Source: an uncultured bacterium
GTDB lineage: Bacteria > Krumholzibacteriota > Krumholzibacteriia > JACNKJ01
Direction of reading: 5' to 3'
Assembly (NCBI GenBank): GCA_963695095.1
Contig: CAVOFT010000001.1
Location: forward strand, 2,667,849 to 2,731,848
Length of the DNA: 64,000 nt
The notes beneath the pieces were generated by a model. It had not been told where the DNA came from and made no database searches. It worked only from the letters and a program-made list of their open reading frames with translations. Shown here piece after piece: positions 1 through 64,000 of the stretch. The position numbers were made by a program, and so were the translations under genes. The number at the start of each line of letters is the position of its first letter. Positions within the stretch are counted from its first letter, which is position 1.

Positions 1-3000
1 GCACCCGCAGCAGCTTCGCCTGCATGTCGGCGCTCATCTCGCCGATCTCGTCCAGCAGAACCGTGCCCCCCGCCGCCTCCTCGAAGACGCCGATGTGGCG
101 GCTCACCGCGCTCGTGAAGGCGCCGCGTTCGTGACCGAAGAGAGTGCTCTCCAGCAGCGGGGCCGGAATCGAGGCGCAGTTCACGGGCAGGAAGGGGCGT
201 CCCCGTCGGGCGCCGCTGTAGTGGATCGCCCGGGCCACCTCCTCCTTGCCGGTGCCGGACTCCCCCGTGATGAGCACGGTGCTGTCCACGTCGAGCACGC
301 GCTCGATGAGCTGCTTGAGGCGCTGCATGTCGCGCCCCCTGCCGACCAGATGCGGGAGTTCCCCTGCCGCCACCCGGGCAGGCGGCGTCGCGGCCCCCGC
401 CGCGCTGCGGCCCTGCTCGCGGCGCAGGCCGAGGCGCAGCAGCCGGGCAATCCCCGCGAGGAAGTCGCGCTCCGCCGCCGTACTCGGCTCTCCGCCGCGC
501 TCGAGGACGAGCACCCCCTCCGCGGCGTCGGCACCCTCCGGTCGTAGGGGTTGCAGCAGCAGGCGACTCCCCCCAGCGGTGGCCGGCGCCAGCTCCTCCT
601 GATTGGCGGATGACCAGAGCTGCGGGCCAAGCTTCTCCTCCGCGCCGCGCACCTCGTCGCCGAGCCAGATCGGCGCACCGGCCGCCGATTCGGGCGCGAG
701 GCCCAGCCGCACTCGACGGTAGCCGAAGGAATCGCGCAGCAGGTCGAGCACGCGCTCCAGACCCTCGCGCGGGTCGCCGGCGCCCTCCAGAAGTGCCAGG
801 CCCTGGTAGAGCCCGGCCAGGCGCAGCCGGCCGTCGCCTTCGATGCGCTCGACGAAGCGGCCCAGCCGCTGCTGGAGGCGCAGCTGCAGTGTGTCCCATT
901 CGGCGACGAGGGCACTCACCTTGCGCCGCTCGATGATGTCCGTCGCCAAGTGCAGGCACTCCCGGGCGCGCGGCTCGTCGCCGTCTTCCAGGCGCAGGAG
1001 ACCGATCCGGCTGTACATGCGCGCCAGCATTTCATAGCGGTCCAGGCTGGCGTAGAGATCGGCGGCCTTCTCGAGCGCGGTCAAGGCCTGCGCGCGCGCT
1101 CCGCCCGCCAAGTGCACGTCGACAGCGGCGGCCTGGATGCGGGCCTCTTCCAGGCGATTGTTGATGCGCCAGACCGAGACCAGGCCCTCCTCGATCGTCG
1201 CTCGCGCTCCCTGCAAATCGCCGAGGGCGAGCTGCACCGGAATCAGCCGCCGGAACATGGTGGCCAGCTCCGTATGCGCCTCGATGGCGCGGCAGGTGGC
1301 GATGGCCGAGCGCAGGTGGGCCAGCGCCGCCTCCGGGTGCCCCTCGACCTGTTCGATCTCGCCGAGCAAACCCTCCACCTCGGCGCCCAGCTGGATGTTG
1401 CCGACCACGCGGTTCAGCTCGAGGCACTCCTGGCACTGGGCGCGGGCGGTTGTCAGGTCGTTCAGCTCGAAATTGATCAGGGCCACGTTGTAGAGGCTGA
1501 TCAGGTAGCCGGGGAAGTTCTTGAGCCGCTTCTTGATCGCCATGCTGCGGTTGAAGTAGTCGATGGCGAGGGCGAAGCGCTCGGTGAGGCGGTACAGATT
1601 GCCCAGGTTGTTGAGGCTGGCCGCCACGCGGTTCTCGTCGCCGGCGCGCTCGCGCAGGGCGAGGGCGCGCTTGTAGTAGGCCTCGGCCTCTTGCCACCGA
1701 TTGAGCGCCCACTGGGCGGCACCCAGGGTGTTGTAGGTCTGTCCCAGCTCCACTTGATGGGCGGTGGGCTCGAACAGGCGCAGGGCGACCTCACAGCGCT
1801 CCACCGCCCGCTCGTGCTCCCCCTTGCGGTAGTGCAACCAGGCCAGCTCGTTGAGCAGCAAGCCCCGCTCGTAGCCGGACAGCGCCTCGCTGTAGACATC
1901 CAGCAGGCGGCCGAGGATGCCGATCGCCCAGGCGAACTCGCCGCGCGTCTCACCGATCTCCGCGAGCTGGCGCAGGAGGACGCTGACGGCCGGCAGCAGC
2001 TCGGGGACCGACGCACTCGGCAGCGCGACGGCCGCGCCGCCGGTCGCCTGGAGGCGATCCAGGAAATCCTCGCTGCCGGTGAGGGCGCGCAGGCCGGCCT
2101 GGTAGGCCTCGGCGGCGGCATCGAGGTCCCCGCGCTGGAGGAGGCTGCCGCCCAGCAGCAAGTAGACGCGGCGCAGGCCCTCGACGCCGAGCTGCCGCTC
2201 CACGCGGGGATCGCGCATCAGATCCACCAGATGGGCCAGCAGGAGCGGATACCCCTCGCGCTCCGCCCAGCGGAACAGCGCCAGGCTCTCTCGGGCCAGG
2301 CTCGTCCAGTCCTCGGCGCCGCGCAGGTGCTGCAGGCGCAAGAGCGCAGCCCTGGCGGCGGCCGGCTTGCCGATGCCCGCGCGCTCGGGCGCTGGGAAGA
2401 GGCCGGCGCACAGGCGCTGCAACTCTTGACGCCGGACCGGCGCCAGGCCCTCGCGCAGACTGCGCCGGAGCCCCACATCCGCCAGCTCGATGCGCAGTCC
2501 CCAGCGGCCGCTGGCCGCATCCAGGCCGGGCCGCCAGGCCAGGAGCCCGCGCCGATCCAGCGCGGAAACCCGGCTGAAGCAGGCCGCCTCACCCTCATCG
2601 AAGAGCCGGGTCAGCAAGCCGAGCGACAGCGCCTCATTCTGCAAGGCCAGGAGTTCGAGCAGGGGCCGACTGTCCGCGGGCTCGGCAGTAGCCTGCCGGG
2701 GAGCCGCAGGCGCGACGGACGGCTTCGGCGCGGACGGCGAGGCGAGGCGCTGCCGCTTCAGTCGCGGCCATTCGGCCAGCAATTGCTCCGCGCAGGCCGC
2801 CAGCTCGCCATGGCCGCGATCCTGGTCCGGACCCGCGAGCACGAGCAGGCGCGCCGCGCCTGGATTCGTCCAGAGGCGATCCAGAAGCAAGGAGGGCGTT
2901 TCGAGGCCGTCCACCCAGCGCAGGGCGCCGGCGGCCTCGCGGCTGCCCTCGCCACTGCGCACCCAGGGCTGCTCGGCTGCTTCGCCCCGCTCCTCGCCGC

Positions 3001-3874
3001 TGCGCGCGAACTGCAGGGCGAGCGCCCGCTGCAGCTGTCGGGCTTCCGGACCGCCCACCTCGAGCCAGAGGTCCTCGCCGCTGCGAAATGCCCGCAACAA
3101 GGACTCGGCGCGGGCTGCCAGCGCCGGGTCCGGCCCGGTCGCCAGCGCGTCGGCGGCAGCGGCCAGCTCCGCCAGGGCGGCATCGCCGGCCAGAGGGGAG
3201 GCCGCCAGCAGCGCGCTGGCCGTGGGGCGGGCCGTGGGGTCGGCGGCCAGGAGTCGCGGCAGCTCCCGGGCGCGGAAGTCCGCCCAGGCCGGGCACTCGG
3301 CAGCCCAGCGCGCAACGATGTGGCCGAAGCCGTGGAGGTCGGCCCCCTGATCCAGGTCCAGGCCCGCGCGCAGGGCAGGCGAGGGGTCGAGGCCCGGCGC
3401 TCCGGCCTCGAGGAAGCCCGGGAAGTGCAGGATCATCGGCGGCAGGTAGAGCAGGCCGCCCCGGCCATCGCTCCAGATCAGCTCGGGCGCGAGCTGCGTG
3501 AAGGGCAGGCCCTCGACGCGCCCCAGCAGCAGATCGCCCAGGAGCACGGCGAGCAGGCCCGTCGCGGCCTCCGGCGACGGCGCCGGCAAGGGCCCTGCCT
3601 CCGCCGGCAGCTCGAGCAGGGCGTAGGTGGCGCCATCCCGCTGTCCCAGTCGACAGGCCATGGCGCGCTCGCCGCAAAGCTCGCGCGCGCGGAATTGCCG
3701 GTAGGCGAGACTGGCCAGATCCAGGGGCGCCCGCTCGGCCTGCTGGTAGAGGTAGAGCAGGGCGCGCTGGCCGCCCAGGACATCGCGCAGGAGGAAGCTG
3801 TGGAGCAGCTCGCTCTCATCGAGGGCGCGCTCCACGCGATAGCGGGCGAGAAAGAGGCTGCCGACAGCGAGCAT
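1..3874 (-). CDS. Very large sigma-54-dependent transcriptional activator (>1290 aa, 3' end off window). It has a degenerate protein-kinase-like N-terminus, a long helical/TPR-repeat middle, a GAF-like segment and a C-terminal NtrC-type AAA+ domain.
   Basis: Reverse-strand translation of bases 1-370 gives ...LVGRGRDMQRLKQLIERVLDVDSTVLITGESGTGKEEVARAIHYSGARRGRPFLPVNCASIPAPLLESTLFGHERGAFTSA...LLDEIGEMSADMQAKLLRV. That is Walker A GESGTGKE plus a GAFTGA-like 'GAFTSA', both hallmarks of bacterial enhancer-binding proteins. The same frame stays open upstream to an ATG near 3874. TPR-like segments are visible (e.g. ...ARAQALTALEKAADLYASLDRYEMLARMYS...). The N-terminus (MLAVGSLFLARYRVERALDESELLHSFLLRD..GQRALLYLYQQ) resembles a kinase N-lobe without a Gly-rich loop. 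The ORF track omits it because the stop lies outside the window; the 1009-aa '+' ORF 950..3979 is its antisense shadow. Confidence 0.7.
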   Translation of the reverse strand, partial: MLAVGSLFLARYRVERALDESELLHSFLLRDVLGGQRALLYLYQQAERAPLDLASLAYRQFRARELCGERAMACRLGQRDGATYALLELPAEAGPLPAPSPEAATGLLAVLLGDLLLGRVEGLPFTQLAPELIWSDGRGGLLYLPPMILHFPGFLEAGAPGLDPSPALRAGLDLDQGADLHGFGHIVARWAAECPAWADFRARELPRLLAADPTARPTASALLAASPLAGDAALAELAAAADALATGPDPALAARAESLLRAFRSGEDLWLEVGGPEARQLQRALALQFARSGEERGEAAEQPWVRSGEGSREAAGALRWVDGLETPSLLLDRLWTNPGAARLLVLAGPDQDRGHGELAACAEQLLAEWPRLKRQRLASPSAPKPSVAPAAPRQATAEPADSRPLLELLALQNEALSLGLLTRLFDEGEAACFSRVSALDRRGLLAWRPGLDAASGRWGLRIELADVGLRRSLREGLAPVRRQELQRLCAGLFPAPERAGIGKPAAARAALLRLQHLRGAEDWTSLARESLALFRWAEREGYPLLLAHLVDLMRDPRVERQLGVEGLRRVYLLLGGSLLQRGDLDAAAEAYQAGLRALTGSEDFLDRLQATGGAAVALPSASVPELLPAVSVLLRQLAEIGETRGEFAWAIGILGRLLDVYSEALSGYERGLLLNELAWLHYRKGEHERAVERCEVALRLFEPTAHQVELGQTYNTLGAAQWALNRWQEAEAYYKRALALRERAGDENRVAASLNNLGNLYRLTERFALAIDYFNRSMAIKKRLKNFPGYLISLYNVALINFELNDLTTARAQCQECLELNRVVGNIQLGAEVEGLLGEIEQVEGHPEAALAHLRSAIATCRAIEAHTELATMFRRLIPVQLALGDLQGARATIEEGLVSVWRINNRLEEARIQAAAVDVHLAGGARAQALTALEKAADLYASLDRYEMLARMYSRIGLLRLEDGDEPRARECLHLATDIIERRKVSALVAEWDTLQLRLQQRLGRFVERIEGDGRLRLAGLYQGLALLEGAGDPREGLERVLDLLRDSFGYRRVRLGLAPESAAGAPIWLGDEVRGAEEKLGPQLWSSANQEELAPATAGGSRLLLQPLRPEGADAAEGVLVLERGGEPSTAAERDFLAGIARLLRLGLRREQGRSAAGAATPPARVAAGELPHLVGRGRDMQRLKQLIERVLDVDSTVLITGESGTGKEEVARAIHYSGARRGRPFLPVNCASIPAPLLESTLFGHERGAFTSAVSRHIGVFEEAAGGTVLLDEIGEMSADMQAKLLRV

Positions 3875-4022
3875 GGCTGGCACCGCGTTAAGATTCTTGA
3901 CCGCTCTCGATTTTACACCAGGCGAGGCCCCGCGAACAGGCCTGAGCGGAGAAAGCCGGGCTGGTGCCGGAGCCCGTAAGTCACTATGATTCCCGCTGAT
4001 CACAACATCCGGGAGACCCGCC

Positions 4023-4767
4023 ATGAAGCCTGCGAATGCGCGGCCTGCGAAGCGCCTGCTGCCCTTGCTCCTGCTCGGCTTGCTGCCCGCCTGCGCCGAG
4101 AAGGAGACGGTGTTCCCGCGGGACACCAATCTGAACGTGCCCGAGGACTACGCCAGCCCCCAGCTGGCCGCGGCCGCGGCTCGCGCCGGCGACCAGATCA
4201 TCGTGAGCTATCGGGCGGCAGCCTACGTGGGCGATCTCGACTTGCCCACGGGCGTCTCGATGATCGGTCACGTGGAGAATCCCCTGCTGCCCCGGATCAC
4301 CGGCCAGGTCACGGTGAACGGCGGCGATGACCGGGTGAAGATCGCGCGCCTGGGCATCGACAATCCGGCCGGCAGCGGGCTGCACCTCGTCGGCAGCGCC
4401 TGCAAGATCGAGGAGCTCTGGATTCACGACTGCGATGGCCCCGGCATCGAGCTCATCGGCGATGCGCCTGCCTACATCCTCGCCTGCGACATCCAGCGCT
4501 GCGGGCCGGGCATCCTCATCCGCGACACCACCCAGGGCGGCAACTACGGCGATGTCGAGCACCCCGCCGCCCGCATCACCGACTGCAACTTCCTCGAGAA
4601 CGGTCCGGCGGGCGATCTCGACAACCTCGTCTTCGCGAACATCCCCGTGCTGTACACGGTCTACGTGGAGTCAGAATCACTGGGGAGAGGACGTCGATCG
4701 GCGTGCCGGCCATCGACGCCACGATCTACGACAACAAGGACGATGCCAGTCATCCGCGGGCTCGCTG
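4023..4767 (+). CDS. Lipoprotein with right-handed parallel beta-helix (PbH1-like) repeats; an apparent frameshift near 4690 is needed to reach the stop at about 4767.
   Basis: N-terminus MKPANARPAKRLLPLLLLGLLPAC carries a lipobox (LPAC). The body shows repeated beta-helix-like segments (VTVNGGDDRVKIARLGIDNPAGSGLHLVGSACKIEELWIHDCDGPGIELIGDA...). The track ORF 4023..5024 runs on in a wrong frame into apbE. Confidence 0.45.
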
Positions 4768-4816
4768 ACACCAGCGGCCAGGACTTCAGCTCCTGGCCCA
4801 GTCCGATCGACCACTG

Positions 4817-5869
4817 GTGGCGGACGAGAATCGAGGGCGACCGGCCCTCGCCTTGCTCGTCGCCCTCGCCGCCGGCTGCGCCCGCGAGGCGCCGCCGCGG
4901 CGCTTCGAGTTCCCCAGCATGGGCACGGCGGCTGCCCTGGAGCTGCGCGGTGCCGAGAGCGCTCGCGACAGCCTCGCGCTCGCCCGGGTGCAGGCGCGCT
5001 TCGCCGCCGTCGAGGCCGCCATGAGCACCTGGGACCGGGACTCCGAGCTCTCCCGGGCGAACCGCGCGCCCGTCGACTCCGCCTTCTCGCTGTCCCCGCT
5101 CGCCGGCGACTGCCTGGCCCTCGCCCTCGAGTTGCGCGCCGCCAGCGGCGGCGCCTTCGAGCCCGGCGCCGGGCCACTGATGCGGCTCTGGGGATTCACC
5201 CGCCGCGAGGGCCGCCTGCCCGATCCCGACAGCCTCGCTGCGCTGCTGCCCGCCCTCGGCGCCTACAGCTACGAGCCGCCCGCCCGGCGCCTGACGCGGC
5301 GCCACCCGGCCGTGGCCCTGGACCTGGGCGGCATCGCCAAGGGCTACGCCCTCGACCTGGCGGCGGCGGACCTGCGCGCCCTGGGCCTGCGCGCGGCCTT
5401 GATCGACCTGGGCGGCAACCTCTACTGCCTCGGCGAGGCCGCGCCGGGCGAGGCCTGGCAGGTGGGCATCCGCGATCCCCTGGATCGCGAGCGCATGTTC
5501 GCCGCCCTGGCCCTGCGCGATGAGGCCGTGGCCACCAGCGGCTCCTACGAGCGCTTCGTCGACGATCGCGGGCCGCCGCTACGGGCACATCATGAATCCC
5601 GCCACGGGCCGGCCCGCCGAGGGTCTGCTCAGCGCCACCGTGGTCTGCGCCGAAGCGGGGCTCGGCGACGGGCTCTCCACGGCGCTCTTCGTCCTCGGCC
5701 CCGGCGCGGCCGAGGCCCTGCTGCGCGGCCGCCTACCCCGAGGCGCTGGCGGTGCTGGTGTCGGCGGAGGACGGGGATCGCCTGCTGCGTGCGCGCGAGC
5801 GCCGGCCTCAGGGGCCGCCTGCGCATCCTGCCCGCGGACGCGGCGCGCTGCCGGATCGAGTTCTTCTAG
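4817..5869 (+). CDS. apbE: ApbE-family FAD:protein FMN transferase with lipoprotein signal; about three apparent frameshifts at roughly 5575, 5740 and 5805.
   Basis: Signal/lipobox [11 protein letters not shown], then ApbE motifs [35 protein letters not shown] and, in the second frame (ORF 5520..6017), [25 protein letters not shown]. The C-terminus (...[19 protein letters not shown]) returns to the first frame. The gene converges on the rnf operon, whose RnfG/RnfD are flavinylated. Confidence 0.75.
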
Positions 5870-6559
5870 GCCCGCTTGGCCGCCGGCTCCTCGTTCAGGT
5901 GGCAGAGCACGCAGTTGCCGCAGTCCATCTCCCGCGGCGGCTCGTAGGTCTCGCCGGCCCGCAGGGCGCGGCGCTCCTCGAGCCGGTTCATCCCGGCCAG
6001 CAGCAGGCCCAGGGTGAGGAAGGCGCCCGGCGGCAGGATCATCACCAGCACCGGCGGGAAGCTCGGCGCCGAAGAGCGAGAGGCCGAGCAGGCTGCCGTT
6101 GCCGAGCAGCTCCCGCAGGATCGCCCAGCGACATCAGGGCGAGGGTGAAGCCGAGGCCCATGCCCAGGCCGTCGGCCAGGGAGGCGCGAACGCCGTTGCG
6201 GCTGGCGAAGGCCTCGGCGCGGCCCAGGATGATGCAGTTGACCACGATCAGCGGGATGAAGAGGCCCAGGCTCCGGTGCAGCGCGAGGCAAGTAGGCGTG
6301 CATCACCAGGTCGACGATGGTCACGAAGCAGGCGATGACCACGATGTAGGCCGGGATGCGCACCTTGCGCGGGATGAAGCCGCGCAGCATGGCGATGATC
6401 AGATTGCTGCAGACGAGCACGAAGGTGGCCGCCAGGCCCATGCCGAGCGCCGTTCTCCACCGAGGTGGTGACGGCCAGCGTGGGACACAAGCCCAGCATG
6501 AGGCGGAAGATGGGATTCTCGTTCCAGAGCCCGCGCGTGAAGGTGCTGGTCAAGCTCAT
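5866..6559 (-). CDS. rnfE: Rnf electron-transport complex subunit E, pieced together from three ORF fragments (at least three apparent frameshifts).
   Basis: Fragments [37 protein letters not shown] (6248..6559), [50 protein letters not shown] (5866..6441 frame), [41 protein letters not shown] (6042..6245) and a C-terminus ...[29 protein letters not shown]. Together they make a canonical RnfE/RnfA-family 6-TM protein. Confidence 0.75.
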
Positions 6560-7177
6560 GGCGCGACCTCCGTCGTGCTGCTGTCGCAGCGGCCGCCCGG
6601 GGCGCGGCGTCCACCTGCGGGCGATCGGCGGCGTAGCGGGCGAGGGCCTCGCCGATGGCGCCGGCCAGGGCCCGCCCCGTCACCGTGGCGCCGGTGACCG
6701 CGTCGAGATCGCCGCCGTCGGCCTTCACCCGCCAGTCCGTGTCCGCCAGCGCATGGCCGGCGTAGAAGCGCGCGAGCAGTGCGGGATCGGCGTACTTGGC
6801 GCCCAGGCCCGGCGTCTCGGCGTGGCGCAGGATGCGCAGGCCACTGACACTGCCCTGGGCATCCACGCCGAGCATGACGCTCGATCTCGCCGGAGTAGCC
6901 CGTCTTGCTGAGGGCCTTGAAGGCCGCCCCGACGGGCGCCTCGCCCTGGTAGCCGCGCCAGTAGCTGCGCTCGCCGCCGCCGTCGGCCAGGTCCACGCGG
7001 TCGGCGTCGGGGGCGTTGTCGAAGGGCGGCATCACCGCGGCCACGGCCTCCATGCGCTCGCGCAGCATGGCCTGGCGGATGGGCTCGCGGGTCGTGGCGT
7101 CCACCTGGCTCAGCAGGAGGGCGGCGATGCCGCAGATCAGGGCCAGGCGCAGGCCACAGGTTCAGGGTCTCCTTCAT
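6556..7177 (-). CDS. rnfG: Rnf complex subunit G (FMN-binding), with apparent frameshifts.
   Basis: MKETLNLW start overlaps the rnfD stop (ATGA). Further fragments: [75 protein letters not shown], then [83 protein letters not shown] (FMN_bind with TGATxT). Confidence 0.7.
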
Positions 7178-8169
7178 GCCGCCTTCCTCTCCTCGAAGAG
7201 CTTGCGGCCGCTGCCGAAGACCCGCGGCCGCGTGGCGCGGTCGATCAGCGGCGTGGCCGCGTTCATGAGCAGGATGGCGAAGCTGACGCCCTCGGGATAG
7301 CCGCCCCAGAGGCGGATCAGCGCGGTGAGCAGGCCGCAGCCGAGCGCCGAAGATCAGCATGCCCCGGCGCGTGACGGGGCTGGTGACCATGTCGGTGGCC
7401 ATGAAGAAGGCGCCGAGCATGAGCCCGCCCGAGAGCAGGTGGAAGAGCGGCGAGGCGTAGCGCGCGCGGTCCACCAGCCAGGGGATGCCGCGTCACCAGG
7501 GCCAGCGCAGCCAGGAAGCCGACCGGGATCTGCCAGCGGATGTGTCCGCGCCAGAGCAGGTAGAGGCCGCCCAGCAGCAGCGCGAGCACGCTCACCTCGC
7601 CGAGGCTGCCGCCGCGCAGGCCGACGAGCAGCTTCCAGGCGGGAGCCAGGGCCAGCTCGTCGGCAGCGCCTTGCCCAGCGCCAGGCCCTCGCGCAGAACG
7701 CCCAGCGGCGTGGCGCCGGTGGCCGCGTCCAGGCGCAGGGGGCCGGCCGGCAGGGCCCAGGTGGTCATCTGCACCGGGAAGGAGATGAGCAGGCAGCACG
7801 CGGGCCACGAGGGCGGGATTGAAGGGATTGTAGCCGAGCCCGCCGTAGATCTGCTTGGCGATGACGATGGCGACGAAGGCGCCGATGAGCGACCATCCAC
7901 CAGGGACTCGTCGAGGGCAGGTTCATGGCGAGGAGCACGCCCGTGACCGCCGCGCTGAGGTCGTGCAGGCGACCGGGCCGGTGGAGGATGCGCAACATCG
8001 CCCACTCGAAGAGGAGGCAGCCCCGCACCGCGACCAGGAGCACGCGCAGGGCGGGCAGGCCGAAGAACCAGAGCCCCACGAGCAGGGCGGGAGTCAGCGC
8101 GATGAGCACGTCGCGCATGATGCGCGGAATCTCGCGATCGCCGTGCACGTGCGGCGAGCTGCTCATCAC
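7174..8169 (-). CDS. rnfD: Rnf complex subunit D, with apparent frameshifts.
   Basis: N-terminus [37 protein letters not shown]; middle [39 protein letters not shown]; C-terminus [22 protein letters not shown]...[48 protein letters not shown]. These lie in three different track ORFs: 7765..8169, 7317..7808 and 6725..7474. Confidence 0.7.
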
Positions 8170-8272
8170 GAGCAGGGCGGCGGCGGCGCGGCCTTGCTCG
8201 GCGTCGCCGGGTCCGCGCCCCGGCCGCTGTCGATCTGCTCGTCGCTCATCGCTCTTCGCCCCTCCCCGCGGC

Positions 8273-9595
8273 CTAGGCCGCGCCCCGTTTGCTCTGCTCG
8301 GCCTTGAGTTCCGCCTTGCCCCGCCGGAACAGCTGCACCAGCGGTCGGAAGGACGGACAGACGTAGGCGCAGCTGCCGCACTCGATGCAATCGCCCACCC
8401 GGTAGTCGGCGAGGTCCGCGAAGCGGTTCCGCTCGGCGAGCACGCCCATCGCGCTGGGCACCAGGCCCATCGGGCAGGCGTCGACGCAGGCGCCGCAGCG
8501 GATGCAGGGATCGGCCAGGAACTGGCTCAGGCGCTCGGCGGGCAGGCAGAGGATGCCGCTGGTGCCCTTGATCACCGGCACCTCGAGGTTGAACTGGCCC
8601 ATGCCCATCATCGGCCCGCCGAAGATGACCTTGCGCGATCTGTCGGCTTCAGGCCGCCGCAGTGGTCGATGACGTCGGCGAGCAGGCGTGCCCACGCGCA
8701 GGCGCAGATTCGCCGGGCGGGCGATGCCCTCGCCGGTGACCGTCGTCACCCGCTCGATGAGCGGCAGACCCGCTTGCACGGCCGCCCAGGCCGCCACCGC
8801 CGTGCCGACGTTCTGGACCAGGCAGCCCACGTCCATGGGCAGGCCGCCGGCCGGCACGCTGCGCCCGGTGAGCGCATAGATGAGGTGCTTCTCCGAGCCC
8901 TGCGGATACTTCGCCTCCAGCAGCACGAACTCGGCCGCCACATCCGCCGGACAGGCGCCGCGCAGGGCGGCCAGGGCGTCGGGCTTGTTGGCCTCGACGC
9001 CGACGACGACGCGCTTCACGCCGAGCACGCGCGCCATCAGGCCGACACCCTCCATCACGGCCGCGGCCTGCTCGAGCATGACCCGGTGGTCGCTGGTGAG
9101 GTAGGGCTCGCACTCGGCGCCGTTGAGGATGAAGGTGTCGATGGGCTTGTCCGCCGGCGGGCTCAGCTTGACGTGCGTGGGGAAGGTGGCCCCCCCCATG
9201 CCGACCAGGCCGCCGTTCTTCAGCGCCTCGCGCAGCGCCGCCGCTTCGAGCCGGCGCCAGTCGCCCAGGGGCGCGAGGCCTTCCCAGAGGCGATCCTCGC
9301 CGTCGGCCTCGATCTCGACGGCGGGCAGGTTGCGCCCCAGAGGATGCGGCCAGTCCTTCACTGCCTTCACGGTGCCGCTGGTGGGCGCGTGCACGGGCAC
9401 GGAGACGAATCCCTGCGGCGTCGAGAGCGGCTCGCCCTTGGCGACTTTCTGCCCCTTGGCCACGATCGGCGTGCCGGGCGCTCCCAGGTGCTGGGCGAGG
9501 GGGACGGCATAGCGCACCGCCAGCGGCAGCGTCTCCACGGCCAGGGTGGCCGTTTCCTTGTGGTAGTCGGGGTGGACCCCGCCCTTGAAGCGCAT
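8273..9595 (-). CDS. rnfC: Rnf complex subunit C (NuoF-like NADH/FMN-binding, 2x[4Fe-4S]); a double frameshift around 8650-8700.
   Basis: MRFKGGVHPDYHKETATLAVETLPLA..., SGTVKAVKD, GGLVGMGGATFPTHVKL, ILNGAECEPYLTSDHRVM, VTGEGIARPANLRLRVGTP, KVIFGGPMMG, and the ferredoxin motifs CIRCGACVDACP and CIECGSCAYVCP. The track ORF 8273..9988 over-extends upstream; the true start MRFKGG is about 9595. Confidence 0.8.
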   Translation of the reverse strand: MRFKGGVHPDYHKETATLAVETLPLAVRYAVPLAQHLGAPGTPIVAKGQKVAKGEPLSTPQGFVSVPVHAPTSGTVKAVKDWPHPLGRNLPAVEIEADGEDRLWEGLAPLGDWRRLEAAALREALKNGGLVGMGGATFPTHVKLSPPADKPIDTFILNGAECEPYLTSDHRVMLEQAAAVMEGVGLMARVLGVKRVVVGVEANKPDALAALRGACPADVAAEFVLLEAKYPQGSEKHLIYALTGRSVPAGGLPMDVGCLVQNVGTAVAAWAAVQAGLPLIERVTTVTGEGIARPANLRLRVGTPARRRHRPLRRPEADRSRKVIFGGPMMGMGQFNLEVPVIKGTSGILCLPAERLSQFLADPCIRCGACVDACPMGLVPSAMGVLAERNRFADLADYRVGDCIECGSCAYVCPSFRPLVQLFRRGKAELKAEQSKRGAA

Positions 9596-9615
9596 GCCGC
9601 CTTCGCTTTCCGGCC

Positions 9616-10416
9616 CTAGTGGCGCGCCGCGCCCAGCTCGATGACACGGATCGAGCCGTTGGGGCACAGGTCGATGAGGGTTTCGTCCGCGGGAGCCTGC
9701 GCGTAGTCGACGCGGGCCAGCCAGTCCGTGACGAGGATGCCGCCGGCGGCCGCCTTCTCGCACTTCTTGCAGCCGATGCAGGCCACCTGGCAGGCCTTGC
9801 GCGCCAAGGGCCCCTTGTCGGTGTTGCTGCAGAGCACGTGGATGCGCGCGCTCTCGGGCACGAGCTCGATGATGCCCTTCGGGCAGGCCGCCACGCAATG
9901 CCCGCAGGCCGTGCAGCGCTCGGGGATGATGCGGGCGATCCCGCTCTCGAGGATCTCGATGGCGCCGAAGGAGCAGGCCTCCTGGCAATCGCCGAGGCCG
10001 AGGCAGCCCTGCAGGCAGAGCTTGTCGCCGCCGCCGAGCTGGGCGGCGCTGGCGCAGCTGGCCATGCCGTTGTAGAGAAAGCGCCGCGGCGCGAGGTCGC
10101 TGCCGCCCTGGCAGTGCACCAGGGCCACCCGCCGCTCCTTGAGCTCGACGCTGAGCCCCATCAGGGCGGCCACGGCCTGCGCCGTGGCGGCACCCCCCAC
10201 CGGACAGCCATCCGGAGGCGCCTTGCCGCCCACCACGGCGCCGGCGAAGTCATTGCATCCGGCAAAGCCGCAGCCGCCGCAGTTGGCGCCGGGCAGCAGA
10301 TCCAGGAGCGCTTCCTGTCGGGGATCGATCTCCACGGCGAAGAAGCGCGCGGCCCAGCCGAGCCCCAGACCGGAGATGAGCCCGAGGCCGGCGAGCACTG
10401 TGGTGGCGATGAGCAT
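9616..10416 (-). CDS. rnfB: Rnf complex subunit B (N-terminal TM helix plus a Cys-rich cluster region and 4Fe-4S dicluster ferredoxin domain).
   Basis: MLIATTVLAGLGLISGLGLGWAARFFAVE..., CGGCGFAGCNDFAGAVV..., CTACGHCVAACPKGIIE, CIGCKKCEKA. The ORF is intact. Confidence 0.85.
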   Translation of the reverse strand: MLIATTVLAGLGLISGLGLGWAARFFAVEIDPRQEALLDLLPGANCGGCGFAGCNDFAGAVVGGKAPPDGCPVGGAATAQAVAALMGLSVELKERRVALVHCQGGSDLAPRRFLYNGMASCASAAQLGGGDKLCLQGCLGLGDCQEACSFGAIEILESGIARIIPERCTACGHCVAACPKGIIELVPESARIHVLCSNTDKGPLARKACQVACIGCKKCEKAAAGGILVTDWLARVDYAQAPADETLIDLCPNGSIRVIELGAARH

Positions 10417-10436
10417 CGATGCCCTCCTGCGTCGGC

Positions 10437-11027
10437 TCAGACGAGCCCGGCAAAGCCCATGAATGCCAGCGAGAGGATGCCGGCCGTGATGAGCGCGATG
10501 GCGGTGCCCTTGAAGGCCCGCGGGGTGTCGGCCAGATCCAGCACCTCGCGGATCCCCGAAAAGAGAAGAATGGCCAGGCCGAAGCCGACGGCGCCGGCGA
10601 AGCCGAAGAGGGCGGTCTGGAGCAGGTTGTGCTCGTTCTGGATGTTCAGCACCGCGACGCCCAGCACCGCGCAGTTGGTGGTGATCAGCGGCAGGAAGAT
10701 GCCCAGGGACCGGTAGAGCGGCGGGCTCAGCTTCTGCAGCGCGAGCTCCACCAGCTGGACCATGGCGGCGATGATGAGGATGAAGGCGAGGATCTGCAGG
10801 AAGCGCAGGTCCTGCGGCACCAGGGTGGCGCCCGGCTTCAGCACGCCGTGATAGACGAGCCAGCTCACCACGCTGGCCAGGGTCATCACGAAGATGACGG
10901 CGCCGGTCATGCCCAGCGCCGTGCCGAGCTTCTTGGAGACGCCCAGGAACGGGCAGATGCCGAGGAAGCGGCTGAGGACGAAGTTGTTGACCAAGACGGC
11001 GCTGATCGCCAGGAGCAGCAGGTCCAC
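10437..11027 (-). CDS. rnfA: Rnf complex subunit A (6-TM).
   Basis: [54 protein letters not shown]...[17 protein letters not shown]... is a classic RnfA/NqrE-family sequence. The ORF is intact. Confidence 0.9.
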
Positions 11028-11029
11028 GG

Positions 11030-11155
11030 CAGCCTCCTCGGGGCCTAACCCCGCTGATGCGGCATAATTAAGACCAGCGACCCGCCTCGCTCAAGGGACT
11101 TGTGAAAAATGGTACATGTCGCAAGCTATCGTCGATGGCGGCGGCCGGGGCGCCT
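11030..11155 (-). promoter_or_regulatory. AT-rich 125-bp spacer between nuoI and rnfA in an otherwise 70% GC region. Candidate internal sigma70-like promoter for rnfABCDGE, e.g. CTTGAG-N18-TTAATT(A), or TTCACA as an alternative -35.
   Basis: Minus-strand sequence ...ttgcgacatgtaccatttttcacaagtcccttgagcgaggcgggtcgctggtcttaattatgccgcatcagcgggg...ATG(rnfA). It is the only notable GC dip inside the nuo-rnf gene string. No specific motif is convincingly assigned. Confidence 0.25.
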
Positions 11156-11677
11156 TCAGGCCCGGCCGCGGACGCCATCGCCCAGCTCCTGCTCGCGCTC
11201 CAGGGCCGGCCGCTTGTACTGCTCGTAGTCGCTGAGCAGCTTGGCCTTGTCGAAAACCAGCTCCTCGCGGCTGTGGCTGGCCACCTCGTAGAGGTCGCTC
11301 ATCACGATGGCCTCCTTGGGGCAGGCCTCCTCGCAGTAGCCGCAGTTGATGCAGCGGCCCATGTCGATGTCGAACTCCTCGGGCACCCGCTCGCGCATCT
11401 CCTGATCGCGAAATTCGCCGATCTTGATGGTGATCGCCCGCGGTGGGCAGACGACTTCGCAGAGCTTGCAGGCCACGCACTTCTCGATGCCGTCGGCGCC
11501 CATCACGAGGCGCGGCATGCCGCGGAAGCCCGGCGGCGTCGGCCAGCGCTGCTCGGGGTAGGCCTGCACCACCGAGCGGTGGAACATGTTGCGGAAGGTG
11601 ATGCCCAGCCCCCCCACGATCGCAGGCAGGTAGAGCCGCTCGAACCAGCCTTGCTTGATCTGGCGCTTAACCTTCAT
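11156..11677 (-). CDS. nuoI: NADH-quinone oxidoreductase subunit I-like protein (2x[4Fe-4S] ferredoxin, NuoI/TYKY family).
   Basis: MKVKRQIKQGWFERLYLPAIVGGLGITFRNMFHRSVVQAYPEQRWPTPPGFRGMPRLVMGADGIEKCVACKLCEVVCPPRAITIKIGEF...FDIDMGRCINCGYCEEACPKEAIVMSDLYEVASHSREELVFDKAKLL aligns along its length with NuoI (YPEE..P..FRG...G.E.CVAC.LC...CP..AI...RCI.CG.CEEACP). The start lies inside track ORF 11156..11983 and overlaps the nuoG 3' end by about 10 nt. Confidence 0.85.
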   Translation of the reverse strand: MKVKRQIKQGWFERLYLPAIVGGLGITFRNMFHRSVVQAYPEQRWPTPPGFRGMPRLVMGADGIEKCVACKLCEVVCPPRAITIKIGEFRDQEMRERVPEEFDIDMGRCINCGYCEEACPKEAIVMSDLYEVASHSREELVFDKAKLLSDYEQYKRPALEREQELGDGVRGRA

Positions 11678-13511
11678 GCCGACCTGCGACCTCCAGGCTG
11701 CTCGCCGCGGCCGCGGCGAGCAGGGGCGCGAACCAATCCGTGTCCAGCGGCCGGCGCCCGGCCACCGGGGTCCAGCTCTGCAGCCGTCGCGCGAGACCCC
11801 AGCTGTTCGTGAGCGTGCCGACCAGGTCGATGGGCGCCCGCCGGGCGAGCACCACCGCTGCCGTGGCGCGCGCCGCGGCCAGGCCGCCGCTCTGCACGAT
11901 GAGGGCGCCGCCGGCCAGGTCCAGGGCTTGCTCCCAGCGGGCGGGATCCGCGAAATCCGCAGCCGGATCGAGGCCGAAGGCATAGACGAGGTCCGCTTCG
12001 CCGCCCTCGAGTAGCCCGAGCGGATCCGGCCCCGGAGCCGTGGCCGCGGCCGCCAGCAGGCCGCGGCGATTCATCCCCTCGAGCAGCCAGAGCAGGCGGG
12101 TTTCGCCCCCGCGCGCCGCCAGCGTCGCCAGGAAGCGTGCGTCGATGGCCCCGCTGGTCACCAGCCGATTGCTGAGGGCCACCAGCAGTCCGCCGGGCTC
12201 GGCGAGGAACTGCGCGCCTTCGCCGGCCAGCCAGGTGGCCGGCGACGCGCTGATGCGCTGCCACCGGTGATTGCCTTCGCCGAGCGGAGCCCAGGCGCCT
12301 TCCTGGACGAGGGTGACCGCGCCGGCCGTCTCGCCGGCCGCCCCGCCGAGCAGGCGCAAGGCCAGCAGCGGATGGGCCAGCTCCGGATCCTCCCCCAGCA
12401 CGAGCACGCGCTGGAAGCGGCCGAGGCCGGCGAGCGTGTCGAGTTCCAGGCCCGAGCGCGTCAGGGCGGCGAGAAAATCCAGCTCGGCGGCGAGGGCCGG
12501 ATAGGGGCGGGCCGCGGTGCCCAGGGCCAGCGCGAGGGCGCCCAGGGCCGCCAGTTCCTCATCGGTGGCGCGACTGCCGACGACCAGCAGCGGCTGCTTC
12601 GCGGCGGCAAGCAGCTCCCGCGCCCGCGCGGCGGCCTCCTCGGTATCGACGGGCACCTGCACGCCCTGCCGGCGCACGAGGCTCTCGGCCAGGCCGGCCT
12701 CCAGGGGATAGTCGAAGCGGCCGCGATCGCAGAGCCACCAGGCGTTGACCTCGTGGTCGACATCCGCCGTCACCCGCTGCAGCGCGGGGCCTTTCCACCA
12801 GCTCGTGAGCGAGCAGCCGAGCGAGCAGCCGCCGCAGCTGCTGGCCACGGCGCGCATTTCCCAGGGTCGCGCCTGGAAGCGGAATTCCCGCGTCGTCAGG
12901 GCGCCGACCGGGCAGATGTCGGCGAGGTTGCCGGTGAAGCCGCTGGTCAGCGGCTGGCCCTCGAAGATGTCCACGCTGACGTGGTCGCCGCGCAGGCGCA
13001 GGAAGAGCTCCTCGCGGCCCACGATGTCGCGCTGGTAGCGCACGCAGCGGCTGCAGAGGATGCAGCGCTCGGCGTCGAAGATGATGTGCTCGCCGATCAC
13101 GCGGTGCTTGACAGCGGTGTTCTTGGCGTCCGCCATGCGACTGTGGCCGGGTCCGTGCCGGCGCGTGGTCTCCTGCAGGGGGCACTCGCCGCCCTTGTCG
13201 CAGATCGGGCAGTCCAGGGGATGGTTGATGAGGATGAACTCGAGCACGCCCTGCCGAGCCTTGTGCACCTTCTCCGAGTTCGTCGTGATCTCCATCCCGG
13301 CGGCGGCGCTCAGCGTGCAGCCGGGCACGAGCTTGGGCGCGCCTTTCATTTCCACCAGGCACATGCGGCAATTGCCGTCCACGCCGATGCCGGGGTGATA
13401 GCAGAAGTGCGGGATCTCGTCGCCCAGCTCGGTGGAGAGCTCGATGAGCGGCTTGCCGGCCTCGGTCTCGATCTCGCGGCCGTTGTAGATCATCGTCACC
13501 TTGTCGGGCAT
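11667..13511 (-). CDS. nuoG: NADH-quinone oxidoreductase subunit G-like protein (75-kDa Fe-S subunit, 614 aa), with an Ala-rich, apparently degenerate C-terminal molybdopterin-like half.
   Basis: N-terminal 2Fe-2S ferredoxin fold (CYHPGIGVDGNCRMCLVE), HPLDCPICDKGGECPLQ, CILCSRCVRYQRDIVG, ICPVGALT, CGGCSLGCSL. The ORF is intact and its ATG shares one base with the nuoBD stop (TGATG). Confidence 0.85.
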   Translation of the reverse strand: MPDKVTMIYNGREIETEAGKPLIELSTELGDEIPHFCYHPGIGVDGNCRMCLVEMKGAPKLVPGCTLSAAAGMEITTNSEKVHKARQGVLEFILINHPLDCPICDKGGECPLQETTRRHGPGHSRMADAKNTAVKHRVIGEHIIFDAERCILCSRCVRYQRDIVGREELFLRLRGDHVSVDIFEGQPLTSGFTGNLADICPVGALTTREFRFQARPWEMRAVASSCGGCSLGCSLTSWWKGPALQRVTADVDHEVNAWWLCDRGRFDYPLEAGLAESLVRRQGVQVPVDTEEAAARARELLAAAKQPLLVVGSRATDEELAALGALALALGTAARPYPALAAELDFLAALTRSGLELDTLAGLGRFQRVLVLGEDPELAHPLLALRLLGGAAGETAGAVTLVQEGAWAPLGEGNHRWQRISASPATWLAGEGAQFLAEPGGLLVALSNRLVTSGAIDARFLATLAARGGETRLLWLLEGMNRRGLLAAAATAPGPDPLGLLEGGEADLVYAFGLDPAADFADPARWEQALDLAGGALIVQSGGLAAARATAAVVLARRAPIDLVGTLTNSWGLARRLQSWTPVAGRRPLDTDWFAPLLAAAAASSLEVAGRHEG

Positions 13512-15232
13512 CAGCGGTCACACTCCCCCATGACGGGATCCAGACTGGCGATGATGGCCACGGCATCGGCGATCATCGCCCCCTCGAGCATCGTGCGCAG
13601 GATCTGCAGGTTGTTGAAGGACGGACTGCGAATCTTGCAGCGATAGGGGTGGGCACTGCCGTCGCTGACGAGGTAGAAGCCCAGCTCGCCCTTGGGCGCT
13701 TCGATCGCCGTGTAGACCTGGCCCAGCGGCGGCCGGATGCCCTCGGAGATGAGCTTGAAGTGGTGGATCAACTCCTCCATCGAGTCCAGAACCCGCTCCC
13801 GGGCGGGCAGCACGTAGTCGCGGTTGTCCGAACTCACCGGGCCGTCCGGCAGCTCGGCGATGGCCTGGCGCACGATCTTGGCGCTCTGGCGCATCTCCTC
13901 GATGCGGACGAGGTAGCGGTCCATGCAGTCGCCGCGCTCGCCGGTCACCGACTCGAAGTCGAACAGCTCGTAGTCGAGATAGGGCGCCGCCTTGCGGATG
14001 TCGAAATCGACGCCCGCGGCGCGCAGGATGGGACCCGTGAGCCCGTAGCCGATCGCCTGCTCGGCGCTGATGATGCCCACGTCCACGTTGCGGTCCAGCC
14101 AGATGCGGTTCTTGTTGAGCAGGCCCTCCACCTCGCCGAGGGTCTTCTCGCACTCGTCGAGGAAGGCGAGCACCTTGTCCGTCCAGCCGGCGGGCAGGTC
14201 GCGGGCCACGCCGCCGATGCGCGTGTAGCTGGTGGTCAGGCGCGTGCCCGTGAGCTCCTCGAACAGGTTGTAGAGCAGTTCGCGCATCTGGAAGGTGTAG
14301 AAGAAGACCGTCCCCGCGCCGAGATCGAGGGCGTAGGTGCCCACCGAGAGCAGATGGGCGCTGATGCGCGCCAGCTCGGCGGCGATCACCCGGATGCGCT
14401 TGGCGCGCACGGGAATGTCCAGGCCGATCAGGTTCTCGACGGCGAGCGCGTAGGCCACGTTGTTGGACAGCGGGCTCATGTAGTCGAGGCGGTCCGTGTA
14501 GGGCAGGTAGTTGTGGTAGGTCTTCTCCTCGGCGATCTTCTCGTAGCCCCGGTGCAGGTAGCCCACGTGCGGCTGGCAGCGGACGATGATCTCGCCGTCC
14601 AGCTCCAGCACCAGGCGCAGGACCCCGTGCGTCGCCGGATGCTGGGGTCCCATGTTGAGGATCATCGTGCCGTCGCGGCTGGGCTCCAGGCGGGTCTCGA
14701 TGCCGGGCATGGGAATCTTGGGCGCATAGTGCTCGCGCGGCGCGTCCTTGAAGCTCTCGCGATCGACCACCCCACGCTGCATCTTGAGCAGGGCATCGAG
14801 CAGGGCATCCGGGCGCGGCGGGCAGCCGGGCAGGTAGACGTCCACCGGGATCACCCGGTCCAGCCCCTGCACCACCGAGTAGCTGTCGAACATGCCGCCC
14901 GTGCACAGGCAGGTGCCCATGGCGATCACGTACTTGGGCTCGAGCATCTGGTCGTAGATGCGCCGCACCACGGGGGCCATCTTGTTGGTGAGCGTGCCGG
15001 CGACGATCATCAGGTCGCTCTGGCGGGGCGAGAAGCGCATCGCCTCGGCGCCGAAGCGGGCCATGTCGTAGCGGCTGGCCACGGTGGCCATCATCTCGAT
15101 CGCGCAGCAGGAGATGCCCATCGGCATCGGCCAGAGCGAGTTCTTGCGCGCCCAGTTGCTCGCCTTGTCGACCGTCGTCGTGAGGACGTCGACGCCGAAA
15201 CCCTGGGACTGCGGATCGGGCTTGCTGCTCAT
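13511..15232 (-). CDS. Fused NuoB-NuoD protein (complex-I 20-kDa and 49-kDa subunit homologues in one polypeptide, about 45-aa linker, no NuoC module).
   Basis: N-terminal NuoB: [13 protein letters not shown]...[15 protein letters not shown]...[65 protein letters not shown], with the N2-cluster cysteines. C-terminal NuoD: [50 protein letters not shown]...[13 protein letters not shown]...[45 protein letters not shown]. There are no NiFe-hydrogenase Cys motifs. It is a single intact ORF (track 13511..15295; the first ATG giving MSSKPD is about 15232). Confidence 0.85.
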
Positions 15233-15326
15233 CCTGCCTCCGCGCGTGGGAAACCGTGGGTCTCCAAGATACTCAGCCCGGCAGCATAATTCCACGCGGG
15301 ACTAGCGTCAATCAGACAGGCCGGTC

Positions 15327-16682
15327 TCAATCGGCCTCGGCGTCCGTGGACGCGCGCGGCAGCGGCCAGGTCAGGGCCAGCAGCGAATCGGGCAGGCTGT
15401 AAAGCGTGGGATAGTCCAGGCGGCGCAGGGCCCGGCGACCCTGGCGACCGGGGCCGATCTCGAAGCCCAGTTCGCTGCCGTCTCTGAAGTGCAGCGTGAA
15501 GCGCTGGGCCTCGCTCGCCAGCCCCCAGTCGGCGAGCTGATCGTCGCGCGGCAGCAAGGCCTCCACGCGTTCGGTGGACAGCCGCAAGAGGCTGCCCAGG
15601 AAGGCGGCGACGGCCGGTCCGTCGAGCGCGCCGCCCGCGTCGCTCTTCCAGCGCCAGTCGTCGCCGGGCTCGCGCAGGGCCCGCTGGCCCGCGGGGCCAG
15701 CGATCGTCTCCACCTGGCCGGGCATGAAAACGAGCAGCACCGGCGAGAGGAAAGCGCTGAAGGACTCGAGCAGAGGAGCGCAGGTCACCGAGTCGAGCAG
15801 GAAGGCGTGCTGGCGATCGCGATTGCGGGCGTAGCTGAGCTCGAAATGCGGCCGGCCCAGCTCGAGCAGTCCGCCCTGTTTGCCGCCCCGCAGCAGGACC
15901 GTGAGCCGGGATCTCGGCGCAGCGAAGCCGAGCCCGGTGTCGGCGTCCTCCTCGACGCCGGCGAAGCCGATGATGCTCTCGCCCCAGAGCCGCTCGATCA
16001 ACCGGCCCACGGCGAGGTAGTCGGCCGGATAGGCCTCGGGTCGCTGGATCTCCCAGCCTCGCTCCCCTCGCGCCAGCACGAAGCGCCCGCGCGCGTTTTC
16101 GAATTCGAGTCGCTCCACCTCGTCCAGCGGGATGCCGCCCAGCGGCCGCTTGTCGGCCAGCTCGTAGCGGCCCTTGAGCGCATGCGTGCGCAGCAGGCTG
16201 GAGACGAGGGCCAGCGAGTCGCGCCAGCTCACCGCCACCCAGAGCCGTTTCTCGACAGGATTGAGATCGCCGAAGCGCAGCGTGTCGACGGTGCCGCCCC
16301 GCCCCAGGCGCAGGGTCAGGCGCGGGGAGACGAGGCCGAAGGCCGCCAGCTCCGCCGGCGTCGCCGGCGGCAACCAGCGCTCCACCTTCTGGCCGGCGAG
16401 CGTGGCCAGCAGGCGCTCGATCACCACGCTGTCGCCGGCATCCGTCACGGGTGCCGTGAGCCGCCAGGGCGCCGCCGCGTCCGCGCGCTCCACGCGCAGC
16501 GTCTTCTCGGGATAGGCCAGCTCGAACCAGCGCAACTCGTCGACGGCGCGCGGGTAGAGGTAGCCCGCGGCGAGACGCTGGGCGACGAGGGCCTCGTCGC
16601 CGCGATCGCGAAGCAGGACGAGCAGGGCAGCCAGCAGCACGAGGGCCAGCGCGGCCAGGGTGAGTCGCCACCTGAGGATCAC
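15327..16682 (-). CDS. DUF4340-family protein with an N-terminal TM anchor, the usual partner of GldG-type ABC accessory proteins.
   Basis: After a GC-driven over-extension, the plausible start is VILRWRLTLAALALVLLAALLVLL..., followed by soluble repeats. Gene order ATPase-permease-GldG-DUF4340 is a conserved arrangement. Confidence 0.5.
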   Translation of the reverse strand: MILRWRLTLAALALVLLAALLVLLRDRGDEALVAQRLAAGYLYPRAVDELRWFELAYPEKTLRVERADAAAPWRLTAPVTDAGDSVVIERLLATLAGQKVERWLPPATPAELAAFGLVSPRLTLRLGRGGTVDTLRFGDLNPVEKRLWVAVSWRDSLALVSSLLRTHALKGRYELADKRPLGGIPLDEVERLEFENARGRFVLARGERGWEIQRPEAYPADYLAVGRLIERLWGESIIGFAGVEEDADTGLGFAAPRSRLTVLLRGGKQGGLLELGRPHFELSYARNRDRQHAFLLDSVTCAPLLESFSAFLSPVLLVFMPGQVETIAGPAGQRALREPGDDWRWKSDAGGALDGPAVAAFLGSLLRLSTERVEALLPRDDQLADWGLASEAQRFTLHFRDGSELGFEIGPGRQGRRALRRLDYPTLYSLPDSLLALTWPLPRASTDAEAD

Positions 16683-18103
16683 GGCTGTCCTCCTTCGCCG
16701 AGGCCGCGACGGCGGGACCACCAGAGCCGCAGCGGCCAGGCCGAGAGCACGATCAAGGGCAGGGCGACCAGGGACAGCAGCAGGTAAAGCCGCCGCCCCG
16801 ACGGCGTGATCGGCAGCAAGCGCGCCGGCGGCAGCGCGGCACCGGGGGCCACGCGCTCCTGCGCCAGCCAGCCCAATCCCCCCAGCAGCAGGCGGCCGTT
16901 GCCATACCAATCCAGGTGCGCGGCGCTGATGAAGTGGCTGTCGCCCACCACGAGCAGCGGCCCGCCGCCCTGGGCGCTGCTGTCCGAGGCGGCCGCCAGC
17001 ACGAAGGGCCCGCGGCGATCGGTCGCCTCGTCGAGGTGGGCGCTGCCGTCGAAGGGCCCGCGCTCCTCGAAGCTGCGCTCGCCGCTGATGAGCAGGGGGC
17101 CGGGCGCGCCGGGCCCCTCACCGCTGAGGTCGAGGGCTCGAGCGAGAGGAAAGCAGGACGGCTCGGGCCGGGTGAGGAAGCCGCGCGTGGCGGGGTGCGC
17201 GGCATAGCGCGTGGCCACCGGAATCTCGAAGCCGCGATCCAGGGCGATGTTCTCCTCGCTGAAGTCGACGATGAAGCCCTCGCCCAGCGCGATGCCGCGC
17301 GTGGCGAGCAGCGGACCCAGGCCCGCGTCGCGCGAGGAGTCGGCCATCTCGGCCGCGGGATCGATGAGCAGGCAGAGCGCGCCGCCCGCGGCGAGGTAGC
17401 GCTCGAGGGCGGCGAGCACGCTGGCCGGCAGGCGCTGGTGCGGACCGGGAACAAGCAGCACCCCGGCGCCGGGTGCGGGCGCGGGCTCGCTGAGCGCCCA
17501 CCAGGGAAGCACCTGCCAGCCCTCGGCGCCGAGCAGGGTCGCCAGGGCGCTCAGGCTCTCGGGCCCGGCATCCTGGCCGGCCAGGCCCAGAGGCCGCAGC
17601 CCCGGCGCCTGGGCGACGGCAAGGCGCCGTCCCCCCTCCTCGCCGCGGCCCAGGGCGATGAAGGCGCGCGCCAGAGCGCGCTCGTCGAGGGAGTAGTCGC
17701 CGGTCGCGCTGCGCTCGGCCAGCAGGCGCTCGCTGGCGCCATCCAGCTCGATGAGCAGTTCGCCGGGCTCCTGGACGCCGGCCGCCATGGCGCGCGCCGG
17801 CTCGCGCCCGGGGTCGATGAAGCGCCAGCTCAGATCCGGCCGCAGCGCCTGGCAGGCCCCCAGCAGCGCGGCGGCGCGGCTGCGCTCCGGCTCCCGGTCG
17901 GGGAGAAAGAGCGTGATGCGCGGCGCGCCCGGGAGCGCCGCCAGGCTCTCGGCCGTGCGCGCCTCGAGGCTGTGGCGCGAGCCCGCGCTCAGATCCAGCC
18001 GCCAGCGCTGCCGGCCGCCGAGAGTGAGCAGCAGCGCGGCGGCCAGCAGCAGGGTCAAGCTGCGCACCCAGATCTGGGCGCGCGCGCTCGCGGCGGTGCT
18101 CAT
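16679..18103 (-). CDS. GldG-like ABC-type transport auxiliary protein (about 475 aa).
   Basis: Start MSTAASARAQIWVRSLTLLLAAALLL (TM), a large periplasmic body, and a C-terminal TM (LYLLLSLVALPLIVLSAWPLRLWW). The track ORF 16679..18856 is over-extended upstream by about 250 codons of Arg/Pro/Ala-rich GC artefact. Confidence 0.55.
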   Translation of the reverse strand: MSTAASARAQIWVRSLTLLLAAALLLTLGGRQRWRLDLSAGSRHSLEARTAESLAALPGAPRITLFLPDREPERSRAAALLGACQALRPDLSWRFIDPGREPARAMAAGVQEPGELLIELDGASERLLAERSATGDYSLDERALARAFIALGRGEEGGRRLAVAQAPGLRPLGLAGQDAGPESLSALATLLGAEGWQVLPWWALSEPAPAPGAGVLLVPGPHQRLPASVLAALERYLAAGGALCLLIDPAAEMADSSRDAGLGPLLATRGIALGEGFIVDFSEENIALDRGFEIPVATRYAAHPATRGFLTRPEPSCFPLARALDLSGEGPGAPGPLLISGERSFEERGPFDGSAHLDEATDRRGPFVLAAASDSSAQGGGPLLVVGDSHFISAAHLDWYGNGRLLLGGLGWLAQERVAPGAALPPARLLPITPSGRRLYLLLSLVALPLIVLSAWPLRLWWSRRRGLGEGGQP

Positions 18104-18884
18104 CGGCCGCCTCCCCGCAGGGCCTGCAGACGGCGGCGCGCGAGCTCCAGCCCCAGCGCCGTGAGGACGAGGAAGTAGAGCAGGTCCGCCGTGTCGAGCA
18201 GCCCCGCGAGCAGGGGTGCCAGATGGCCGAGCGCGGACAGGCTGACCAGCGCGCCGCCTGGAAAGCCCGTCGCGCCGGGACGCGCGAAGCCGCCCAGGAT
18301 CCACAGCAGGATCAGCAGCGCAAAGCCGCCGATCGCAGCCAGCAGCGGACTGCGCGTCAGACTGCTCACGAAGAGCGACAGGGCGAGGAAGGCCGCCGCG
18401 AGCAGCCCGATGCCGGCCAGCCCCAGCAGGAAACTCGGCCAGTGCAGGCTGCCGTAGCCGGTCAGGACGAGCTTGGGCAGGCAGGCCAAGACGAGCAGGG
18501 CCAGGAAGTAGAGCCAGGCGGCCAGCCACTTGCCCAGGACGAGCCGGCCCTCGCCCACGGGACTCGTCATCAAGAGCTCGAGGGTGCCGCTCTTGCGCTC
18601 CTCGGCGATGAGGTTCATCGCGAGCAGGGGCAGGAGCAGCAGGCTGAGCAGGGCGAGGGCGCCGAGATCCTGGCGCAGCAGGCTCTCGTTGAAGTCGAGG
18701 AAGGCGGGCGCCAGTCCCTGGCTGCGCATGCGCAGGCCGATCTCGGCGTTCGCCCGCAGGTAGCCCTGGAGATTGAGGATGCTGAGCGCGCCCGCGAGCA
18801 GCAGGAAGACCCCGCCCAGGAGCCCGGCCAAGGGCGAGTTGAACAGGGCGCGCCACTCCCGGCGCAAGATTGCCGCCAGCACTC

Positions 18885-18888
<4 letters not shown>
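18100..18888 (-). CDS. ABC-2 family transporter permease (GldF-like).
   Basis: MRVLAAILRREWRALFNSPLAGLLGGVFLLLAGALSIL... has 6 predicted TM segments. The start overlaps the upstream ATPase gene's stop. Confidence 0.65.
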
Positions 18889-19814
<926 letters not shown>

Positions 19815-19845
19815 CCCTGCGAGTTAGTCCTTCGCGGCCGGCCTG

Positions 19846-21264
19846 TCAACCGCGATCGCCGGCCGGCTCCCCGGCGCCGGCCAGCCCCGCCGCCGCGAGC
19901 AGAGCGGCCAGGCCCGCCGGGCTGCTCTCGGCAGTGGCCAGCCGGCGGGCGAAGGGCAGGGTCCAGCCCCAGACGCCGTTGCACAGCAGGGCCGGGGCCG
20001 CGCCGCGGGCGGCGCGCTGGGCCAGCTCGGCCTGCCGCGCGGGCGCGGGCGGCGTCCGCCCGAGATAGAGGTAGACCGGCGCGGTCGACGCCTCGTCCGC
20101 GCCCAGCCGCCGCGGAGCCGTGCCCATCGCGCGAGCATGGGCTCCCAGGTAGGCTTCCGCGGGCCAGGAGCCCAGGGGACCGAGCTCGAGATCGACGGGC
20201 GTGCCCGCCGCAAGCGGCCGCCAGTCGCCGCCGCCGGGCACGAAGACCGCCGCGCCGGCGATGTCCTCGAGATCCGGCGCCGGCCGCGGCGGCGTGCCGG
20301 CGCTCGGCAGCGCGGCGCGGAAGGCGAGCCAGCGCTCGCCGGCCTCGTCCAGCCAGGCCTGCCGCAACTCGCCGCGCTCCAGCGCGGCCGCCATGGCGTC
20401 CAGCAGGAACTCGGCGCCCGGCTCCCAGCGCGCCAGCGTGAGCAGGTGACAGCCCGCGGCGAGGGCGGCGGCGCCGCGATCCGCGGCCGGGATCACGGCG
20501 GCCCCGGCCATCTCGAGGGCGTCGGTGATGACGAGCCCGGCAAAGCCCAGCTCCCCGCGCAGACGATCGCGCATGAGATCGGGGCGGAAGGTGGCCGGCC
20601 GGGCGTCCGCATCCCCGGCGAGCTGCAGGTGCGCGCTCATGAGGGCGGGCGCCGCGGCCCCGGCGCGGAAGGGAATCAGGGCCTGCCCGCGGTCCGCCGG
20701 CACGGCAGGCAGGCTGAGGTGGCTATCCTCCAGGCTGTCGCCGTGGCCGGGGTAGTGCTTGATGACGGCCAGCACGCCGCCCGCCGCCAGGCCGGCGAGG
20801 GCGGCGGCCACCGCTGCAGCGGCCGCCGCGGAATCGCCGCCGAAGCTGCGCGTGCCGATCACGGGATTGCGGGCGCCGTCGTCGAGGTCGGCCAGGGGAG
20901 TGATCAGGACCTCGATGCCCTGCGCGCGGGCGGCCGCCGCCATCGCCTGGTGGCAACCCTGCAGAGCGGGCAGACCGGCCATCGCCTGGGCGCGGGGCGC
21001 CGGCCAGGGCAGGGCATGCAGCTGCTGGATCCAGCCGCCTTCTTCATCGAGAAAGACCAGCAGCTCGCGTCCGGCCGCCTCCTCGAGGCGACGGCGCAGC
21101 GGAGTCAGCGAGGCGGCGCCTGCGGGCAGGTTGTCGCGGAACAGGATGACGGCCGGCGGCGCGTGGCGCTCGAGCAGGCGGAGGAAGTCCGCAGGCAGTT
21201 CGGGGCCGCGCCAGCCGAGCAGCCAGTGGGCCCCGATCCGGCGGTGCGCGGCCGGCGCGATCAC
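19846..21264 (-). CDS. nagZ: Beta-N-acetylhexosaminidase (glycoside hydrolase family 3, NagZ-like).
   Basis: GH3 signatures IKHYPGHGDSLEDSHLSLP and GFAGLVITDALEMAGA. The track ORF 19846..21417 is slightly over-extended at the N-terminus. Confidence 0.75.
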   Translation of the reverse strand: MIAPAAHRRIGAHWLLGWRGPELPADFLRLLERHAPPAVILFRDNLPAGAASLTPLRRRLEEAAGRELLVFLDEEGGWIQQLHALPWPAPRAQAMAGLPALQGCHQAMAAAARAQGIEVLITPLADLDDGARNPVIGTRSFGGDSAAAAAAVAAALAGLAAGGVLAVIKHYPGHGDSLEDSHLSLPAVPADRGQALIPFRAGAAAPALMSAHLQLAGDADARPATFRPDLMRDRLRGELGFAGLVITDALEMAGAAVIPAADRGAAALAAGCHLLTLARWEPGAEFLLDAMAAALERGELRQAWLDEAGERWLAFRAALPSAGTPPRPAPDLEDIAGAAVFVPGGGDWRPLAAGTPVDLELGPLGSWPAEAYLGAHARAMGTAPRRLGADEASTAPVYLYLGRTPPAPARQAELAQRAARGAAPALLCNGVWGWTLPFARRLATAESSPAGLAALLAAAGLAGAGEPAGDRG

Positions 21265-21584
21265 GCCAGCGGCTCCACGCGCACGGCCGTGCCGTAGGCG
21301 AGCAGCTCGGAGGCGCCGGGCATGATCTCCGCAGTGACGAAGCGCAGGCCGAGGACGGCGTTGGCGCCCAGTTCCTCCGCCTCGCCGCTCAAGCGATCCA
21401 GGGCCTGCTCCCGGCATTCGGCCATCATCTTCGTGTACTCGAAGACCTCGCCGCCCACCAGGTTCTTCAACTGGGCCATGACGTCGTGGCCGAGGTGGCG
21501 CGTGCGCACGGTGTTGCCGCGCACGAGGCCCAGCACCTCGACGATGCGCTGTCCGGCCAGCGCTTCCGTTGTGGCCAGAATCAT
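21261..21584 (-). CDS. YbjQ/UPF0145-family protein (107 aa).
   Basis: MILATTEALAGQRIVEVLGLVRGNTVRTRHLGHDVMAQLKNLVGGEVFEYTKMMAECREQALDRLSGEAEELGANAVLGLRFVTAEIMPGASELLAYGTAV matches the YbjQ fold along its length. Confidence 0.7.
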   Translation of the reverse strand: MILATTEALAGQRIVEVLGLVRGNTVRTRHLGHDVMAQLKNLVGGEVFEYTKMMAECREQALDRLSGEAEELGANAVLGLRFVTAEIMPGASELLAYGTAVRVEPLA

Positions 21585-21597
21585 GGCGACCTCCGGT

Positions 21598-22032
21598 TCA
21601 GCGAACGATGTAGCGATAGGGATCGTGAGCCCGCTCGAGCCAGCGCTCCCTGACCTTCACGCCGAAGAGCAGGGCCAGTCCGACGAGGAGACCGGCCGCC
21701 GAGCCGCGGAAGACCAGGGGGAGCGCCGGATCGCGCAAGACGGCAATGACGGCCGCCGCGAAGAGGATCAGGGCGCCGCCGCCGGCGAAGAACCAGCCCA
21801 GATGCAGGCCGGTGCGGGCGACCACGCTGCGGGACAGGGCCTCCAGCACTTCGTCCGCGGGATCCTTGATCCGGTAGCGACTGAGTTCGCGACCGAAGGC
21901 CTCCCAGCGCCGCAGTTCCTGGCGCAGCGCGGGATCCAGCGCGAGGGCGGCGTCGAGTTCGGCGGCCTCGCCGGGCGCCAGTTCGCCGTCGAGCTTGGCC
22001 ATCAAGAGCTGGCGGGCGCGATCGCTGTCCAT
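21598..22032 (-). CDS. Putative anti-sigma factor (cytoplasmic N-terminal helix plus single TM), immediately downstream of the ECF sigma gene.
   Basis: MDSDRARQLLMAKLDGELAPGEAAELDAALALDPALRQELRRWEAF... is an RskA/ChrR-like N-terminus. TM: LGWFFAGGGALILFAAAVIAVL. It sits 2 bp after the sigma gene. Confidence 0.5.
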   Translation of the reverse strand: MDSDRARQLLMAKLDGELAPGEAAELDAALALDPALRQELRRWEAFGRELSRYRIKDPADEVLEALSRSVVARTGLHLGWFFAGGGALILFAAAVIAVLRDPALPLVFRGSAAGLLVGLALLFGVKVRERWLERAHDPYRYIVR

Positions 22033-22033
22033 C

Positions 22034-22645
22034 TCAGGTCGCCTCCGAGGATTCGGCCAGGGCCGGGGCTTCGCCGCCCAGCCCGGCCTCGAGCGCCCCG
22101 CGCAGCGCCGCGCGGGCGTAGAAGAGTCGGCTCATCACCGTGCCCCGGGGAATGCGCAGCAGGGTGGCGATCTCCTGGTAGCTGAGGTCTCGGAAGTGGC
22201 GCAGGATGATGATCTCCCGGTGCTCATCGCTCAGCGTGCACAGGGCCGCCCAGAGCTTGTCTGCCCGCTCACTGGCGATCAGGGATTGCAGCGGACTGGT
22301 CTCGCGCCCGGCGGGATCGATGCCGCCATCGCTCTCGAGCACGAGTGGACACTCCCCGTGGCGCCCGCGCTTGGCGAGGAAATTGAAGCAAAGATTGCGC
22401 AGGATCCGATAGAACCAGGGGAAGAAGGGACGCTCCACGTCGAAGCTGTGCATGTGGGCCAGGGCGCGCAAGAAGGCCTCCTGAGTCAGGTCCCGGGCGT
22501 CCTCGAGGTCGCCGAGGAAACCGAGAGCGACCTGCAGGGCCTCCCGCCGGTGCTGGAGCACGAGGACGGCAAAGGCCTCGCGGTCGCCGTCCCGCGCGCG
22601 GCGGAGCAAGTTGGATTCGGGCTCCTGGCCGCGGGACGCCATCGC
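22034..22645 (-). CDS. ECF (sigma-70 family group 4) RNA polymerase sigma factor.
   Basis: Region 2 (LVLQHRREALQVALGFLGDLEDARDLTQEAFLRA..FFPWFYRILRN) and region 4 (LSDEHREIIILRHFRDLSYQEIATLLRIPRGTVMSRLFYAR) are both present. The likely start is MASRGQ. Confidence 0.8.
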   Translation of the reverse strand, partial: AMASRGQEPESNLLRRARDGDREAFAVLVLQHRREALQVALGFLGDLEDARDLTQEAFLRALAHMHSFDVERPFFPWFYRILRNLCFNFLAKRGRHGECPLVLESDGGIDPAGRETSPLQSLIASERADKLWAALCTLSDEHREIIILRHFRDLSYQEIATLLRIPRGTVMSRLFYARAALRGALEAGLGGEAPALAESSEAT

Positions 22646-22705
22646 TACCTCCCTCCCCGGCGGGAATTCGGAGTGTAGCCCATGTTTCAGCACCCCGCAA
22701 AAAAA

Positions 22706-22748
22706 AGAGCGGGTTGCTCAGGCCCGCTCAAAACTCACTAGGGGGGGG
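22706..22748 (-). terminator. Rho-independent terminator on the minus strand: GAGCGGG-CCTGAGCAA-CCCGCTC followed by TTTTTTTT.
   Basis: Plus strand reads aaaaaaaaGAGCGGGttgctcaggCCCGCTCaaaactc. The minus strand therefore has a perfect 7-bp GC stem, a 9-nt loop and an 8-T tail. It lies about 250 nt downstream of the HU gene and just upstream of the ECF sigma promoter region. Confidence 0.6.
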
Positions 22749-22937
22749 AATCGCGTCTCTCCAGGCCTGTCGTATCAAGTGGCGTGCCATTCGTTCCCGC
22801 TCGCCTAAAATGAAGCCAACACGGTGCGGCAGCAGCAGTTGATCCGGCGGCCGCGCCTACACCCCCGGCGGGCATCGTCTGGAGATGCCCCCCGTCGAGG
22901 GCAGTTGGGGCGCGAGCTGTCCACCTCCGGGGACTGC

Positions 22938-22978
22938 CCAAAATGCGCCGAGGCCATCCCAGCAGGACGGCCTCGGGC
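22938..22978 (-). terminator. GC hairpin directly 3' of the HU gene (GCGCCGAGGCC-N13-GGCCTCGGGCG) with a weak U-tract on the minus strand.
   Basis: Plus strand cgccgaggccatcccagcaggacggcctcgggcg. The minus strand follows it with ATTTTGGG. It is a weaker terminator than the one at about 22706. Confidence 0.3.
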
Positions 22979-22996
22979 GAAAGCATCAGCGGAAGA

Positions 22997-23290
22997 CTAG
23001 AGCGTCTCCTTCAGCGTGGTCGAGGGCTTGAAGCCGACGGTCTTGCTGGCCTTGATCGTGATCGCCTCGCCGGTCTGCGGATTGCGGCCGGTGCGAGCCT
23101 TGCGCTTGCGGACCGTCCAGGTGCCGAAGCCGGGGTAGGAGAAGCGGCGCTCCTTGCGAATGGTCTTGCCCATGATGTCGAAGCACGCGTCCACGACTTC
23201 GCCGCAGGCCTTCTTCGTGATTTCGCCGTTGACGCTCTTGCTGTTCCAGACGGCGTCGATCAGCTCAGCCTTGGTCATTCTAGCCACCAC
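22997..23290 (-). CDS. HU/IHF-family nucleoid-associated DNA-binding protein (97 aa).
   Basis: MVARMTKAELIDAVWNSKSVNGEITKKACGEVVDACFDIMGKTIRKERRFSYPGFGTWTVRKRKARTGRNPQTGEAITIKASKTVGFKPS shows the canonical HU fold signature (GFG..R.AR.GRNP.TGE.I.I). Confidence 0.85.
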   Translation of the reverse strand: MVARMTKAELIDAVWNSKSVNGEITKKACGEVVDACFDIMGKTIRKERRFSYPGFGTWTVRKRKARTGRNPQTGEAITIKASKTVGFKPSTTLKETL

Positions 23291-23329
23291 CTTTCAGGGG
23301 TCGGAGATTGCGGACAGGGATCGTCACGG

Positions 23330-23366
23330 GGCTCTATGTAGGCCAAGCCCGAAAACCTGACAAGCA
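23330..23366 (-). promoter_or_regulatory. Candidate sigma70-like promoter for the HU gene: TTGTCA-N17-TACATA (minus strand).
   Basis: Minus strand ...ttttgcTTGTCAggttttcgggcttggccTACATAgagcc..., about 50 nt upstream of the HU start. Confidence 0.3.
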
Positions 23367-23422
23367 AAATCTTCGCGGATCCGCACTGGAGGCGGATTGG
23401 CGGGGGTCGAGGTGCCGCGGAC

Positions 23423-23878
23423 CTAGGGCTCGCGCGACTTTCCGGGGTCGACCTCGGGCAGATCGTGGAGATCGCCCAGCGGATCGGAATCCATCGCGCG
23501 CTGGCGAAAGTCCACGGTGTTGCGGTCCCGCTGCCAGTGGGTGAGCAGGCCATTCTCGAAGAAGAGCCGCGCGATCACAGCCGGCTGACCCTCCCCCGGA
23601 TTCGGCTCGCGGAATTCGTAGACCCAGCGCTGCTCGTGCTCGGTCTTGATGCGCTGGAGCGGTCGTCCCCAGGCCAGGTAGACCTGGGTCGGATTCATCC
23701 CCTGCCGCAGTTCGCCGGCCTGGATGTTGTCGCGATAGGGATCGTCAGGGTAGAGGGCGAAGTAGCGGTCGCGCAGGGCGACGTGCTCGGGCGCTGCCGG
23801 CAAGGGACTGCGCAGCACCGGGCTGCAGGCCGGCATGCCCAAGGCAGCCAGGGCCAGGATGCTCAGCCAACGCCGCAT
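23423..23878 (-). CDS. Lipoprotein with SmpA/OmlA (BamE-like) domain.
   Basis: Signal and lipobox MRRWLSILALAALGMPAC. Then IQAGELRQGMNPTQVYLAWGRPLQRIKTEHEQRWVYEF resembles the BamE beta-alpha fold motif. Confidence 0.45.
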   Translation of the reverse strand: MRRWLSILALAALGMPACSPVLRSPLPAAPEHVALRDRYFALYPDDPYRDNIQAGELRQGMNPTQVYLAWGRPLQRIKTEHEQRWVYEFREPNPGEGQPAVIARLFFENGLLTHWQRDRNTVDFRQRAMDSDPLGDLHDLPEVDPGKSREP

Positions 23879-23915
23879 CGCGACCTCCCTCCGGATCCCC
23901 CCCGTCGATCCACGC

Positions 23916-25130
23916 TCAGTCTAGCGATTCGGCGGGAAGAAGCAAACCCAAAGTCGCCCGCTCGGGCAGCAACAGGCGCGCCGCCTCCTGGGCCAGGCTC
24001 TCCCGGGAAGCGGCCAGCGTCTGCTGCACGAATCGTTGGCGCCAGCGCGCGAAGTAGAGCGCTTCGCGCAGGACCTCGCGGCACCACAGCGAGAGGGCGC
24101 GCACACCGCCGTCGGCGGGCGGCGAGCCCTGACCTGCCGCGGCGTCGATGCGCGTGAAGAGCTGATCCTTGGCGGTGATCACCTGGTACTCGGAGAACTC
24201 GCCCTCCCGCAGGCGCTCGAGAACGCGCTCCACCCACGCCTCGAGCGCGGGCAATCGCTCGGGTTCGAAGCCGCGCAGCTGCAACTCGATCGGGCGCGGG
24301 CCCGGGCAGGCGAAGTCGTACCAGGCCGAGCCGGAGGCCACCAGGCCCGCAGCGCGCAGCTCGGTCTGGACGAAGAGATTCAGGACCCCCGCCAGCAGGG
24401 CGGCCGCGGGCGCGTCCTCGCTGTCTCCGGCCGGACCCGGGAAGTGATAGAGCAGCAAGGTCGGCGTCGCCGCCGCGCGCAGCAGCTCCCCGCCCTGGAC
24501 GGACTGGCTGGGCCGCGAGGGGAGAGGCAGGGGATGCCCGGGCAGGGCGTCGAATCGAGCCTGCCAGGCGTCCAGGAGCGGCTGCGCTTCGAGGTCGCCC
24601 GCCAGCAGCAGCACCAGGCCGCCTGCCTGATAGCGCTCGCCGAGAAAGCGCGCCAGATCCGCCCGCGGCGGCGTTGCCCCGGCGATGGCCAGCCTGCCCT
24701 CGCCCCCTGCGTAGGGGTGTCCGGCGAAGGCTGCCGCAGCCATGGCTTCGCGCAGGGCGAGCTCCGGCGAGGTGGCCGCGCGCGCCCAGTCGGCTTCCAG
24801 TCCCTCCCAGGCGGCCTCTAGATCCTCGGGTGCGAGGCTGGCCGGGTCTTGCAGTCGCTCGATGAGGAAACCCAGAACGGTCTCGAGGCCCCTGGCCGGG
24901 CCGAGCAGGGAGATCTCGGCGCTCTCGAGGCCGCAATGGCTCTCGACGCGCCAGCCCAGGCGGGCGAGGGCCGTCTCGAGCGCCTCCCCTTGCTCCCAGG
25001 TGGCCGAGGCGCCCAGGAAGGCGCGCGGCGCAAGCAGGGGCAGCAGCGGAGCCTCTGGGCTGCTGGTCAGGCCCGCCGGCAGCGCGAGGCAGATGCAGGC
25101 CAGACCCGGGCTGATGCCCCCCGCCAGCAC
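23916..25130 (-). CDS. M16 (pitrilysin/insulinase) family peptidase-like protein, probably the non-catalytic type; the N-terminal signal region may extend upstream of the listed start.
   Basis: Length, Leu/Ala-rich alpha/beta repeat pattern, and no HxxEH zinc motif in the translated frame. The track frame 23863..25755 (630 aa, Arg/Gly/Pro-rich) overlapping it is an alternative-frame artefact. Confidence 0.45.
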   Translation of the reverse strand: MLAGGISPGLACICLALPAGLTSSPEAPLLPLLAPRAFLGASATWEQGEALETALARLGWRVESHCGLESAEISLLGPARGLETVLGFLIERLQDPASLAPEDLEAAWEGLEADWARAATSPELALREAMAAAAFAGHPYAGGEGRLAIAGATPPRADLARFLGERYQAGGLVLLLAGDLEAQPLLDAWQARFDALPGHPLPLPSRPSQSVQGGELLRAAATPTLLLYHFPGPAGDSEDAPAAALLAGVLNLFVQTELRAAGLVASGSAWYDFACPGPRPIELQLRGFEPERLPALEAWVERVLERLREGEFSEYQVITAKDQLFTRIDAAAGQGSPPADGGVRALSLWCREVLREALYFARWRQRFVQQTLAASRESLAQEAARLLLPERATLGLLLPAESLD

Positions 25131-25285
25131 GACCCGCCCCCCCGCGGGCAGCCCGCGTTCCTCCCAGACCAGGGCGGCCAGCGGCCGCTCGGCCGCGCCG
25201 CCTAGGACGAGGACCGCGAGCGCCGCCGGCAGCAGGCGCGGCCAGCCGGAACGCCAGGACCTGGCGAGCTTCTGCGGGCGAAGTG

Positions 25286-26080
25286 TCAGGGTTGACTCCC
25301 GGGTTCAGGGTCGGCAGGTGGATCGGGATGGCGCAGCCCGTCCTCGAGCATGGCGAGGAAGGGCAGCAGCCAGGGGCGCAGACCATCCCGAGGCTTGCTC
25401 TGATAATCGGCTCTGACGGCGCGCAGGGCAAGGTAGTAGGCGGCGCCCGCCCGCTGGACGGCCGCTTCGCAGTAGAAGCCAGTGCCCTGCCAGCCCCTCC
25501 GCGCCAGCGCCGTGCTGAGGAGGCGACCCAGGCGACCGTTCCCATCCGCAAAGGGGTGGATGGACTGGAACTCGTAGTGGAAGCGGCCCGCCTGCAGGAA
25601 GGGATCCTCGCCGGGATCCAGGCTCTCCAGCAAGCCACCCAGCAGCTCCGGCACGCGCGCGGCGTGAGGCGGCGCGAAGACCTGCTCGCCGCGCTCGGGC
25701 CCGGCCGCGCGCACGATGCGCACGGCGTGCCGCCGGTAGCTGCCCGCCTCGGCACTCAGCCCCTGCATCAGCAGGCCGTGCAGGTGGCGCAGGAGGGCCT
25801 CGCGCCAGGGCAGGGCAGGCGGCTGGGCGTCGATGAAGTCGAGGGCGCGCAGGCAACCCAGCAGCTCGGCGTCGGCCAGATCCTGCGGCTTTCGCTCGCC
25901 GCGCAGGAGGGCACGCGCCGTGCGCCAGGGCAGCGGATTGCCTTCGATGCCGGCAGTGGCCCAGGCCGCGTAGTGACGCCGCCGGCGCAGGGCCGCCGCC
26001 GGCGCCGGGGCCCAGCCGGTCCGGAGCTCGGCCAATTCGGCGAGGCGCGCAGTGAGATCCACCCCTTGCTCCCCCGGCAT
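25286..26080 (-). CDS. Fic (Fido) domain protein, class II: an intramolecular inhibitory helix motif precedes the active site.
   Basis: Canonical Fic motif HPFADGNGRLGRLL (HxFx[DE]GNGRxxR). The N-terminal TAGIEGN matches the [ST]xxxE[GN] alpha-inh motif. Confidence 0.85.
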   Translation of the reverse strand: MPGEQGVDLTARLAELAELRTGWAPAPAAALRRRRHYAAWATAGIEGNPLPWRTARALLRGERKPQDLADAELLGCLRALDFIDAQPPALPWREALLRHLHGLLMQGLSAEAGSYRRHAVRIVRAAGPERGEQVFAPPHAARVPELLGGLLESLDPGEDPFLQAGRFHYEFQSIHPFADGNGRLGRLLSTALARRGWQGTGFYCEAAVQRAGAAYYLALRAVRADYQSKPRDGLRPWLLPFLAMLEDGLRHPDPPADPEPGSQP

Positions 26081-26156
26081 CAGGACACGCGGGCGACCCC
26101 GACGGGGCCGCCCGCAGCATGCTAGACCAGTGGCGGCGCTGAGACCAGCGCGTCCC

Positions 26157-26828
26157 TCAGGAGGCGAGGCGCTGCAGGCCGTCCACGGCCGCGATGGTGA
26201 TCTGCCGGCGATCGACGTCGATCAGGCGCTTGCGCCGGAACTGGTTGAGCGTCGCCGTGGTGGTCTCGCGCGTGGAGCCGATGAGCCCGGCCAGTTCCTG
26301 GTGAGTGATGCGGCCCCGCAGGCGATCGCCGTCTGCAGCCGGCTGACCGCTGCGGCTGGCGAGATCCAGGAGCAGGGCGGCCAGACGGGCCTTGACGTCC
26401 TTGAGCAGCAAGCGCTCGATCACCTGCTGGGAAGCGCGCAGCTTGTCGCCGAGAATCGCAACCAGGGCCATGCTCAGCCCGGGGTGTTCGGCCAGGAGCT
26501 GCTGCAGGCGAGCGCGTCCGATCAACATGACGCGGCTGTCTTCCATGGCCTGGGCACTGGCCTCCCGCTCGGAAATGCCCTGCAGGCACTCCAGGCCGCA
26601 GAGTTCACCGGCTTCCACCATGCCGAGGGTCAACTCGCGCCCGCTCTCCTGGATGCGGCTGAGCTTCAGACGACCCGAGAGGACCACGCAGAGGCCCTCG
26701 CAGGGTTCGCCCGGCAGGAAGAGGTAGCTGCCCCGCCGCAGGGTGGGCTGGGGACAGTCCAGGCTGAGGCGAAGCCTCTGCTTGGGGTCGAGAACGCCTA
26801 GGAAGTCCTGACTGGGGGTCGCGCTCAT
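26157..26828 (-). CDS. Crp/Fnr-family transcriptional regulator (cNMP-binding domain plus C-terminal HTH).
   Basis: Beta-roll region (LFLPGEPCEGLCVVLSGRLKLSRIQESGRELTLGMVEAGELCGLE) and HTH (ITHQELAGLIGSTRETTTATLNQFRRKRLI). Confidence 0.8.
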   Translation of the reverse strand: MSATPSQDFLGVLDPKQRLRLSLDCPQPTLRRGSYLFLPGEPCEGLCVVLSGRLKLSRIQESGRELTLGMVEAGELCGLECLQGISEREASAQAMEDSRVMLIGRARLQQLLAEHPGLSMALVAILGDKLRASQQVIERLLLKDVKARLAALLLDLASRSGQPAADGDRLRGRITHQELAGLIGSTRETTTATLNQFRRKRLIDVDRRQITIAAVDGLQRLAS

Positions 26829-27104
26829 GGTCCACCTCGCTGCTGGGGGGCAGTACCGGGAATCGGGCCCCCTTTGCCTCCCTCATGGCAACCCGCATGC
26901 CCATATCCGGCGGTGGATTCGGCCCCGTAAATGCTTATGATGGATTTGGTTCGACCATGTAACGAAGACGCAACACGAACTGGACTCCGCGCTGCCTCCA
27001 GGATCTGGAATAATCTCCATGATCTGGAGACATAGGGAACTTTTCGGCCTGCCGGGGTTTCGCGGGGCTCAGCAAAGCCCTACCTTGAAGATACCGAGCC
27101 CAAT

Positions 27105-27140
27105 CCCCGCATTGACAGATGGCTAGTATTAAGGTAAGAA
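27105..27140 (+). promoter_or_regulatory. Candidate sigma70-like promoter (TTGACA-N17-TAAGAA) in the low-GC intergenic region shared by the divergent Crp/Fnr and carD genes.
   Basis: cattgacagatggctagtattaaggtaagaactag, about 40-60 nt upstream of carD. The whole intergenic region 26880-27170 is about 50% GC. Confidence 0.25.
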
Positions 27141-27172
27141 CTAGTAATCGCCGTCCGAAAAATGGAGGCAGC

Positions 27173-27658
27173 ATGGATTTCGACCAGCAGGAATTCGTCG
27201 TCTATCCACGCTATGGAGTGGGACGCGTGCTCGGGGTAGCAAAGAAGGAGTTCGCGGGGCAGGCCGAGCGCTGCCTGGGCATCCGCTTCGAGGAGCAGAA
27301 TCTGGCGCTCTACATCCCGGTGCACCGTCTGGAACATGTCCGCCTGCGCAAGATCATGTCCCGCACGATGACGACCGAGGTGATGTCCGCCATGAAATCC
27401 CGGGCCCGCTTCGATACCAGCAACAGCCACAAGGAGCGGGTCAAGCGCTACCAGGAGAAGTTCAACACGGGCGACCCCGTGGAGATGGCCGAAGTGGCCC
27501 GCGACCTGGCCCGCCTGTCCAAGCGACAGGATCTCAGCATGGAGGAAGAGGGCCTGTGCCGGGACTCCATCAACCTCCTCGCCCGTGAGATCGCCATCAG
27601 CCGGAATGGCGATCCGCAGCGCATCCGCCGGGACATCGAGACCGTCCTCTACCGCTAG
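27173..27658 (+). CDS. carD: CarD/CdnL-family RNA-polymerase-binding transcription factor.
   Basis: MDFDQQEFVVYPRYGVGRVLGVAKKEFAGQAERCLGIRFEEQNLALYIPV is the CarD_CdnL_TRCF N-terminal domain, followed by a helical C-terminal domain. The track ORF starts 18 codons upstream. Confidence 0.85.
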   Translation: MDFDQQEFVVYPRYGVGRVLGVAKKEFAGQAERCLGIRFEEQNLALYIPVHRLEHVRLRKIMSRTMTTEVMSAMKSRARFDTSNSHKERVKRYQEKFNTGDPVEMAEVARDLARLSKRQDLSMEEEGLCRDSINLLAREIAISRNGDPQRIRRDIETVLYR

Positions 27659-27745
27659 CCGCTCGGCGCTCCGGCCGAGGCGCCGCTTGCTGCGTCTGCC
27701 AATTTCGCCCTAGGAGCCGACCGCTCCAATCCCTATGCTCGCCGC

Positions 27746-29305
27746 ATGAATGCCAAGATCCACCTCGTCGAGCACAGCCGGCAGTCCTACAACTTCATGG
27801 TGGCCGCGGCCCGGAGTTGCTACTCGGCTCGCGGGCTCGTGACGCCTGAGCAGGTGGGAGCGGGCAGGCGGCAGGCTGTCCCCGCAGAGCGCTACGCGGC
27901 GCGGGACCGACTGGCCCTCAGCGTGTTCGAGGCCGGCCATCACACGACGCTGCAGCACGGACAGGTGCAATTCGCCCTGGAGGGCGTCAGCCGGCTCTTC
28001 ATCTGGAGCTTCCTGCATTCGCATCCCTTCTACAACTCGGAGCAGGTGAGCCAGCGCTACGTGCCGGTGGCCCCCGAGCACTACTACCGGCCGGCGCTTG
28101 CCGGGTCCGCGCTCGCGATCTACCGGGAGCAGGCGGAGCGCGCGGCTGCGGCCTACCGGGCCCTGGCCGCCCTGCTCGAGCCGCGCTGCCGCGAGCTCTA
28201 TCTCGAGCGCTTCCCTGCCCGCCGGCGCAGTCCACGCCTGGAGACGGATCCGACCAAGCTCGCCCTCGAAGCGGCCCGCTACGTGTTGCCCTTGGCCACG
28301 ACGGCCTACCTCTACCACACCGTGAGCGTGCTCACGCTCTTTCGCTACCAGCGCCTCGCCGAGCAGCGCGACGCCCCCGCCGAGACGCGCGCGGTGGTTG
28401 CGGCCATGGTGGCCGCGCTCCTCGCTGCCGAGCCCGAGTACGCGAAACTCCTGCAAGAGCCCCTGCCGCTTGCGGACACGCCGGAGGCCGGCTTCTTCGC
28501 CGCTCGCGAGGCGGCGCCCGGGGAGGCGGCGCGCTTCCGCGCGGCCTTCGACGCCGACCTGGCCGGCCGTCCCAGTCGCCTCGTCGCCGCCAGCGAGCCC
28601 GCGGAAGCCTTGGTCGCCGACGCCGTGCGCGAGGTGCTGGGGCTGCCCGCCAGTGCACTCGCCGACGAGGAGGCCATCGCGCTCTGCCTCGACCCCACCC
28701 GCAATCGCCTCTGGGGTGAGACGCTCAACCTCGCCACGATGGACCGCCTCGCTCGACCCCTGCACCACGTGCACTACAGCTTTCGCCGCCGGATCAGCCA
28801 CGCGGCCGACAGCCAGGACCAGCGCCACCGGATGACGCCGGCCAGCCGCCCCTCGCTGCTCAGCCAGGAGGACGGCCAGCCGGACTACATCACGCCCCGC
28901 CTCATCGAGCAGCTGCCCGCCGCCGAGCGCCTCTACCGGGAGACGATGGAACGCACCTGGGACGCCGTCGCGCGCTTCCGCGCCGCCGGGGGCAGCGCCG
29001 AGGACGCCCTCTACCTGCTCCCCAACGCGAAGTGCCTCCGCTACACGGAGAGCGGCGACCTGCTCAACTTCCGCCACAAGGCGGCGATGCGCCTTTGCTA
29101 CAACGCGCAGGAGGAGATCTGGCGGCTGACCTGGGAAGAGGCGCGTCAGGTCCGCGAGCGTCACCCCACCCTGGGCCGCTACCTCTTGCCGCCCTGTGGG
29201 CAGCGGCAGCTCGCCGGCAGTCACCCGCTCTGCCCCGAGGGCGAGCGCTACTGCGGCGTTCCGGTGTGGCGCCTGGCCTTCGCGGACTACGACCGGGTCC
29301 TCTGA
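27746..29305 (+). CDS. thyX: Tandem-duplicated flavin-dependent thymidylate synthase (ThyX-like), 519 aa. The first repeat is degenerate; the second carries the RHR-X7-S signature.
   Basis: Second half: ...FRRRISHAADSQDQRHRMTPASRPSLLSQ (RHR+7+S ThyX motif). First half: ...SVFEAGHHTTLQHGQVQFALEGVSRLFIWSFLHSHPFYNSEQVSQRYV is a ThyX-like fold with RHR replaced by HSH. The ORF is intact. Confidence 0.65.
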   Translation: MNAKIHLVEHSRQSYNFMVAAARSCYSARGLVTPEQVGAGRRQAVPAERYAARDRLALSVFEAGHHTTLQHGQVQFALEGVSRLFIWSFLHSHPFYNSEQVSQRYVPVAPEHYYRPALAGSALAIYREQAERAAAAYRALAALLEPRCRELYLERFPARRRSPRLETDPTKLALEAARYVLPLATTAYLYHTVSVLTLFRYQRLAEQRDAPAETRAVVAAMVAALLAAEPEYAKLLQEPLPLADTPEAGFFAAREAAPGEAARFRAAFDADLAGRPSRLVAASEPAEALVADAVREVLGLPASALADEEAIALCLDPTRNRLWGETLNLATMDRLARPLHHVHYSFRRRISHAADSQDQRHRMTPASRPSLLSQEDGQPDYITPRLIEQLPAAERLYRETMERTWDAVARFRAAGGSAEDALYLLPNAKCLRYTESGDLLNFRHKAAMRLCYNAQEEIWRLTWEEARQVRERHPTLGRYLLPPCGQRQLAGSHPLCPEGERYCGVPVWRLAFADYDRVL

Positions 29306-30543
29306 GGCCGCGCCGGGCTCAGCGCCTCGGCGAGGAGCTCGGCGGGATGCTGCACCGCGACAGGACTGCCCGCGCGAGCGAGGGCCGCCTCCCACTGCAG
29401 GCGGCAGCCGGGGTTGGCACTCAGCAGCGTATCGGCCTCGGTGCCGGCGAGATCCTCCAGCTTGCTGTCGATCATCGCCCGGGAGAGCAGCGGCTCGCGC
29501 AGGAAGTAGCTGCCGCCTGCGCCACAGCAGCGCTCCGCGTGCGGAAGCTCCACCCGCTCCAGACCGGCCACAGCGTCGAGCAGCGCGCGCGGCCCGGCCG
29601 CGATCCCCTGCGCATGGACGGCGTGGCAGGCATCGTCGTAGCTGACGCGGCGCGGCGCCGGCAGACGCAGGGCGCCGAGCTCGGCGGGGCTCACGCACTC
29701 GCTCCAGTCCCGCACGCGAGCGCTGAAGCGGGCCGCGGGCTCAGCCCAGTCCGGGTCCTCGGCCAGCCAGTGGGCGTACTCCTTGAGCGCAGCTCCGCAG
29801 CCGGCCGATCCCGTCACGATCGGGACCTCGTCGCCCTCGGCCGCGCAGGCGGCGATGTTCCTGCGGGCCAGGCGCAGGGAGCCCTCGATGTCGCCCAGAT
29901 GCCTGGCCAGGGCGCCGCAGCAGGTCCAGCCCGCGGGCAGGGCGTAGCCGCCGCCGGCATCCAGCAGGCGCAGCAGCGCCGCCTCCGTCGCCGGAAAGAG
30001 CAGGCCCTCGACGCAGCCCGGGAAGTAGAGCTGGGGGGCCGCAGGCCGCGGCGGCGGCGGGGCGGCCGGGCGCGGCAGGCGCCGCGGCAGCCAGGCCAGG
30101 CCGCGCAGGGCGCCGAGGCCCGGCAGGGGCGCGAGCCGCGCGAGCAGGCGCGGCAGACGGAGCCAGATGGCGATGCGCAGGGGCGCGCGCAGGCGGCGCA
30201 GGCGCTCCGGATGGGCGATGAAGACCTCCAGCGCCCAGCGCGAGACCAGCGAGAGCCCGCCGCGCCGCTCGCGCAGGCGGGCCTGCGCGCGGTCGAGCAT
30301 GCCCGCGTAGGGCACGCCGGCCGGGCAGCGCGCCTGACAGGCCAGGCAGCCCACGCAGTGATCGAGGTGGACCTCCCAGGACTCGCGTTCGGGCGAGGCC
30401 TGGGCGAGCAGTTCCATGAGACGAATGCGGCCGCGCGGCCCCTCGGCCTCCTCGCGTCCGATGTCGTAGGTGGGACAGACCTCCAGGCAGAGGCCGCAGT
30501 TCACGCATTCGAGCAGGTCGAAGGGCCGGCTGAACTCAGCCAA
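29287..30543 (-). CDS. glcF: Glycolate oxidase iron-sulfur subunit GlcF-like protein (2x[4Fe-4S] ferredoxin N-terminus plus two CCG domains).
   Basis: CVNCGLCLEVCP, CVGCLACQARCP, and C-terminal Cys-rich CCG motifs (GCVEGLLFP...TCCG..., PGCRLQ). It lies downstream of glcD and glcE. Confidence 0.7.
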   Translation of the reverse strand: MAEFSRPFDLLECVNCGLCLEVCPTYDIGREEAEGPRGRIRLMELLAQASPERESWEVHLDHCVGCLACQARCPAGVPYAGMLDRAQARLRERRGGLSLVSRWALEVFIAHPERLRRLRAPLRIAIWLRLPRLLARLAPLPGLGALRGLAWLPRRLPRPAAPPPPRPAAPQLYFPGCVEGLLFPATEAALLRLLDAGGGYALPAGWTCCGALARHLGDIEGSLRLARRNIAACAAEGDEVPIVTGSAGCGAALKEYAHWLAEDPDWAEPAARFSARVRDWSECVSPAELGALRLPAPRRVSYDDACHAVHAQGIAAGPRALLDAVAGLERVELPHAERCCGAGGSYFLREPLLSRAMIDSKLEDLAGTEADTLLSANPGCRLQWEAALARAGSPVAVQHPAELLAEALSPARPQRTRS

Positions 30544-31738
30544 AGAGCCACCTCCCCGGCGCCAGGCGGGCCTCGGGGTCGAGAGCCCGGGCCACGCGCT
30601 CGAGGAAGGCGGAACCGACGAGCCCCTGGAAGCTGGCCTGCCCTTCGGCGCTGCGGGCCCCCAGCTCGGCGCGGCGCAGCAGCAGGCTGCCCGTGGCCAA
30701 GGGCTGTTGGCCCTCGCGGAAGTCGGACGAGGGCTCGCTGCGCAGGCGCCGGCCCGGAAAGTCCAGCGCCCAGCGCGGCCCGATCGCGGGCACCAGGGCC
30801 AGCAGGCGCTCGAGAGCGCCTCGGTACTCTCGAAGCGCCGGGCGCGGCTCGAGCAAACCGCTGCTGGGGAAATCGCGGATGGCGCGCAACCAGGGACCCT
30901 GGTCGATCCCCTCGCGCGCCGTGATCACCGGCAGGAGGCCCTCCTCGCCGAGGAGCGCGAGCAGCCGTCCTTCCTGCTCCTCGATGGCGGCGGCGCGACC
31001 TTCCAGGCCGAAGACGAGGTGCAGGGCCGGCTCGAGGCCCTCGAGCTCGAGCCCGGGGCCGAGCAGCAGCTGGCCGGCAGGGAAGTCGCAGCGCCGGAAG
31101 AGCAGGCGCCCGGCCGCCACTGCCCGTTCCGGGAGACGGTAGCCCAGGACGAGCAAACGGCGCGCCTCGGGCCGCGGCCGCGTGCGCAGGCGCAGACGCG
31201 TGAGAATCGCCAGGGCGCCGCGGCTGCCGGCCATGAGTCGGCAGAGATCGTAGGCGGTGACGTTCTTCATCACCCGCCCCCCGCCGACGAAGGGGCTCCC
31301 ATCGCTGAGCAGGCCGGCGACCCCGAGCAGCCGGTCGCGGGGACTGCGCTGGCCCCCGCGCCAGGGCCAGGATTCGTCGCAGGCGACGACGCCGCCCACG
31401 CTGCGCTGTTCGGGATGCGAAACCTGCCAGTCGAGTTCACGGTCGTCGGCGGCGAGGGCGGCCTGCACGTCGATCCAGGGCGTGCCGGCCGCGACCTCCA
31501 CGAAGAAGTCCGCGCGGGAGTGCTCGAGGACCCCCCGCAGGGAGGCCGTCGACAGCAGCCACTGGGCGGGCCCCGGCAGGGGCGGCAGCTCCTCGAGCAG
31601 GCGGGCGCCCGTCGGGTAGAGCAGCTTGCCGCGGCCGGCGCGGTCTTCGAGCAGGCGAGCAAGCTCGTCCGCGGCCTCGGGGCGGAACAGCCGCGGCGCC
31701 TCCTCGCCCTCGCTGCTGCCGGCCCGCGTGGTCACCAC
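30536..31738 (-). CDS. glcE: Glycolate oxidase FAD-binding subunit GlcE-like protein.
   Basis: FAD_binding_4-like region (GGGRVMKNVTAYDLCRLMAGSRGALAILTRLRLRTRP) and its position between glcD and glcF. Confidence 0.6.
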   Translation of the reverse strand: MVTTRAGSSEGEEAPRLFRPEAADELARLLEDRAGRGKLLYPTGARLLEELPPLPGPAQWLLSTASLRGVLEHSRADFFVEVAAGTPWIDVQAALAADDRELDWQVSHPEQRSVGGVVACDESWPWRGGQRSPRDRLLGVAGLLSDGSPFVGGGRVMKNVTAYDLCRLMAGSRGALAILTRLRLRTRPRPEARRLLVLGYRLPERAVAAGRLLFRRCDFPAGQLLLGPGLELEGLEPALHLVFGLEGRAAAIEEQEGRLLALLGEEGLLPVITAREGIDQGPWLRAIRDFPSSGLLEPRPALREYRGALERLLALVPAIGPRWALDFPGRRLRSEPSSDFREGQQPLATGSLLLRRAELGARSAEGQASFQGLVGSAFLERVARALDPEARLAPGRWLFG

Positions 31739-31761
31739 GCGCAGGGGATGGCCGCCGGGTT

Positions 31762-33180
31762 TCAGATCGGCGGGGGAAAGATCTTGCCCGGATTCAGGAT
31801 GCCCCGCGGATCGAGGGCCTTCTTGAGCCGCAGGTGCGGCTCGCGGTCGGCGAGGCTCAGGGCGCGCGGCAGGTAGGCCGCCTTCTCGATGCCGATGCCG
31901 TGCTCCCCGCTCAGGGTGCCGCCCAGTTCGACGGCGAGATCGGCGAGGCCCTCGTTGAGCCGGTGCAGTCGGCTCAGCTGGGCCGGGTCCTCGCGATCGA
32001 AGCCGATGTTGGGGTGAAGATTGCCGTCGCCGGCGTGGAAGACGTTGGCCACCGGCAGCTCGTGGGCGGCGGCGAGTTCGCCCACGCGGCGGATGGCCTC
32101 GGGCAGACGGCTGATCGGCACGCAGATGTCCTGCACGACGATGTCGCGGTAGAGCCGCCCCAGCGCGCCGAAGGCGCCCTTGCGGCCGCGCCAGAGCAGC
32201 TTGCGCTCGGTCGGATCCGTCGCCTCGCGCAGCCAGAGGGCGCCCTCGGCCGCCAGCAGGCTCGCCAGTTCCGCGCGCTCGGTGGCGACCTGGCCCGGCA
32301 GGCCGTCGAGTTCGACGAGCAGCACGGCCTCGGCCTCGGCCGGGTAGCCCGCGCGAAAGACCGAACCCTCGACGGCGCGCAGGGCCTCCCGGTCGAGGAT
32401 CTCCAGGGCGGCGGGCCTGAGGCCCCGCTCGAGGATGCGGCTCACGACGGCGCAGGCCGCCTCCAGGCTGGCGTAGGGCGCGAGCAGCGTCGCCACGGCC
32501 TCCGGCAGCGGCGTGAGCGCGAGTTCCATGGCCGTCACCAGCGCGAGCGTGCCCTCGCTGCCCGTCAGCAGGCCGACGGCGTCCAGGGGGTCGCCGCCCG
32601 GCGATCCGCTCCCCAGGCGGTGCTGCGTGCCGCGATCATCGACGATCTCCAGACCCAGCACGTGCTGCGTGGTGACGCCGATCTTGAAGCAATGGGGACC
32701 GCCCGCGTTCTCGGCGACGTTGCCGCCGAGAGTGGCCACGGTCTGGCTGCTGGGGTCCGGCGCAAAGCAGAGCCCGGCCGGAGCGAGCGCCTCCTGCAGC
32801 TCGCGGTTGACGAGACCGGGTTCCACCCAGGCGCGGCGCGAAGCGGCATCCCAGCTCAGGATGCGGCGCATGCGCGTGAAGGCGACGAGCAGGCCGCCCT
32901 CCAGGGGCACGGCGCCACCGGAGAGGCCGGTGCCGGCGCCGCGGGCGGTGAGCGGCAGCCCCTCTTCGGCGGCCAGCTTGACGATGGCCGCGCACTGCTC
33001 GGCGTTGCGCGGCAGCAGCACGAGGTCGGGCGCACGCCGATAGAGGCGCTGGCTGTCGCTCTCGTAGAGCGAGCGCAGGGCCGGCGACTCCAGCAGGTCC
33101 CCCGCCGCGAGCAGGCGCCGGAGTTCCCTGCGGACCCGCTCGATCACGGCCTGTCGCCCCGCGTCGGATCGCAGAGGCTC
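31762..33180 (-). CDS. glcD: FAD-linked oxidase GlcD-like protein (glycolate/D-lactate dehydrogenase family).
   Basis: ARGAGTGLSGGAVP, GLCFAPDPSSQTVATLGGNVAENAGGPHCFKIGVTTQHVLGLEIV, C-terminal HAGDGNLHPN and LSGEHGIGIEKAAYL. The N-terminal about 55 codons of track ORF 31762..33348 are over-extension. Confidence 0.8.
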   Translation of the reverse strand, partial: EPLRSDAGRQAVIERVRRELRRLLAAGDLLESPALRSLYESDSQRLYRRAPDLVLLPRNAEQCAAIVKLAAEEGLPLTARGAGTGLSGGAVPLEGGLLVAFTRMRRILSWDAASRRAWVEPGLVNRELQEALAPAGLCFAPDPSSQTVATLGGNVAENAGGPHCFKIGVTTQHVLGLEIVDDRGTQHRLGSGSPGGDPLDAVGLLTGSEGTLALVTAMELALTPLPEAVATLLAPYASLEAACAVVSRILERGLRPAALEILDREALRAVEGSVFRAGYPAEAEAVLLVELDGLPGQVATERAELASLLAAEGALWLREATDPTERKLLWRGRKGAFGALGRLYRDIVVQDICVPISRLPEAIRRVGELAAAHELPVANVFHAGDGNLHPNIGFDREDPAQLSRLHRLNEGLADLAVELGGTLSGEHGIGIEKAAYLPRALSLADREPHLRLKKALDPRGILNPGKIFPPPI

Positions 33181-34988
33181 ACCCAGTCGCCGCTGAGCAG
33201 GCTGACGACGGGCCCGCCGGGCTCCAGGCGGCCGAGCGCGACCGGGGACTCGATCTGGTCGAAGCCGGCGATGAGGGTCGCCGTCGTCCCCGACCAATCG
33301 AGGGCATAGCCCATCACGCGGGTCTGCCCGACCAGGCGCCCCCACCATTCGTCGCCGCCCGCGCTGAAGCGGCCGAGGCTCATGAATTCGGGCAGCGTGA
33401 TGCTCGTCTGCGCGGCGAAGTCGCCGGCGTCGATGCGCTGCAGCGAGCTCGCGGCCACGTAGGCGAGCAAGAGGCCGCCGGCGCCGTCGAGCTGGAGGGC
33501 GATCGGGAAGCCGGGCAGATCGATGCTCTCGGCGAGGAAGGGCGAGCCCGTCAGGTCCACGCGCAGCAGGCGCAGGTTGCCGCCGGTCTCGGCGACGAAG
33601 AGCTGCTTGCCGTCGGGATCGGCGGCGAGCCGGCTGCCGGGGCTCAGGCTGCCCAGGAAGTCCAGGGTGTCCAGGGGCAGGAAGTTCAGGACGTCGTAGA
33701 GCACCGGAGCGCCGCCCGCGGCCGGCGCGAGGATGAGGCTGTCGCCCCCCAGCCAGGCGAGCGCGCCGGGCAGCAGCGCCGCGCTGCCCTCGCGCAGCAG
33801 CGCCAGCGGATCGCTGTCCAGGAGCTGCAGCGTGGCCTGCTGCCCGCCGGCGGCCGCGGCGGCCCAGAGGCGGCCGTCCGGCAGCGGCAGGATGACGGCG
33901 GGCGAGGCGCCGAGCGTGAGCGAATCCCGGGCGACGCCCTGGCCGTCGACGCTGAGCAGGCGCCCGCCGCTGTCATCGGCCAGCAGGAAGCGATCGCCGC
34001 CGGTCGGGAAGACCAGGCTTCTCTCCTCGGCATCGAGGCCGGCGAAGCGCTGCGCCGCGGCTCTGACATGGCAGAGCCCCAGCGGGCTCGTCGCCTGGCC
34101 CTGGCTGTCCAGCGTGTAGAGGCGATAGGTGTAGACCGCGTTGGCGGCCACGGCGAGGTCGGTGAAGAGCGTATCCGCCGGATCCGCGCTCGCGAAGACG
34201 AGCAGGTCGAGACTGTCGGCCGTGCTATCGCCCGTGTCACGGTAGAGGCGATAGCCGGCGAAGTCCGCGTCCGCGTTCGCGGCCCAGCGCAGGGGGATCC
34301 GCGCGTAGTCGCCCGTGGGCTGGAAGCGCAGGCGCGAGGCCGCGGGCGGCGCGTCGATGGCGGCCGTCACCGTGAGCGCAGCGCTCAGATTGCCCGAGGG
34401 ATCGATGCTGGCCAGCGTGTAGATGTAGTCGCGCTCCGGGGCGATGGCGATGTCCAGCCACGCGTTCACCGCGATGTCGAAGCGCTGCGCCTGCGGGTCG
34501 CCCGGGCTCTTGGTCACCCAGTAGCCGTCCAGGTCGCTGCTGTCGGCCGGGGCCGTCCAGACGAGGCGCAGGAACTCGCCCCCCACGCTCTGGACGCTGA
34601 AGCTCAGCGGCGCCGGCGGCGGCGTCACATCGAAGGGCAGCAGGGCGAAGCTCTGCTGCTCGTCCGCCTCGCCGAGTTCGACCCAGCGGCTCTCGGCGGC
34701 GAAGCCCGGCAGGCTGACGCGCAGGCTGTCGGCGCCGGTCGCCGTCGGGGCGAGGGTGTAGCTGCCGTCGGCGGCGCTGGTCGCGCTCAGCCCGCCCCAG
34801 CTCAGCGTGGCGCCGGCCAGCGGCACTTCCGGATTGAGGCGCTGGTAGATGGCGCCCTGCAGGCGCCCCGGGGCGACCTGCTCGGGCGGGGTGACCTTGC
34901 CGCTCTCGTCGCAGGCGCTGATCAGCGCGGCGAGAGCAAGCAGCGAGAGGGCAGCGGCGGACAGGATTCGGCGCGGCGGCGTGCTCAT
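33144..34988 (-). CDS. Large lipoprotein with carboxypeptidase-regulatory-like, fibronectin-III-like and beta-propeller-like regions.
   Basis: MSTPPRRILSAAALSLLALAALISAC (lipobox), then repeated beta-rich modules (VTPPPAPLSFSVQSVGGEFLRLVWTAPADSSDLDGYWV..., ...AGYRLYRDTGDS...). Confidence 0.45.
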   Translation of the reverse strand: MSTPPRRILSAAALSLLALAALISACDESGKVTPPEQVAPGRLQGAIYQRLNPEVPLAGATLSWGGLSATSAADGSYTLAPTATGADSLRVSLPGFAAESRWVELGEADEQQSFALLPFDVTPPPAPLSFSVQSVGGEFLRLVWTAPADSSDLDGYWVTKSPGDPQAQRFDIAVNAWLDIAIAPERDYIYTLASIDPSGNLSAALTVTAAIDAPPAASRLRFQPTGDYARIPLRWAANADADFAGYRLYRDTGDSTADSLDLLVFASADPADTLFTDLAVAANAVYTYRLYTLDSQGQATSPLGLCHVRAAAQRFAGLDAEERSLVFPTGGDRFLLADDSGGRLLSVDGQGVARDSLTLGASPAVILPLPDGRLWAAAAAGGQQATLQLLDSDPLALLREGSAALLPGALAWLGGDSLILAPAAGGAPVLYDVLNFLPLDTLDFLGSLSPGSRLAADPDGKQLFVAETGGNLRLLRVDLTGSPFLAESIDLPGFPIALQLDGAGGLLLAYVAASSLQRIDAGDFAAQTSITLPEFMSLGRFSAGGDEWWGRLVGQTRVMGYALDWSGTTATLIAGFDQIESPVALGRLEPGGPVVSLLSGDWVSLCDPTRGDRP

Positions 34989-35122
34989 CGAGGCTCCCTG
35001 GCAGGGGGGAATACCCTGAGATAAGCGCATTGGGAGGCCCGGGTCAATCGGCCAGCCGCCGGCCTTGCCTGGCGGCGGCCTCGCCCCTATCCTGCACAGG
35101 TACCCCTGCCCGCGGAGAAGCC

Positions 35123-35995
35123 GTGAGTCCGCGACCCGCCCCCCTGCGCCGCCCCGACTGGCTGAAGGTCCGCCTGGACACGGGCGAGGACTATCGCGAA
35201 CTCAAGCGCCTGATCGGCGAGCAGGCCCTCAACACGGTCTGCGAGGAGGCGCGCTGCCCCAACCTGCACGAGTGCTGGAACGCGCGCAGCGCCACCTTCA
35301 TGATCCTGGGCGACACCTGCACGCGGCACTGCGGCTTCTGCAGCGTGGGCAAGGGGCGGCCGCTCGCGCCCGACGCCGACGAGCCGCGCCGCGTGGCCGA
35401 GGCCGTGCGCGCCATGGGCTGCCGCCACGCGGTGCTGACCAGCGTGGACCGCGACGACCTCGCCGACCTCGGCGCCGGCCACTGGGCGGCGACCCTGCGC
35501 GCGGTGCGCGCCGCGAGTCCGGGTCTCACGATTGAAACGCTGATTCCCGACTTCCAGGGCCGCCGCGATTGCCTGGCCACGGTGATGGCCGAGCGGCCCG
35601 AGGTGCTCAGCCACAACGTCGAAACCGTGCCCGAACGCTACAAGCCCGTGCGCCACGACTCGAGCTGGACGCGCTCGCTGGCCGTGCTCACGATGGCGAA
35701 GGAGTGGCAGGTAGATTACCGCGTGGGCATCAAGAGCGGGATGATGCTGGGCCTCGGCGAGACGCGCGAGCAGCTCATCGCGGCGATGGGCGGCCTGCTC
35801 GGCGCGGGCTGCGAGATCCTCACGCTGGGGCAGTACCTGTCGCCGACGCGGCATCACCTGCCTGTGGAGCGCTTCGTGCCGCCCGACGAGTTCGCCGAGC
35901 TGAAGCTGATCGGCGAGGCGATGGGCTTCAAGCACGTCGAAGCCGGCCCCTTCGTGCGCTCGAGCTACATGGCGCACAAGCACGTTGGGCTCTGA
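35123..35995 (+). CDS. lipA: Lipoyl synthase (radical SAM).
   Basis: KPDWLKV-type N-terminus (RRPDWLKVRL), auxiliary cluster CEEARCPNLHEC, radical-SAM CTRHCGFC, and C-terminal ...RSSY. Confidence 0.9.
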   Translation: MSPRPAPLRRPDWLKVRLDTGEDYRELKRLIGEQALNTVCEEARCPNLHECWNARSATFMILGDTCTRHCGFCSVGKGRPLAPDADEPRRVAEAVRAMGCRHAVLTSVDRDDLADLGAGHWAATLRAVRAASPGLTIETLIPDFQGRRDCLATVMAERPEVLSHNVETVPERYKPVRHDSSWTRSLAVLTMAKEWQVDYRVGIKSGMMLGLGETREQLIAAMGGLLGAGCEILTLGQYLSPTRHHLPVERFVPPDEFAELKLIGEAMGFKHVEAGPFVRSSYMAHKHVGL

Positions 35996-36042
35996 TCGGC
36001 CAGTGCCCGGCGCAGGCATACCTGTACCGCACGCCGTGGGCC

Positions 36043-36716
36043 TCACTCCTCCTGTGCCGCCTCCATTGCCGCCACCGAGCGGCGAAAGAGATCCAGGACT
36101 GTACCGCGGTATTCGTCGAGGTTCTCACGGCACTCTGGCGAGGAGAAGACGAAGACAGAAGACCAGTGCAGTAGTGGCGTATCGCCGAGACGAGGGTTGG
36201 TGTTCCGCATCATCAACCCCGCGATTTCGGCGCCGGGACGCAACAGCTGGACTTTGAGTCGGGAGTCGAAGAATCTTGGAGAATCGGGAGTGCGGGCATC
36301 ACTGACGACTTCTGCGATCTTTCCAGGAGACTCGCCGGACAGGACGGAAGCAATGCGAATCCTCAGAACGGAGTAACTTGTATACCGGAGACGGGGGAGG
36401 TCTGTCTCGGGGTCGAAAAGCGATGGGAATCGCTCTTTCCAAATTGGGGCGATCCCGAGGACGGTGCCCGTGAAGTACACATAGTCTCTATGGAAGTCAA
36501 AGCCCGGGTCCATGCGATATGGACCGGGGAGGTGCAAGGCGGCGATGGAATCGCCCGCGGTGGCAGAAGCGGGAAGGTCGAAGAAGTCGTGGTAGTAGAG
36601 AGACTCTGGGTCATCGGCGCGCGGTCCCTGGTTGGTCATCTGCGAGCCAGCAACGGCCGACGGCGACAGAGCCATTACCCCGATTGCTACGACAAGTGCG
36701 GCACGATGCGTCACCA
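36043..36716 (-). CDS. Hypothetical secreted protein in a lower-GC (about 55-58%) patch.
   Basis: Signal peptide MVTHRAALVVAIGVMALSPSAVAGS. No recognisable domain. Codon usage is AT-shifted relative to its neighbours. Confidence 0.35.
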
Positions 36717-36787
36717 TATCCCCACTCCAGTACGGGAGTCCCAACCCCTGACGGCGGGCCACGGCAAGTCTGTGGCCCAGCCGCAAG

Positions 36788-37153
36788 CTACCGCAGGCGC
36801 CAGAAGCTCCAGGCGAGCAGCAGCCAGCCGGCGAGGAAGGCCAGACCGCCCAGCGGCGTGATCGCCCCCAGCCAGCGCAGGCCGGAGAGCGCGAGCGCGT
36901 AGAGGCTGCCCGAGAAGACCAGGGTCCCCGCCACGAAGCACCAGCCCGCCGCGCGCGCGGCGGTCTGGCCGCCTGCGTGCAACGCCCAGGCCACGGCGAT
37001 GAGCGCGAAGGCGTGGTAGAGCTGGTAGCGCACGCCGGTCTCGAAGATCGCCAGCATGTCGGGGGCGAGGCGGCTCTTCAGCCCGTGCGCGGCGAAGGCG
37101 CCGAGGGCGACGGCGATGAATCCCGAGAGCGCGCCGAGGACTGCGAAGATCAT
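36788..37153 (-). CDS. DUF423/YgdD-family small membrane protein.
   Basis: MIFAVLGALSGFIAVALGAFAAHGLK...ETGVRYQLYHAFALIAVAW... has 4 predicted TM segments and the typical AFxAHG motif. The track ORF 36788..37405 is over-extended. Confidence 0.55.
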   Translation of the reverse strand: MIFAVLGALSGFIAVALGAFAAHGLKSRLAPDMLAIFETGVRYQLYHAFALIAVAWALHAGGQTAARAAGWCFVAGTLVFSGSLYALALSGLRWLGAITPLGGLAFLAGWLLLAWSFWRLR

Positions 37154-37220
37154 GGCCGCAAGATAGCAGAGCCGCCGGCCGCGCGCATCACCTGGCTGGC
37201 GCTTCGCGGGGCCGCGCCGA

Positions 37221-38627
37221 TCACTTGAGAAGCACGAGGCGCGCACTCGTCGTGCCCGCCGCCGTCTCGGCCCGCGCAAAGTACAGGCCACCCGGCAGAT
37301 CCTCCGGTCGCCAGACGAACTCGCGCCGTCCCGCCGGCTGGACGCCCTCGTGGAGCGTCGCCACGCGGCGGCCCAGCGCGTCGTGGATGCTGAGGCTGAG
37401 GGCACCCGCTAGGGGCAGTTCGAGCACGAGCGTTACCGCCGGATTGAAGGGGTTCGGCCAGGCGGCGAGACGGAGGGCCGCGGCCGGCGGCGTCTGGGCG
37501 GTCGTCGAGCCGCCGGGCATCACGATGTCGAAGGGCGGCAGGCCCAGGTTGATCGCGGGGCTGAGCAGCTCGCCCGTGGCGGCGGCGTAGACGCGCAGGC
37601 CCTCGGCGCCGAGCCTGCGGTCGGCGAGGAAGAGCTCGCCCGCCCCGTCCAGCTCCATGTCCGTGAAGTCGTAGCCCGTGCCCGTGGCCAGGGTGCCGAG
37701 CAGCGCGCCCGTGCTCGGGTTGAAGCGCTTCACGCGCGTGACGAAGGCGGCGTCGGCGACGATGGCGTAGGCCAGTGCTTCGCTCACCCAGACCACATCG
37801 ACGAGGTCGCCGCCCAGGGTGCTCTCGGTGACGCAGTGGCCCAGGCTCGCGAGCGCGACCGGGTCCACCAGCTCGACGCCGCCGTCGGCGAGGCCGTAGT
37901 AGCCCACGCAGGCGCAGGCGATCGACGCGCCCGCCCGCCCCAGCTCCCAGGTCGGATTCGCACCCTGCAGCGCGATGGCCTGCACGCCGGCCTGCCCGGG
38001 GTCGCAGTCCACGAGCGTGTCGGTCGCCATGTCGATGACGGCCAGGTAACTGTCGCCGACCGGTGCCCAGTAGAAGTCGCGGTCCAGGCGCAGGATGGCC
38101 ACGAAGAGCAGCCCGTCCACGGCGATGCAATCGCCCGGCTCGCAGGAGCCGTCGGCGTCCGCCCAGGCCGAGAGGTCGATGGCGCCCAGCCAGGCGCCCG
38201 TCGCGGGGTTCATGATCAGCACGTCGTCCGCGTTCTGGCGCGGCAGGTAGGCCTTGGCGCCATCGGGACTGAAGGCCACGGCCTGCGGGTTGGTCGCCGT
38301 GCCCACCGAGAACTCGTGGAGAGTGGCAAAGTCCTGCGCGGGGTCGAGCACCTGCAGGTTGTCCGCACCATAGCGATTGACGATGTAGACGAGCCCGCCA
38401 TGCGCGCGGCCCACGGCGTCCGCGTGGACGGTCGCCACGTCGCGCGTGGCGGTCCAGGGCGCATTCGATTCGCAGACGCTGAACTTGCCGGTCACCCAGT
38501 CCGTGCAGACGGCGCCCACGAAGGGCTGGGCGGGCGCGGGCGCCGCGGCGGCCGCGACGATGAGGGCGATGGCGAAGGCGCAAAGGTGCGGGCGCATGGG
38601 AGTCCTCCTAGCGGGTCGGCAGGTCAC
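37221..38627 (-). CDS. Secreted beta-rich protein carrying a C-terminal T9SS/Por-secretion-type sorting domain.
   Basis: Signal peptide (LCAFAIALIVAAAAAPAPAQP). The C-terminus ...LAAWPNPFNPAVTLVLELPLAGALSLSIHDALGRRVATLHEGVQPAGRREFVWRPEDLPGGLYFARAETAAGTTSARLVLLK is the canonical Por_Secre_tail pattern (PNPF.P.T.I.F.LP......L.I.D..GR.V..L.....G.....W.G.D..G....SGVYF.RL......K). Confidence 0.6.
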   Translation of the reverse strand: MTCRPARRTPMRPHLCAFAIALIVAAAAAPAPAQPFVGAVCTDWVTGKFSVCESNAPWTATRDVATVHADAVGRAHGGLVYIVNRYGADNLQVLDPAQDFATLHEFSVGTATNPQAVAFSPDGAKAYLPRQNADDVLIMNPATGAWLGAIDLSAWADADGSCEPGDCIAVDGLLFVAILRLDRDFYWAPVGDSYLAVIDMATDTLVDCDPGQAGVQAIALQGANPTWELGRAGASIACACVGYYGLADGGVELVDPVALASLGHCVTESTLGGDLVDVVWVSEALAYAIVADAAFVTRVKRFNPSTGALLGTLATGTGYDFTDMELDGAGELFLADRRLGAEGLRVYAAATGELLSPAINLGLPPFDIVMPGGSTTAQTPPAAALRLAAWPNPFNPAVTLVLELPLAGALSLSIHDALGRRVATLHEGVQPAGRREFVWRPEDLPGGLYFARAETAAGTTSARLVLLK

Positions 38628-40762
38628 CGGCCCAGGCGAGGCCGGCGAGCCAGTGGCGGCCGGGCAGGGGGTAGCCGAGCTGATCCTCCACGCGCGTGTC
38701 GCCGAGGTTGCGGCCTTCGATTGAAAGGGTCAGCTTGCCGGTGACGCGCAGGTTCAGCCCCCGCCGACCAGAGCACGGCGGCGGGAAGCCTGCGATCGGG
38801 GTCGTTGTAGCGATCCGAGTAGGTGGCGGCGCGGGCTTCGCGCTCGGCGAAGAGGCCCAGGCGCTCGCTCTCCCAGCCCAGGCGAGCCAGCCCGCGCTGC
38901 GGGCTGCGGTAGGGCAACTGCTTGCCGTCGTAGGCGGCCAGGCCGCTGCGGTCCCGGGCAAAGAGCCGCGTGTCGGCGAGGGTCGCGCGCAGCCCGCGCC
39001 AGGCCAGCGCCAGCGACAGCTCGCGGCCCGTCACGCGGCTGGCGCCGATGTTCTCCGCGCGCACCGAGTACTGGCTGTTGCGCAGGTAGAGGATCTCATC
39101 GGCGAGGTCGCGGCGGAACCAGCTCAGCTCGCCGTCCAGCTCGAGACCGCTGCGGCAGAGGCCGAGCGCAAGGCCGGCGTCCGTCTGCGTGCCGGTCTCG
39201 GGGCGCAGGGCCGGATTGCCGCTGATGCTCACGTCCTGGCCGAAGAGCTCGAGCAGGCTGGGCGCGCGGTAGGCGTCGCCGGCATTGGCGCGCAGCGTGA
39301 GGGCCAGCGCTCCTCGCGCGGCCTCGAGGGCGCGCCAGCTGATCCCGCCGCGCCGCGTGCGTGCGGCGCTCTCGTGCTCGGGCTTGGGCAGGGCCGGCAG
39401 CCAGGGCAGGGGCGGCGGGCCGAAGTAGTTGTCGGCCAAGCGCTCCTCGCCATAGCCGCCGACGAGCAGCAGACGGCCGCCGGCCGCGAGCCAGCGCGCC
39501 TCGAGCTCGCCGCGGCGGGTCTCGCGCCGGCGCTCGAAGCCGGCGGGCTTGGCGGGGTTCAGGTTGTCCGGCAGGAAGCGCTCGTCCTTGCGCTCGATGC
39601 GCAGCACGAGGTGCAGCGGCGCGAGCAGCAGCTCGGCGCGGGCCAGCGCGCCCTGGGCGGTAAGGCGGTCGCGCGTTTCATCGGCGACGAGGAAGGGTCC
39701 CGTCTCCCCGAGCGGATTGAGGAAGCGCGTCCAGCCCAGGCGCGCGAAACCCTCGGCGCCGAGCGAGAGGCGACCGGCGAGCAGCGGGCTCTCCCAGATG
39801 AGGCGGCCGTCGTGGCCGCTCCGCGCCGAGCGCGTGGCGCGCGTGGGCAGGCTCTCGGTGCCCGGGACGCCGTTCTCGCGGGCGAGGTAGCGATAGGCGA
39901 GCGTCCAGCGGCCTCCCCAGCGGCCGGCGGCGGGGGCCCAGGCCAGGCGCGCGAGCAGGTCGCGGGCGGCGAGCTCGGCGTTGGCGCGCAGGCGCAGCGT
40001 GTCGTCGGCCGTGTTGCTGAAGACGGTGCCGTTGCGATCCAGGTAGCTGTAGTCGGCCGCGCTGGCCAGGCCGCCCGCGGCGAGGAAGAGCGCGGTTTCG
40101 CCCGGACCCGCGAGCGCGAGCGAGAGCCCGCCGCGGCGGGTGGCGAAGCTGCCCGTGCCGAGGGCCGCGCGCAGGCCGCGCTGGCCGCCCGTCACCACGT
40201 TGACGGCGCCGGCGGCGCCAGCCGCGCCGAGTTCGACGGGCACGCCGCCGCGATAGACCTCCAGGCGCTCCACGCCCACCAGCGGCAGTTCGTCGAGCAG
40301 GGCCATGCCGCTGAAGGGGCTGCGCAGGTCCATCCCGTCGACGAGCAGGGCCACCTCCTCGCCCCCCGAGCCGCGGAAGCTGGCCGTGCTGAAGCTGCCC
40401 AGGCCCCCGAGACTGCGCAGTTCGACACCCGGCAGCTCGGCGAGCAGGGCAGCCGGCGCGGCGAGGCGGCGCGGGTGCGCCGCCGGCAAGATCACCGCGC
40501 GGGCCAGGCTCTCGCGCTCGGCGGCGAGGCGGCGGCGCAGGGGATCGCCCTCGACGGTGACCGTGGGCAGGGGAAAGATCGTGTCCAGGGGGGACCAGGC
40601 CTCGGGCGCCAGGGGTGCGGGCGCTGGCGCCATGGGCGCAGCCGGGCCGCCGTCCTCGGCGCCGGCCGCGGCGGCCGTCGAGAGCCCGAAGAGAAGAACG
40701 AGCGCGGCCAGGCCGACGCTAGGGCGAGAGCCCCGGCGCGCGCGGCGTCGAGCTTGAGCCAT
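38608..40762 (-). CDS. TonB-dependent outer-membrane receptor, probably a BtuB-like cobalamin importer given the upstream B12 riboswitch; one apparent frameshift near 38770 before the C-terminal strands.
   Basis: Plug domain (…VTVEGDPL…, RSLGGLGSFSTASFRGSGGEEVALLVDGMDLRS), a long beta-barrel body, and the C-terminal barrel closing in ORF 38608..38961 (…KLTLSIEGRNLGDTRVEDQLGYPLPGRHWLAGLAW…). Confidence 0.7.
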
Positions 40763-40834
40763 GATCAGCGGGGAGACCGTGCGTGCGCACGCCCCTCACT
40801 CCTTCCACGAGAGTGCCGGAACGAGGGTCGGGGC

Positions 40835-40995
40835 AGGTCTCCTGACTTACGGGGGGCCGAAGCCCTCGCGACCGCCGCCTTCCCAGTTTCCCAGTGGCGT
40901 CGTGGCGGTCTCCCGATCACAGTGGCGGGACCGTGGCGGCTTCACACCGCGCTTCCCTATTCTACCCTTGGGCGGACGCCCGCGGGTCACCACCG
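40835..40995 (-). promoter_or_regulatory. Cobalamin (AdoCbl) riboswitch in the 5' leader of the TonB-dependent receptor gene.
   Basis: Minus-strand sequence ...AATAGGGAAGCGCGGTGTGAAGCCGCCACGGTCCCGCCACTGTGATCGGGAGACCGCCACGACGCCACTGGGAAACTGGGAAGGCGGCGG... contains the conserved AGGGAA, GGTG.GAA.CC, CGGTCCCGCCACTGT (B12-box GCCACTG) and GCCACTGGGAA..GGGAAGGC elements in canonical order, about 80-230 nt upstream of the receptor start codon. Confidence 0.8.
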
Positions 40996-41058
40996 ACCCT
41001 GAACGCCGCCGAGCATAGCGCCATTGCGCACGGGCGGCAAGTCGCTTTCTTGGGGCGC

Positions 41059-41991
41059 ATGCTATCGCCCCCCGCGGCCCGGGATCCCTGGACCGTCACG
41101 CTCGCCCTGCTCGCCGTCCAGCTCCTCTTCGGCGTCCACTATGTGGTGGCCAAGCTGATCGTGACGGCCATGGACCCGGCGGCCTGGGCCTGCCTGCGCT
41201 CGGCCAGCGCCTTCGCCGTGCTGCTCGCCCTCGCGCTCATCTTCAAGCGCCGCCTGCCGGCGCCGCGGCGCCTGGCCTGGCTGGCCCTCTGCGCGGTCTT
41301 CGGCGTCATCCTCAACCAGGCGCTCTTCCTCGAAGGCCTGGCCCGCACGACGGCCGCCCACGCGGCCGTGATGAACAGCCAGATCCCCAGCTTCGCCCTG
41401 CTCGCCGCCGTGCTGATGGGCCAGGAGCGCCTGTCGCGGCGCAAGCTGGCCAGCTTCTTCCTCGGCCTGGCTGGCGTGCTCGTGCTGCTCCGGGCCGAGA
41501 CGCTCCGCTTCGACGCGGCCACGCTCACGGGCGACCTGCTCAACCTGGCCAACGCGGCGAGCTACGGCCTCTTCATCGCCCTGTCGCGCAAGGTCATGGC
41601 CAGGGAGGACGCGCTGGCGGCCACGGCCGTGCTCTTCTTCTTCGCGACGCTCGGGCTCGGCGCCTACGGGCTGGACGAGGTGCTCGCCCTGGATGCGCGG
41701 ATCATCACGGCGGGGCTGGTCGGCGCCATGCTGTTCGCCGTGCTCGGCGCGACGGTGGCCAGCTACCTGCTCAACGTGTGGGCGATCAAGCGCACGCAGG
41801 CCAGCCACGTGGCGCTCTTCATCTTCCTGCAGCCCCTGGTGGCGGCGGCGCTGGGGGTCGTCGCCCTCGGCGAGCGGGTGACGCTGCGGCTGCTCCTCGC
41901 CCTCGCCCTGGTCTTCCTCGCCCTGGCCCTCCGCGACGGCCGCGTCCCCGCGGCCCCGCCTGGCGCCGCCCCGGCCGAAAGAGCGGCTTGA
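41059..41991 (+). CDS. EamA/DMT-superfamily transporter (10 TM).
   Basis: Two EamA-like halves (…LLFGVHYVVAKLIV…, …LNLANAASYGLFIALSRKV…). The track ORF 40894..41991 starts upstream inside the riboswitch region; the likely start is MLSPP at about 41059. Confidence 0.7.
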   Translation: MLSPPAARDPWTVTLALLAVQLLFGVHYVVAKLIVTAMDPAAWACLRSASAFAVLLALALIFKRRLPAPRRLAWLALCAVFGVILNQALFLEGLARTTAAHAAVMNSQIPSFALLAAVLMGQERLSRRKLASFFLGLAGVLVLLRAETLRFDAATLTGDLLNLANAASYGLFIALSRKVMAREDALAATAVLFFFATLGLGAYGLDEVLALDARIITAGLVGAMLFAVLGATVASYLLNVWAIKRTQASHVALFIFLQPLVAAALGVVALGERVTLRLLLALALVFLALALRDGRVPAAPPGAAPAERAA

Positions 41992-42044
41992 CGGTTTCAG
42001 AGAGATGCGACAAACTTCAGGAAACCTTAGCCCCGAGGCCAGCC

Positions 42045-42374
42045 ATGGACCCCCACCACTTGCTCAAGGACCCCAAGGTCGTCGCCCTGCAATCGGCCAT
42101 CTGCAAGATCATGAGCAATCCCCGGCGCGTGCAGCTGCTGCACATCCTGGAGACCGGCGAGAAGAGCGTGGGCGAGCTGGTCGAGCTGACCGGCCTGCGC
42201 AAGGCCGCCGTGAGCCAGAATCTGGGCCTGATGCGGGCGCGCAAGCTCGTCACGGCGCGCCGCGACGGCCAGAAGGTCTACTACACGCTCCGCAGCCGCC
42301 GCCTGCTGGCCGCCTGCGCGAGCATGGAAGAGCTGCTCACCGAGCTGATCGCCCTGGAGCCCGAGACCGACTGA
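42045..42374 (+). CDS. ArsR/SmtB-family metalloregulatory HTH repressor.
   Basis: MDPHHLLKDPKVVALQSAICKIMSNPRRVQLLHILETGEKSVGELVELTGLRKAAVSQNLGLMRARKLVTARRDGQKVYYTL is a winged-HTH ArsR signature. Confidence 0.75.
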   Translation: MDPHHLLKDPKVVALQSAICKIMSNPRRVQLLHILETGEKSVGELVELTGLRKAAVSQNLGLMRARKLVTARRDGQKVYYTLRSRRLLAACASMEELLTELIALEPETD

Positions 42375-42536
42375 AGCCGGCCACCGCCCCCCTCGCCTCC
42401 TCGCATGACAGATTCAGGCCATTCGGGCCTTTAACTACGGGCGCCTCCTGCCTACATTGCCCGGGTCCCGCCCGGCCGAGCGCCCACTGGGGCGAGCGCC
42501 GCGGCCTGGATTTCGCGACAACCGCAGGGGGTTTGC

Positions 42537-43385
42537 ATGCCGTACACCATCCTCGCCAAGCGGACCCTCGCCCCGAAGACCGTGCTCTTCGAGATCGAGG
42601 CGCCCCAGGTGGCCCGCAAGGCCAAGGCCGGCCAGTTCATCATCCTGCGCGTGCAGGACCAGGGCGAGCGCATCCCGCTCACCATCGCCCAGACCGATCC
42701 GGAGCGCGGCAGCGTCACCATCGTGATCCAGGAGCTGGGCAAGACGACCTTCGACCTCAACCGCCTCGAGGCGGGCGAGAGCTTGCTCGACTTCGTCGGC
42801 CCCCTGGGCAAGCCCACGCACATCCAGAAGCAGGGCACCGTGGTCTGCGTGGGCGGCGGCGTGGGCAACGCCGTGGTCTGGGCCCAGGTGCGCGGCTTCA
42901 AGGAGGCGGGCAACCGGGTGATCACGATCATCGGCGCGCGCAGCAAGGAGCTGCTCATCCTCGAGCAGGAGATCGGCGCGCTCAGCGACCAGCTCATCGT
43001 CACCACCGACGACGGCAGCTACGGCCGCAAGGGCCTGGTCACGGAGCCGCTCGCCGAGCTGCTCGAGAAGGAGAAGGTGGACGAGGTGGTCACCATCGGC
43101 CCGGTGATCATGATGAAGTTCGTCTGCAAGACGACGGCGAAGTTCGGCGTGCCCACGCAGGCCAGCCTGAACCCGATCATGGTGGACGGCACCGGCATGT
43201 GCGGCGCCTGCCGCGTCACGGTGGGCGGCGTTACCCGCTTCGCCTGCGTGGACGGCCCCGAGTTCGACGGCCACCAGGTGGACTTCGACGAGCTGATGAC
43301 CCGCCTGGCCTTCTACAAGGACCTGGAGACCGCGGCCTACGAGCGGGCGCGGGACCACGAATGCAACCTGCTCAAGCAAGGCTAG
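42537..43385 (+). CDS. nfnA: NfnA/SudB/PyrK-like flavoprotein (FAD and 2Fe-2S electron-transfer subunit), the small subunit of an NfnAB-type ferredoxin:NAD(P) oxidoreductase.
   Basis: FNR-like barrel (FIILRVQDQGERIPLTIA), nucleotide-binding VCVGGGVGNAVV, and C-terminal 2Fe-2S Cys cluster (MCGACRV…FACVDGPEF). It sits immediately upstream of the GltD-like large subunit. Confidence 0.7.
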   Translation: MPYTILAKRTLAPKTVLFEIEAPQVARKAKAGQFIILRVQDQGERIPLTIAQTDPERGSVTIVIQELGKTTFDLNRLEAGESLLDFVGPLGKPTHIQKQGTVVCVGGGVGNAVVWAQVRGFKEAGNRVITIIGARSKELLILEQEIGALSDQLIVTTDDGSYGRKGLVTEPLAELLEKEKVDEVVTIGPVIMMKFVCKTTAKFGVPTQASLNPIMVDGTGMCGACRVTVGGVTRFACVDGPEFDGHQVDFDELMTRLAFYKDLETAAYERARDHECNLLKQG

Positions 43386-43395
43386 GGGGTGCAGC

Positions 43396-44859
43396 ATGAG
43401 TGACGAGAAGCCCAACGGCGGCAAGCCCAGGCGCGTGATCAACAAGCAGAAGCAGAAGACACCGATGCCGGAGCAGGCTCCGTCCGAGCGCATCAAGAAC
43501 TTCAACGAGGTGCCCCTGGGCTACAGCCCCGAGGACGCGGTCAACGAGGCCCTGCGCTGCCTGCAGTGCAAGACCCAGCCCTGCACGGGCGGCTGCCCGG
43601 TGGACGTGGACATCCCCGGCGCCCTGGGCTTCATCGCCGCCGGCGACTTCGAGGCCGCCTACCGGCGCATCAAGACCACCAACTTCCTGCCGGCCATCTG
43701 CGGGCGCGTCTGCCCGCAGGAGGACCAGTGCGAGATGTACTGCGTGCTCGGCAAGAAGGGCGAGCCGGGCGGCATCGGGCGCCTGGAGCGCTTCGTCGCC
43801 GACTGGCACATGAGCCAACCCGAGCTGGAGACCCTGCCCGAGACGGCTCCGCCCACGGGCAAGAAGGTGGCCATCATCGGCAGCGGGCCGGCGGGACTGA
43901 CCGCAGCCAGCGATCTCATCCAGCGCGGCCACGAGGTGCACGTCTTCGAGGCCCTGCACAAGCCGGGCGGCGTGCTCTTCTACGGCATCCCCGAGTTCCG
44001 CCTGCCCAAGAAGATCCTGCTCAAGGAGATCGACGGGCTGCAGCAGATGGGCGTGAAGCTCCACCTCAACTACGTGGTGGGCGCAACCGAGACCCTGAGC
44101 GAACTGCGCGAGCGCTTCGACGCCATCTTCGTCGGCGTGGGCGCGGGGCTGCCCTGGTTCCTGAACATCCCGGGCGAGAACCTCAATGGCGTCTACAGCG
44201 CCAACGAGTTCCTCACCCGCGTGAACCTGATGGGCGCCTACGACTTCCCCCGCCGCGACACGCCGGTGAAGGCGGGCCAGCACATCGTGGTGGTCGGCGC
44301 GGGCAACACGGCCATGGACTCGGCGCGCACGGCCAAGCGCCTGCAGCCCGAGCGCGTGACCCTGCTCTACCGGCGCAGCCGGGCGGAGATGCCCGCCCGC
44401 GGCGAGGAGATCCACCACGCCGAGGAAGAGGGCATCGACTTCATGCTCCTGCACAACCCGCTGGAGATTCTCAGCGACGGCCAGGGCAAGGTGCGCGCCG
44501 TGCGCGTGCAGAAGATGGAGCTGGGCGAGCCCGACGCGAGCGGGCGGGCCAAACCGGTGCCGGTCGCGGGCAGCGAGTTCGAGCTGCCCTGCGACAGCGT
44601 CGTGGTCGCGCTCGGTTGCAGTCCGAACCCGCTGATGACCAAGGTCGAGCCCGAGCTCACCCTGACGAAGCGCGGCACGATCGTGGTCGACGAGGAGACG
44701 ATGGAGACCAGCGTGCCCGGCGTCTTCGCGGGCGGCGACATCGTGACCGGCGGCGCGACGGTGATTCTCGCCATGGGCGCGGGACGACTGGCGGCGAATG
44801 CCATGCATCGCTATATTGCGACCGGTTCGGCGAAGCCGGCTGCAGAGACGGTGAGCTGA
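43396..44859 (+). CDS. nfnB: NfnB/SudA/GltD-like subunit (2x[4Fe-4S] plus FAD/NADPH, glutamate-synthase-small-chain family).
   Basis: N-terminal CLQCKTQPCTGGCPV…CGRVCPQEDQCEMYC, dinucleotide fold VAIIGSGPAGLTAASDL, …VVVGAGNTAMD…, and C-terminal GGDIVTGGATVILAMGAGRLAA. Confidence 0.75.
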   Translation: MSDEKPNGGKPRRVINKQKQKTPMPEQAPSERIKNFNEVPLGYSPEDAVNEALRCLQCKTQPCTGGCPVDVDIPGALGFIAAGDFEAAYRRIKTTNFLPAICGRVCPQEDQCEMYCVLGKKGEPGGIGRLERFVADWHMSQPELETLPETAPPTGKKVAIIGSGPAGLTAASDLIQRGHEVHVFEALHKPGGVLFYGIPEFRLPKKILLKEIDGLQQMGVKLHLNYVVGATETLSELRERFDAIFVGVGAGLPWFLNIPGENLNGVYSANEFLTRVNLMGAYDFPRRDTPVKAGQHIVVVGAGNTAMDSARTAKRLQPERVTLLYRRSRAEMPARGEEIHHAEEEGIDFMLLHNPLEILSDGQGKVRAVRVQKMELGEPDASGRAKPVPVAGSEFELPCDSVVVALGCSPNPLMTKVEPELTLTKRGTIVVDEETMETSVPGVFAGGDIVTGGATVILAMGAGRLAANAMHRYIATGSAKPAAETVS

Positions 44860-44923
44860 GCCGCCATTCCTCTTGAGTGTTGTGTGCCGGCGCCTCCCAT
44901 GGGGCGCCGGTTTTCGTTTGCTG

Positions 44924-46231
44924 CTAGCGGCCCCGGAGCGCCGGCCAGAGCATGAGCACCCCCACCGCACGGCCGCCGAGCAGGGCCAGCGAGGCGGCGA
45001 CCGCGCCGGGCAGGTCGAAGCTCAGCACGCCGAGCGCCAGCAGCAGGATGACCGCCGCCACCTCGGCCCCCGTCGCCCAGGTGATGGGCCGCGTGCGCCG
45101 CGCGACGACGAGGATGGCCCTCTGGAAAGCGTTGATCACCACCAGGGCCGGGATCGCCACCTGCAGCATCAGCGGCAGGCGCGAGAAGGCCGCCAGCGTG
45201 GGGCTGAGACCCGAGACGCGCTCGAACCAGAGACCCGACAGCGGCGTGAAGGCGAGCAGGCAGAGCCCGCCCGAGAGCAGCAGGGCCAGCCGGATCACGA
45301 AGCGCCGCAGGGGCGGCCGCTGCAGCTCGCCTCGCGCGAGGAGCGCGATGCCCACCTCCTGCACGGCCAGGCCCGGCGCGCGGAAGATGAAGCCCAGCGA
45401 GCCGATCACGGGCAGCACGGCCAGCGACTCCAGCGAGTAGCGCGCCTGGCCCATGAAGAAGGTGACCAGGGGCTGCACGGCCATGGTCAGCCAGGCGGTC
45501 AGGGCCAGCGGCGTGTAGAAGTCCAGGATCTTGCGATAGCCGGGCGCCTCGCCCGCCGCCTCGAGCGGCAGGCGGCGCAGCGCGGCCAGCGGCCCGCGCG
45601 CGAGCCAGCGCGTGACTACGGCCTCCACGCAGACGCCGGCCGAGAGCGCGGCCGCGCCCAGCCAGGCGCCCTCGATGCCGCCGTGGGCATAGAGGGCCAG
45701 GCCCATCGCGAGCATGGCGGCCACGCGCGTCATCGTCCCGTAGGCCACGCGCCGCGTGTAGCCGTGGCGAATCAGGATCCCCTGGTAGAAGCGCCGGTAG
45801 CCGATGGCGCCCGGCCAGGGCAACAAAATGAGCAGCGCGCGGCGAGTGAGGCGCTGCACCTCGGGCGGCAACTGGATGAGGTCCGCGAAGATGAAGCGGT
45901 AGATGGGCGGAATGAGGATGAAGAGCATCGTCGCCGTGATCAGGGCGATGAGCGCCATGTTGAAGCGGCGCAGGCGGCGGTAGGCCGTGGGCGCGCCGGC
46001 CAGCGCCGTGGCCGCGCTCATCATCATGATCACCGGCGCCTCGACGATGATGGCGAAAGCGAAAGCGACGCCGTAGGCCGCCAGGTTCATCTTGGGCTCG
46101 GCGAGCCGGGCGATGAGGGCGGCCAGCACGGGGCCCTCGACGGCCATCATCAGCCAGGTGGCGGCCAGTGGCGCCCAGAAGCGGACGATGGCCCGCTGCC
46201 GGAGCGGCAGCTCGGGAGCGCCGGCGATCAT
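44924..46231 (-). CDS. MOP-superfamily (MATE/polysaccharide-flippase-like) 12-TM membrane protein.
   Basis: 435 aa, hydrophobic throughout, with a MATE-like repeat organisation (…VEGPVLAALIARLAEPKMNLAAYGVAFAF…). The family assignment is tentative. Confidence 0.45.
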   Translation of the reverse strand: MIAGAPELPLRQRAIVRFWAPLAATWLMMAVEGPVLAALIARLAEPKMNLAAYGVAFAFAIIVEAPVIMMMSAATALAGAPTAYRRLRRFNMALIALITATMLFILIPPIYRFIFADLIQLPPEVQRLTRRALLILLPWPGAIGYRRFYQGILIRHGYTRRVAYGTMTRVAAMLAMGLALYAHGGIEGAWLGAAALSAGVCVEAVVTRWLARGPLAALRRLPLEAAGEAPGYRKILDFYTPLALTAWLTMAVQPLVTFFMGQARYSLESLAVLPVIGSLGFIFRAPGLAVQEVGIALLARGELQRPPLRRFVIRLALLLSGGLCLLAFTPLSGLWFERVSGLSPTLAAFSRLPLMLQVAIPALVVINAFQRAILVVARRTRPITWATGAEVAAVILLLALGVLSFDLPGAVAASLALLGGRAVGVLMLWPALRGR

Positions 46232-46232
46232 G

Positions 46233-47555
46233 CTAGGAGGGGTCCGCGGGGGCGGGCGCGGCCGCCGGCATCTCGCTCCGGCGCGGCCGCAGGAAGGGAA
46301 TGAGCAGAATCGGCAGGAAGGCGATCCAGGCGTCCAGGCGCAGGGTCGCCATGTAGCCGTGCAGCTCGGCGTACTGCCCCTGCCAGGCGCTCGAGTAGGT
46401 GTACATGAGATTGCGCAGGGCCATGTAGCCCGAGAACTGCGTGGCGGCGACGAGCGGACTCGTCAGCCCCATGAAGACGGCGATGTTCGTGCCCGAGATC
46501 AGCCCCGAGAAGAAGCTGTAGATGAGCGACACGCCCCAGTAGCTCGCCACCGTCACGCCCTCCGTCCCGGCCGCGCCCGAGAACTGGCCCGAGAGCCAGA
46601 AGGTAGGCAAGGTGGTGAGCGCGTACCAGAGGGCCAGCATCTTGCGATGGCCGAGGCGATCGCTGATCCAGCCGCCCAGCACGCAGCCGATGGCGGCCAG
46701 CACCGTGCCCTGCACGTTCAGGTTCGCGATCTGGTCCTCGCTGAGCCCCAGGTCCACCTGCATCGTGTTGCCGAGCGCGAGGCCGAGCGCGAGGGCGCCG
46801 TTGGGCACGGCGGCGAAGAACACGCCCAGCAGGGGCCCGCGGCCGGAGCGAAAGAAGCCGCGCCCCAGCTCGATCAGGTAGGCCTTGAGCCGGCCGAGGA
46901 TGGCCCCGAGCACGGCCAGCCGGCCGGCGATGGCCACCTCCGCCGCCGCGAGGGCCCGCTGCGGCTCGACGATGCGCATCGAGACCGCCACCAGGATGAT
47001 CGCCAGCAGCCCGCAGACGAAGGGGTAGCTGGCGCCGAAGCCGAAGCGGCCGGCGATGTAGAGCGCCCCGCTGCCGCCCAGAGCCTGGCCCAGGTAGCTC
47101 GCCCCGAACATGAAGCCGTTGGCCACCCCCCGCTCGCTCGCGGGCAGCACGTTCACGGCCAGGGCATCGATGGCGATGTCCTGCGTGGCCGAGAACACGT
47201 TGTGGATGATGATGAGCAGGGTGAGCAGCTTCAGGTTCGCGCCCGGGTCCACGGCCCACACCAGCGCGAGGGTGAGGATCATCATCAGCTGGGCGCCGAC
47301 GATCCAGGCGCGGTAGTGGCCGAAGCGGCGCAGGTCGACGAGATCCACGATGGGCGCCCAGAGGGGCTTGAAGCCCCAGGGCGCGTAGAGCGAGGCGATG
47401 AACAGGCCCACCTCGCCGATCGATAGCCCCGACTGGCGCAGATAGGTGGCCATGGCCGTGGCCGTGAAGCCGAAGGGAATGCCCTCGCTGAGGTACAGCA
47501 GGCTGAAGGCGGTCAGGCGGCCGCGGCGGGAGGCGAGGATGTTGGCTGGGAGCAT
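46233..47555 (-). CDS. ampG: AmpG-family MFS muropeptide permease.
   Basis: LLYLSEGIPFGFTATAMATYLRQSGLS…LYAPWGFKPLWAPIVD matches the AmpG signature (LYF.QGLP.G…LW.P..D). Twelve to fourteen TM segments. Confidence 0.7.
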   Translation of the reverse strand: MLPANILASRRGRLTAFSLLYLSEGIPFGFTATAMATYLRQSGLSIGEVGLFIASLYAPWGFKPLWAPIVDLVDLRRFGHYRAWIVGAQLMMILTLALVWAVDPGANLKLLTLLIIIHNVFSATQDIAIDALAVNVLPASERGVANGFMFGASYLGQALGGSGALYIAGRFGFGASYPFVCGLLAIILVAVSMRIVEPQRALAAAEVAIAGRLAVLGAILGRLKAYLIELGRGFFRSGRGPLLGVFFAAVPNGALALGLALGNTMQVDLGLSEDQIANLNVQGTVLAAIGCVLGGWISDRLGHRKMLALWYALTTLPTFWLSGQFSGAAGTEGVTVASYWGVSLIYSFFSGLISGTNIAVFMGLTSPLVAATQFSGYMALRNLMYTYSSAWQGQYAELHGYMATLRLDAWIAFLPILLIPFLRPRRSEMPAAAPAPADPS

Positions 47556-48727
47556 CAGGCGGGCTTGGCCTGCCCGCGTGCCGGCGCCGCCGCCTCATCC
47601 CATTCGGCCGGCAGCTTCTGGCCCGGCGCCTCGCCCAGCTTGGCCTTGCGCGCGGCGAGCCCCGGCCGCGCGAAGCCCGGGTGGCCCTCCTTCAGCGTGC
47701 GGCCGTTGATGGGCGCCTCGGCCCGCGTGCGGAAGCCCACGGTCTTGTCGAGCTGGCGGCCGAGCTTGAGGATGCGGTCCACGTCGTAGCCGTGGGCGAT
47801 GCCCATCTCGTCCACCATGACGAGCAGGTCCTCCAGGCAGACGAGGCCGACATAGCGCGGGTCCCGGTAGTAGTACTCCCCGGTGCCGGGCACGGGCGAG
47901 TCGTCGAGGAAGTTGGCCGGCTGGCCGCCCAGGCCGCCCAGCGTGGCCTCGAACTGGGTGATGCCCGCCTGCAGGGCCGCGAGCACGGAGGCCGCGGCCA
48001 CACGCTTCGTCTCGTGGAAGTGGGCGATGTGCAGGGCCGTGTCGGGCAGCGCGTCCAGGGTCATCGCGAAGTAGCGGTAGACCTCGGGCGCCGAGGCGCT
48101 GCCATCGTGGTCGGCGTGCTCGATATCGTCGGCGCCGATGGCCAGCCAGCGGCGGGTGAAGTCCAGCGCGTCCTCCAGCTTGGTGGCGCCGCCGATGGGG
48201 CTGCCCCAGATCGTGCTCACCGTGCCGCACATCGTCATGCCGGCGTCGTGGCACTTGCGGATGGAGCGCTCGCACTCGCGCCAGTACTCCGGCAGCGTGC
48301 AGCCCGAGTTGGCGAAGTGGTGCTCCTCTTCGGTGGAGACCATCATCAGCAGGCGATCGGGCCCGACGCCCTGCTGCGCCAGCTCGACGGCGCGATCCAC
48401 GCCGGATTCACGGATGGTCACCGCCGTGGTGACCACCTGGTCCAGGTCGATGCCGCGCTTGGCGCAGCGCTTGCGGAAGGCCGCGCTCTTGAGGTGGGCG
48501 AGCAGGATCTCGGCGTCCTCGAACTGCGGCATCAGGTGCGGGTTGCCCAGGTTCGTCACCTCGATCGAGCGGCAGCCGGCGAAGATAAGCTCTTCGAGGT
48601 AGTAGAGCTTGGCCCGCGTGGAGATGAAAGTCTCCAGGTGCTGGAAGCCGTCGCGCACGGTGATGTCGCCGATGCGCACCCGGCGGGGCATGCGGGGGAA
48701 GATGCGCCAGTAGTCGTGCTCGCTCAT
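47555..48727 (-). CDS. HMGL-like (pyruvate-carboxyltransferase/DRE-TIM) family lyase with a C-terminal Ala/Pro-rich tail.
   Basis: IGDITVRDGFQ (compare HMG-CoA lyase VGPRDGLQ), …HFHETKRVAAASVLAALQAGITQFEATLGGLGG… (metal-binding HxH region). Confidence 0.6.
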   Translation of the reverse strand: MSEHDYWRIFPRMPRRVRIGDITVRDGFQHLETFISTRAKLYYLEELIFAGCRSIEVTNLGNPHLMPQFEDAEILLAHLKSAAFRKRCAKRGIDLDQVVTTAVTIRESGVDRAVELAQQGVGPDRLLMMVSTEEEHHFANSGCTLPEYWRECERSIRKCHDAGMTMCGTVSTIWGSPIGGATKLEDALDFTRRWLAIGADDIEHADHDGSASAPEVYRYFAMTLDALPDTALHIAHFHETKRVAAASVLAALQAGITQFEATLGGLGGQPANFLDDSPVPGTGEYYYRDPRYVGLVCLEDLLVMVDEMGIAHGYDVDRILKLGRQLDKTVGFRTRAEAPINGRTLKEGHPGFARPGLAARKAKLGEAPGQKLPAEWDEAAAPARGQAKPA

Positions 48728-48827
48728 GCCGTCCCGGTCTCCCTCACCCCACCGGTCCTGGCGGGGAGGCGGATTCTAGGACAGCACACGGGCAAAGGTC
48801 AAATCGGACGGGGATGGCCGGCGCCGG

Positions 48828-49211
48828 CTAGGCTCGGCTCCAGGCCAGGGCGCTTTCCAGATCCGGGAAGACCCGGATCTCCCAGGTCGAGCCCAGGGTC
48901 CGGGTCCGATTGGCGTAGTGCTCGCAGAGCCGCACATCGTGCGGGCTCGTCGTGACGAGCGCCACCCGCACCTTCACGTTCATCCGACCCGCGACGAGGT
49001 CGATGGCGCTCGGCTGCTCGATCTCCCGCGCGGTGATCGAGGCCAGGCTGGCCTTCAGCATGTCCCAGACCTGGTAGCGCATCGTGTCGAAGCGCGCGTC
49101 GCCATGGAGCCGGCCGTTGGCCTCGTTGATCTCCTCGATCTCGATGCTGCCCGTCATCGTGACGAGCGCCCCGTCGTCGCTCCACTCGATTTGGTAGGCC
49201 ACGGCCTTCAC
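48828..49211 (-). CDS. Hypothetical protein (127 aa) in a lower-GC patch.
   Basis: The ORF is intact with a plausible start. No confident family could be assigned from the sequence. Confidence 0.3.
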   Translation of the reverse strand: MKAVAYQIEWSDDGALVTMTGSIEIEEINEANGRLHGDARFDTMRYQVWDMLKASLASITAREIEQPSAIDLVAGRMNVKVRVALVTTSPHDVRLCEHYANRTRTLGSTWEIRVFPDLESALAWSRA

Positions 49212-49371
49212 CCTCCCTTGGGCATCTCCCCTCGGCAGCAGCGGCCTGCGCCGGGTCGGGATTCCGAACCGCTTCGGAAGCGGCCGCTCCGATATCGTAA
49301 TTCAAAGACTATGGCGCAATCGCTAGGTCGCCGTCAATAGGGTCGCTGCACTTCCGCGCTGGGAGAAGCCG

Positions 49372-49405
49372 CCCCCGGGGGCGCCACCCGGCGGCGCCCC
49401 CGGTG
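49372..49405 (-). terminator. GC-rich hairpin (GGGGGCGCC-N5-GGCGCCCCC) 3' of the small membrane-protein gene; it has no U-tract.
   Basis: cccccgggggcgccacccggcggcgcccccgg sits immediately downstream (minus strand) of the ORF ending at 49428. Confidence 0.25.
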
Positions 49406-49427
49406 CATCGAAGCGCGGCTCAGCCGC

Positions 49428-49640
49428 CTAGCGCCCGCCGCTGGACTTGAGCTCGCGCAGTTGCAGGGCAATGACGAAGAGCAGGCTCACGACGGCCAGC
49501 TCGAGCAAGCGCGAAGGCGAGTAGATGCGCAGCAGGGTCATGCCCGCGAAATTCGCCAGCTTCTCCCAGATCGCCACCCCCGCCAAGAGAAAGGCGAGCA
49601 CGAAGAGCGCCCGGCTGATGAGACTCACCAATGCGGTCAT
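49428..49640 (-). CDS. Small two-TM membrane protein (about 70 aa).
   Basis: MTALVSLISRALFVLAFLLAGVAIWEKLANFAGMTLLRIYSPSRLLELAVVSLLFVIALQL…; the start overlaps the stop of the upstream lipoprotein gene. Confidence 0.3.
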   Translation of the reverse strand: MTALVSLISRALFVLAFLLAGVAIWEKLANFAGMTLLRIYSPSRLLELAVVSLLFVIALQLRELKSSGGR

Positions 49641-49942
49641 CGCGTCACCTCCGCGCTGCGGGGAATGAGGCGGCCATCGCTCTGGAAGACGTTCGCTCGC
49701 ACGTCGTAGAAGGCCACGCGCACGGCGCCGGCCTCGTCCTCGAACCAGAGCTGGAAGACATGCCCGGAGTCGGCGCTGTTGCTGACGGCCACCAGGTGGC
49801 CCCAATCGGCCGGAATCGCATCCTTGGCGACCATCTGCACATAGGCGACGTCGCCGCGCAGCGGCGCCGGTTTCTCGGGCAGCTTGGCGCAGCTCGTGGC
49901 GATCAGCAGCGCCAGCATCGACGAAAGGACTAGCACGCGCAT
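49637..49942 (-). CDS. Small lipoprotein (about 100 aa).
   Basis: MRVLVLSSMLALLIATSCAK (lipobox). The rest is beta-rich. Confidence 0.4.
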   Translation of the reverse strand: MRVLVLSSMLALLIATSCAKLPEKPAPLRGDVAYVQMVAKDAIPADWGHLVAVSNSADSGHVFQLWFEDEAGAVRVAFYDVRANVFQSDGRLIPRSAEVTR

Positions 49943-50061
49943 GGTCCATTCCCTCCTCGGCTGGGGTCAGGCCGCCAGCCTATCACTTCTCGACGCGCAC
50001 TGCATCCCTGCTTGCGCCGCGAATCCTAACATTTCCGACATTTTTGGGACGAACGGCTCCG

Positions 50062-50808
50062 CTAACCGCGCAGGTGGGCATCGGCCGGATCCTCGCCGCA
50101 GCGCTGGGCCAGCCACCAGATGCGCGCGGTCTTCTCGAGCACCTCGAGGCGGTCCAGAGCCTGGGCGAGGCGCTCGCCGACGGCCAGGGCGCCATGCCGC
50201 TCCCAGACGAGAGCGCTCGCGCCGGCGGCGATGGCCGCCGCGCTCGCCAGCCCGAGCGCCGCGCTGCCCGGCACCCCGAGGCGAAGCCGCGCCAGGCCGC
50301 CCGGCAGCAGCGCCGCCGTCTCGGGCATCAGGCCGAGCAGGGCCGCCTCGAGCGCGCCCTCGCCGGCCAGGCGGGGCAGCAGGCTCAGCGCGATGAGGAA
50401 GTCCGTGTGCGCGTGGAGCAGGGCCCCCGGTGCCCCGCGCGCGGCATGCACGGCCAGGTGGCAGGCCAGCTCGCTGGTGGGAGGCGGCGTGCCGCGCAGG
50501 CGGAAGAGGCCGCGGGGGCCATCGCCGATGATCGCCAGGTGCGCGGCCGGGTCGGCGGCGAGAGCGCGCAGGGGGCTGCCCGCCGCGCTCGCGACGAGCA
50601 GGTGACCGGCCGGCAGGCGGCAGGGATAGCCCGCCGGCAGGCCGGGCTCGAAGATGTCGCCGTCATGGAGGCTGCGCGTGAGCTGGGCCGGCGCGAGCAG
50701 CAGGGACAGGTTGCCCGCGCCGGCCTCGGCCCAGCCCAGCTCGGCGACGCGGCCCGCGCAGCTGGCGATTTGCGCCAGCAGCTCCTCGCCGATGGGCAGG
50801 CGCGTCAT
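50062..50808 (-). CDS. Class II aldolase/adducin-family protein (MtnB/FucA-like).
   Basis: GAGNLSLL (Gly-rich phosphate loop) and metal-binding His pattern LLHAHTDFLIALS. Confidence 0.6.
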   Translation of the reverse strand: MTRLPIGEELLAQIASCAGRVAELGWAEAGAGNLSLLLAPAQLTRSLHDGDIFEPGLPAGYPCRLPAGHLLVASAAGSPLRALAADPAAHLAIIGDGPRGLFRLRGTPPPTSELACHLAVHAARGAPGALLHAHTDFLIALSLLPRLAGEGALEAALLGLMPETAALLPGGLARLRLGVPGSAALGLASAAAIAAGASALVWERHGALAVGERLAQALDRLEVLEKTARIWWLAQRCGEDPADAHLRG

Positions 50809-50960
50809 GCCCCGCGCCCCCCGCGCTCGGCGCGGCCGCCGCTATGAAGAGCCAAAGGTCTGATAGAACGCAAGTTCCATGACTCCTCGGGTAGACCGGG
50901 GCTTACGCCCACGGTCGAGCGCGGGTATATTAGCAGGAGGACCCCAGCGAGGAAACGACG

Positions 50961-53679
<2,719 letters not shown>

Positions 53680-53805
53680 GTCGGCGACTTGAAGTGCCGG
53701 GACTCCGCATCCCGCGCTGCGAAATTCAGCCTTAGCTCTGGCCAGCGCCGCCGCCAGCGCCTTTAATAGAGCTCCAACACTCCCGGAGAGCGAAGCGCCA
53801 CCCCG

Positions 53806-56618
<2,813 letters not shown>

Positions 56619-56651
56619 ATCGGCGCCCGCCGGGCGCCAGAGGCGAGTAGC

Positions 56652-57903
56652 GTGCAACTGACCGTGCCTGCCTTCGGCGAATCGATCAGCGAAGTCCTGA
56701 TCAGCGAGTGGCTGGTGGCCGAAGGCGCCAGCGTGGCCCGCGAGGCCAACCTCGTCGTCATCGAAACGGACAAGATCACCAGCGAGGTGCCCGCGCCGAT
56801 GGATTGCCGGGTGACGCGCATCCTCAAGCAGGCCGGCGAGACGGCGACGGTGGGCGAGGTGATCGCCGAGCTGGAGGAGCTGGCGGCGGGCAGCGTCGCC
56901 GCGGCGGCGCCGGTCGCACCGGCCGTGGCGGCGCGCCCGGCTGCGCCGGCCACTCCCGCCAGCCCGCCCCCGGGCGCGGATCCCCCTGCCGCGCCGGTGA
57001 TGCCCGCCGCCGAGCGGCTGATGGCCGAACAGGGCCTGGCCGCCGGTAGCGTCGCCGGTAGCGGGCCGGGCGGCCGCGTGCTCAAGGAGGACGTGCTGCG
57101 CCACCTCGAGGCCGCTGCCGCGGCCCCGCCGGCTCCCGCGGTGCGGGCCGGAGTGGCTCCCCCGAGGCGACGCTCGCAACGCCAGTTGCGAGCGCACGAA
57201 CTGAAGAGCGCGTGCCGATGAGCCCCCTGCGCAAGAAGCTCGCGCAGCATCTGCTCGCCGCGCAGCAGAACGCCGCCCTGCTCACCACCTTCAACGAGGT
57301 GGACATGAGCGCGGTCAGGCAGCCTGCGCCGCCGCGTGCAGGAGGAGTTCCAGGCCAGGCACGGCGTCAAGCTGGGCATGATGTCCTTCTTCGTGAAGGC
57401 GGCAGTCGAAGCGCTCAAGGAGTTCCCCGCCGTCAATGCGCGCATCGATGACAAGGGCGACGCCATCGTCTACCGCAACTACTTCGACATCGGCGTGGCC
57501 GTGGGCGGCGGCAAGGGCCTGGTGGTGCCGGTGCTGCGCGGCGCCGAGCGCTTGGGCTTCGCGGACATCGAGAAGGCCATCGCCGATTTCGCCCGCCGCG
57601 CTCAGGAGAACAAGCTGACACTGGAAGAGCTGCACGGGCGGCACCTTCACCATCTCCAACGGCGGCATCTACGGCAACCTGCTGTCGACGCCCATCGTCA
57701 ACGCGCCGCAGAGCGGCATCCTCGGCCTGCACGCCATCCAGGAGCGGCCCGTGGCGCGCGAGGGCCAGGTGGTGATCCGGCCGATGATGTACGTGGCCGC
57801 TCACCTACGACCACCGCCTCATCGACGGCCGCGAGGCCGTGGGCTTCCTCAAGCACGTGAAGAGCGCCGTCGAGGAACCGAGCCGCATCCTGCTCGAGCT
57901 GTA
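56652..57903 (+). CDS. sucB: Dihydrolipoyllysine-residue succinyltransferase (E2); apparent frameshifts near 57180, 57320 and 57640-57800.
   Basis: Lipoyl domain (…[15 protein letters not shown]…), PSBD ([31 protein letters not shown]), and catalytic domain (…[14 protein letters not shown]…, …[14 protein letters not shown]…, …[14 protein letters not shown]…). Confidence 0.8.
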
Positions 57904-57904
57904 G

Positions 57905-61059
<3,155 letters not shown>

Positions 61060-61070
<11 letters not shown>

Positions 61071-62875
61071 CGCCCGCCTCGCGCGCGAGTTCGCCCAGCA
61101 GGCGGATGGATTCCACGCCCGCCAGCGGCAGCTCCAGGCGCAGGGCCTTGGGGAAGACGCCAAAGGCCGCGGCCTTGGCCAGAAACTCCGCGCGCGTGCC
61201 CGGGTCCTCGCCCTCGCGGTGCCAGCCTGCGTCGAGCAGCAGGATGCTCTCCGCGCGGATGTCGTCGCAGCGGCCGACGTAGGCAGCCTCGGCGGCGATG
61301 ACCACCACGGTCATGCCGTGCAGGGCGTCGCGGTCGTGATGGAAGGTGCGCTCCATGGGCTCGCTCCCGGCCGGGGTATGGCCTTCAGGATCGGCCACGA
61401 GCGCCGGGCGCGCAAGCGCCAAGGGGGCCCCACCGGTCGGGGAGCCCCTCGCCTCTCCCGTGCTGCCGTCCGCCTTGAGGCCAAGACTGTGCAGAACCCC
61501 TGCCGCCACGGCCACGAAGTCGCTGTTGGGCTCGGGCACGTTGCATTGGCCTTCGTCGTTCAGACCCCAGGCGACGATCGACCCGTCGGCTTTGAGGCCG
61601 AGGCAGTGGTCGTTTGCGGAGATGGCCACGAAGCCGGAGTTCGGCGCAGGTACCTCACACTTGCCGTTCTCGTTGTTTCCCCAGGCGACGATTGAACCAT
61701 CCGCTTTCAGCCCAAAGTTGCATTTATTTCCGGCCGCCACCTTGACGAAGTCGCTGTTTGGCGGAGGCACGTTGTAGACATCATCGTAGTTATTCCCCCA
61801 ACACGCGATCGAGCCATCCGCCCTCAGCCCCAAGAAATGAGTAGTCGCTATCGCCCAGCTCACCGTGTCATTGCCTGTCGCAATGGCCACAAAGTCATTG
61901 TTCGGCGCCGGCACACCACACTGACCATAGGTGTTGTCGCCCCAGGCCACCAGGGAGCCGTCGTCTTTCAGCGCGAAGCTGTAACGTATTCCGGCAACCA
62001 TAGCAGCATAGCCGGTATTCGGCTGGGGGATCTCACACTGACCGGACTCGTTCCAACCCCAGGCGACCAACGAGCCATCGGCCCTGAGGCCGAGGCTATG
62101 AAAGGCGCCGGCGGCAACAGCTACGAAACCGGTGTTTGGTTCCGGCACATCGCATTGGCCATCCCCATTATCGCCCCATGCGACAATGACGCCATTCGCC
62201 TTCAGGCCCAAGCTGTGCACACTGCCCGCCGCTATCGCAGTGAAGTCGGCGTTCTGGCCGGGTATGTTGCACTGACCTTCGGCGTTCAGACCCCAGGCGA
62301 CGATGGAACCATCGGCCTTGAGTGCCAGGATATGATGGCCTCCCGCCGCCATCGTTAGGAAGTTGCTGTTGGGTTCCGGCACGTCGCAGACGCCGTATGC
62401 GTTGTATCCCCAGGCAACGATGGAACCGGTAGCTTTTAGTCCCAGATTGACAACATACCCTGCGGACACGGCGACGAAGTCGGCATTGGGCTCCGGTACG
62501 TCGTTCATGCCATAGCTGCCATCTCCCCAGGCTAGGATTGATCCATCATCTTTCAGGCCCAGGAAGTGAGTCCAGTGACCCACCGACACAGCCTGGAAGC
62601 CCTCGTTGGGAATAGGTAGCTGCGCTTGCCTATACAGGTTGCGTCCCCAGACGATCACGGAGCCGTCAGCCTTGAGCCCGATATTGCTGTCACCCACTGG
62701 AGAAGCCGAGATGGCTGCGAGGTTCTCGAGTTCCCACTGGGGCAGCACGATCGCCTCACCCCAACTGCGGATTCCATACCCTTCCTGGGCCCAGGCCACA
62801 CCGCCCGTGACCAGCCATGCCAGCACGACGAACGCCAAGAACCCTCTGTGTCGGATCCTCATCGCCATTCCCTCG
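61060..62875 (-). CDS. Secreted RCC1-repeat (beta-propeller) protein with about 12 tandem repeats of 37-40 aa, fused in-frame to a high-GC C-terminal segment of about 110 aa of unknown function.
   Basis: Signal MAMRIRHRGFLAFVVLAWLVTGGVAWAQE. Repeats follow the pattern GLKADGSIVAWG.N..GQC.VPEPN..FVAVAAG..HSLGL. The repeat region (about 61400-62800) is about 57% GC against about 70% for its flanks. Confidence 0.6.
61420..62640 (-). repeat. Degenerate tandem coding repeats (about 114-nt period) encoding the RCC1 blades.
   Basis: DNA segments such as gcctcagggccgatggctcgttggtcgcctgggg and variants recur at about 114-nt spacing on the plus strand. Confidence 0.5.
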
Positions 62876-62983
62876 CTTTGGTCTTCGGGTTGATCGGACG
62901 CTCTGCCCCAGCTGCGGGGCGACCCGGCGAGGAATGGGACACAGAGGCGCCGCAAGTATCACGGCGTCGGAGGCAGGATCAGT

Positions 62984-63016
62984 GAAAAAAGGCCCCGCCG
63001 CCTGGCGGGGCCCCGG
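62984..63016 (-). terminator. Rho-independent terminator on the minus strand downstream of the peroxiredoxin gene: GGCCCCGCCAGGCGGCGGGGCC followed by TTTTTT.
   Basis: Plus strand aaaaaaGGCCCCGCCgcctGGCGGGGCCccgg, so the minus strand has the stem-loop followed by TTTTTTCACTG. It is 25 nt past the prx stop. Confidence 0.55.
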
Positions 63017-63039
63017 AGCAGTCGTCGTTGAAGTGGAAA

Positions 63040-63640
63040 TCAGGGCTTCCAGACCTGCCAGACCTTGCCGACCAGGTCCGGGCCCACCTTGAGCGTGGGC
63101 TTGCCGGGCGTCCAGCCGGCGGGCGTGGCCTCGGCGCCGCCGCTGGCGCGCACGAGCTGGAAGGCCTGCACCTGGCGCTCCAGCTCGGCGAAGTTGCGGC
63201 CGACCGGCGGGGTCATCACTTCCATGGCCTGGATCACGCCGTCGGGGTCGATGAGGAAGCGCCCGCGGATGTCCACGCCGCCGTCCTCGTCGAAGACGCC
63301 GTAGATCTGGCCGATGCGGCCGCCGGCGTCGGTGAGCATGGGGAAGGGCACGCCGCCCTCCACCATCTTCATGAGCTCCTCGCTCTGCCAGATCTTGTGC
63401 ACGAAGCGGCTGTCCGTGCTCATCGAGAGCACCTGGACGCCGAGCTTGACGAGGCTCTTGTGCTGGGCCGCGACCGCGGCCAGCTCCGTGGGTCAGACGA
63501 AGGTGAAGTCGCCGGGGTAGAAGCAGAGCACCACCCACTGGCCCTTGTAGTCGCTGAGGCTGATGTTCTTGAAGCCGCCGTCCACGAAGGCCGTCGCCTC
63601 GAAGTCCGGGGCTTCCTTGCCGACGCGTGCTAGCACTCTT
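63040..63640 (-). CDS. 2-Cys peroxiredoxin (AhpC/TSA family); one apparent frameshift near 63490, at the CPTE active-site region.
   Basis: …[39 protein letters not shown] (FYPLDFTFVCPTE-type) in ORF 63493..63936, continuing as …[23 protein letters not shown]…[12 protein letters not shown]… in ORF 63040..63432. Confidence 0.75.
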
Positions 63641-63847
63641 CGTACCTCCCGTTGCCGCGGGCGCCGCGCTCTCGTCGGCGCTCTCCACCACCTTGGGGCC
63701 GCGGGCACTCGCGACGCAGCCCTGGTGCTTCTCGGCCATGGCACCTCCTTGCGCCCCGCGCGCCGGCAGCCGCCGCGCGCCTCGGACGCCATGGTTGCAT
63801 TGTACTGAAACATCGCGGAATTGCAAGGAGGGCCGGGCAGGGGGGGC

Positions 63848-63885
63848 AAAGAAAGGGGCCCCGCCGAACGGCGGGGCCCGGAATC
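63848..63885 (-). terminator. Second GC stem-loop with a U-rich tail on the minus strand (GGGCCCCGCC-GTTC-GGCGGGGCCCC then TTTCTTTG). It probably terminates a minus-strand gene lying beyond the window and insulates prx.
   Basis: Plus strand caaagaaaGGGGCCCCGCCgaacGGCGGGGCCCgg. The stem sequence is nearly identical to the terminator at about 63000. Confidence 0.4.
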
Positions 63886-64000
63886 GGTCGGCATCGGTGA
63901 CGTTGGGTTTCCCCGCCGGGCGGGGGATGATCCCAAGTCAGCGGATGACGTCGGGATGGCCCGTGGTTACGGGGACGCCACCTCCGCCAAGCCGCGTATA

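Follow-up and report, generated by a model that had tools for sequence, protein, structure and literature searches.

Gene Organization of the Locus

The window analyzed here is a stretch of 64,000 nt from an uncultured bacterium (GCA_963695095.1, CAVOFT010000001.1:2667849-2731848), in which gene identities were assigned with Pfam and NCBIfam domain profiles run on the ORFs. On the minus strand, a gene encoding a NuoB-NuoD fusion (13511..15232, 573 aa; Pfam Oxidored_q6 and Complex1_49kDa, TIGR01962) is followed by nuoG (11667..13511, 614 aa; Fer2_4, NADH-G_4Fe-4S_3, Fer4_Nqo3, and Molybdop_Fe4S4), nuoI (11156..11677, 173 aa; Fer4 twice, NF004538), a spacer (11028..11155), and rnfABCDGE. The fusion gene starts at an ATG at 15232 in all relatives, and the listed ORF extends to a GTG at 15295. 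Its stop codon and the nuoG start codon have the A of a TGATG in common, and nuoG and nuoI overlap by 11 nt; the three genes probably constitute one translationally coupled operon. Upstream lie unrelated genes encoding an ABC ATPase, an ABC-2 permease, a GldG-like auxiliary protein, and a DUF4340 protein (15327..19814, minus strand). Profile HMMs built from canonical nuo operons found no NuoA, C, E, F, H, J, K, or L/M/N in the 64-kb window.

Within the rnf cluster, also on the minus strand, rnfA (10437..11027, 196 aa; TIGR01943) and rnfB (9616..10416, 266 aa; Pfam FeS and Fer4 domains) are intact, and rnfC (8273..9595, 440 aa; TIGR01945) has an open but partly garbled frame. The broken rnfD (7174..8169, ends approximate) was traced over three frames with multi-frame tblastn matches, and rnfG (approximately 6559..7179) and rnfE (5866..6559), both broken, were delimited by frame tracing, tblastn, and indels relative to the related locus L122. 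On the plus strand, apbE, encoding a flavin transferase (4817..5869), converges on rnfE and overlaps its end; it was recognized by its match to the ApbE protein of the relative L081, in which the Pfam ApbE domain is found. The original prediction of this gene order with a converging apbE, of a trio with translational overlaps (the second put at about 10 nt), of unrelated ABC/GldG genes upstream, and of the local lack of NuoC, NuoE/F, NuoH, and NuoA/J-N was borne out. The predicted spacer between nuoI and rnfA is also present, but measures 128 bp rather than 125 bp.

Integrity of the rnf Genes

The same prediction described the rnfABCDGE operon as complete, which did not hold for the sequence as it stands. 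All six genes are recognizable and in order, and they are intact in L081 and L122. When L122, an intact relative at 95%, was taken as the reference for frame disruption, about 18 frame-disrupting indels, nearly all insertions of 1-2 bases, were counted between 5563 and 8686. Twelve of these fall in rnfD (insertions at 7890, 7794, 7672, 7492, and 7345), rnfG (7156, 6878, and 6586), and rnfE (6448, 6286, ~6120, and 6061), which can be read only by jumping between frames. Three single-base insertions lie in apbE (5563, 5723, and 5788) and three in rnfC (8686, 8643, and 8633), where their net effect of +3 garbles about 17 residues; the SLBB domain (PF10531) was for this reason undetected in rnfC, which nevertheless scored 521 bits against TIGR01945, above the NCBIfam cutoff.

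The neighboring genes are clean. No frame-disrupting indel relative to L122 was found in nuoBD, nuoG, rnfA, or rnfB, and nuoI has one 1-nt gap at the edge of its stop codon; all five genes gave single-frame matches. RnfA scored 268 bits against TIGR01943 (cutoff 229) and is 88% identical to RnfA of L081, and the RnfB match is at 68% identity.

We considered that the rnf-apbE genes could be genuine, decaying pseudogenes, with the trio adjoining a dead Rnf cluster. The concentration of the indels in one block beside clean genes fits this explanation, as does a related assembly (L094) in which the same genes are disrupted at other positions. However, once the indels are removed, rnfC, rnfD, rnfG, rnfE, and apbE show no excess amino-acid divergence compared to their intact neighbors, being 85-93% identical to L122, as are rnfA and rnfB. 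The corrected rnfD is 89% identical over its stop-to-stop frame, and the single stop codon found there is tentatively put down to a stretch with many gaps ahead of the rnfD start. Moreover, changes during bacterial gene decay are not usually dominated by insertions, relatives at 95% and 90% are intact, and a second frameshift patch of this kind occurs at 51-53.7 kb, in an unrelated radical-SAM gene. L094 has about 140 extra bases across the stretch that is clean in L122 and L081. Errors in the assembly consensus are thus the most likely origin of the frameshifts in rnfC-E and apbE. Since the insertions lie outside homopolymers and the rnfC lesion is also present in the public record, real and recent decay keeps some weight, although we regard it as rather unlikely.

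Leaving aside the frameshifts in rnfD, rnfG, rnfE, and apbE, by which it differs from known Rnf complexes, the cluster has the usual A-B-C-D-G-E order with apbE alongside, and RnfA and RnfC pass their NCBIfam cutoffs. It would encode, together with the convergent apbE, an ordinary ferredoxin:NAD+ oxidoreductase.

Properties of the NuoB-D Fusion, NuoG, and NuoI

In the fusion protein, NuoB occupies about residues 1-165 and is separated from NuoD by a linker of some 45 residues; Pfam detected no Complex1_30kDa (NuoC) domain. It scored 567 bits against the TIGR01962 NuoD model (cutoff 459) and 237 bits against the NF005012 NuoB model (cutoff 116). Its top PDB matches were mitochondrial 49-kDa subunits (444 bits), and with canonical and mitochondrial NuoD the NuoD part shares an identity of 55-60%. 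The search for relatives gave more than 116 full-length proteins, 568-604 aa in length. In an alignment of 118 NuoB-D fusions, the N2 cluster ligands C42, C43, C108, and C137 were invariant in all 118 proteins, and so were the quinone-site residues H202, Y245, and D303, which we take, by motif, to be the equivalents of His38, Tyr87, and Asp139 of T. thermophilus Nqo4. A group 4 [NiFe] hydrogenase or Ehr-type protein was considered and rejected: the NiFe-binding CxxC pairs are absent, GPQHPATHG standing at the N-terminal and RSPSF at the C-terminal position, and the best matches were to complex I NuoD and not to hydrogenases.

NuoG aligned over residues 5-498 to M. smegmatis NuoG with its cluster motifs present, but its score against TIGR01973 (385 bits) was under the cutoff of 470. 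NuoI carries two CxxCxxCxxxCP motifs, scored 138.7 bits against NF004538 (cutoff 135), and, on reading its sequence, has a canonical amphipathic N-terminus. Earlier residue-level claims on the N2 cysteines, the NuoD motifs, and the NuoI and NuoG clusters therefore stand on alignment. The invariance of the N2 cysteines and of the quinone site suggests that the trio encodes functional components of complex I, and the quinone site is, on the evidence of these sequences, under strict selection. The three proteins would make up the Q-module, which reduces quinone, and the connecting Fe-S part of an enzyme of the complex I type: NuoB would hold N2, NuoD the quinone site, NuoI N6a/N6b, and NuoG N1b, N4, N5, and an N7-like site.

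The likeness to complex I (NDH-1) thus extends to canonical NuoB, D, G, and I sequences with a complete set of Fe-S ligands and quinone-site residues, NuoD and NuoI scoring above the NCBIfam equivalog cutoffs. On the other side, NuoG falls below its cutoff, NuoB is joined directly to NuoD with no NuoC domain between them or nearby, and partner genes were not seen in the ~10-kb flanks for any fusion-bearing genome. Textbook complex I needs NuoE/F beside NuoG, and NuoC in the Q-module, and the trio deviates on both counts. In the Campylobacter/Helicobacter-type complex I, NuoG is likewise kept without adjacent NuoE/F, which are replaced, and another electron-input module is therefore conceivable here; unlike the trio, the nuo genes of these bacteria form one operon that includes NuoC and the membrane arm.

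In a library of 1.84 billion proteins, the next-best multi-domain relatives of the fusion (P0392 and P0393, about 50% identical) were NuoBCD fusions, known from "NUO12" operons of some deltaproteobacteria (NF009808, PRK13292). These also carry the Q-module in one chain, with NuoB N-terminal and NuoD C-terminal, but the NuoC domain of about 200 residues is missing from the NuoB-D fusion. Membership of the NuoBCD family was rejected, as the fusion scored 692 bits against a cutoff of 1156 for NF009808, and the B and D stretches alone were matched.

Conservation of the Association with rnf

The neighborhoods of 54 loci with a NuoB-D fusion were read over about 10 kb. Among those with enough downstream sequence to judge, rnf adjoined the trio only at NuoBD identities of at least 90%. 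The adjacency recurred in several independent assemblies (L081-L083, L093, L094, and L122) and is therefore not an assembly chimera. It was absent from L084, L089, L090, and L123, and from every other lineage sampled.

In L089 (77% identity), the flanking genes on both sides are kept and the whole SnoaL-rnf-apbE block is missing, so that nuoI is abutted by a Beta-helix protein gene, which in the window (4023..4826, plus strand) marks the far edge of this block. In L089 and L090, which were assembled independently, DUF4340-nuoBD-G-I runs straight into the Beta-helix gene and a TPR/sigma-54 activator gene, the two genes that flank apbE in L081. The apbE gene is missing together with rnf in both, and in L084 no apbE lies closer than 10 kb to the trio. 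The ABC/GldG-like/DUF4340 genes are syntenic in Krumholzibacteria relatives with or without rnf. These observations suggest that the position of rnf after the trio is due solely to a block of about 6.6 kb (SnoaL-rnf-apbE) that this locus has and sister lineages lack, which would reflect an insertion or deletion event and not functional coupling. Furthermore, although no rnf gene lies closer than 10 kb to the trio of L084 (74% identity), an RnfC homologue (P0176) is on a contig of 585,457 bp, and the L084 contig is likewise 585,457 bp long; in this relative, rnfC is thus probably located farther along the contig that bears the trio.

The spacer was analyzed by aligning four orthologous regions upstream of rnfA. 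A block of about 35 nt (11090-11124) is invariant in the four spacers, which otherwise diverge, and in L081 it is located after the SnoaL gene. It contains an imperfect palindrome, TGTACCATTTTTCACA (11101-11116), 74 nt upstream of the rnfA start, which by itself was not significant, and no Rfam match was found in the spacer. The SnoaL-like gene, which separates the trio and rnf in relatives at 90-92%, would have been lost from the spacer here; a 3' remnant is found in L093 and the intact gene in L081 and L115. The rnf cluster may therefore be under its own conserved upstream control region, and we infer that the trio and rnf are transcribed separately. However, the spacer holds no strong terminator, only a weak terminator-like hairpin at 11076-11091, and some co-transcription across it may occur.

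The original prediction had proposed that the trio and Rnf are joined in a hybrid assembly, or that the trio is an extra branch for electrons, with the Fe-S wire of NuoG, NuoI, and NuoBD feeding or draining the Rnf core. The co-directional arrangement with only 128 bp and no strong terminator between the two clusters, kept in every sampled relative of at least 90% identity with enough downstream sequence, is what such an assembly would lead one to expect. But the adjacency disappears in the next relatives with the same flanks (77% and 74%), in Bdellovibrionota-type loci, and in all other phyla; a SnoaL-like gene intervenes even in close relatives, rnfA has a conserved upstream element of its own, and the 74% relative appears to carry rnf elsewhere. 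The sequence features of the trio are, in addition, those of a quinone reductase and not of a ferredoxin-type wire. We consider a hybrid very improbable. As the adjacency is confined to one narrow lineage, we take the trio and Rnf to be, most probably, two distinct enzymes whose genes came to adjoin each other.

Possible Location of the Other Complex I Genes

The flanks of the 54 fusion loci were searched with profile HMMs over about 10 kb, and nuoA, C, E, F, H, and J-N were all undetected there. In a separate search for NuoA, the matches listed were taken up by Eisenbacteria. Even the trio is not always contiguous: nuoI was not found within 10 kb of the fusion in L086 and L092, and in L099 it lies 9 kb away from nuoBD with unrelated genes between. 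The nuo genes are thus dispersed in fusion-bearing lineages. In a rough neighbor-joining tree of NuoD, which took in no BCD fusion, 40 sampled fusions and L022, an unfused, NuoC-less B-D-G-I cluster, formed one clade, sister to Verrucomicrobiota NuoD. In the corresponding Verrucomicrobiota loci, nuoD is the first nuo gene, and nuoA, B, and C are absent upstream of it.

Cyanobacterial ndh clusters provide an example of a split or dispersed complex I gene set. The nuo genes of Bdellovibrio have also been described as split (PMC4758237), and the trio resembles them in standing apart from the genes for the other subunits. By analogy with such sets, we infer that the genes for the other subunits are scattered over the rest of the genome; they would include those for the membrane arm (NuoA, H, and J-N), for an electron-input module (NuoE/F or a substitute), and perhaps for NuoC. 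The earlier fallback proposal, that the trio is one piece of a split nuo locus, fits better than the hybrid, because nuo genes are dispersed, the quinone site is strictly selected, and the sister group is also split. Altogether, we think it probable that two distinct respiratory gene clusters adjoin each other here, a dispersed complex I trio and an ordinary Rnf, with artefactual frameshifts. Several observations count against a dispersed complex I: no partner nuo gene was seen in the ~10-kb flanks for any trio-bearing genome, NuoG lacks NuoE/F nearby and the Q-module lacks NuoC, and only "a few subunits" of NADH:quinone oxidoreductase were annotated in the Krumholzibacteria type genome, the draft MAG of Ca. 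K. zodletonense (PMC7914226).

Alternatively, the trio may be a self-contained, NuoC-less module without a canonical membrane arm, that is, a soluble or peripherally attached set of Fe-S and quinone-site proteins that binds to some other membrane partner or works with a different donor/acceptor pair, in which case the rest of complex I need not be encoded. The lack of any membrane-arm, NuoC, or NuoE/F gene beside the fusion in the 54 loci or in the window, the single clade in the rough tree, the existence of other NuoC-less fusions (P0454, B-D, and P0437, Fer4-B-D), and the small NDH-1 complement reported for Ca. K. zodletonense are consistent with this idea. It is weakened by a NuoD part that is 55-60% identical to canonical and mitochondrial NuoD, by invariant quinone-headgroup-binding residues, and by the canonical amphipathic N-terminus of NuoI. 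In complex I structures, NuoH is needed to complete the quinone site. In addition, nuoI or nuoG is not adjacent to the fusion in several lineages, so that the cluster does not form a closed functional unit and missing neighbors say little. A self-contained module is for these reasons unlikely, and the narrower version in which an arm-less redox module docks on a different membrane partner, conceivably Rnf here, is more doubtful still, although, if true, it would explain both the missing neighbors and the few NDH-1 subunits of the type genome. Two neighboring but separate clusters thus remain our preferred interpretation.

The NuoC-Less Fusion Family

The remaining interest of the locus lies in the NuoC-less B-D fusion family itself, of which no description was found in literature searches and whose sequences appear to form a single clade. 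The trio is kept as a unit in Krumholzibacteria and in one Bdellovibrionota-type group; in other lineages, the fusion has nuoG alone as a neighbor, as in L086 and L092, or stands by itself. The trio or the BD-G core also occurs without rnf in unrelated contexts, in L084 and in the Bdellovibrionota-type loci L085, L088, and L091, and 40 metagenome fusion loci, retrieved by a fusion-specific DNA pattern, add to this recurrence.

Gene Content and Order

The window (G+C ~72%) was annotated with Pfam, NCBIfam, and profile HMMs for NuoA to NuoL made from 80 canonical nuo loci whose subunits had been checked with Pfam, and the predicted gene order proved correct. On the minus strand, the 573-aa NuoBD protein carries an Oxidored_q6 (NuoB) domain with a full NuoD directly after it (TIGR01962, 567 bits against a cutoff of 459), and neither Pfam nor NCBIfam reported a Complex1_30kDa (NuoC) domain in this fusion. 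NuoG (614 aa), NuoI (173 aa; NF004538, 138.7 bits against a cutoff of 135), RnfA, RnfB, and RnfC were recognized on the same strand. The nuoBD and nuoG genes have one base in common (TGATG), nuoG and nuoI overlap by 11 nt, and nuoI is separated from rnfA by a 128-bp spacer (11028-11155). The apbE gene converges on the far end of the rnf cluster, and ABC-transporter, GldG-like, and DUF4340 genes lie upstream of the nuoBD-nuoG-nuoI trio. Over the whole 64 kb, the HMMs matched only NuoB, NuoD, NuoG, and NuoI, in agreement with the claim that a membrane arm is missing locally.

The ORFs at 40.8-50.8 kb, which had been suspected of encoding a membrane arm from their membrane-like composition, correspond to transporters, NfnAB-like genes, and others. 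The NfnAB-like/sulfide-dehydrogenase-like pair at 42537-44856 on the plus strand (DHODB_Fe-S_bind/FAD_binding_6, then Fer4_20/Pyr_redox_2) adds a further ferredoxin/NAD(P)H-linked enzyme to the neighborhood.

Conservation of the Quinone Site in the Trio

Judged from its sequence, the trio appears to be a functional portion of a quinone-reducing complex I. For the NuoD part, the strongest matches were mitochondrial 49-kDa subunits (444 bits), with those from T. thermophilus and E. coli scoring lower, and residues 5-498 of NuoG aligned to M. smegmatis NuoG with the 2Fe-2S, His-ligated 4Fe-4S, 4Fe-4S, and N7-like motifs all present. The four N2 cysteines are invariant in 118 fusion proteins; both the N2 ligands of NuoB and the NuoG cluster set are thus as originally described. 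Also invariant in the 118 fusions are the counterparts, identified by motif, of the T. thermophilus Nqo4 quinone-headgroup ligands His38, Tyr87, and Asp139. In solved complex I structures this site is completed by NuoH, so that its strict conservation points to a canonical-type membrane partner. An identity as a group 4 hydrogenase or Ehr-type protein was rejected, the NiFe motifs being missing.

A Family of NuoC-less NuoB-NuoD Fusions

Many full-length relatives of the fusion (568-604 aa) were found under source names referring to Krumholzibacteria, Bdellovibrionota, or unclassified organisms. Fifty-four fusion-bearing loci were assembled, 14 by exact protein look-up and 40 by a scan of metagenomes with a DNA pattern that requires the NuoB-to-NuoD spacing of the fusion and that recognizes 12 of the 14 fusion loci already known but no locus of the 80 canonical ones. 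All 54 were annotated with the same nuo HMMs and ordered by the identity of their NuoBD to the window protein, which is the percentage given with each locus hereafter. A fusion search of genome contigs gave, among the matches listed, canonical nuoB/C/D or nuoD loci and nothing else, all at no more than 61% identity; these included no close relatives but served as references.

The fusion is usually encoded with NuoG, and also with NuoI in Krumholzibacteria and in one Bdellovibrionota-type group. In a rough neighbor-joining NuoD tree without support values, 40 sampled fusions formed one clade together with L022, a locus with an unfused nuoB-nuoD-nuoG-nuoI cluster (7-4711) that has no nuoC and whose NuoB bears a C-terminal extension of ~90 residues. 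L022 may represent an intermediate or, alternatively, a fusion that a frameshift has broken in two. The complex I Q-modules with a NuoC-less B-D fusion form a family that is widespread and apparently a single clade. When 1.84 billion representative sequences clustered at 50% identity were searched, the best 150 matches included a single B-D fusion representative of the window's kind, into which the family appears to collapse; the next-best multi-domain relatives were known NuoBCD fusions at ~50% identity. Descent from these BCD fusions is unsupported, since the C domain is missing and the B-D fusions fall beside the unfused B-D-G-I cluster, in a tree that held no BCD fusion.

Two other NuoC-less fusions were noticed in the representative library: P0437 (668 aa), which combines a ferredoxin dicluster with NuoB and NuoD, and P0454 (553 aa), a distant NuoB-NuoD protein at 37% identity. 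The fusions share the NuoB motif WPMPMG(I/L)(S/A)CC with the canonical NuoB proteins found in Bacteroidota, Ignavibacteria, and Balneolales (comparison with loci L022, L026, L048, L049, L053, L057, L063, and L072), in contrast to the NuoD part, which groups beside Verrucomicrobiota in the rough tree; these affinities may be a mixed signal.

Literature searches on NuoBD fusions, missing NuoC, and Krumholzibacteria respiration found no description of a NuoB-D fusion, and what novelty remains lies with the family of B-D fusions that lack NuoC. If the genomes truly lack NuoC, a complex I could be built without a subunit held to be core, and if the membrane arm were lacking too, the peripheral arm would be put to a new use here.

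Dispersal of nuo Genes in Lineages with the Fusion

Near the fusion, the HMMs detected no gene for NuoC, NuoE/F, or the membrane arm in any of the 54 loci, and small ORFs upstream of it in Bdellovibrionota-type loci, considered as NuoA or NuoC, were unrelated. Some groups have nuoBD and nuoG but no nuoI within 10 kb (L086 and L092), and in others nuoBD stands alone, with nuoI 9 kb off behind unrelated genes (L099). The Verrucomicrobiota loci, sister to the fusions in the rough neighbor-joining NuoD tree, have canonical nuo clusters that start at nuoD (D-E-F-G-H-I-J-K-L...; L001-L013, L003, and others), and no nuoA, nuoB, or nuoC was found within 10 kb upstream, which is a further split arrangement. 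The nuo genes of Bdellovibrio have been described as split into sub-clusters (PMC4758237), and for NADH:quinone oxidoreductase the draft Krumholzibacteria type genome (Ca. K. zodletonense) was reported to encode only "a few subunits" (PMC7914226).

The trio is most economically read as one conserved portion of a complex I whose genes are scattered. The split nuo locus, proposed originally as a fallback, is therefore favored by the dispersal of nuo genes in fusion lineages, but unproven; the full explanation, including a membrane arm encoded elsewhere, is in our opinion moderately likely.

Two observations were made in the vicinity of the fusion. In L088, on a 2.9-Mb Bdellovibrionota-type contig, an orphan gene for a complete canonical-type NuoB of 166 aa (16745-17245) lies between unrelated genes 2.5 kb downstream of the nuoBD-nuoG-nuoI trio, and none was seen at the same place in the Bdellovibrionota-type locus L085. 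L099 encodes an Mrp/NUBPL-type Fe-S cluster carrier ATPase (7506-8597) near nuoBD; its eukaryotic homologue is a complex I assembly factor.

Distribution of rnf among the Relatives

The original prediction had as its headline a joint Rnf/complex I assembly, which, if true, would be a new kind of respiratory machine, and proposed conservation of synteny across relatives as a check. This check failed. The rnf genes follow the trio in all loci at 90% identity or above with sufficient downstream sequence (L093, L122, L094, and L081-L083), but never below 90%, being absent from this position in L123, L089, and L090 (each at 77%), in L084 (74%), and in all 57-64% loci. In L089 and L090, two independent assemblies, DUF4340-nuoBD-nuoG-nuoI is directly followed by a Beta-helix gene and a TPR/sigma-54 activator gene, which in L081 and the window stand beyond apbE. 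The flanks are therefore fixed, and loci differ simply in whether the ~6.6-kb SnoaL-rnfABCDGE-apbE block stands between them. The 74% relative appears to have both clusters, apart from each other: no rnf genes were found within 10 kb of the L084 trio, and the contigs carrying this trio and the RnfC homologue P0176 are both exactly 585,457 bp long.

In the 90-92% relatives, a gene for a SnoaL-like (NTF2-fold) protein lies between the trio and rnf (L081, 14063-14425; L115, 105-443) and is translationally coupled to nuoI, with a 4-nt overlap with the nuoI stop. It was deleted in the window's lineage, a 3' remnant being kept in L093 (14078-14125) and gone in the window. Alignment also revealed a block of ~35 nt, ~74 nt upstream of rnfA, that is invariant in four otherwise diverged spacers and in L081 is located beyond the SnoaL gene. 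Within the block lies the imperfect CRP/FNR-like palindrome TGT(A/G)CCATTTTTCACA. A CRP-type consensus scan returned 3 matches against 7.8 expected, which is not significant alone, and only cross-species conservation backs the element; Rfam gave no family match in the nuoI-rnfA spacer. Conservation of this block argues that rnf has its own control region.

Taken together, the restricted adjacency, the present/absent block, the separate clusters in the 74% relative, the intervening SnoaL gene, and the element upstream of rnfA speak against the hybrid assembly, and it is very likely that there is no dedicated coupling between Rnf and complex I. What is left, the B-D fusion family, is a smaller finding than the hybrid, but a real one.

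A gene for a Crp/Fnr-family regulator (26160-26828, minus strand) lies beside a Fic gene ~15 kb from the rnfA palindrome, and the Crp-Fic pair also occurs in L089.

Frameshifts in the rnf-apbE Stretch

The rnf cluster had been described as complete. Its order and architecture stand, but its intactness does not: rnfD, rnfG, and rnfE have no single readable frame in the window. Compared with L122, an intact 95% relative, ~18 frame-disrupting indels, nearly all insertions of 1-2 bases, were counted at 5563-8686 (three in rnfC, five in rnfD, three in rnfG, four in rnfE, and three in apbE). The three in rnfC amount to a net +3 and garble ~17 residues, because of which the SLBB domain of RnfC went undetected. 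By the same comparison, nuoBD, nuoG, rnfA, and rnfB have no frame-disrupting indels and nuoI has one 1-nt gap at the edge of its stop codon; each of these five genes is a one-frame match.

These frameshifts are probably local patches of consensus error. The indel-corrected proteins are 85-93% identical to those of L122, the same level as the intact RnfA (90%) and RnfB (86%), and the corrected set holds a single stop codon, in the stop-to-stop frame of rnfD, which we put down, unchecked, to the heavily gapped stretch ahead of the rnfD start. A frame-switch scan showed a second hot spot at 50-52 kb, with the second-highest density in the window, and a radical-SAM (Radical_SAM_N2)/DUF2344 gene there (50900-53700, plus strand) is split over at least two frames. 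In L094 (94%), a separate assembly, ~140 single bases that the window lacks are present at 14800-21400, a region that begins at the end of rnfA and takes in the Beta-helix gene, and nuoBD-nuoG-nuoI is clean, while L081 (90%) and L122 are clean over the rnf-apbE stretch. Real, recent decay of rnf-apbE is a less probable explanation, with which the position of the insertions outside homopolymers and the occurrence of the same rnfC lesion in the public record (P0164, without an SLBB domain) are consistent; the normal identity of the corrected proteins, the second hot spot, the extra bases of L094, and the clean L081 and L122 favor assembly error.

Two assemblies, those of the window and of L094, are therefore noisy over the same island. 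In practical terms, gene calls are untrustworthy in the local patches of the window where single-base insertions are dense. Further along the plus strand, at 53806-56615, a 2-oxoglutarate dehydrogenase E1 was called at 779 aa, and a further high-GC3 piece in another frame (56034-56615), possibly due to another frameshift, is followed by an E2-like gene at 56652.

Follow-up and report, generated by a model that had tools for sequence, protein, structure and literature searches.

In the 64-kb window (the whole stretch of DNA analysed here), a single minus-strand open reading frame appeared to join two complex I subunits, NuoB and NuoD, while skipping NuoC, the 30-kDa subunit (NDUFS3) that counts as one of 11 core subunits ancestral to all forms of complex I and whose mitochondrial homologue, NDUFS3, seeds assembly of the quinone module. 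This raised the question of whether such a fusion is genuine and, if so, what kind of enzyme it serves.

The nuoBD gene and its product

The reading frame was uninterrupted from 13511 to 15295, and its upstream end is a GTG at 15295, which gives the 594-aa product of the preliminary description. While the single open frame stood, this length did not: a GGAGG lies 4 nt upstream of an ATG at 15232 and homologues up to 100% identical are 573 aa long, so that the ATG at 15232 is almost certainly the true start and the product 573 aa rather than 594 aa. The gene and its parts are as follows, with residues in the 573-aa numbering, which is used below unless otherwise specified.

13511 to 15232, minus strand: nuoBD, fused NuoB-NuoD, 573 aa plus stop (translation of the reading frame, Pfam, NCBIfam, homologues)
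14759 to 15232, minus strand: NuoB core, residues 1-158 (PF01058, TIGR01957)
14666 to 14758, minus strand: tether, residues ~159-189 (coil in the AF2 model, motif spacing, no Complex1_30kDa)
13514 to 14665, minus strand: NuoD domain, residues 190-573 (TIGR01962, phmmer against the PDB, Foldseek)

A Pfam search of the 594-aa frame returned Oxidored_q6 (E = 5e-28) and Complex1_49kDa (E = 2e-117) with no further domain even at E ≤ 1, and NCBIfam placed NuoB at residues 35-186 and a full-length NuoD (TIGR01962) at residues 210-594 of the same 594-aa numbering. Both domains were thus recovered with no trace of NuoC, in agreement with the single-polypeptide fusion described earlier, and the search for a cryptic NuoC domain that had been proposed at that time detected none, as Complex1_30kDa (PF00329) gave no match at E ≤ 10 in the fused product or its 57 relatives (58 family members). 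The NuoB part scored above the curated cut-offs of PF01058 (97.7 bits, cut-off 27) and TIGR01957 (229 bits, cut-off 143), and its residues 16-156 aligned with Thermus Nqo6 19-159. The ligand cysteines of cluster N2 (CC...C...CP), namely C42, C43, C108 and C137, were invariant in 58 sequences. The earlier wording of a "complete NuoB" therefore holds for the cysteines and the core, but the last ~20 C-terminal residues of Thermus Nqo6 are absent.

The tether that follows is Pro-rich and variable in sequence yet fixed in length, with 50-53 residues separating CPPRP from NxGPxHP in 57 family members. It was modelled by AF2 as a coil, and model confidence was low across the NuoB half. A linker of about 45 residues had been proposed; it is indeed short and leaves no space for NuoC, but its unstructured part spans only about 30 residues (159-189).

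The NuoD part covered positions 2-386 of the 386 in TIGR01962 (567 bits, equivalog cut-off 459), matched 49-kDa subunits in a phmmer search of the PDB (E = 1e-132), superposed on its Foldseek matches with a TMt of 0.94-0.96 and an rmsd of 1.9 Å, and was ~50% identical to the mitochondrial subunits. Thermus Nqo4 2-409 aligned to residues 166-573 (offset 164), and H202, Y251 and D303, invariant in 58 sequences, map at this offset to Nqo4 H38, Y87 and D139, which we take to be the quinone head-group residues. The cysteine (CxxC) motifs of NiFe enzymes were absent from this part, which ends in DPVMGECDR. In sequence and fold, this part qualifies as a canonical 49-kDa subunit of complex I.

Gene neighbourhood, family and known fusions

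Directly downstream of nuoBD, and absent from the earlier account of the fusion, lie nuoG and nuoI, joined by overlapping stop and start codons.

11667 to 13511, minus strand: nuoG-like, 614 aa (Pfam Fer2_4, NADH-G_4Fe-4S_3, Fer4_Nqo3, Molybdop_Fe4S4)
11156 to 11677, minus strand: nuoI, 173 aa, overlapping the end of nuoG

The ATG of nuoG overlaps the stop codon of nuoBD (TGATG). Its product matched TIGR01973 over positions 4-594 of 606 with 385 bits, under the equivalog cut-off of 470, and on profile and motif evidence is NuoG-like and divergent with all cluster ligands kept; the conserved ligand motifs presumably mark the positions of clusters N1b, N4, N5 and N7. NuoI exceeded the cut-offs of NF004538 (138.7, cut-off 135) and TIGR01971 (128, cut-off 113), shared 37% identity with residues 1-138 of E. 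coli NuoI, and carries two CxxCxxCxxxCP motifs. Across NuoG, NuoI and NuoB, none of the conserved Cys/His motifs that ligate the clusters was missing.

The preliminary description had suggested looking for the same B-D architecture in other taxa, and it turned up in over 120 database proteins and in 45 independent loci from metagenomes (GC 33-71%), carried by Krumholzibacteria, Bdellovibrionota and unclassified MAGs. The metagenome loci were retrieved by a DNA pattern, with WPMPMG and NxGPxHP encoded 451-478 nt apart, and 45/45 showed the BD architecture; an alignment-based contig scan was saturated by generic NuoB/NuoD motifs, and the matches listed were mostly Verrucomicrobia. No description of a B-D fusion was found in the searchable literature, where this large and conserved family is thus previously undescribed. 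Databases name these proteins only "subunit D", and because the fusion proteins carry only this name, B, C and D can be miscounted when subunits are tallied for Bdellovibrionota and Krumholzibacteriota.

Conservation extended from the fused architecture and its cofactor ligands to gene order, the conserved gene unit being nuoBD-nuoG-nuoI. The BD-G(-I) order was kept in Krumholzibacteria-type, Bdellovibrionota-type and unclassified loci (GC 33-71%), with nuoI not adjacent to BD in loci L006 and L007 and 9 kb off in L094 and L123. One subgroup has genes for Fe-S carriers (Fe-S_biosyn, NifU, Mrp/NUBPL) flanking BD. Small ORFs (120-173 aa) upstream of BD in Bdellovibrionota loci were considered as substitutes for NuoA or NuoC and rejected, as they had no Pfam match and were mutually dissimilar by eye. 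A second nuoB considered with BD contigs proved to be a suf-operon or solitary paralogue outside any nuo cluster.

Among known fusions, E. coli NuoCD (NF008728) and HycE likewise unite neighbouring quinone-module subunits, and the alignment covers the D half from end to end (PDB 7awt_D); their N-terminal partner, however, is NuoC, whereas in nuoBD it is NuoB and NuoC is missing. Accordingly, NF008728 matched nuoBD only at model positions 212-598 (436 bits, cut-off 840), with no N-terminal NuoC. The NuoBCD triple fusion (NF009808/PRK13292, 791 positions) also places B first and D last, and NF009808 was the top-scoring NCBIfam model for nuoBD, at 692 bits under a cut-off of 1156 and in two separate stretches. 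The best stretch (model 403-791) covers the D part; the other is presumably the B part, and the middle we take to be the C part. NuoBCD carries NuoC between B and D, unlike all 58 members of the nuoBD family in the PF00329 search. The nearest sequences to both halves among the matches listed came from 14-gene nuo operons of Verrucomicrobiota (L010, L018, L062, L072; B ~68% and D ~60% identity), which a rough NJ tree also places next to the BD clade. Unlike nuoBD, these operons hold separate nuoB, nuoC and nuoD, followed by E, F, G, H, I and J-N. One tblastn match of ~2.3 kb had made B-C-D fusions conceivable at Verrucomicrobial loci, but translation revealed stops and frame changes, that is, separate nuoB, nuoC and nuoD. 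Closer in layout is a Candidatus Eisenbacteria locus (L013), which shares the NuoC-less order nuoB, nuoD, nuoG, nuoI and whose D is a neighbouring branch of the BD clade in that rough tree; in contrast to nuoBD, its nuoB is unfused and has a low-complexity tail. Because B there ends in its own stop 4 nt before the nuoD start, this locus would represent either a pre-fusion state or a secondary fission.

Proposed role of the fused subunit

We read 64 kb of the 3.6-Mb genome and ~10 kb around relatives. None of nuoC, E, F, H, A or J-N was found in the window or, at about 60 loci, in the ~10 kb around BD, and a tblastn search of the window with the full set of 13 E. coli Nuo proteins matched only B, D, G and I. 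Probes for NuoC (E. coli and Verrucomicrobial) matched neither the window nor any of 9 BD loci, and in a separate tblastn run the E. coli probe detected NuoC in control loci. As nuo genes are scattered in the BD family, a gene missing from the cluster need not be missing from the genome. Every Bdellovibrionota genome examined in one study holds an orphan nuoAHJKLMN cluster (PMC13147790), and for a draft Krumholzibacterium genome only "a few subunits" of NADH:quinone oxidoreductase were reported (PMC7914226).

The reading that we favour, and hold to be probable, is that nuoBD serves as a fused subunit in the quinone module of a complex I with dispersed genes, whose membrane arm is encoded elsewhere in the genome. 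In this complex I-type quinone oxidoreductase, the protein would combine the iron-sulfur (N2) subunit with the quinone-site subunit and, with overlapping stop and start codons, appears to be co-translated with NuoG and NuoI. Taken together, BD, G and I would supply the whole wire for electrons, N1b-N4-N5-(N7)-N6a-N6b-N2, up to an intact quinone head-group site (His, Tyr, Asp). Since this site can work only when docked on NuoH, we infer that the module associates with a membrane arm whose genes (nuoA, H, J-N) lie at a distance, elsewhere in the genome. Electrons would be fed into NuoG from NuoEF or another donor, likewise encoded elsewhere, as with the dispersed nuo/ndh genes of other organisms. 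In this family, nuoC no longer stands between nuoB and nuoD, and the fixed-length tether now joins B to D covalently. Points that count against a dispersed complex I are the membrane partner genes unseen near BD, the NuoG score under its cut-off, the low-confidence NuoB half of the AF2 model and the Krumholzibacterium draft report.

Several known systems bear on this reading. Cyanobacterial ndh genes are dispersed yet build a working membrane enzyme, and the Ech-type (group 4e) membrane [NiFe] hydrogenase has NuoB-like and NuoD-like subunits that, as far as is known, work without a recognisable NuoC homologue. The latter keeps its NiFe cysteine motifs, whereas the nuoBD product has complex I quinone-site residues and no CxxC. 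To our knowledge, cyanobacterial and Campylobacter-type systems all keep NuoC/NdhJ, and none fuses B to D. Campylobacter-type complex I, which lacks NuoE/F and retains NuoG, is a partial set that nonetheless yields a functional membrane enzyme, fed by an alternative donor (Spero 2015, PMC4453560).

The fusion may be the sign of a respiratory complex I that can do without NuoC, the "universal" subunit. That the enzyme truly dispenses with NuoC, rather than using one encoded elsewhere, is a serious possibility, although we would lean slightly against it. More tentative still is the extension to a widespread clade (Krumholzibacteriota, Bdellovibrionota and others) in which a working complex I would be built, without NuoC, from A, H and J-N together with BD, G and I, the B-D tether (50-53 residues between motifs) taking over the clamping and assembly role of NuoC; this enzyme might possibly also lack NuoE/F, with NuoG fed by another donor. 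A family with B welded to D and nuoC out of the operon would be a natural test of what NuoC is for, and nuoBD would offer a simpler quinone module for structural work.

Alternatively, BD-G-I could be a self-contained soluble or peripheral iron-sulfur oxidoreductase, no longer part of a proton-pumping complex I, that bypasses NuoH and delivers its electrons to an acceptor that is either soluble or a lipid. We consider this unlikely: although the three-gene unit stood alone at every locus examined and the Krumholzibacterium draft is said to hold only few Nuo subunits (PMC7914226), invariant quinone head-group residues and ~50% identity to mitochondrial subunits are hard to explain without canonical partners, the N-terminal segment of NuoI is kept, B, D, G and I alone hold no catalytic donor site, and the orphan membrane-arm cluster of Bdellovibrionota needs a peripheral arm (PMC13147790).

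The adjacent rnf genes and the integrity of the fusion

Downstream of nuoI, the same strand carries an rnf gene set.

8273 to 11027, minus strand: rnfA (10437-11027), rnfB (9616-10416) and rnfC (8273-~9596) (Pfam; collinear with the intact operon of locus L119)
5865 to 8241, minus strand: rnfD (~7173-8241), rnfG (~6556-7176) and rnfE (~5865-6559), frame-disrupted

From this neighbourhood, the preliminary description had suggested Rnf subunits as a possible docking partner of the NuoC-less module, which would make the assembly a Nuo-Rnf hybrid. Its attraction lies in the same-strand rnfABCDGE set directly after nuoBD-G-I in the window, L002 and L119, and in a NuoF-like domain in RnfC. This arrangement was, however, seen only in the window and those two loci (both at least 94% identical); it was absent in the Krumholzibacteria-type relatives at 74-82% identity (L003, L008, L090, L120) and in all Bdellovibrionota-type loci, so the rnf genes are neighbours outside the conserved BD-G-I unit. 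Compared with the intact L119 operon, the rnfC of the window had three 1-bp insertions at 8633-8686, and the rnfD/G/E region had at least 12 indels whose lengths are not multiples of 3, outside homopolymers; the RnfD profile was spread over four ORFs in differing frames and that of RnfE over two. Counted together, rnfC, D, G and E plus apbE in the window contained at least 15 frame-breaking indels, against 0 in nuoBD, G, rnfA and rnfB, and the rnf genes of L002 were more degraded than those of the window. This pattern implies that nuoBD-G-I remains under selection while rnf decays. With adjacency confined to close relatives and the rnf frames broken, Rnf does not hold up as a docking partner; synteny largely refutes the hybrid, which we regard as very improbable.

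The frame errors in these rnf genes could also hint that nuoBD itself is a sequencing or assembly error joining two genes, as the preliminary description had cautioned, or a decaying pseudogene, but the chance of this is negligible, given 0 indels over its 1722 bp against two relatives at 92% DNA identity, an identical in-frame junction in the 45 metagenome loci and the over 120 proteins from databases, which stem from unrelated assemblies, and strong family-wide conservation (mean column identity 67%). Because the architecture is conserved in many independent assemblies, chance or an assembly artefact behind the fusion is excluded.

A NuoB-NuoD fusion family without NuoC

The reading frame at 13511-15295 that the preliminary description assigned to a NuoB-NuoD fusion exists, with its strand corrected to minus. 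The ATG at 15232 is preceded by GGAGG at a spacing of 4 nt and the close homologues are all 573 aa, so the product of the gene, nuoBD (13511-15232), is taken to be 573 aa long; this numbering is used for its domains, ligands and tether. Within the 594-aa frame, Oxidored_q6 and Complex1_49kDa were the sole Pfam matches at E ≤ 1, leaving no cryptic NuoC. Among the NCBIfam models, those of the NuoB family cover residues 35-186 of this frame, TIGR01962 (NuoD) is matched full length at residues 210-594 (567 bits, cut-off 459), and the NuoCD model matches the D half only. The NuoBCD model NF009808 scored 692 bits (cut-off 1156) in two separate stretches, the D part best; the middle that stays unmatched is presumably the C part. 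Complex1_30kDa was matched in none of 58 family members at E ≤ 10, and, apart from strand and start, the two-domain fusion skipping NuoC stands as first described.

The 120 top-ranking database matches, at 56-100% identity, each contain exactly PF01058 and PF00346; a few truncated entries aside, they are 558-604 aa long. Where named, they come from Krumholzibacteria, Bdellovibrionota/-ales or "Pseudomonadota" MAGs, which places the architecture in other taxa, and where a title is given it is always "NADH dehydrogenase (quinone) subunit D". A DNA-level pattern search for WPMPMG (NuoB) and NxGPxHP (NuoD) at a distance of 451-478 nt gave 45 metagenome loci, whose GC contents span 33-71% and every one of which has the fused architecture. 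The possibility that a sequencing error joined two genes is countered by these 120 matches and 45 loci, and by the absence of indels in nuoBD when it is compared with two relatives whose DNA is about 92% identical; nuoBD is a genuine family and no artefact.

Thermus Nqo6 (residues 19-159) aligned gap-free with residues 16-156 of the NuoB half and Nqo4 (2-409) with residues 166-573 of the NuoD half, which also matched mitochondrial 49-kDa subunits (E 1e-132). Nqo4 H38, Y87 and D139, quinone-site residues of the Thermus enzyme, correspond by alignment offset to H202, Y251 and D303; these three and the cysteines of the NuoB iron-sulfur cluster N2 (C42, C43, C108, C137) never vary in alignments of 12 and of 58 members of the family. 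The sequence lacks the CxxC motifs of NiFe hydrogenases. In the AF2 model (pLDDT 76, pTM 0.78), the B half is of low confidence, residues 159-189 form a coil, and the D half fits solved 49-kDa subunits with a TMt of 0.94-0.96 and an rmsd of about 1.9 Å. The tether between CPPRP and NxGPxHP is 14% proline and variable in sequence; since it keeps 50-53 residues in 57 sequences despite this freedom, its length is constrained.

Neighbouring nuoG, nuoI and rnf genes

On the minus strand, the nuoBD stop codon overlaps the ATG of a nuoG-like gene (TGATG), which is in turn overlapped by nuoI. The NuoG-like protein aligns across its whole NCBIfam model with a score under the cut-off and retains Cys/His ligand motifs, presumably those of clusters N1b, N4, N5 and N7; NuoI scores above the cut-offs and retains both 4Fe-4S motifs. 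The unit nuoBD-nuoG, with or without nuoI, recurs in the Krumholzibacteriia-type MAG L002, in unclassified relatives at 74-82% identity (L003, L008, L090, L120), in Bdellovibrionota loci (L001, L009) and in further loci (L005-L007). The nuoI gene is non-adjacent to nuoBD in L006 and L007 and 9 kb away in L094 and L123; because it lies elsewhere in some lineages, scattered genes are normal for this family. Neither the window nor any nuoBD flank contains nuoE, F, H, A or J-N, and E. coli and in-frame Verrucomicrobial NuoC probes found no match in the window or in nine nuoBD loci; the E. coli probes do detect NuoC in Verrucomicrobial operons.

The genes rnfABCDGE follow nuoBD-nuoG-nuoI only in the window, in L002 (94% identity) and in L119 (95%); no Bdellovibrionota-type locus and none of the relatives at 74-82% identity has rnf beside nuoBD. 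L119 carries six intact, tidy rnf genes, and compared with these, at least 15 indels, most of them of 1-2 bp, break reading frames in the window, all within a stretch of about 3 kb.

Window genes affected by indels relative to L119
within 5563-8686, minus strand: rnfC, rnfD, rnfG and rnfE
4817-5869, plus strand: apbE (indels within 5563-8686)

Over 6.5 kb of nuoBD, nuoG, rnfA and rnfB no indel separates the two loci. A local assembly problem may lie behind the indels at 5563-8686; no homopolymers occur at them, the RnfD profile is split across four window ORFs, and rnf in L002 is still more degraded, so that the rnf-apbE cluster of the window looks to be decaying. Given this narrow adjacency and indels that spare nuoBD and nuoG, rnf appears to be a recent, decaying neighbour of a unit that is kept intact, and the proposal of Rnf as the docking partner of nuoBD is not sustained.

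Directly upstream of nuoBD, 15327-21417 (minus strand) encodes GH3 glycosidase, ABC ATPase, ABC-2 permease, ABC_transp_aux/DUF4350 (GldG-like) and DUF4340 proteins, a block whose synteny extends to L002 and L003 and, in part, to L008. Bdellovibrionota-type loci have small ORFs of 120-173 aa just upstream of nuoBD (L001 9477-9950, L005 9420-9941, L006 9607-9969), mutually dissimilar on inspection and with no Pfam match.

Relatives and proposed role

In a Candidatus Eisenbacteria locus (L013), nuoB, a stop codon and 4 nt precede nuoD-nuoG-nuoI, again with no nuoC, an arrangement that either preceded the fusion or arose when the fused gene split. The L013 NuoD branches beside the main fusion clade in a rough NJ tree with no support values, in which four fusion proteins (P0107, P0117, P0119, P0120) branch apart from that clade and Verrucomicrobial NuoD forms a neighbouring clade. 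In Verrucomicrobial genomes, B, C and D are ordinary separate genes of a full operon of 14 genes. Within L013 (8788-10972), NuoB ends with a low-complexity PSAMPPSAT-type tail and the start of NuoD is a long extension.

Jointly, B, D, G and I retain all conserved cluster-ligand motifs from NuoG to an intact quinone site, and none of them contains a donor site or membrane anchor. That the quinone residues, and the D half as a whole, are so extremely conserved speaks for canonical partners. On these grounds, nuoBD most likely encodes a quinone-module subunit, formed by fusion, of a complex I with its other genes dispersed. Electrons would pass from the NuoG clusters through NuoI and the B half to the quinone site of the D half, and the remaining subunits would be encoded elsewhere in the genome. 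Such dispersal is supported by a 2026 comparative study (PMC13147790) that reports an orphan nuoAHJKLMN cluster in every one of the Bdellovibrionota it covered, and orphan AHJKLMN clusters are mentioned in papers on other organisms too. Against it count the absence of membrane arm genes from every nuoBD-bearing contig seen here and a draft Krumholzibacterium genome said to encode no more than a few subunits of Nuo (PMC7914226). Fusions of C with D, and of B with C and D, are already known (PMC4758237, PMC4453560) and have NCBIfam models; a full-text literature search found no description of a B-D fusion or a NuoC-less complex I, and the family is plentiful in databases yet unnamed. If the long nuoD discussed in PMC13147790 belongs to it, that gene is a B-D and not a C-D fusion, and 14-subunit inventories would be wrong.

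NuoB paralogues and Fe-S assembly genes

Bdellovibrionota contigs with nuoBD carry a second, stand-alone NuoB-family gene that keeps all four N2 cysteines and shares 76% identity with NuoB from L135, which has a canonical operon of 11 genes, and only about 50% with the B half of the same genome. In three Bdellovibrionota/-ales MAGs it heads a suf operon (Rrf2, NuoB-like, SufB, SufC, SufD, SufS, FeS_assembly_P), its end overlapping the start of sufB. Elsewhere it is solitary, between a DHH/DHHA1 gene and an FAD-linked oxidase (L005 16745-17245, about 5 kb from nuoBD-nuoG-nuoI; L134 10001-10507), its closest operon-borne relatives lying in 11-gene nuoABCDHIJKLMN operons (L135, L136). A subgroup without nuoG has nuoBD followed by a conserved 109-aa PF01521 protein.

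Fe-S-related genes in relatives' loci
L133 10001-10501; L137 10001-10504; L138 3211-3714: NuoB paralogue, 166-167 aa, first gene of suf operon
L094 ~9.7-10.1 kb; also L115, L123, L128, L132: PF01521 (IscA/ErpA-type) gene, downstream of nuoBD

The Fe-S genes beside nuoBD look like dedicated Fe-S cluster delivery. A NifU-domain protein lies downstream of nuoBD in L093, and an Mrp/NUBPL-type ATPase is encoded near it in L094 (7503-8597).

Follow-up and report, generated by a model that had tools for sequence, protein, structure and literature searches.

Tandem-Domain ThyX with an Active-Site Motif Apparently Split between Two Fused Halves

The thyX gene at 27746..29305 of the window, that is, of the whole stretch of 64,000 nucleotides analyzed here, probably (roughly 75%) encodes a functional flavin-dependent thymidylate synthase (ThyX, or FDTS) of a tandem subfamily, in which an ancient duplication and fusion was followed by complementary residue loss, so that a dimer would carry two complete active sites. 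The protein has two domains and a compact fold, its halves show complementary conservation, and the form is widely distributed.

The thyX Gene and Its Surroundings

Three genes are relevant here:
27119..27658, + strand: carD, with CarD_TRCF_RID and CarD_C domains (PF02559 and PF21095), 87 bp upstream of thyX and on the same strand
27746..29305, + strand: thyX, tandem-domain form; an intact ATG-started ORF with two Thy1 matches and full-length relatives
29287..30543, − strand: glcF-like Fe-S subunit with CCG and Fer4 domains, heading a convergent glcF/E/D-like cluster

The thyX ORF (coordinates counted with the stop codon) opens with ATG and reads through 519 aa without an internal stop; its GC3 of 0.91 is the value expected of a real gene in a window of 72% GC. 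Regarding its identity, Pfam Thy1 (PF02511, gathering score 24.8 bits) matched the protein twice, at residues 7–230 and 279–475, with 170 bits for the whole protein; when each half was scanned alone, as the preliminary description had proposed, both matched on their own, and the N half was the better match (102 versus 79 bits). With the NCBIfam thyX equivalog TIGR02170, a model built on single-domain enzymes, the whole protein scored 79.9 bits, below the cut-off of 87.9, and this shortfall was counted against the model of a functional tandem FDTS.

As for the fold, the AlphaFold2 monomer is a single compact two-domain model (pLDDT 92.7, pTM 0.90). When it was searched with Foldseek, the top matches were all single-domain ThyX (probability 1.00, target-normalised TM-score 0.6–0.75), PolB structures were present among the fold matches, and no tandem ThyX structure was found among its structural neighbours in the PDB. 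Two Thy1 matches, the AlphaFold2 model and the ThyX matches in Foldseek thus agree with the initial claim of two ThyX folds in one 519-aa chain.

The adjacency to carD that had been noticed at the outset is real, and it is kept only in the two closest genomes, with no evident functional meaning. On the other side, the 3′ end of the glcF-like gene overlaps that of thyX by 19 bp, and the next two genes after it encode FAD_binding_4 and FAD-oxidase_C domains. Across 80 loci, retained with essentially the whole protein matched (mostly residues 4–519), no conserved gene neighbours were found and only spurious overlapping ORFs recurred; a promoter and terminator scan around thyX gave nothing useful. 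E. coli ThyA and FolA had no tblastn match in the window (best E-values 2.7 and 1.4, respectively), so the reported lack of thyA there holds. As it stands, thyX appears to be a routine housekeeping thymidylate synthase gene.

Domain and Residue Map

The elements of the protein, all on the + strand, are as follows:
27764..28435: N-terminal Thy1 domain (residues 7–230), PF02511 102 bits, profile positions 2–190 of 191
27935..27958: GHHTTLQH (residues 64–71), paired with GHETPFEH of T. maritima
28016..28060: H91-S92-H93-P-F-Y-N-S-E-Q-V-S102-Q103-R104-Y105, which in the N half takes the place of the ThyX motif
28268..28279: E175-A-A-R178, equivalents of T. maritima E144 and R147 by hhalign mapping
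28436..28579: inter-domain linker (residues 231–278), partly helical, separating one Pfam envelope from the other
28580..29170: C-terminal Thy1 domain (residues 279–475), PF02511 79 bits, profile positions 2–191 of 191
28808..28855: D355-S-Q357-D-Q-R360-H361-R362-MTPASRP-S370, with the RHR triad and S370 at the "X7-S" position
29087..29122: M448-R449-L-C451-YNAQEEIW, with R449, equivalent of T. maritima R174, and the first conserved cysteine, C451

The two halves are strongly diverged: hhalign aligned one with the other at a probability of only 6%, and for this reason each half was mapped separately onto T. maritima ThyX, whose reference sequence was checked against 1KQ4. The N-terminal domain aligned with the latter at 86% probability; the mapping drew in addition on ungapped distances to anchor residues and on the secondary-structure elements of the AlphaFold2 model, and the halves were misregistered when aligned directly by MAFFT. 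Two sets of relatives, 201 close and 114 diverse, served for the audit of conservation. The strings quoted in the preliminary description are where it had placed them, with GHHTTLQH at residues 64–71, HSHPFYNSEQVSQRY at 91–105 and RHRMTPASRPS at 360–370.

In the N half, H65 corresponds to H53 of T. maritima, the histidine that stacks on flavin and folate, and it is His in every relative (201/201 and 114/114). The stretch that follows, FLHSHPFYNSEQVSQRYV, is the most conserved of the whole protein; both motif arginines are gone (RHR has become H-x-H) and the Ser-x-Arg-Tyr catalytic segment is kept, with S102, Q103 and R104 conserved in all close and at least 113 of the 114 diverse relatives, and with Tyr at position 105 in all 201 close relatives and either Tyr or Phe there in 111 of the 114 diverse ones. 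Every close relative has both H91 and H93 (201/201), H93 being weaker in the diverse ones (84/114). Further downstream, E175 is kept by 201/201 close and 113/114 diverse relatives, and R178 by 201/201 and 114/114; the T. maritima counterpart of R178, R147, is a ligand of the dUMP phosphate. R203 was tried as the R174 equivalent of this half and rejected, with Arg in only 62 of the 114 diverse members. The linker contains helices at 246–253 and 260–271 (pLDDT ≥90).

In the C half, Q357, the equivalent of T. maritima Q75, is conserved together with R360 and R362 in 201/201 close and 112–113 of 114 diverse relatives, and H361 is invariant alongside the two arginines. The pairing of MRLCYNAQEEIW with LRADSHAQWEIQ by hhalign identifies R449 as the equivalent of the dUMP-activating R174; it is conserved in 201/201 and 111/114, and C451, two residues after this catalytic arginine, in 200/201 and 109/114. 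The equivalents of S88, G89, R90, Y91 and R147 are instead variable in this half, and L422 occupies the R147 position. The C half of the query does spell RHR-X7-S literally, but the initial claim that the motif is intact in this half alone is misleading: relatives vary at position 370 among I, V, S, A and L, Ser being the residue in just 22/201 close and 9/114 diverse ones, and the invariant S102-Q103-R104-Y105, H65 and R178 sit in the N half.

Taken over the whole chain, the full canonical set is present once, as equivalents of H53, Q75, R78-H79-R80, S88, R90, Y91, R147 and R174. The subfamily signatures of the query (GHHT..QH, HxHPFYNSEQxSQRY, DSQDQRHR, MRLCYNAQEEIW and PPC..CPEG..YCG) are all conserved across the 201 close and 114 diverse members.

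Proposed Assembly of the Active Sites

In PBCV-1 ThyX, one active-site pocket is lined by Gln-75 and Arg-182 of monomer A together with Ser-88 and Gln-89 of monomer B (PMC3498832); T. maritima H53 is supplied by "monomer-3" (PMC11940539), and the catalytic roles of R174, S88, R90 and Y91 have been described (PMC8316439). Arg-182 of PBCV-1 would correspond to R174 of T. maritima. Because both residue sets belong to different monomers of one site in the published structures, and each half of the query has only a part of them, the RHR-X7-S motif is best read as split across the two domains, and we infer the assignment of residues to monomers from the PBCV-1 and T. maritima structures.

According to this model, an ancient internal duplication would have fused two ThyX subunits in one chain, and the halves would then have lost complementary portions of the residues that make up the active site. 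The C half would retain the role of monomer A, with Q357, R360–R362 and the dUMP-activating R449, and the N half the share of the partner monomer, with S102–Y105 and the R147-type R178; H65, also in the N half, would represent the contribution of the third monomer. Since the halves keep complementary sets, two fused chains should form a pseudo-tetramer (N1-C1/N2-C2), in which two FAD/dUMP/folate sites (C + N + N′) would be complete and the two symmetry-related ones (N + C + C′) dead. The dimeric state, the number of sites and the enzymatic activity are all predicted on these grounds, and the chemistry would presumably be the canonical one, with FAD, NADPH, CH2-THF and dUMP yielding dTMP. The residue audit is in keeping with the early suggestion that the protein might form a dimer of pseudo-dimers, in which the number of catalytic sites would be halved.

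Inteins usually sit in essential motifs. In two relatives (P0140 and P0141) an intein lies between N97 and S98, within the N-half motif, and this was counted as a sign of the functional importance of that motif. H91-x-H93-P, invariant though the arginines are lost, was counted against the model, as it may do something that the model leaves unexplained.

The complementary split of the motif is a natural experiment that lends independent support to the published residue-to-monomer assignment; the enzyme to be expected from it is asymmetric and has two active sites.

The C-Terminal Cysteine Tail

The C-terminal end carries a further family-specific element:
29189..29269, + strand: tail PPC484-x11-C496-PEG-x3-C503-G-x3-W, a putative metal-binding site together with C451

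The tail had no Pfam match; in the AlphaFold2 model its pLDDT is 90–98, though it is mostly coil. All 201 close and 109–110 of the 114 diverse relatives keep C484, C496 and C503, and with C451 these near-invariant cysteines suggest a putative metal site, for which no description was found in the literature searched. It is conceivable, if unlikely, that tandem ThyX is mechanistically distinct, with a Cys4 centre (Zn or a redox-active Fe-S cluster) and perhaps a repurposed H-x-H-P pocket; in that case electrons might enter, or the enzyme be regulated, in another way than in canonical NADPH-only ThyX. As ThyX is an antibacterial target, the structure and metal analysis of a tandem member would be a modest but real contribution.

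Alternative Readings

The cysteines also bear on the proposal that all four pockets are used, the second pair, built of H91-x-H93-P of the N half and residues of the C half, having been repurposed as an NADPH/reductant or allosteric nucleotide site, with the Cys4 centre perhaps lying on the route of the electrons. The invariance of H91 and H93 in close relatives and the restriction of the four cysteines to the tandem subfamily speak for it, as does the lack of a dedicated NADPH domain in the canonical enzyme (PMC3498832). Yet H93 is less conserved in the diverse members, metal and second ligand are both putative, and the C-half positions of the second pocket (370–373 and 422) are variable, which argues against a conserved ligand site there; the proposal is thus improbable. 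Even less credit can be given to a C half that is a complete catalytic unit beside a degenerate N half of regulatory or purely structural role, a reading along the lines of the alternative offered in the preliminary description. The literal RHR-X7-S of the query at 360–370, and an N half without both motif arginines, are what suggests it, but S370 is not conserved, and the C half does not have the conserved equivalents of R90, Y91, R147 and H53: with no Gly/Gln-Arg-Tyr after the motif Ser, L422 in place of R147 and no flavin-stacking His, it is not a self-sufficient canonical half. Nor does the N half look degenerate or regulatory, as it is the better Thy1 match and holds the most conserved motif, with the invariant S102–Y105, H65 and R178.

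PolB, a UMP/dUMP methylase, is a precedent for a ThyX-fold paralogue. A paralogue that acts on another substrate, while a thyA in another part of the genome provides dTMP, would agree with the score under the TIGR02170 cut-off and the PolB structures among the fold matches, and the thyA check covered the window; it is nevertheless very improbable, given that all the canonical dUMP-binding and catalytic residues are present once per chain, that the gene is single and housekeeping-like, without a conserved biosynthetic neighbourhood, and that the phyla with the tandem form mostly have no ThyA (PMC5954106, PMC3224940). Finally, an assembly or frameshift artefact joining two adjacent thyX genes has nothing but the unusual length to recommend it; it is refuted by the recurrence of the same single-ORF architecture in hundreds of independent genomes and metagenomes, and the linker is structured and confidently modelled. 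The ORF is accordingly one intact gene, as first described, and not two with a hidden stop.

Distribution and Comparison with Known Systems

The tandem subfamily is characterized by chains of about 500–545 aa with a pair of Thy1 domains, and the query has this architecture. The best 120 database relatives are all 510–585 aa long and cover 97–100% of it; full-length relatives share 51–95% identity and fall in 277 clusters at 50% identity. As for species-representative genomes, 570 of the 600 pattern matches encode a relative, hence at least 570 such genomes, a lower bound, from many phyla. Relatives are routinely named "FAD-dependent thymidylate synthase", and one of them, P0066, belongs to the cultured Chloracidobacterium thermophilum. 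The fused form, initially regarded as unusual, is therefore widespread, already annotated and in print since 2009 (PMC3224940); the tandem architecture is not rare, and the query is an ordinary member of a widespread, little-studied subfamily.

Valas & Bourne (2009) noted that Chloroflexi other than Dehalococcoides "contain only ThyX" in a domain-duplicated form, and they termed this duplicated protein, present in Chloroflexi as well as in "a few other species", uncharacterised and rare (PMC3224940). The query has the same architecture and is another member, with no difference in kind; four Chloroflexota relatives match it at full length with 52–54% identity. The rarity stated there contrasts with the counts given above, by which the tandem form is very common. 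In the COG table, ThyX without ThyA is the pattern of Acidobacteria and of most Chlorobi and Chloroflexi (PMC5954106). The relatives recovered from these three groups are tandem forms, which apparently makes the tandem ThyX the sole thymidylate synthase in several large phyla; we take Chlamydia to be among the groups that depend on it alone. Several ThyX reviews and phylogeny papers made no mention of tandem forms.

Two earlier studies may concern tandem members. The ThyX of Chlamydia trachomatis, said to be a long (~530 aa) two-domain protein, was reportedly assayed by Griffin et al. in 2005 (J Biol Chem), which would make it a tandem member with biochemical data. Liu & Yang are said to have described in 2004 (J Bacteriol) a two-domain ThyX of ~530 aa from Trichodesmium erythraeum, with an intein and "distinctive ThyX motifs", a report with which the intein-bearing relatives are consistent. 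The cluster look-ups contained no Chlamydia or Trichodesmium names, and those aimed at a Chlamydia member gave only names of Nanoarchaeota, Thaumarchaeota and Patescibacteria.

Compared with canonical single-domain ThyX (T. maritima TM0449, 1O26; M. tuberculosis Rv2754c, 2AF6; PBCV-1 A674R), each half shares the Thy1 fold, with a target-normalised TM-score of ~0.7. The query differs in having two fused, diverged halves with the motif split across domains, in its Cys-rich C-terminal tail, and in its predicted assembly, a dimer with two sites instead of a homotetramer with four.

Single-chain LAGLIDADG endonucleases are fused pseudo-oligomers with complementary loss of site residues. There too, the subunit of a homo-oligomer was duplicated and fused, and the copies diverged asymmetrically; folds and functions are unrelated, hence this is an analogy and not a homology. 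One possible gene with only the N half was also found among the loci (P0267, L081), on a 1.7-kb contig of 1.5× coverage, and it is indistinguishable from a sequencing error.

The gene and its two domains

The features on which the analysis draws lie at these positions:
21598-26828, minus strand: genes for an anti-sigma factor (zf-HC2), an ECF sigma factor, BamE, an M16-like peptidase, a Fic-domain protein and a Crp-family regulator, upstream of thyX
27119-27658, plus strand: carD, upstream of thyX
27746-29305, plus strand: tandem-domain thyX, uninterrupted ORF with an ATG start, 519 aa
29096-29098: codon for C451, two residues past the catalytic R449
29189-29269: codons for C484, C496 and C503, C-terminal tail PPC-x11-CPEG-x3-CG-x3-W
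29287-33348, minus strand: three-gene glcF/glcE/glcD-like cluster (glycolate oxidase; CCG + Fer4, FAD_binding_4, FAD_binding_4 + FAD-oxidase_C)

The window has a G+C content of ~72%, and the third-position GC of thyX (0.91) is on par with that of the other real genes. Regarding its domains, PF02511 (Thy1; cut-off 24.8 bits) matched each half scanned alone: residues 1-270 gave 102 bits (domain 7-230, profile 2-190 of 191), and residues 271-519 gave 79 bits (domain 279-475, profile 2-191 of 191). The AlphaFold2 model of the monomer, run with a 121-sequence alignment, was compact and confident (mean pLDDT 92.7, pTM 0.90, no segments below 50), with the order of secondary-structure elements repeated twice along the chain; a pTM of 0.90 in a two-domain chain implies that the halves are held in a fixed relative orientation. 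Foldseek searches of the PDB with this model returned single-domain ThyX chains exclusively (M. tuberculosis, T. thermophilus, C. glutamicum, PBCV-1, T. maritima and Streptomyces PolB), each spanning about half of the query with a target-normalised TM-score of 0.6-0.75. The preliminary description was thus right about two ThyX folds in one chain from a single intact gene. The full-length protein scored 79.9 bits against the TIGR02170 thyX equivalog (cut-off 87.9), a model built from single-domain enzymes, and this counts against simple ThyX membership.

Distribution of the catalytic residues

Both halves were mapped onto T. maritima ThyX, identical in sequence to PDB 1KQ4 over 220 residues, by combining profile alignments with the AlphaFold2 secondary-structure elements and with spacing counted without gaps from anchor residues.

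Table. T. maritima residues and their equivalents; counts refer to 201 close family members and to 114 diverse representatives (50% identity or less)
N half
H53: H65; 201/201, 114/114
R78-H79-R80: H91-S92-H93, both arginines gone; H91 201/201, 112/114
S88: S102; 201/201, 114/114
G89: Q103; 201/201, 113/114
R90: R104; 201/201, 114/114
Y91: Y105; 201/201, Tyr or Phe 111/114
E144: E175; 201/201, 113/114
R147: R178; 201/201, 114/114
R174: position 205, Ala in the query; C/A/S/V in the close set, Arg 0/201
C half
H53: L335; lost
Q75: Q357; 201/201, 112/114
R78-H79-R80: R360-H361-R362; 201/201, and 113/114, 107/114, 113/114
S88 (the "X7-S" position): S370; Ser in just 22/201 and 9/114, mostly Ile/Val/Leu
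G89, R90, Y91: 371-373; 371 mostly Leu, 372-373 variable, without Gly/Gln-Arg-Tyr
R147: L422; variable
R174: R449; 201/201, 111/114

The preliminary description gave an intact ThyX motif to the C half alone and took the N half to be degenerate, a picture against which the mapping speaks. The strings on which it relied are all in place (GHHTTLQH at 64-71, HSHPFYNSEQVSQRY at 91-105 and RHRMTPASRPS at 360-370), but the serine that completes the last of them is a minority residue, and the C half is devoid of the Gly/Gln-Arg-Tyr, H53 and conserved R147 equivalents; it keeps R449 in the near-invariant MRLCYNAQEEIW, aligned with T. maritima LRADSHAQWEIQ. As for the N half, its H65, S102-Q103-R104-Y105, E175 and R178 are near-invariant, and no other stretch of the protein matches its motif FLHSHPFYNSEQVSQRYV in conservation. 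The C half can thus not be called an intact ThyX, nor the N half a relic; each retains what the other has lost.

Proposed assembly of the active site

In the PBCV-1 inhibitor structure, one pocket receives Gln-75 and Arg-182 (the latter strictly conserved) from monomer A, and Ser-88 and Gln-89 from monomer B (PMC3498832); in the reduced T. maritima enzyme, H53 belongs to "monomer-3" (PMC11940539). R174 activates dUMP, and methylene transfer is assisted by S88, R90 and Y91 (PMC8316439). PBCV-1 Arg-182 is taken to be the equivalent of T. maritima R174. On this basis, the C half would retain exactly the monomer-A share (Q75, the RHR triad and R174), and the N half would supply both the monomer-B share (S88, R90 and Y91) and the H53 of monomer-3. 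R147 would join the monomer-B share by co-retention and, presumably, by its place in the T. maritima complex. A 222-symmetric, tetramer-like array C, N, N', C' would then hold two complete sites (C + N + N'), the remaining two (N + C + C') being dead. All of this, from the assignment to monomers to the dimeric state of the fused chain and its number of sites, is inferred. The dimer of pseudo-dimers proposed earlier thus probably stands, with half the usual number of sites; what falls is the allocation of the catalytic signature to one half, as it is divided between the two.

Genomic context and predicted role

carD does adjoin thyX, as previously described, and among the matches listed the pairing recurs in L001 and L002 alone, the genomes nearest to this one; no conserved thyX neighbour was found across 80 loci. 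The glc-like cluster is convergent with thyX, their 3' ends overlapping by 19 bp, and neither this cluster nor the upstream run has any bearing on thyX. The reported lack of thyA in the window was borne out by tblastn, in which neither ThyA nor FolA of E. coli had a match in the 64 kb.

ThyX occurs without ThyA in Acidobacteria and in most Chlorobi and Chloroflexi (PMC5954106), and the relatives recovered here from these three groups are tandem forms. This, the complete set of catalytic residues and the single, housekeeping-like occurrence of thyX without a conserved neighbourhood indicate that the protein is the predicted real thymidylate synthase of the organism.

Elsewhere in the window, a cobalamin riboswitch (RF00174, 85 bits, 40815-41010, minus strand) sits immediately upstream of the gene for a TonB-dependent receptor (38624-40762, minus strand), which is an ordinary BtuB-type arrangement; the receptor, together with BamE, suggests a diderm host. 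At 42537-44859 (plus strand), the gene for a protein bearing a DHOD-B-type Fe-S domain adjoins one for a GltD/dihydropyrimidine-dehydrogenase-like NAD(P)H oxidoreductase (Fer4_20 + Pyr_redox_2).

Occurrence of the tandem form

The fused form, which the preliminary description set against ThyX of normal length, is common rather than unusual. Among the candidates scored in a word-indexed search of 5.8 billion proteins, 4650 matched at E ≤ 1e-5; the best 120 were all 510-585 aa with 97-100% query coverage, their named entries being annotated "FAD-dependent thymidylate synthase" or "thymidylate synthase ThyX" and coming from Chloracidobacterium thermophilum, Acidobacteriota, Planctomycetes, Armatimonadetes, Krumholzibacteria, Leptospirillia and Sumerlaeaceae. 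In a GTDB scan with one genome per species, a relative was encoded at at least 570 loci (570 of the 600 matches listed), and at the 80 loci kept the match spans essentially the whole protein. The matches listed cover Acidobacteriota, Planctomycetota, Chloroflexota, Nitrospirota, Chlorobi (Prosthecochloris), Ignavibacteriales, Kryptoniota, Bacteroidota, Verrucomicrobiota, Armatimonadota, Sumerlaeota, Myxococcota, Gemmatimonadota, Neomarinimicrobiota, FCPU426 and some Proteobacteria; the nearest genome among them is L001, an uncultured-bacterium MAG (74% identity), while a metagenomic protein, P0001, reaches 95%. When 1.84 billion cluster representatives (50% identity) were searched exhaustively with HMMER, 277 clusters came back at E ≤ 1e-30, mostly 480-560 aa.

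The biochemically studied ThyX of Chlamydia trachomatis and the intein-containing one of Trichodesmium, with its "distinctive ThyX motifs", are presumably long tandem forms too. An uncharacterised, domain-duplicated ThyX was already on record for Chloroflexi in 2009 (PMC3224940), the only mention of the tandem architecture found in the open-access literature. The query is a further member of a known and very widespread subfamily, under-studied structurally and biochemically.

Distant clusters include tandem proteins from MAGs labelled Nanoarchaeota, Thaumarchaeota and Patescibacteria (P0201, P0206, P0262, P0290), which retain the split motif and all four cysteines; their presence suggests that the form either is old or has been extensively transferred between lineages horizontally. 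At locus L081, an N-half-only ORF (P0267, 245 aa, 806-1543) stops 130 bp short of the end of a 1.7 kb contig covered 1.5x; either a split two-gene form or an error in sequencing would account for it.

Conserved features outside the assembly model

The N-half H91-x-H93-P is invariant among close relatives despite the loss of the arginines, and the assembly model leaves it unexplained. The same holds for four subfamily-specific cysteines, C451, C484, C496 and C503, each kept in at least 109 of the 114 diverse members. The C-terminal tail had no match in a Pfam scan, and it is mostly coil yet modelled with pLDDT 90-98. The conservative reading of the cysteines is a putative structural Zn site, and they may instead hold a putative Fe-S cluster; no description of either was found in the literature searched. 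Follow-up might pay off for two parts only, the split motif and the Cys4 tail.

In two metagenome relatives, P0140 (840 aa) and P0141 (821 aa), an intein (PF14890) interrupts the N-half motif exactly between N97 and S98 (HSHPYYN / intein / SEQASQRY); P0274 (531 aa), from the same cluster, is intein-free. Inteins are typically placed in essential motifs, and this interruption argues for a functional N-half motif. The arrangement recalls the Trichodesmium thyX intein, which Liu and Yang are said to have reported in 2004.
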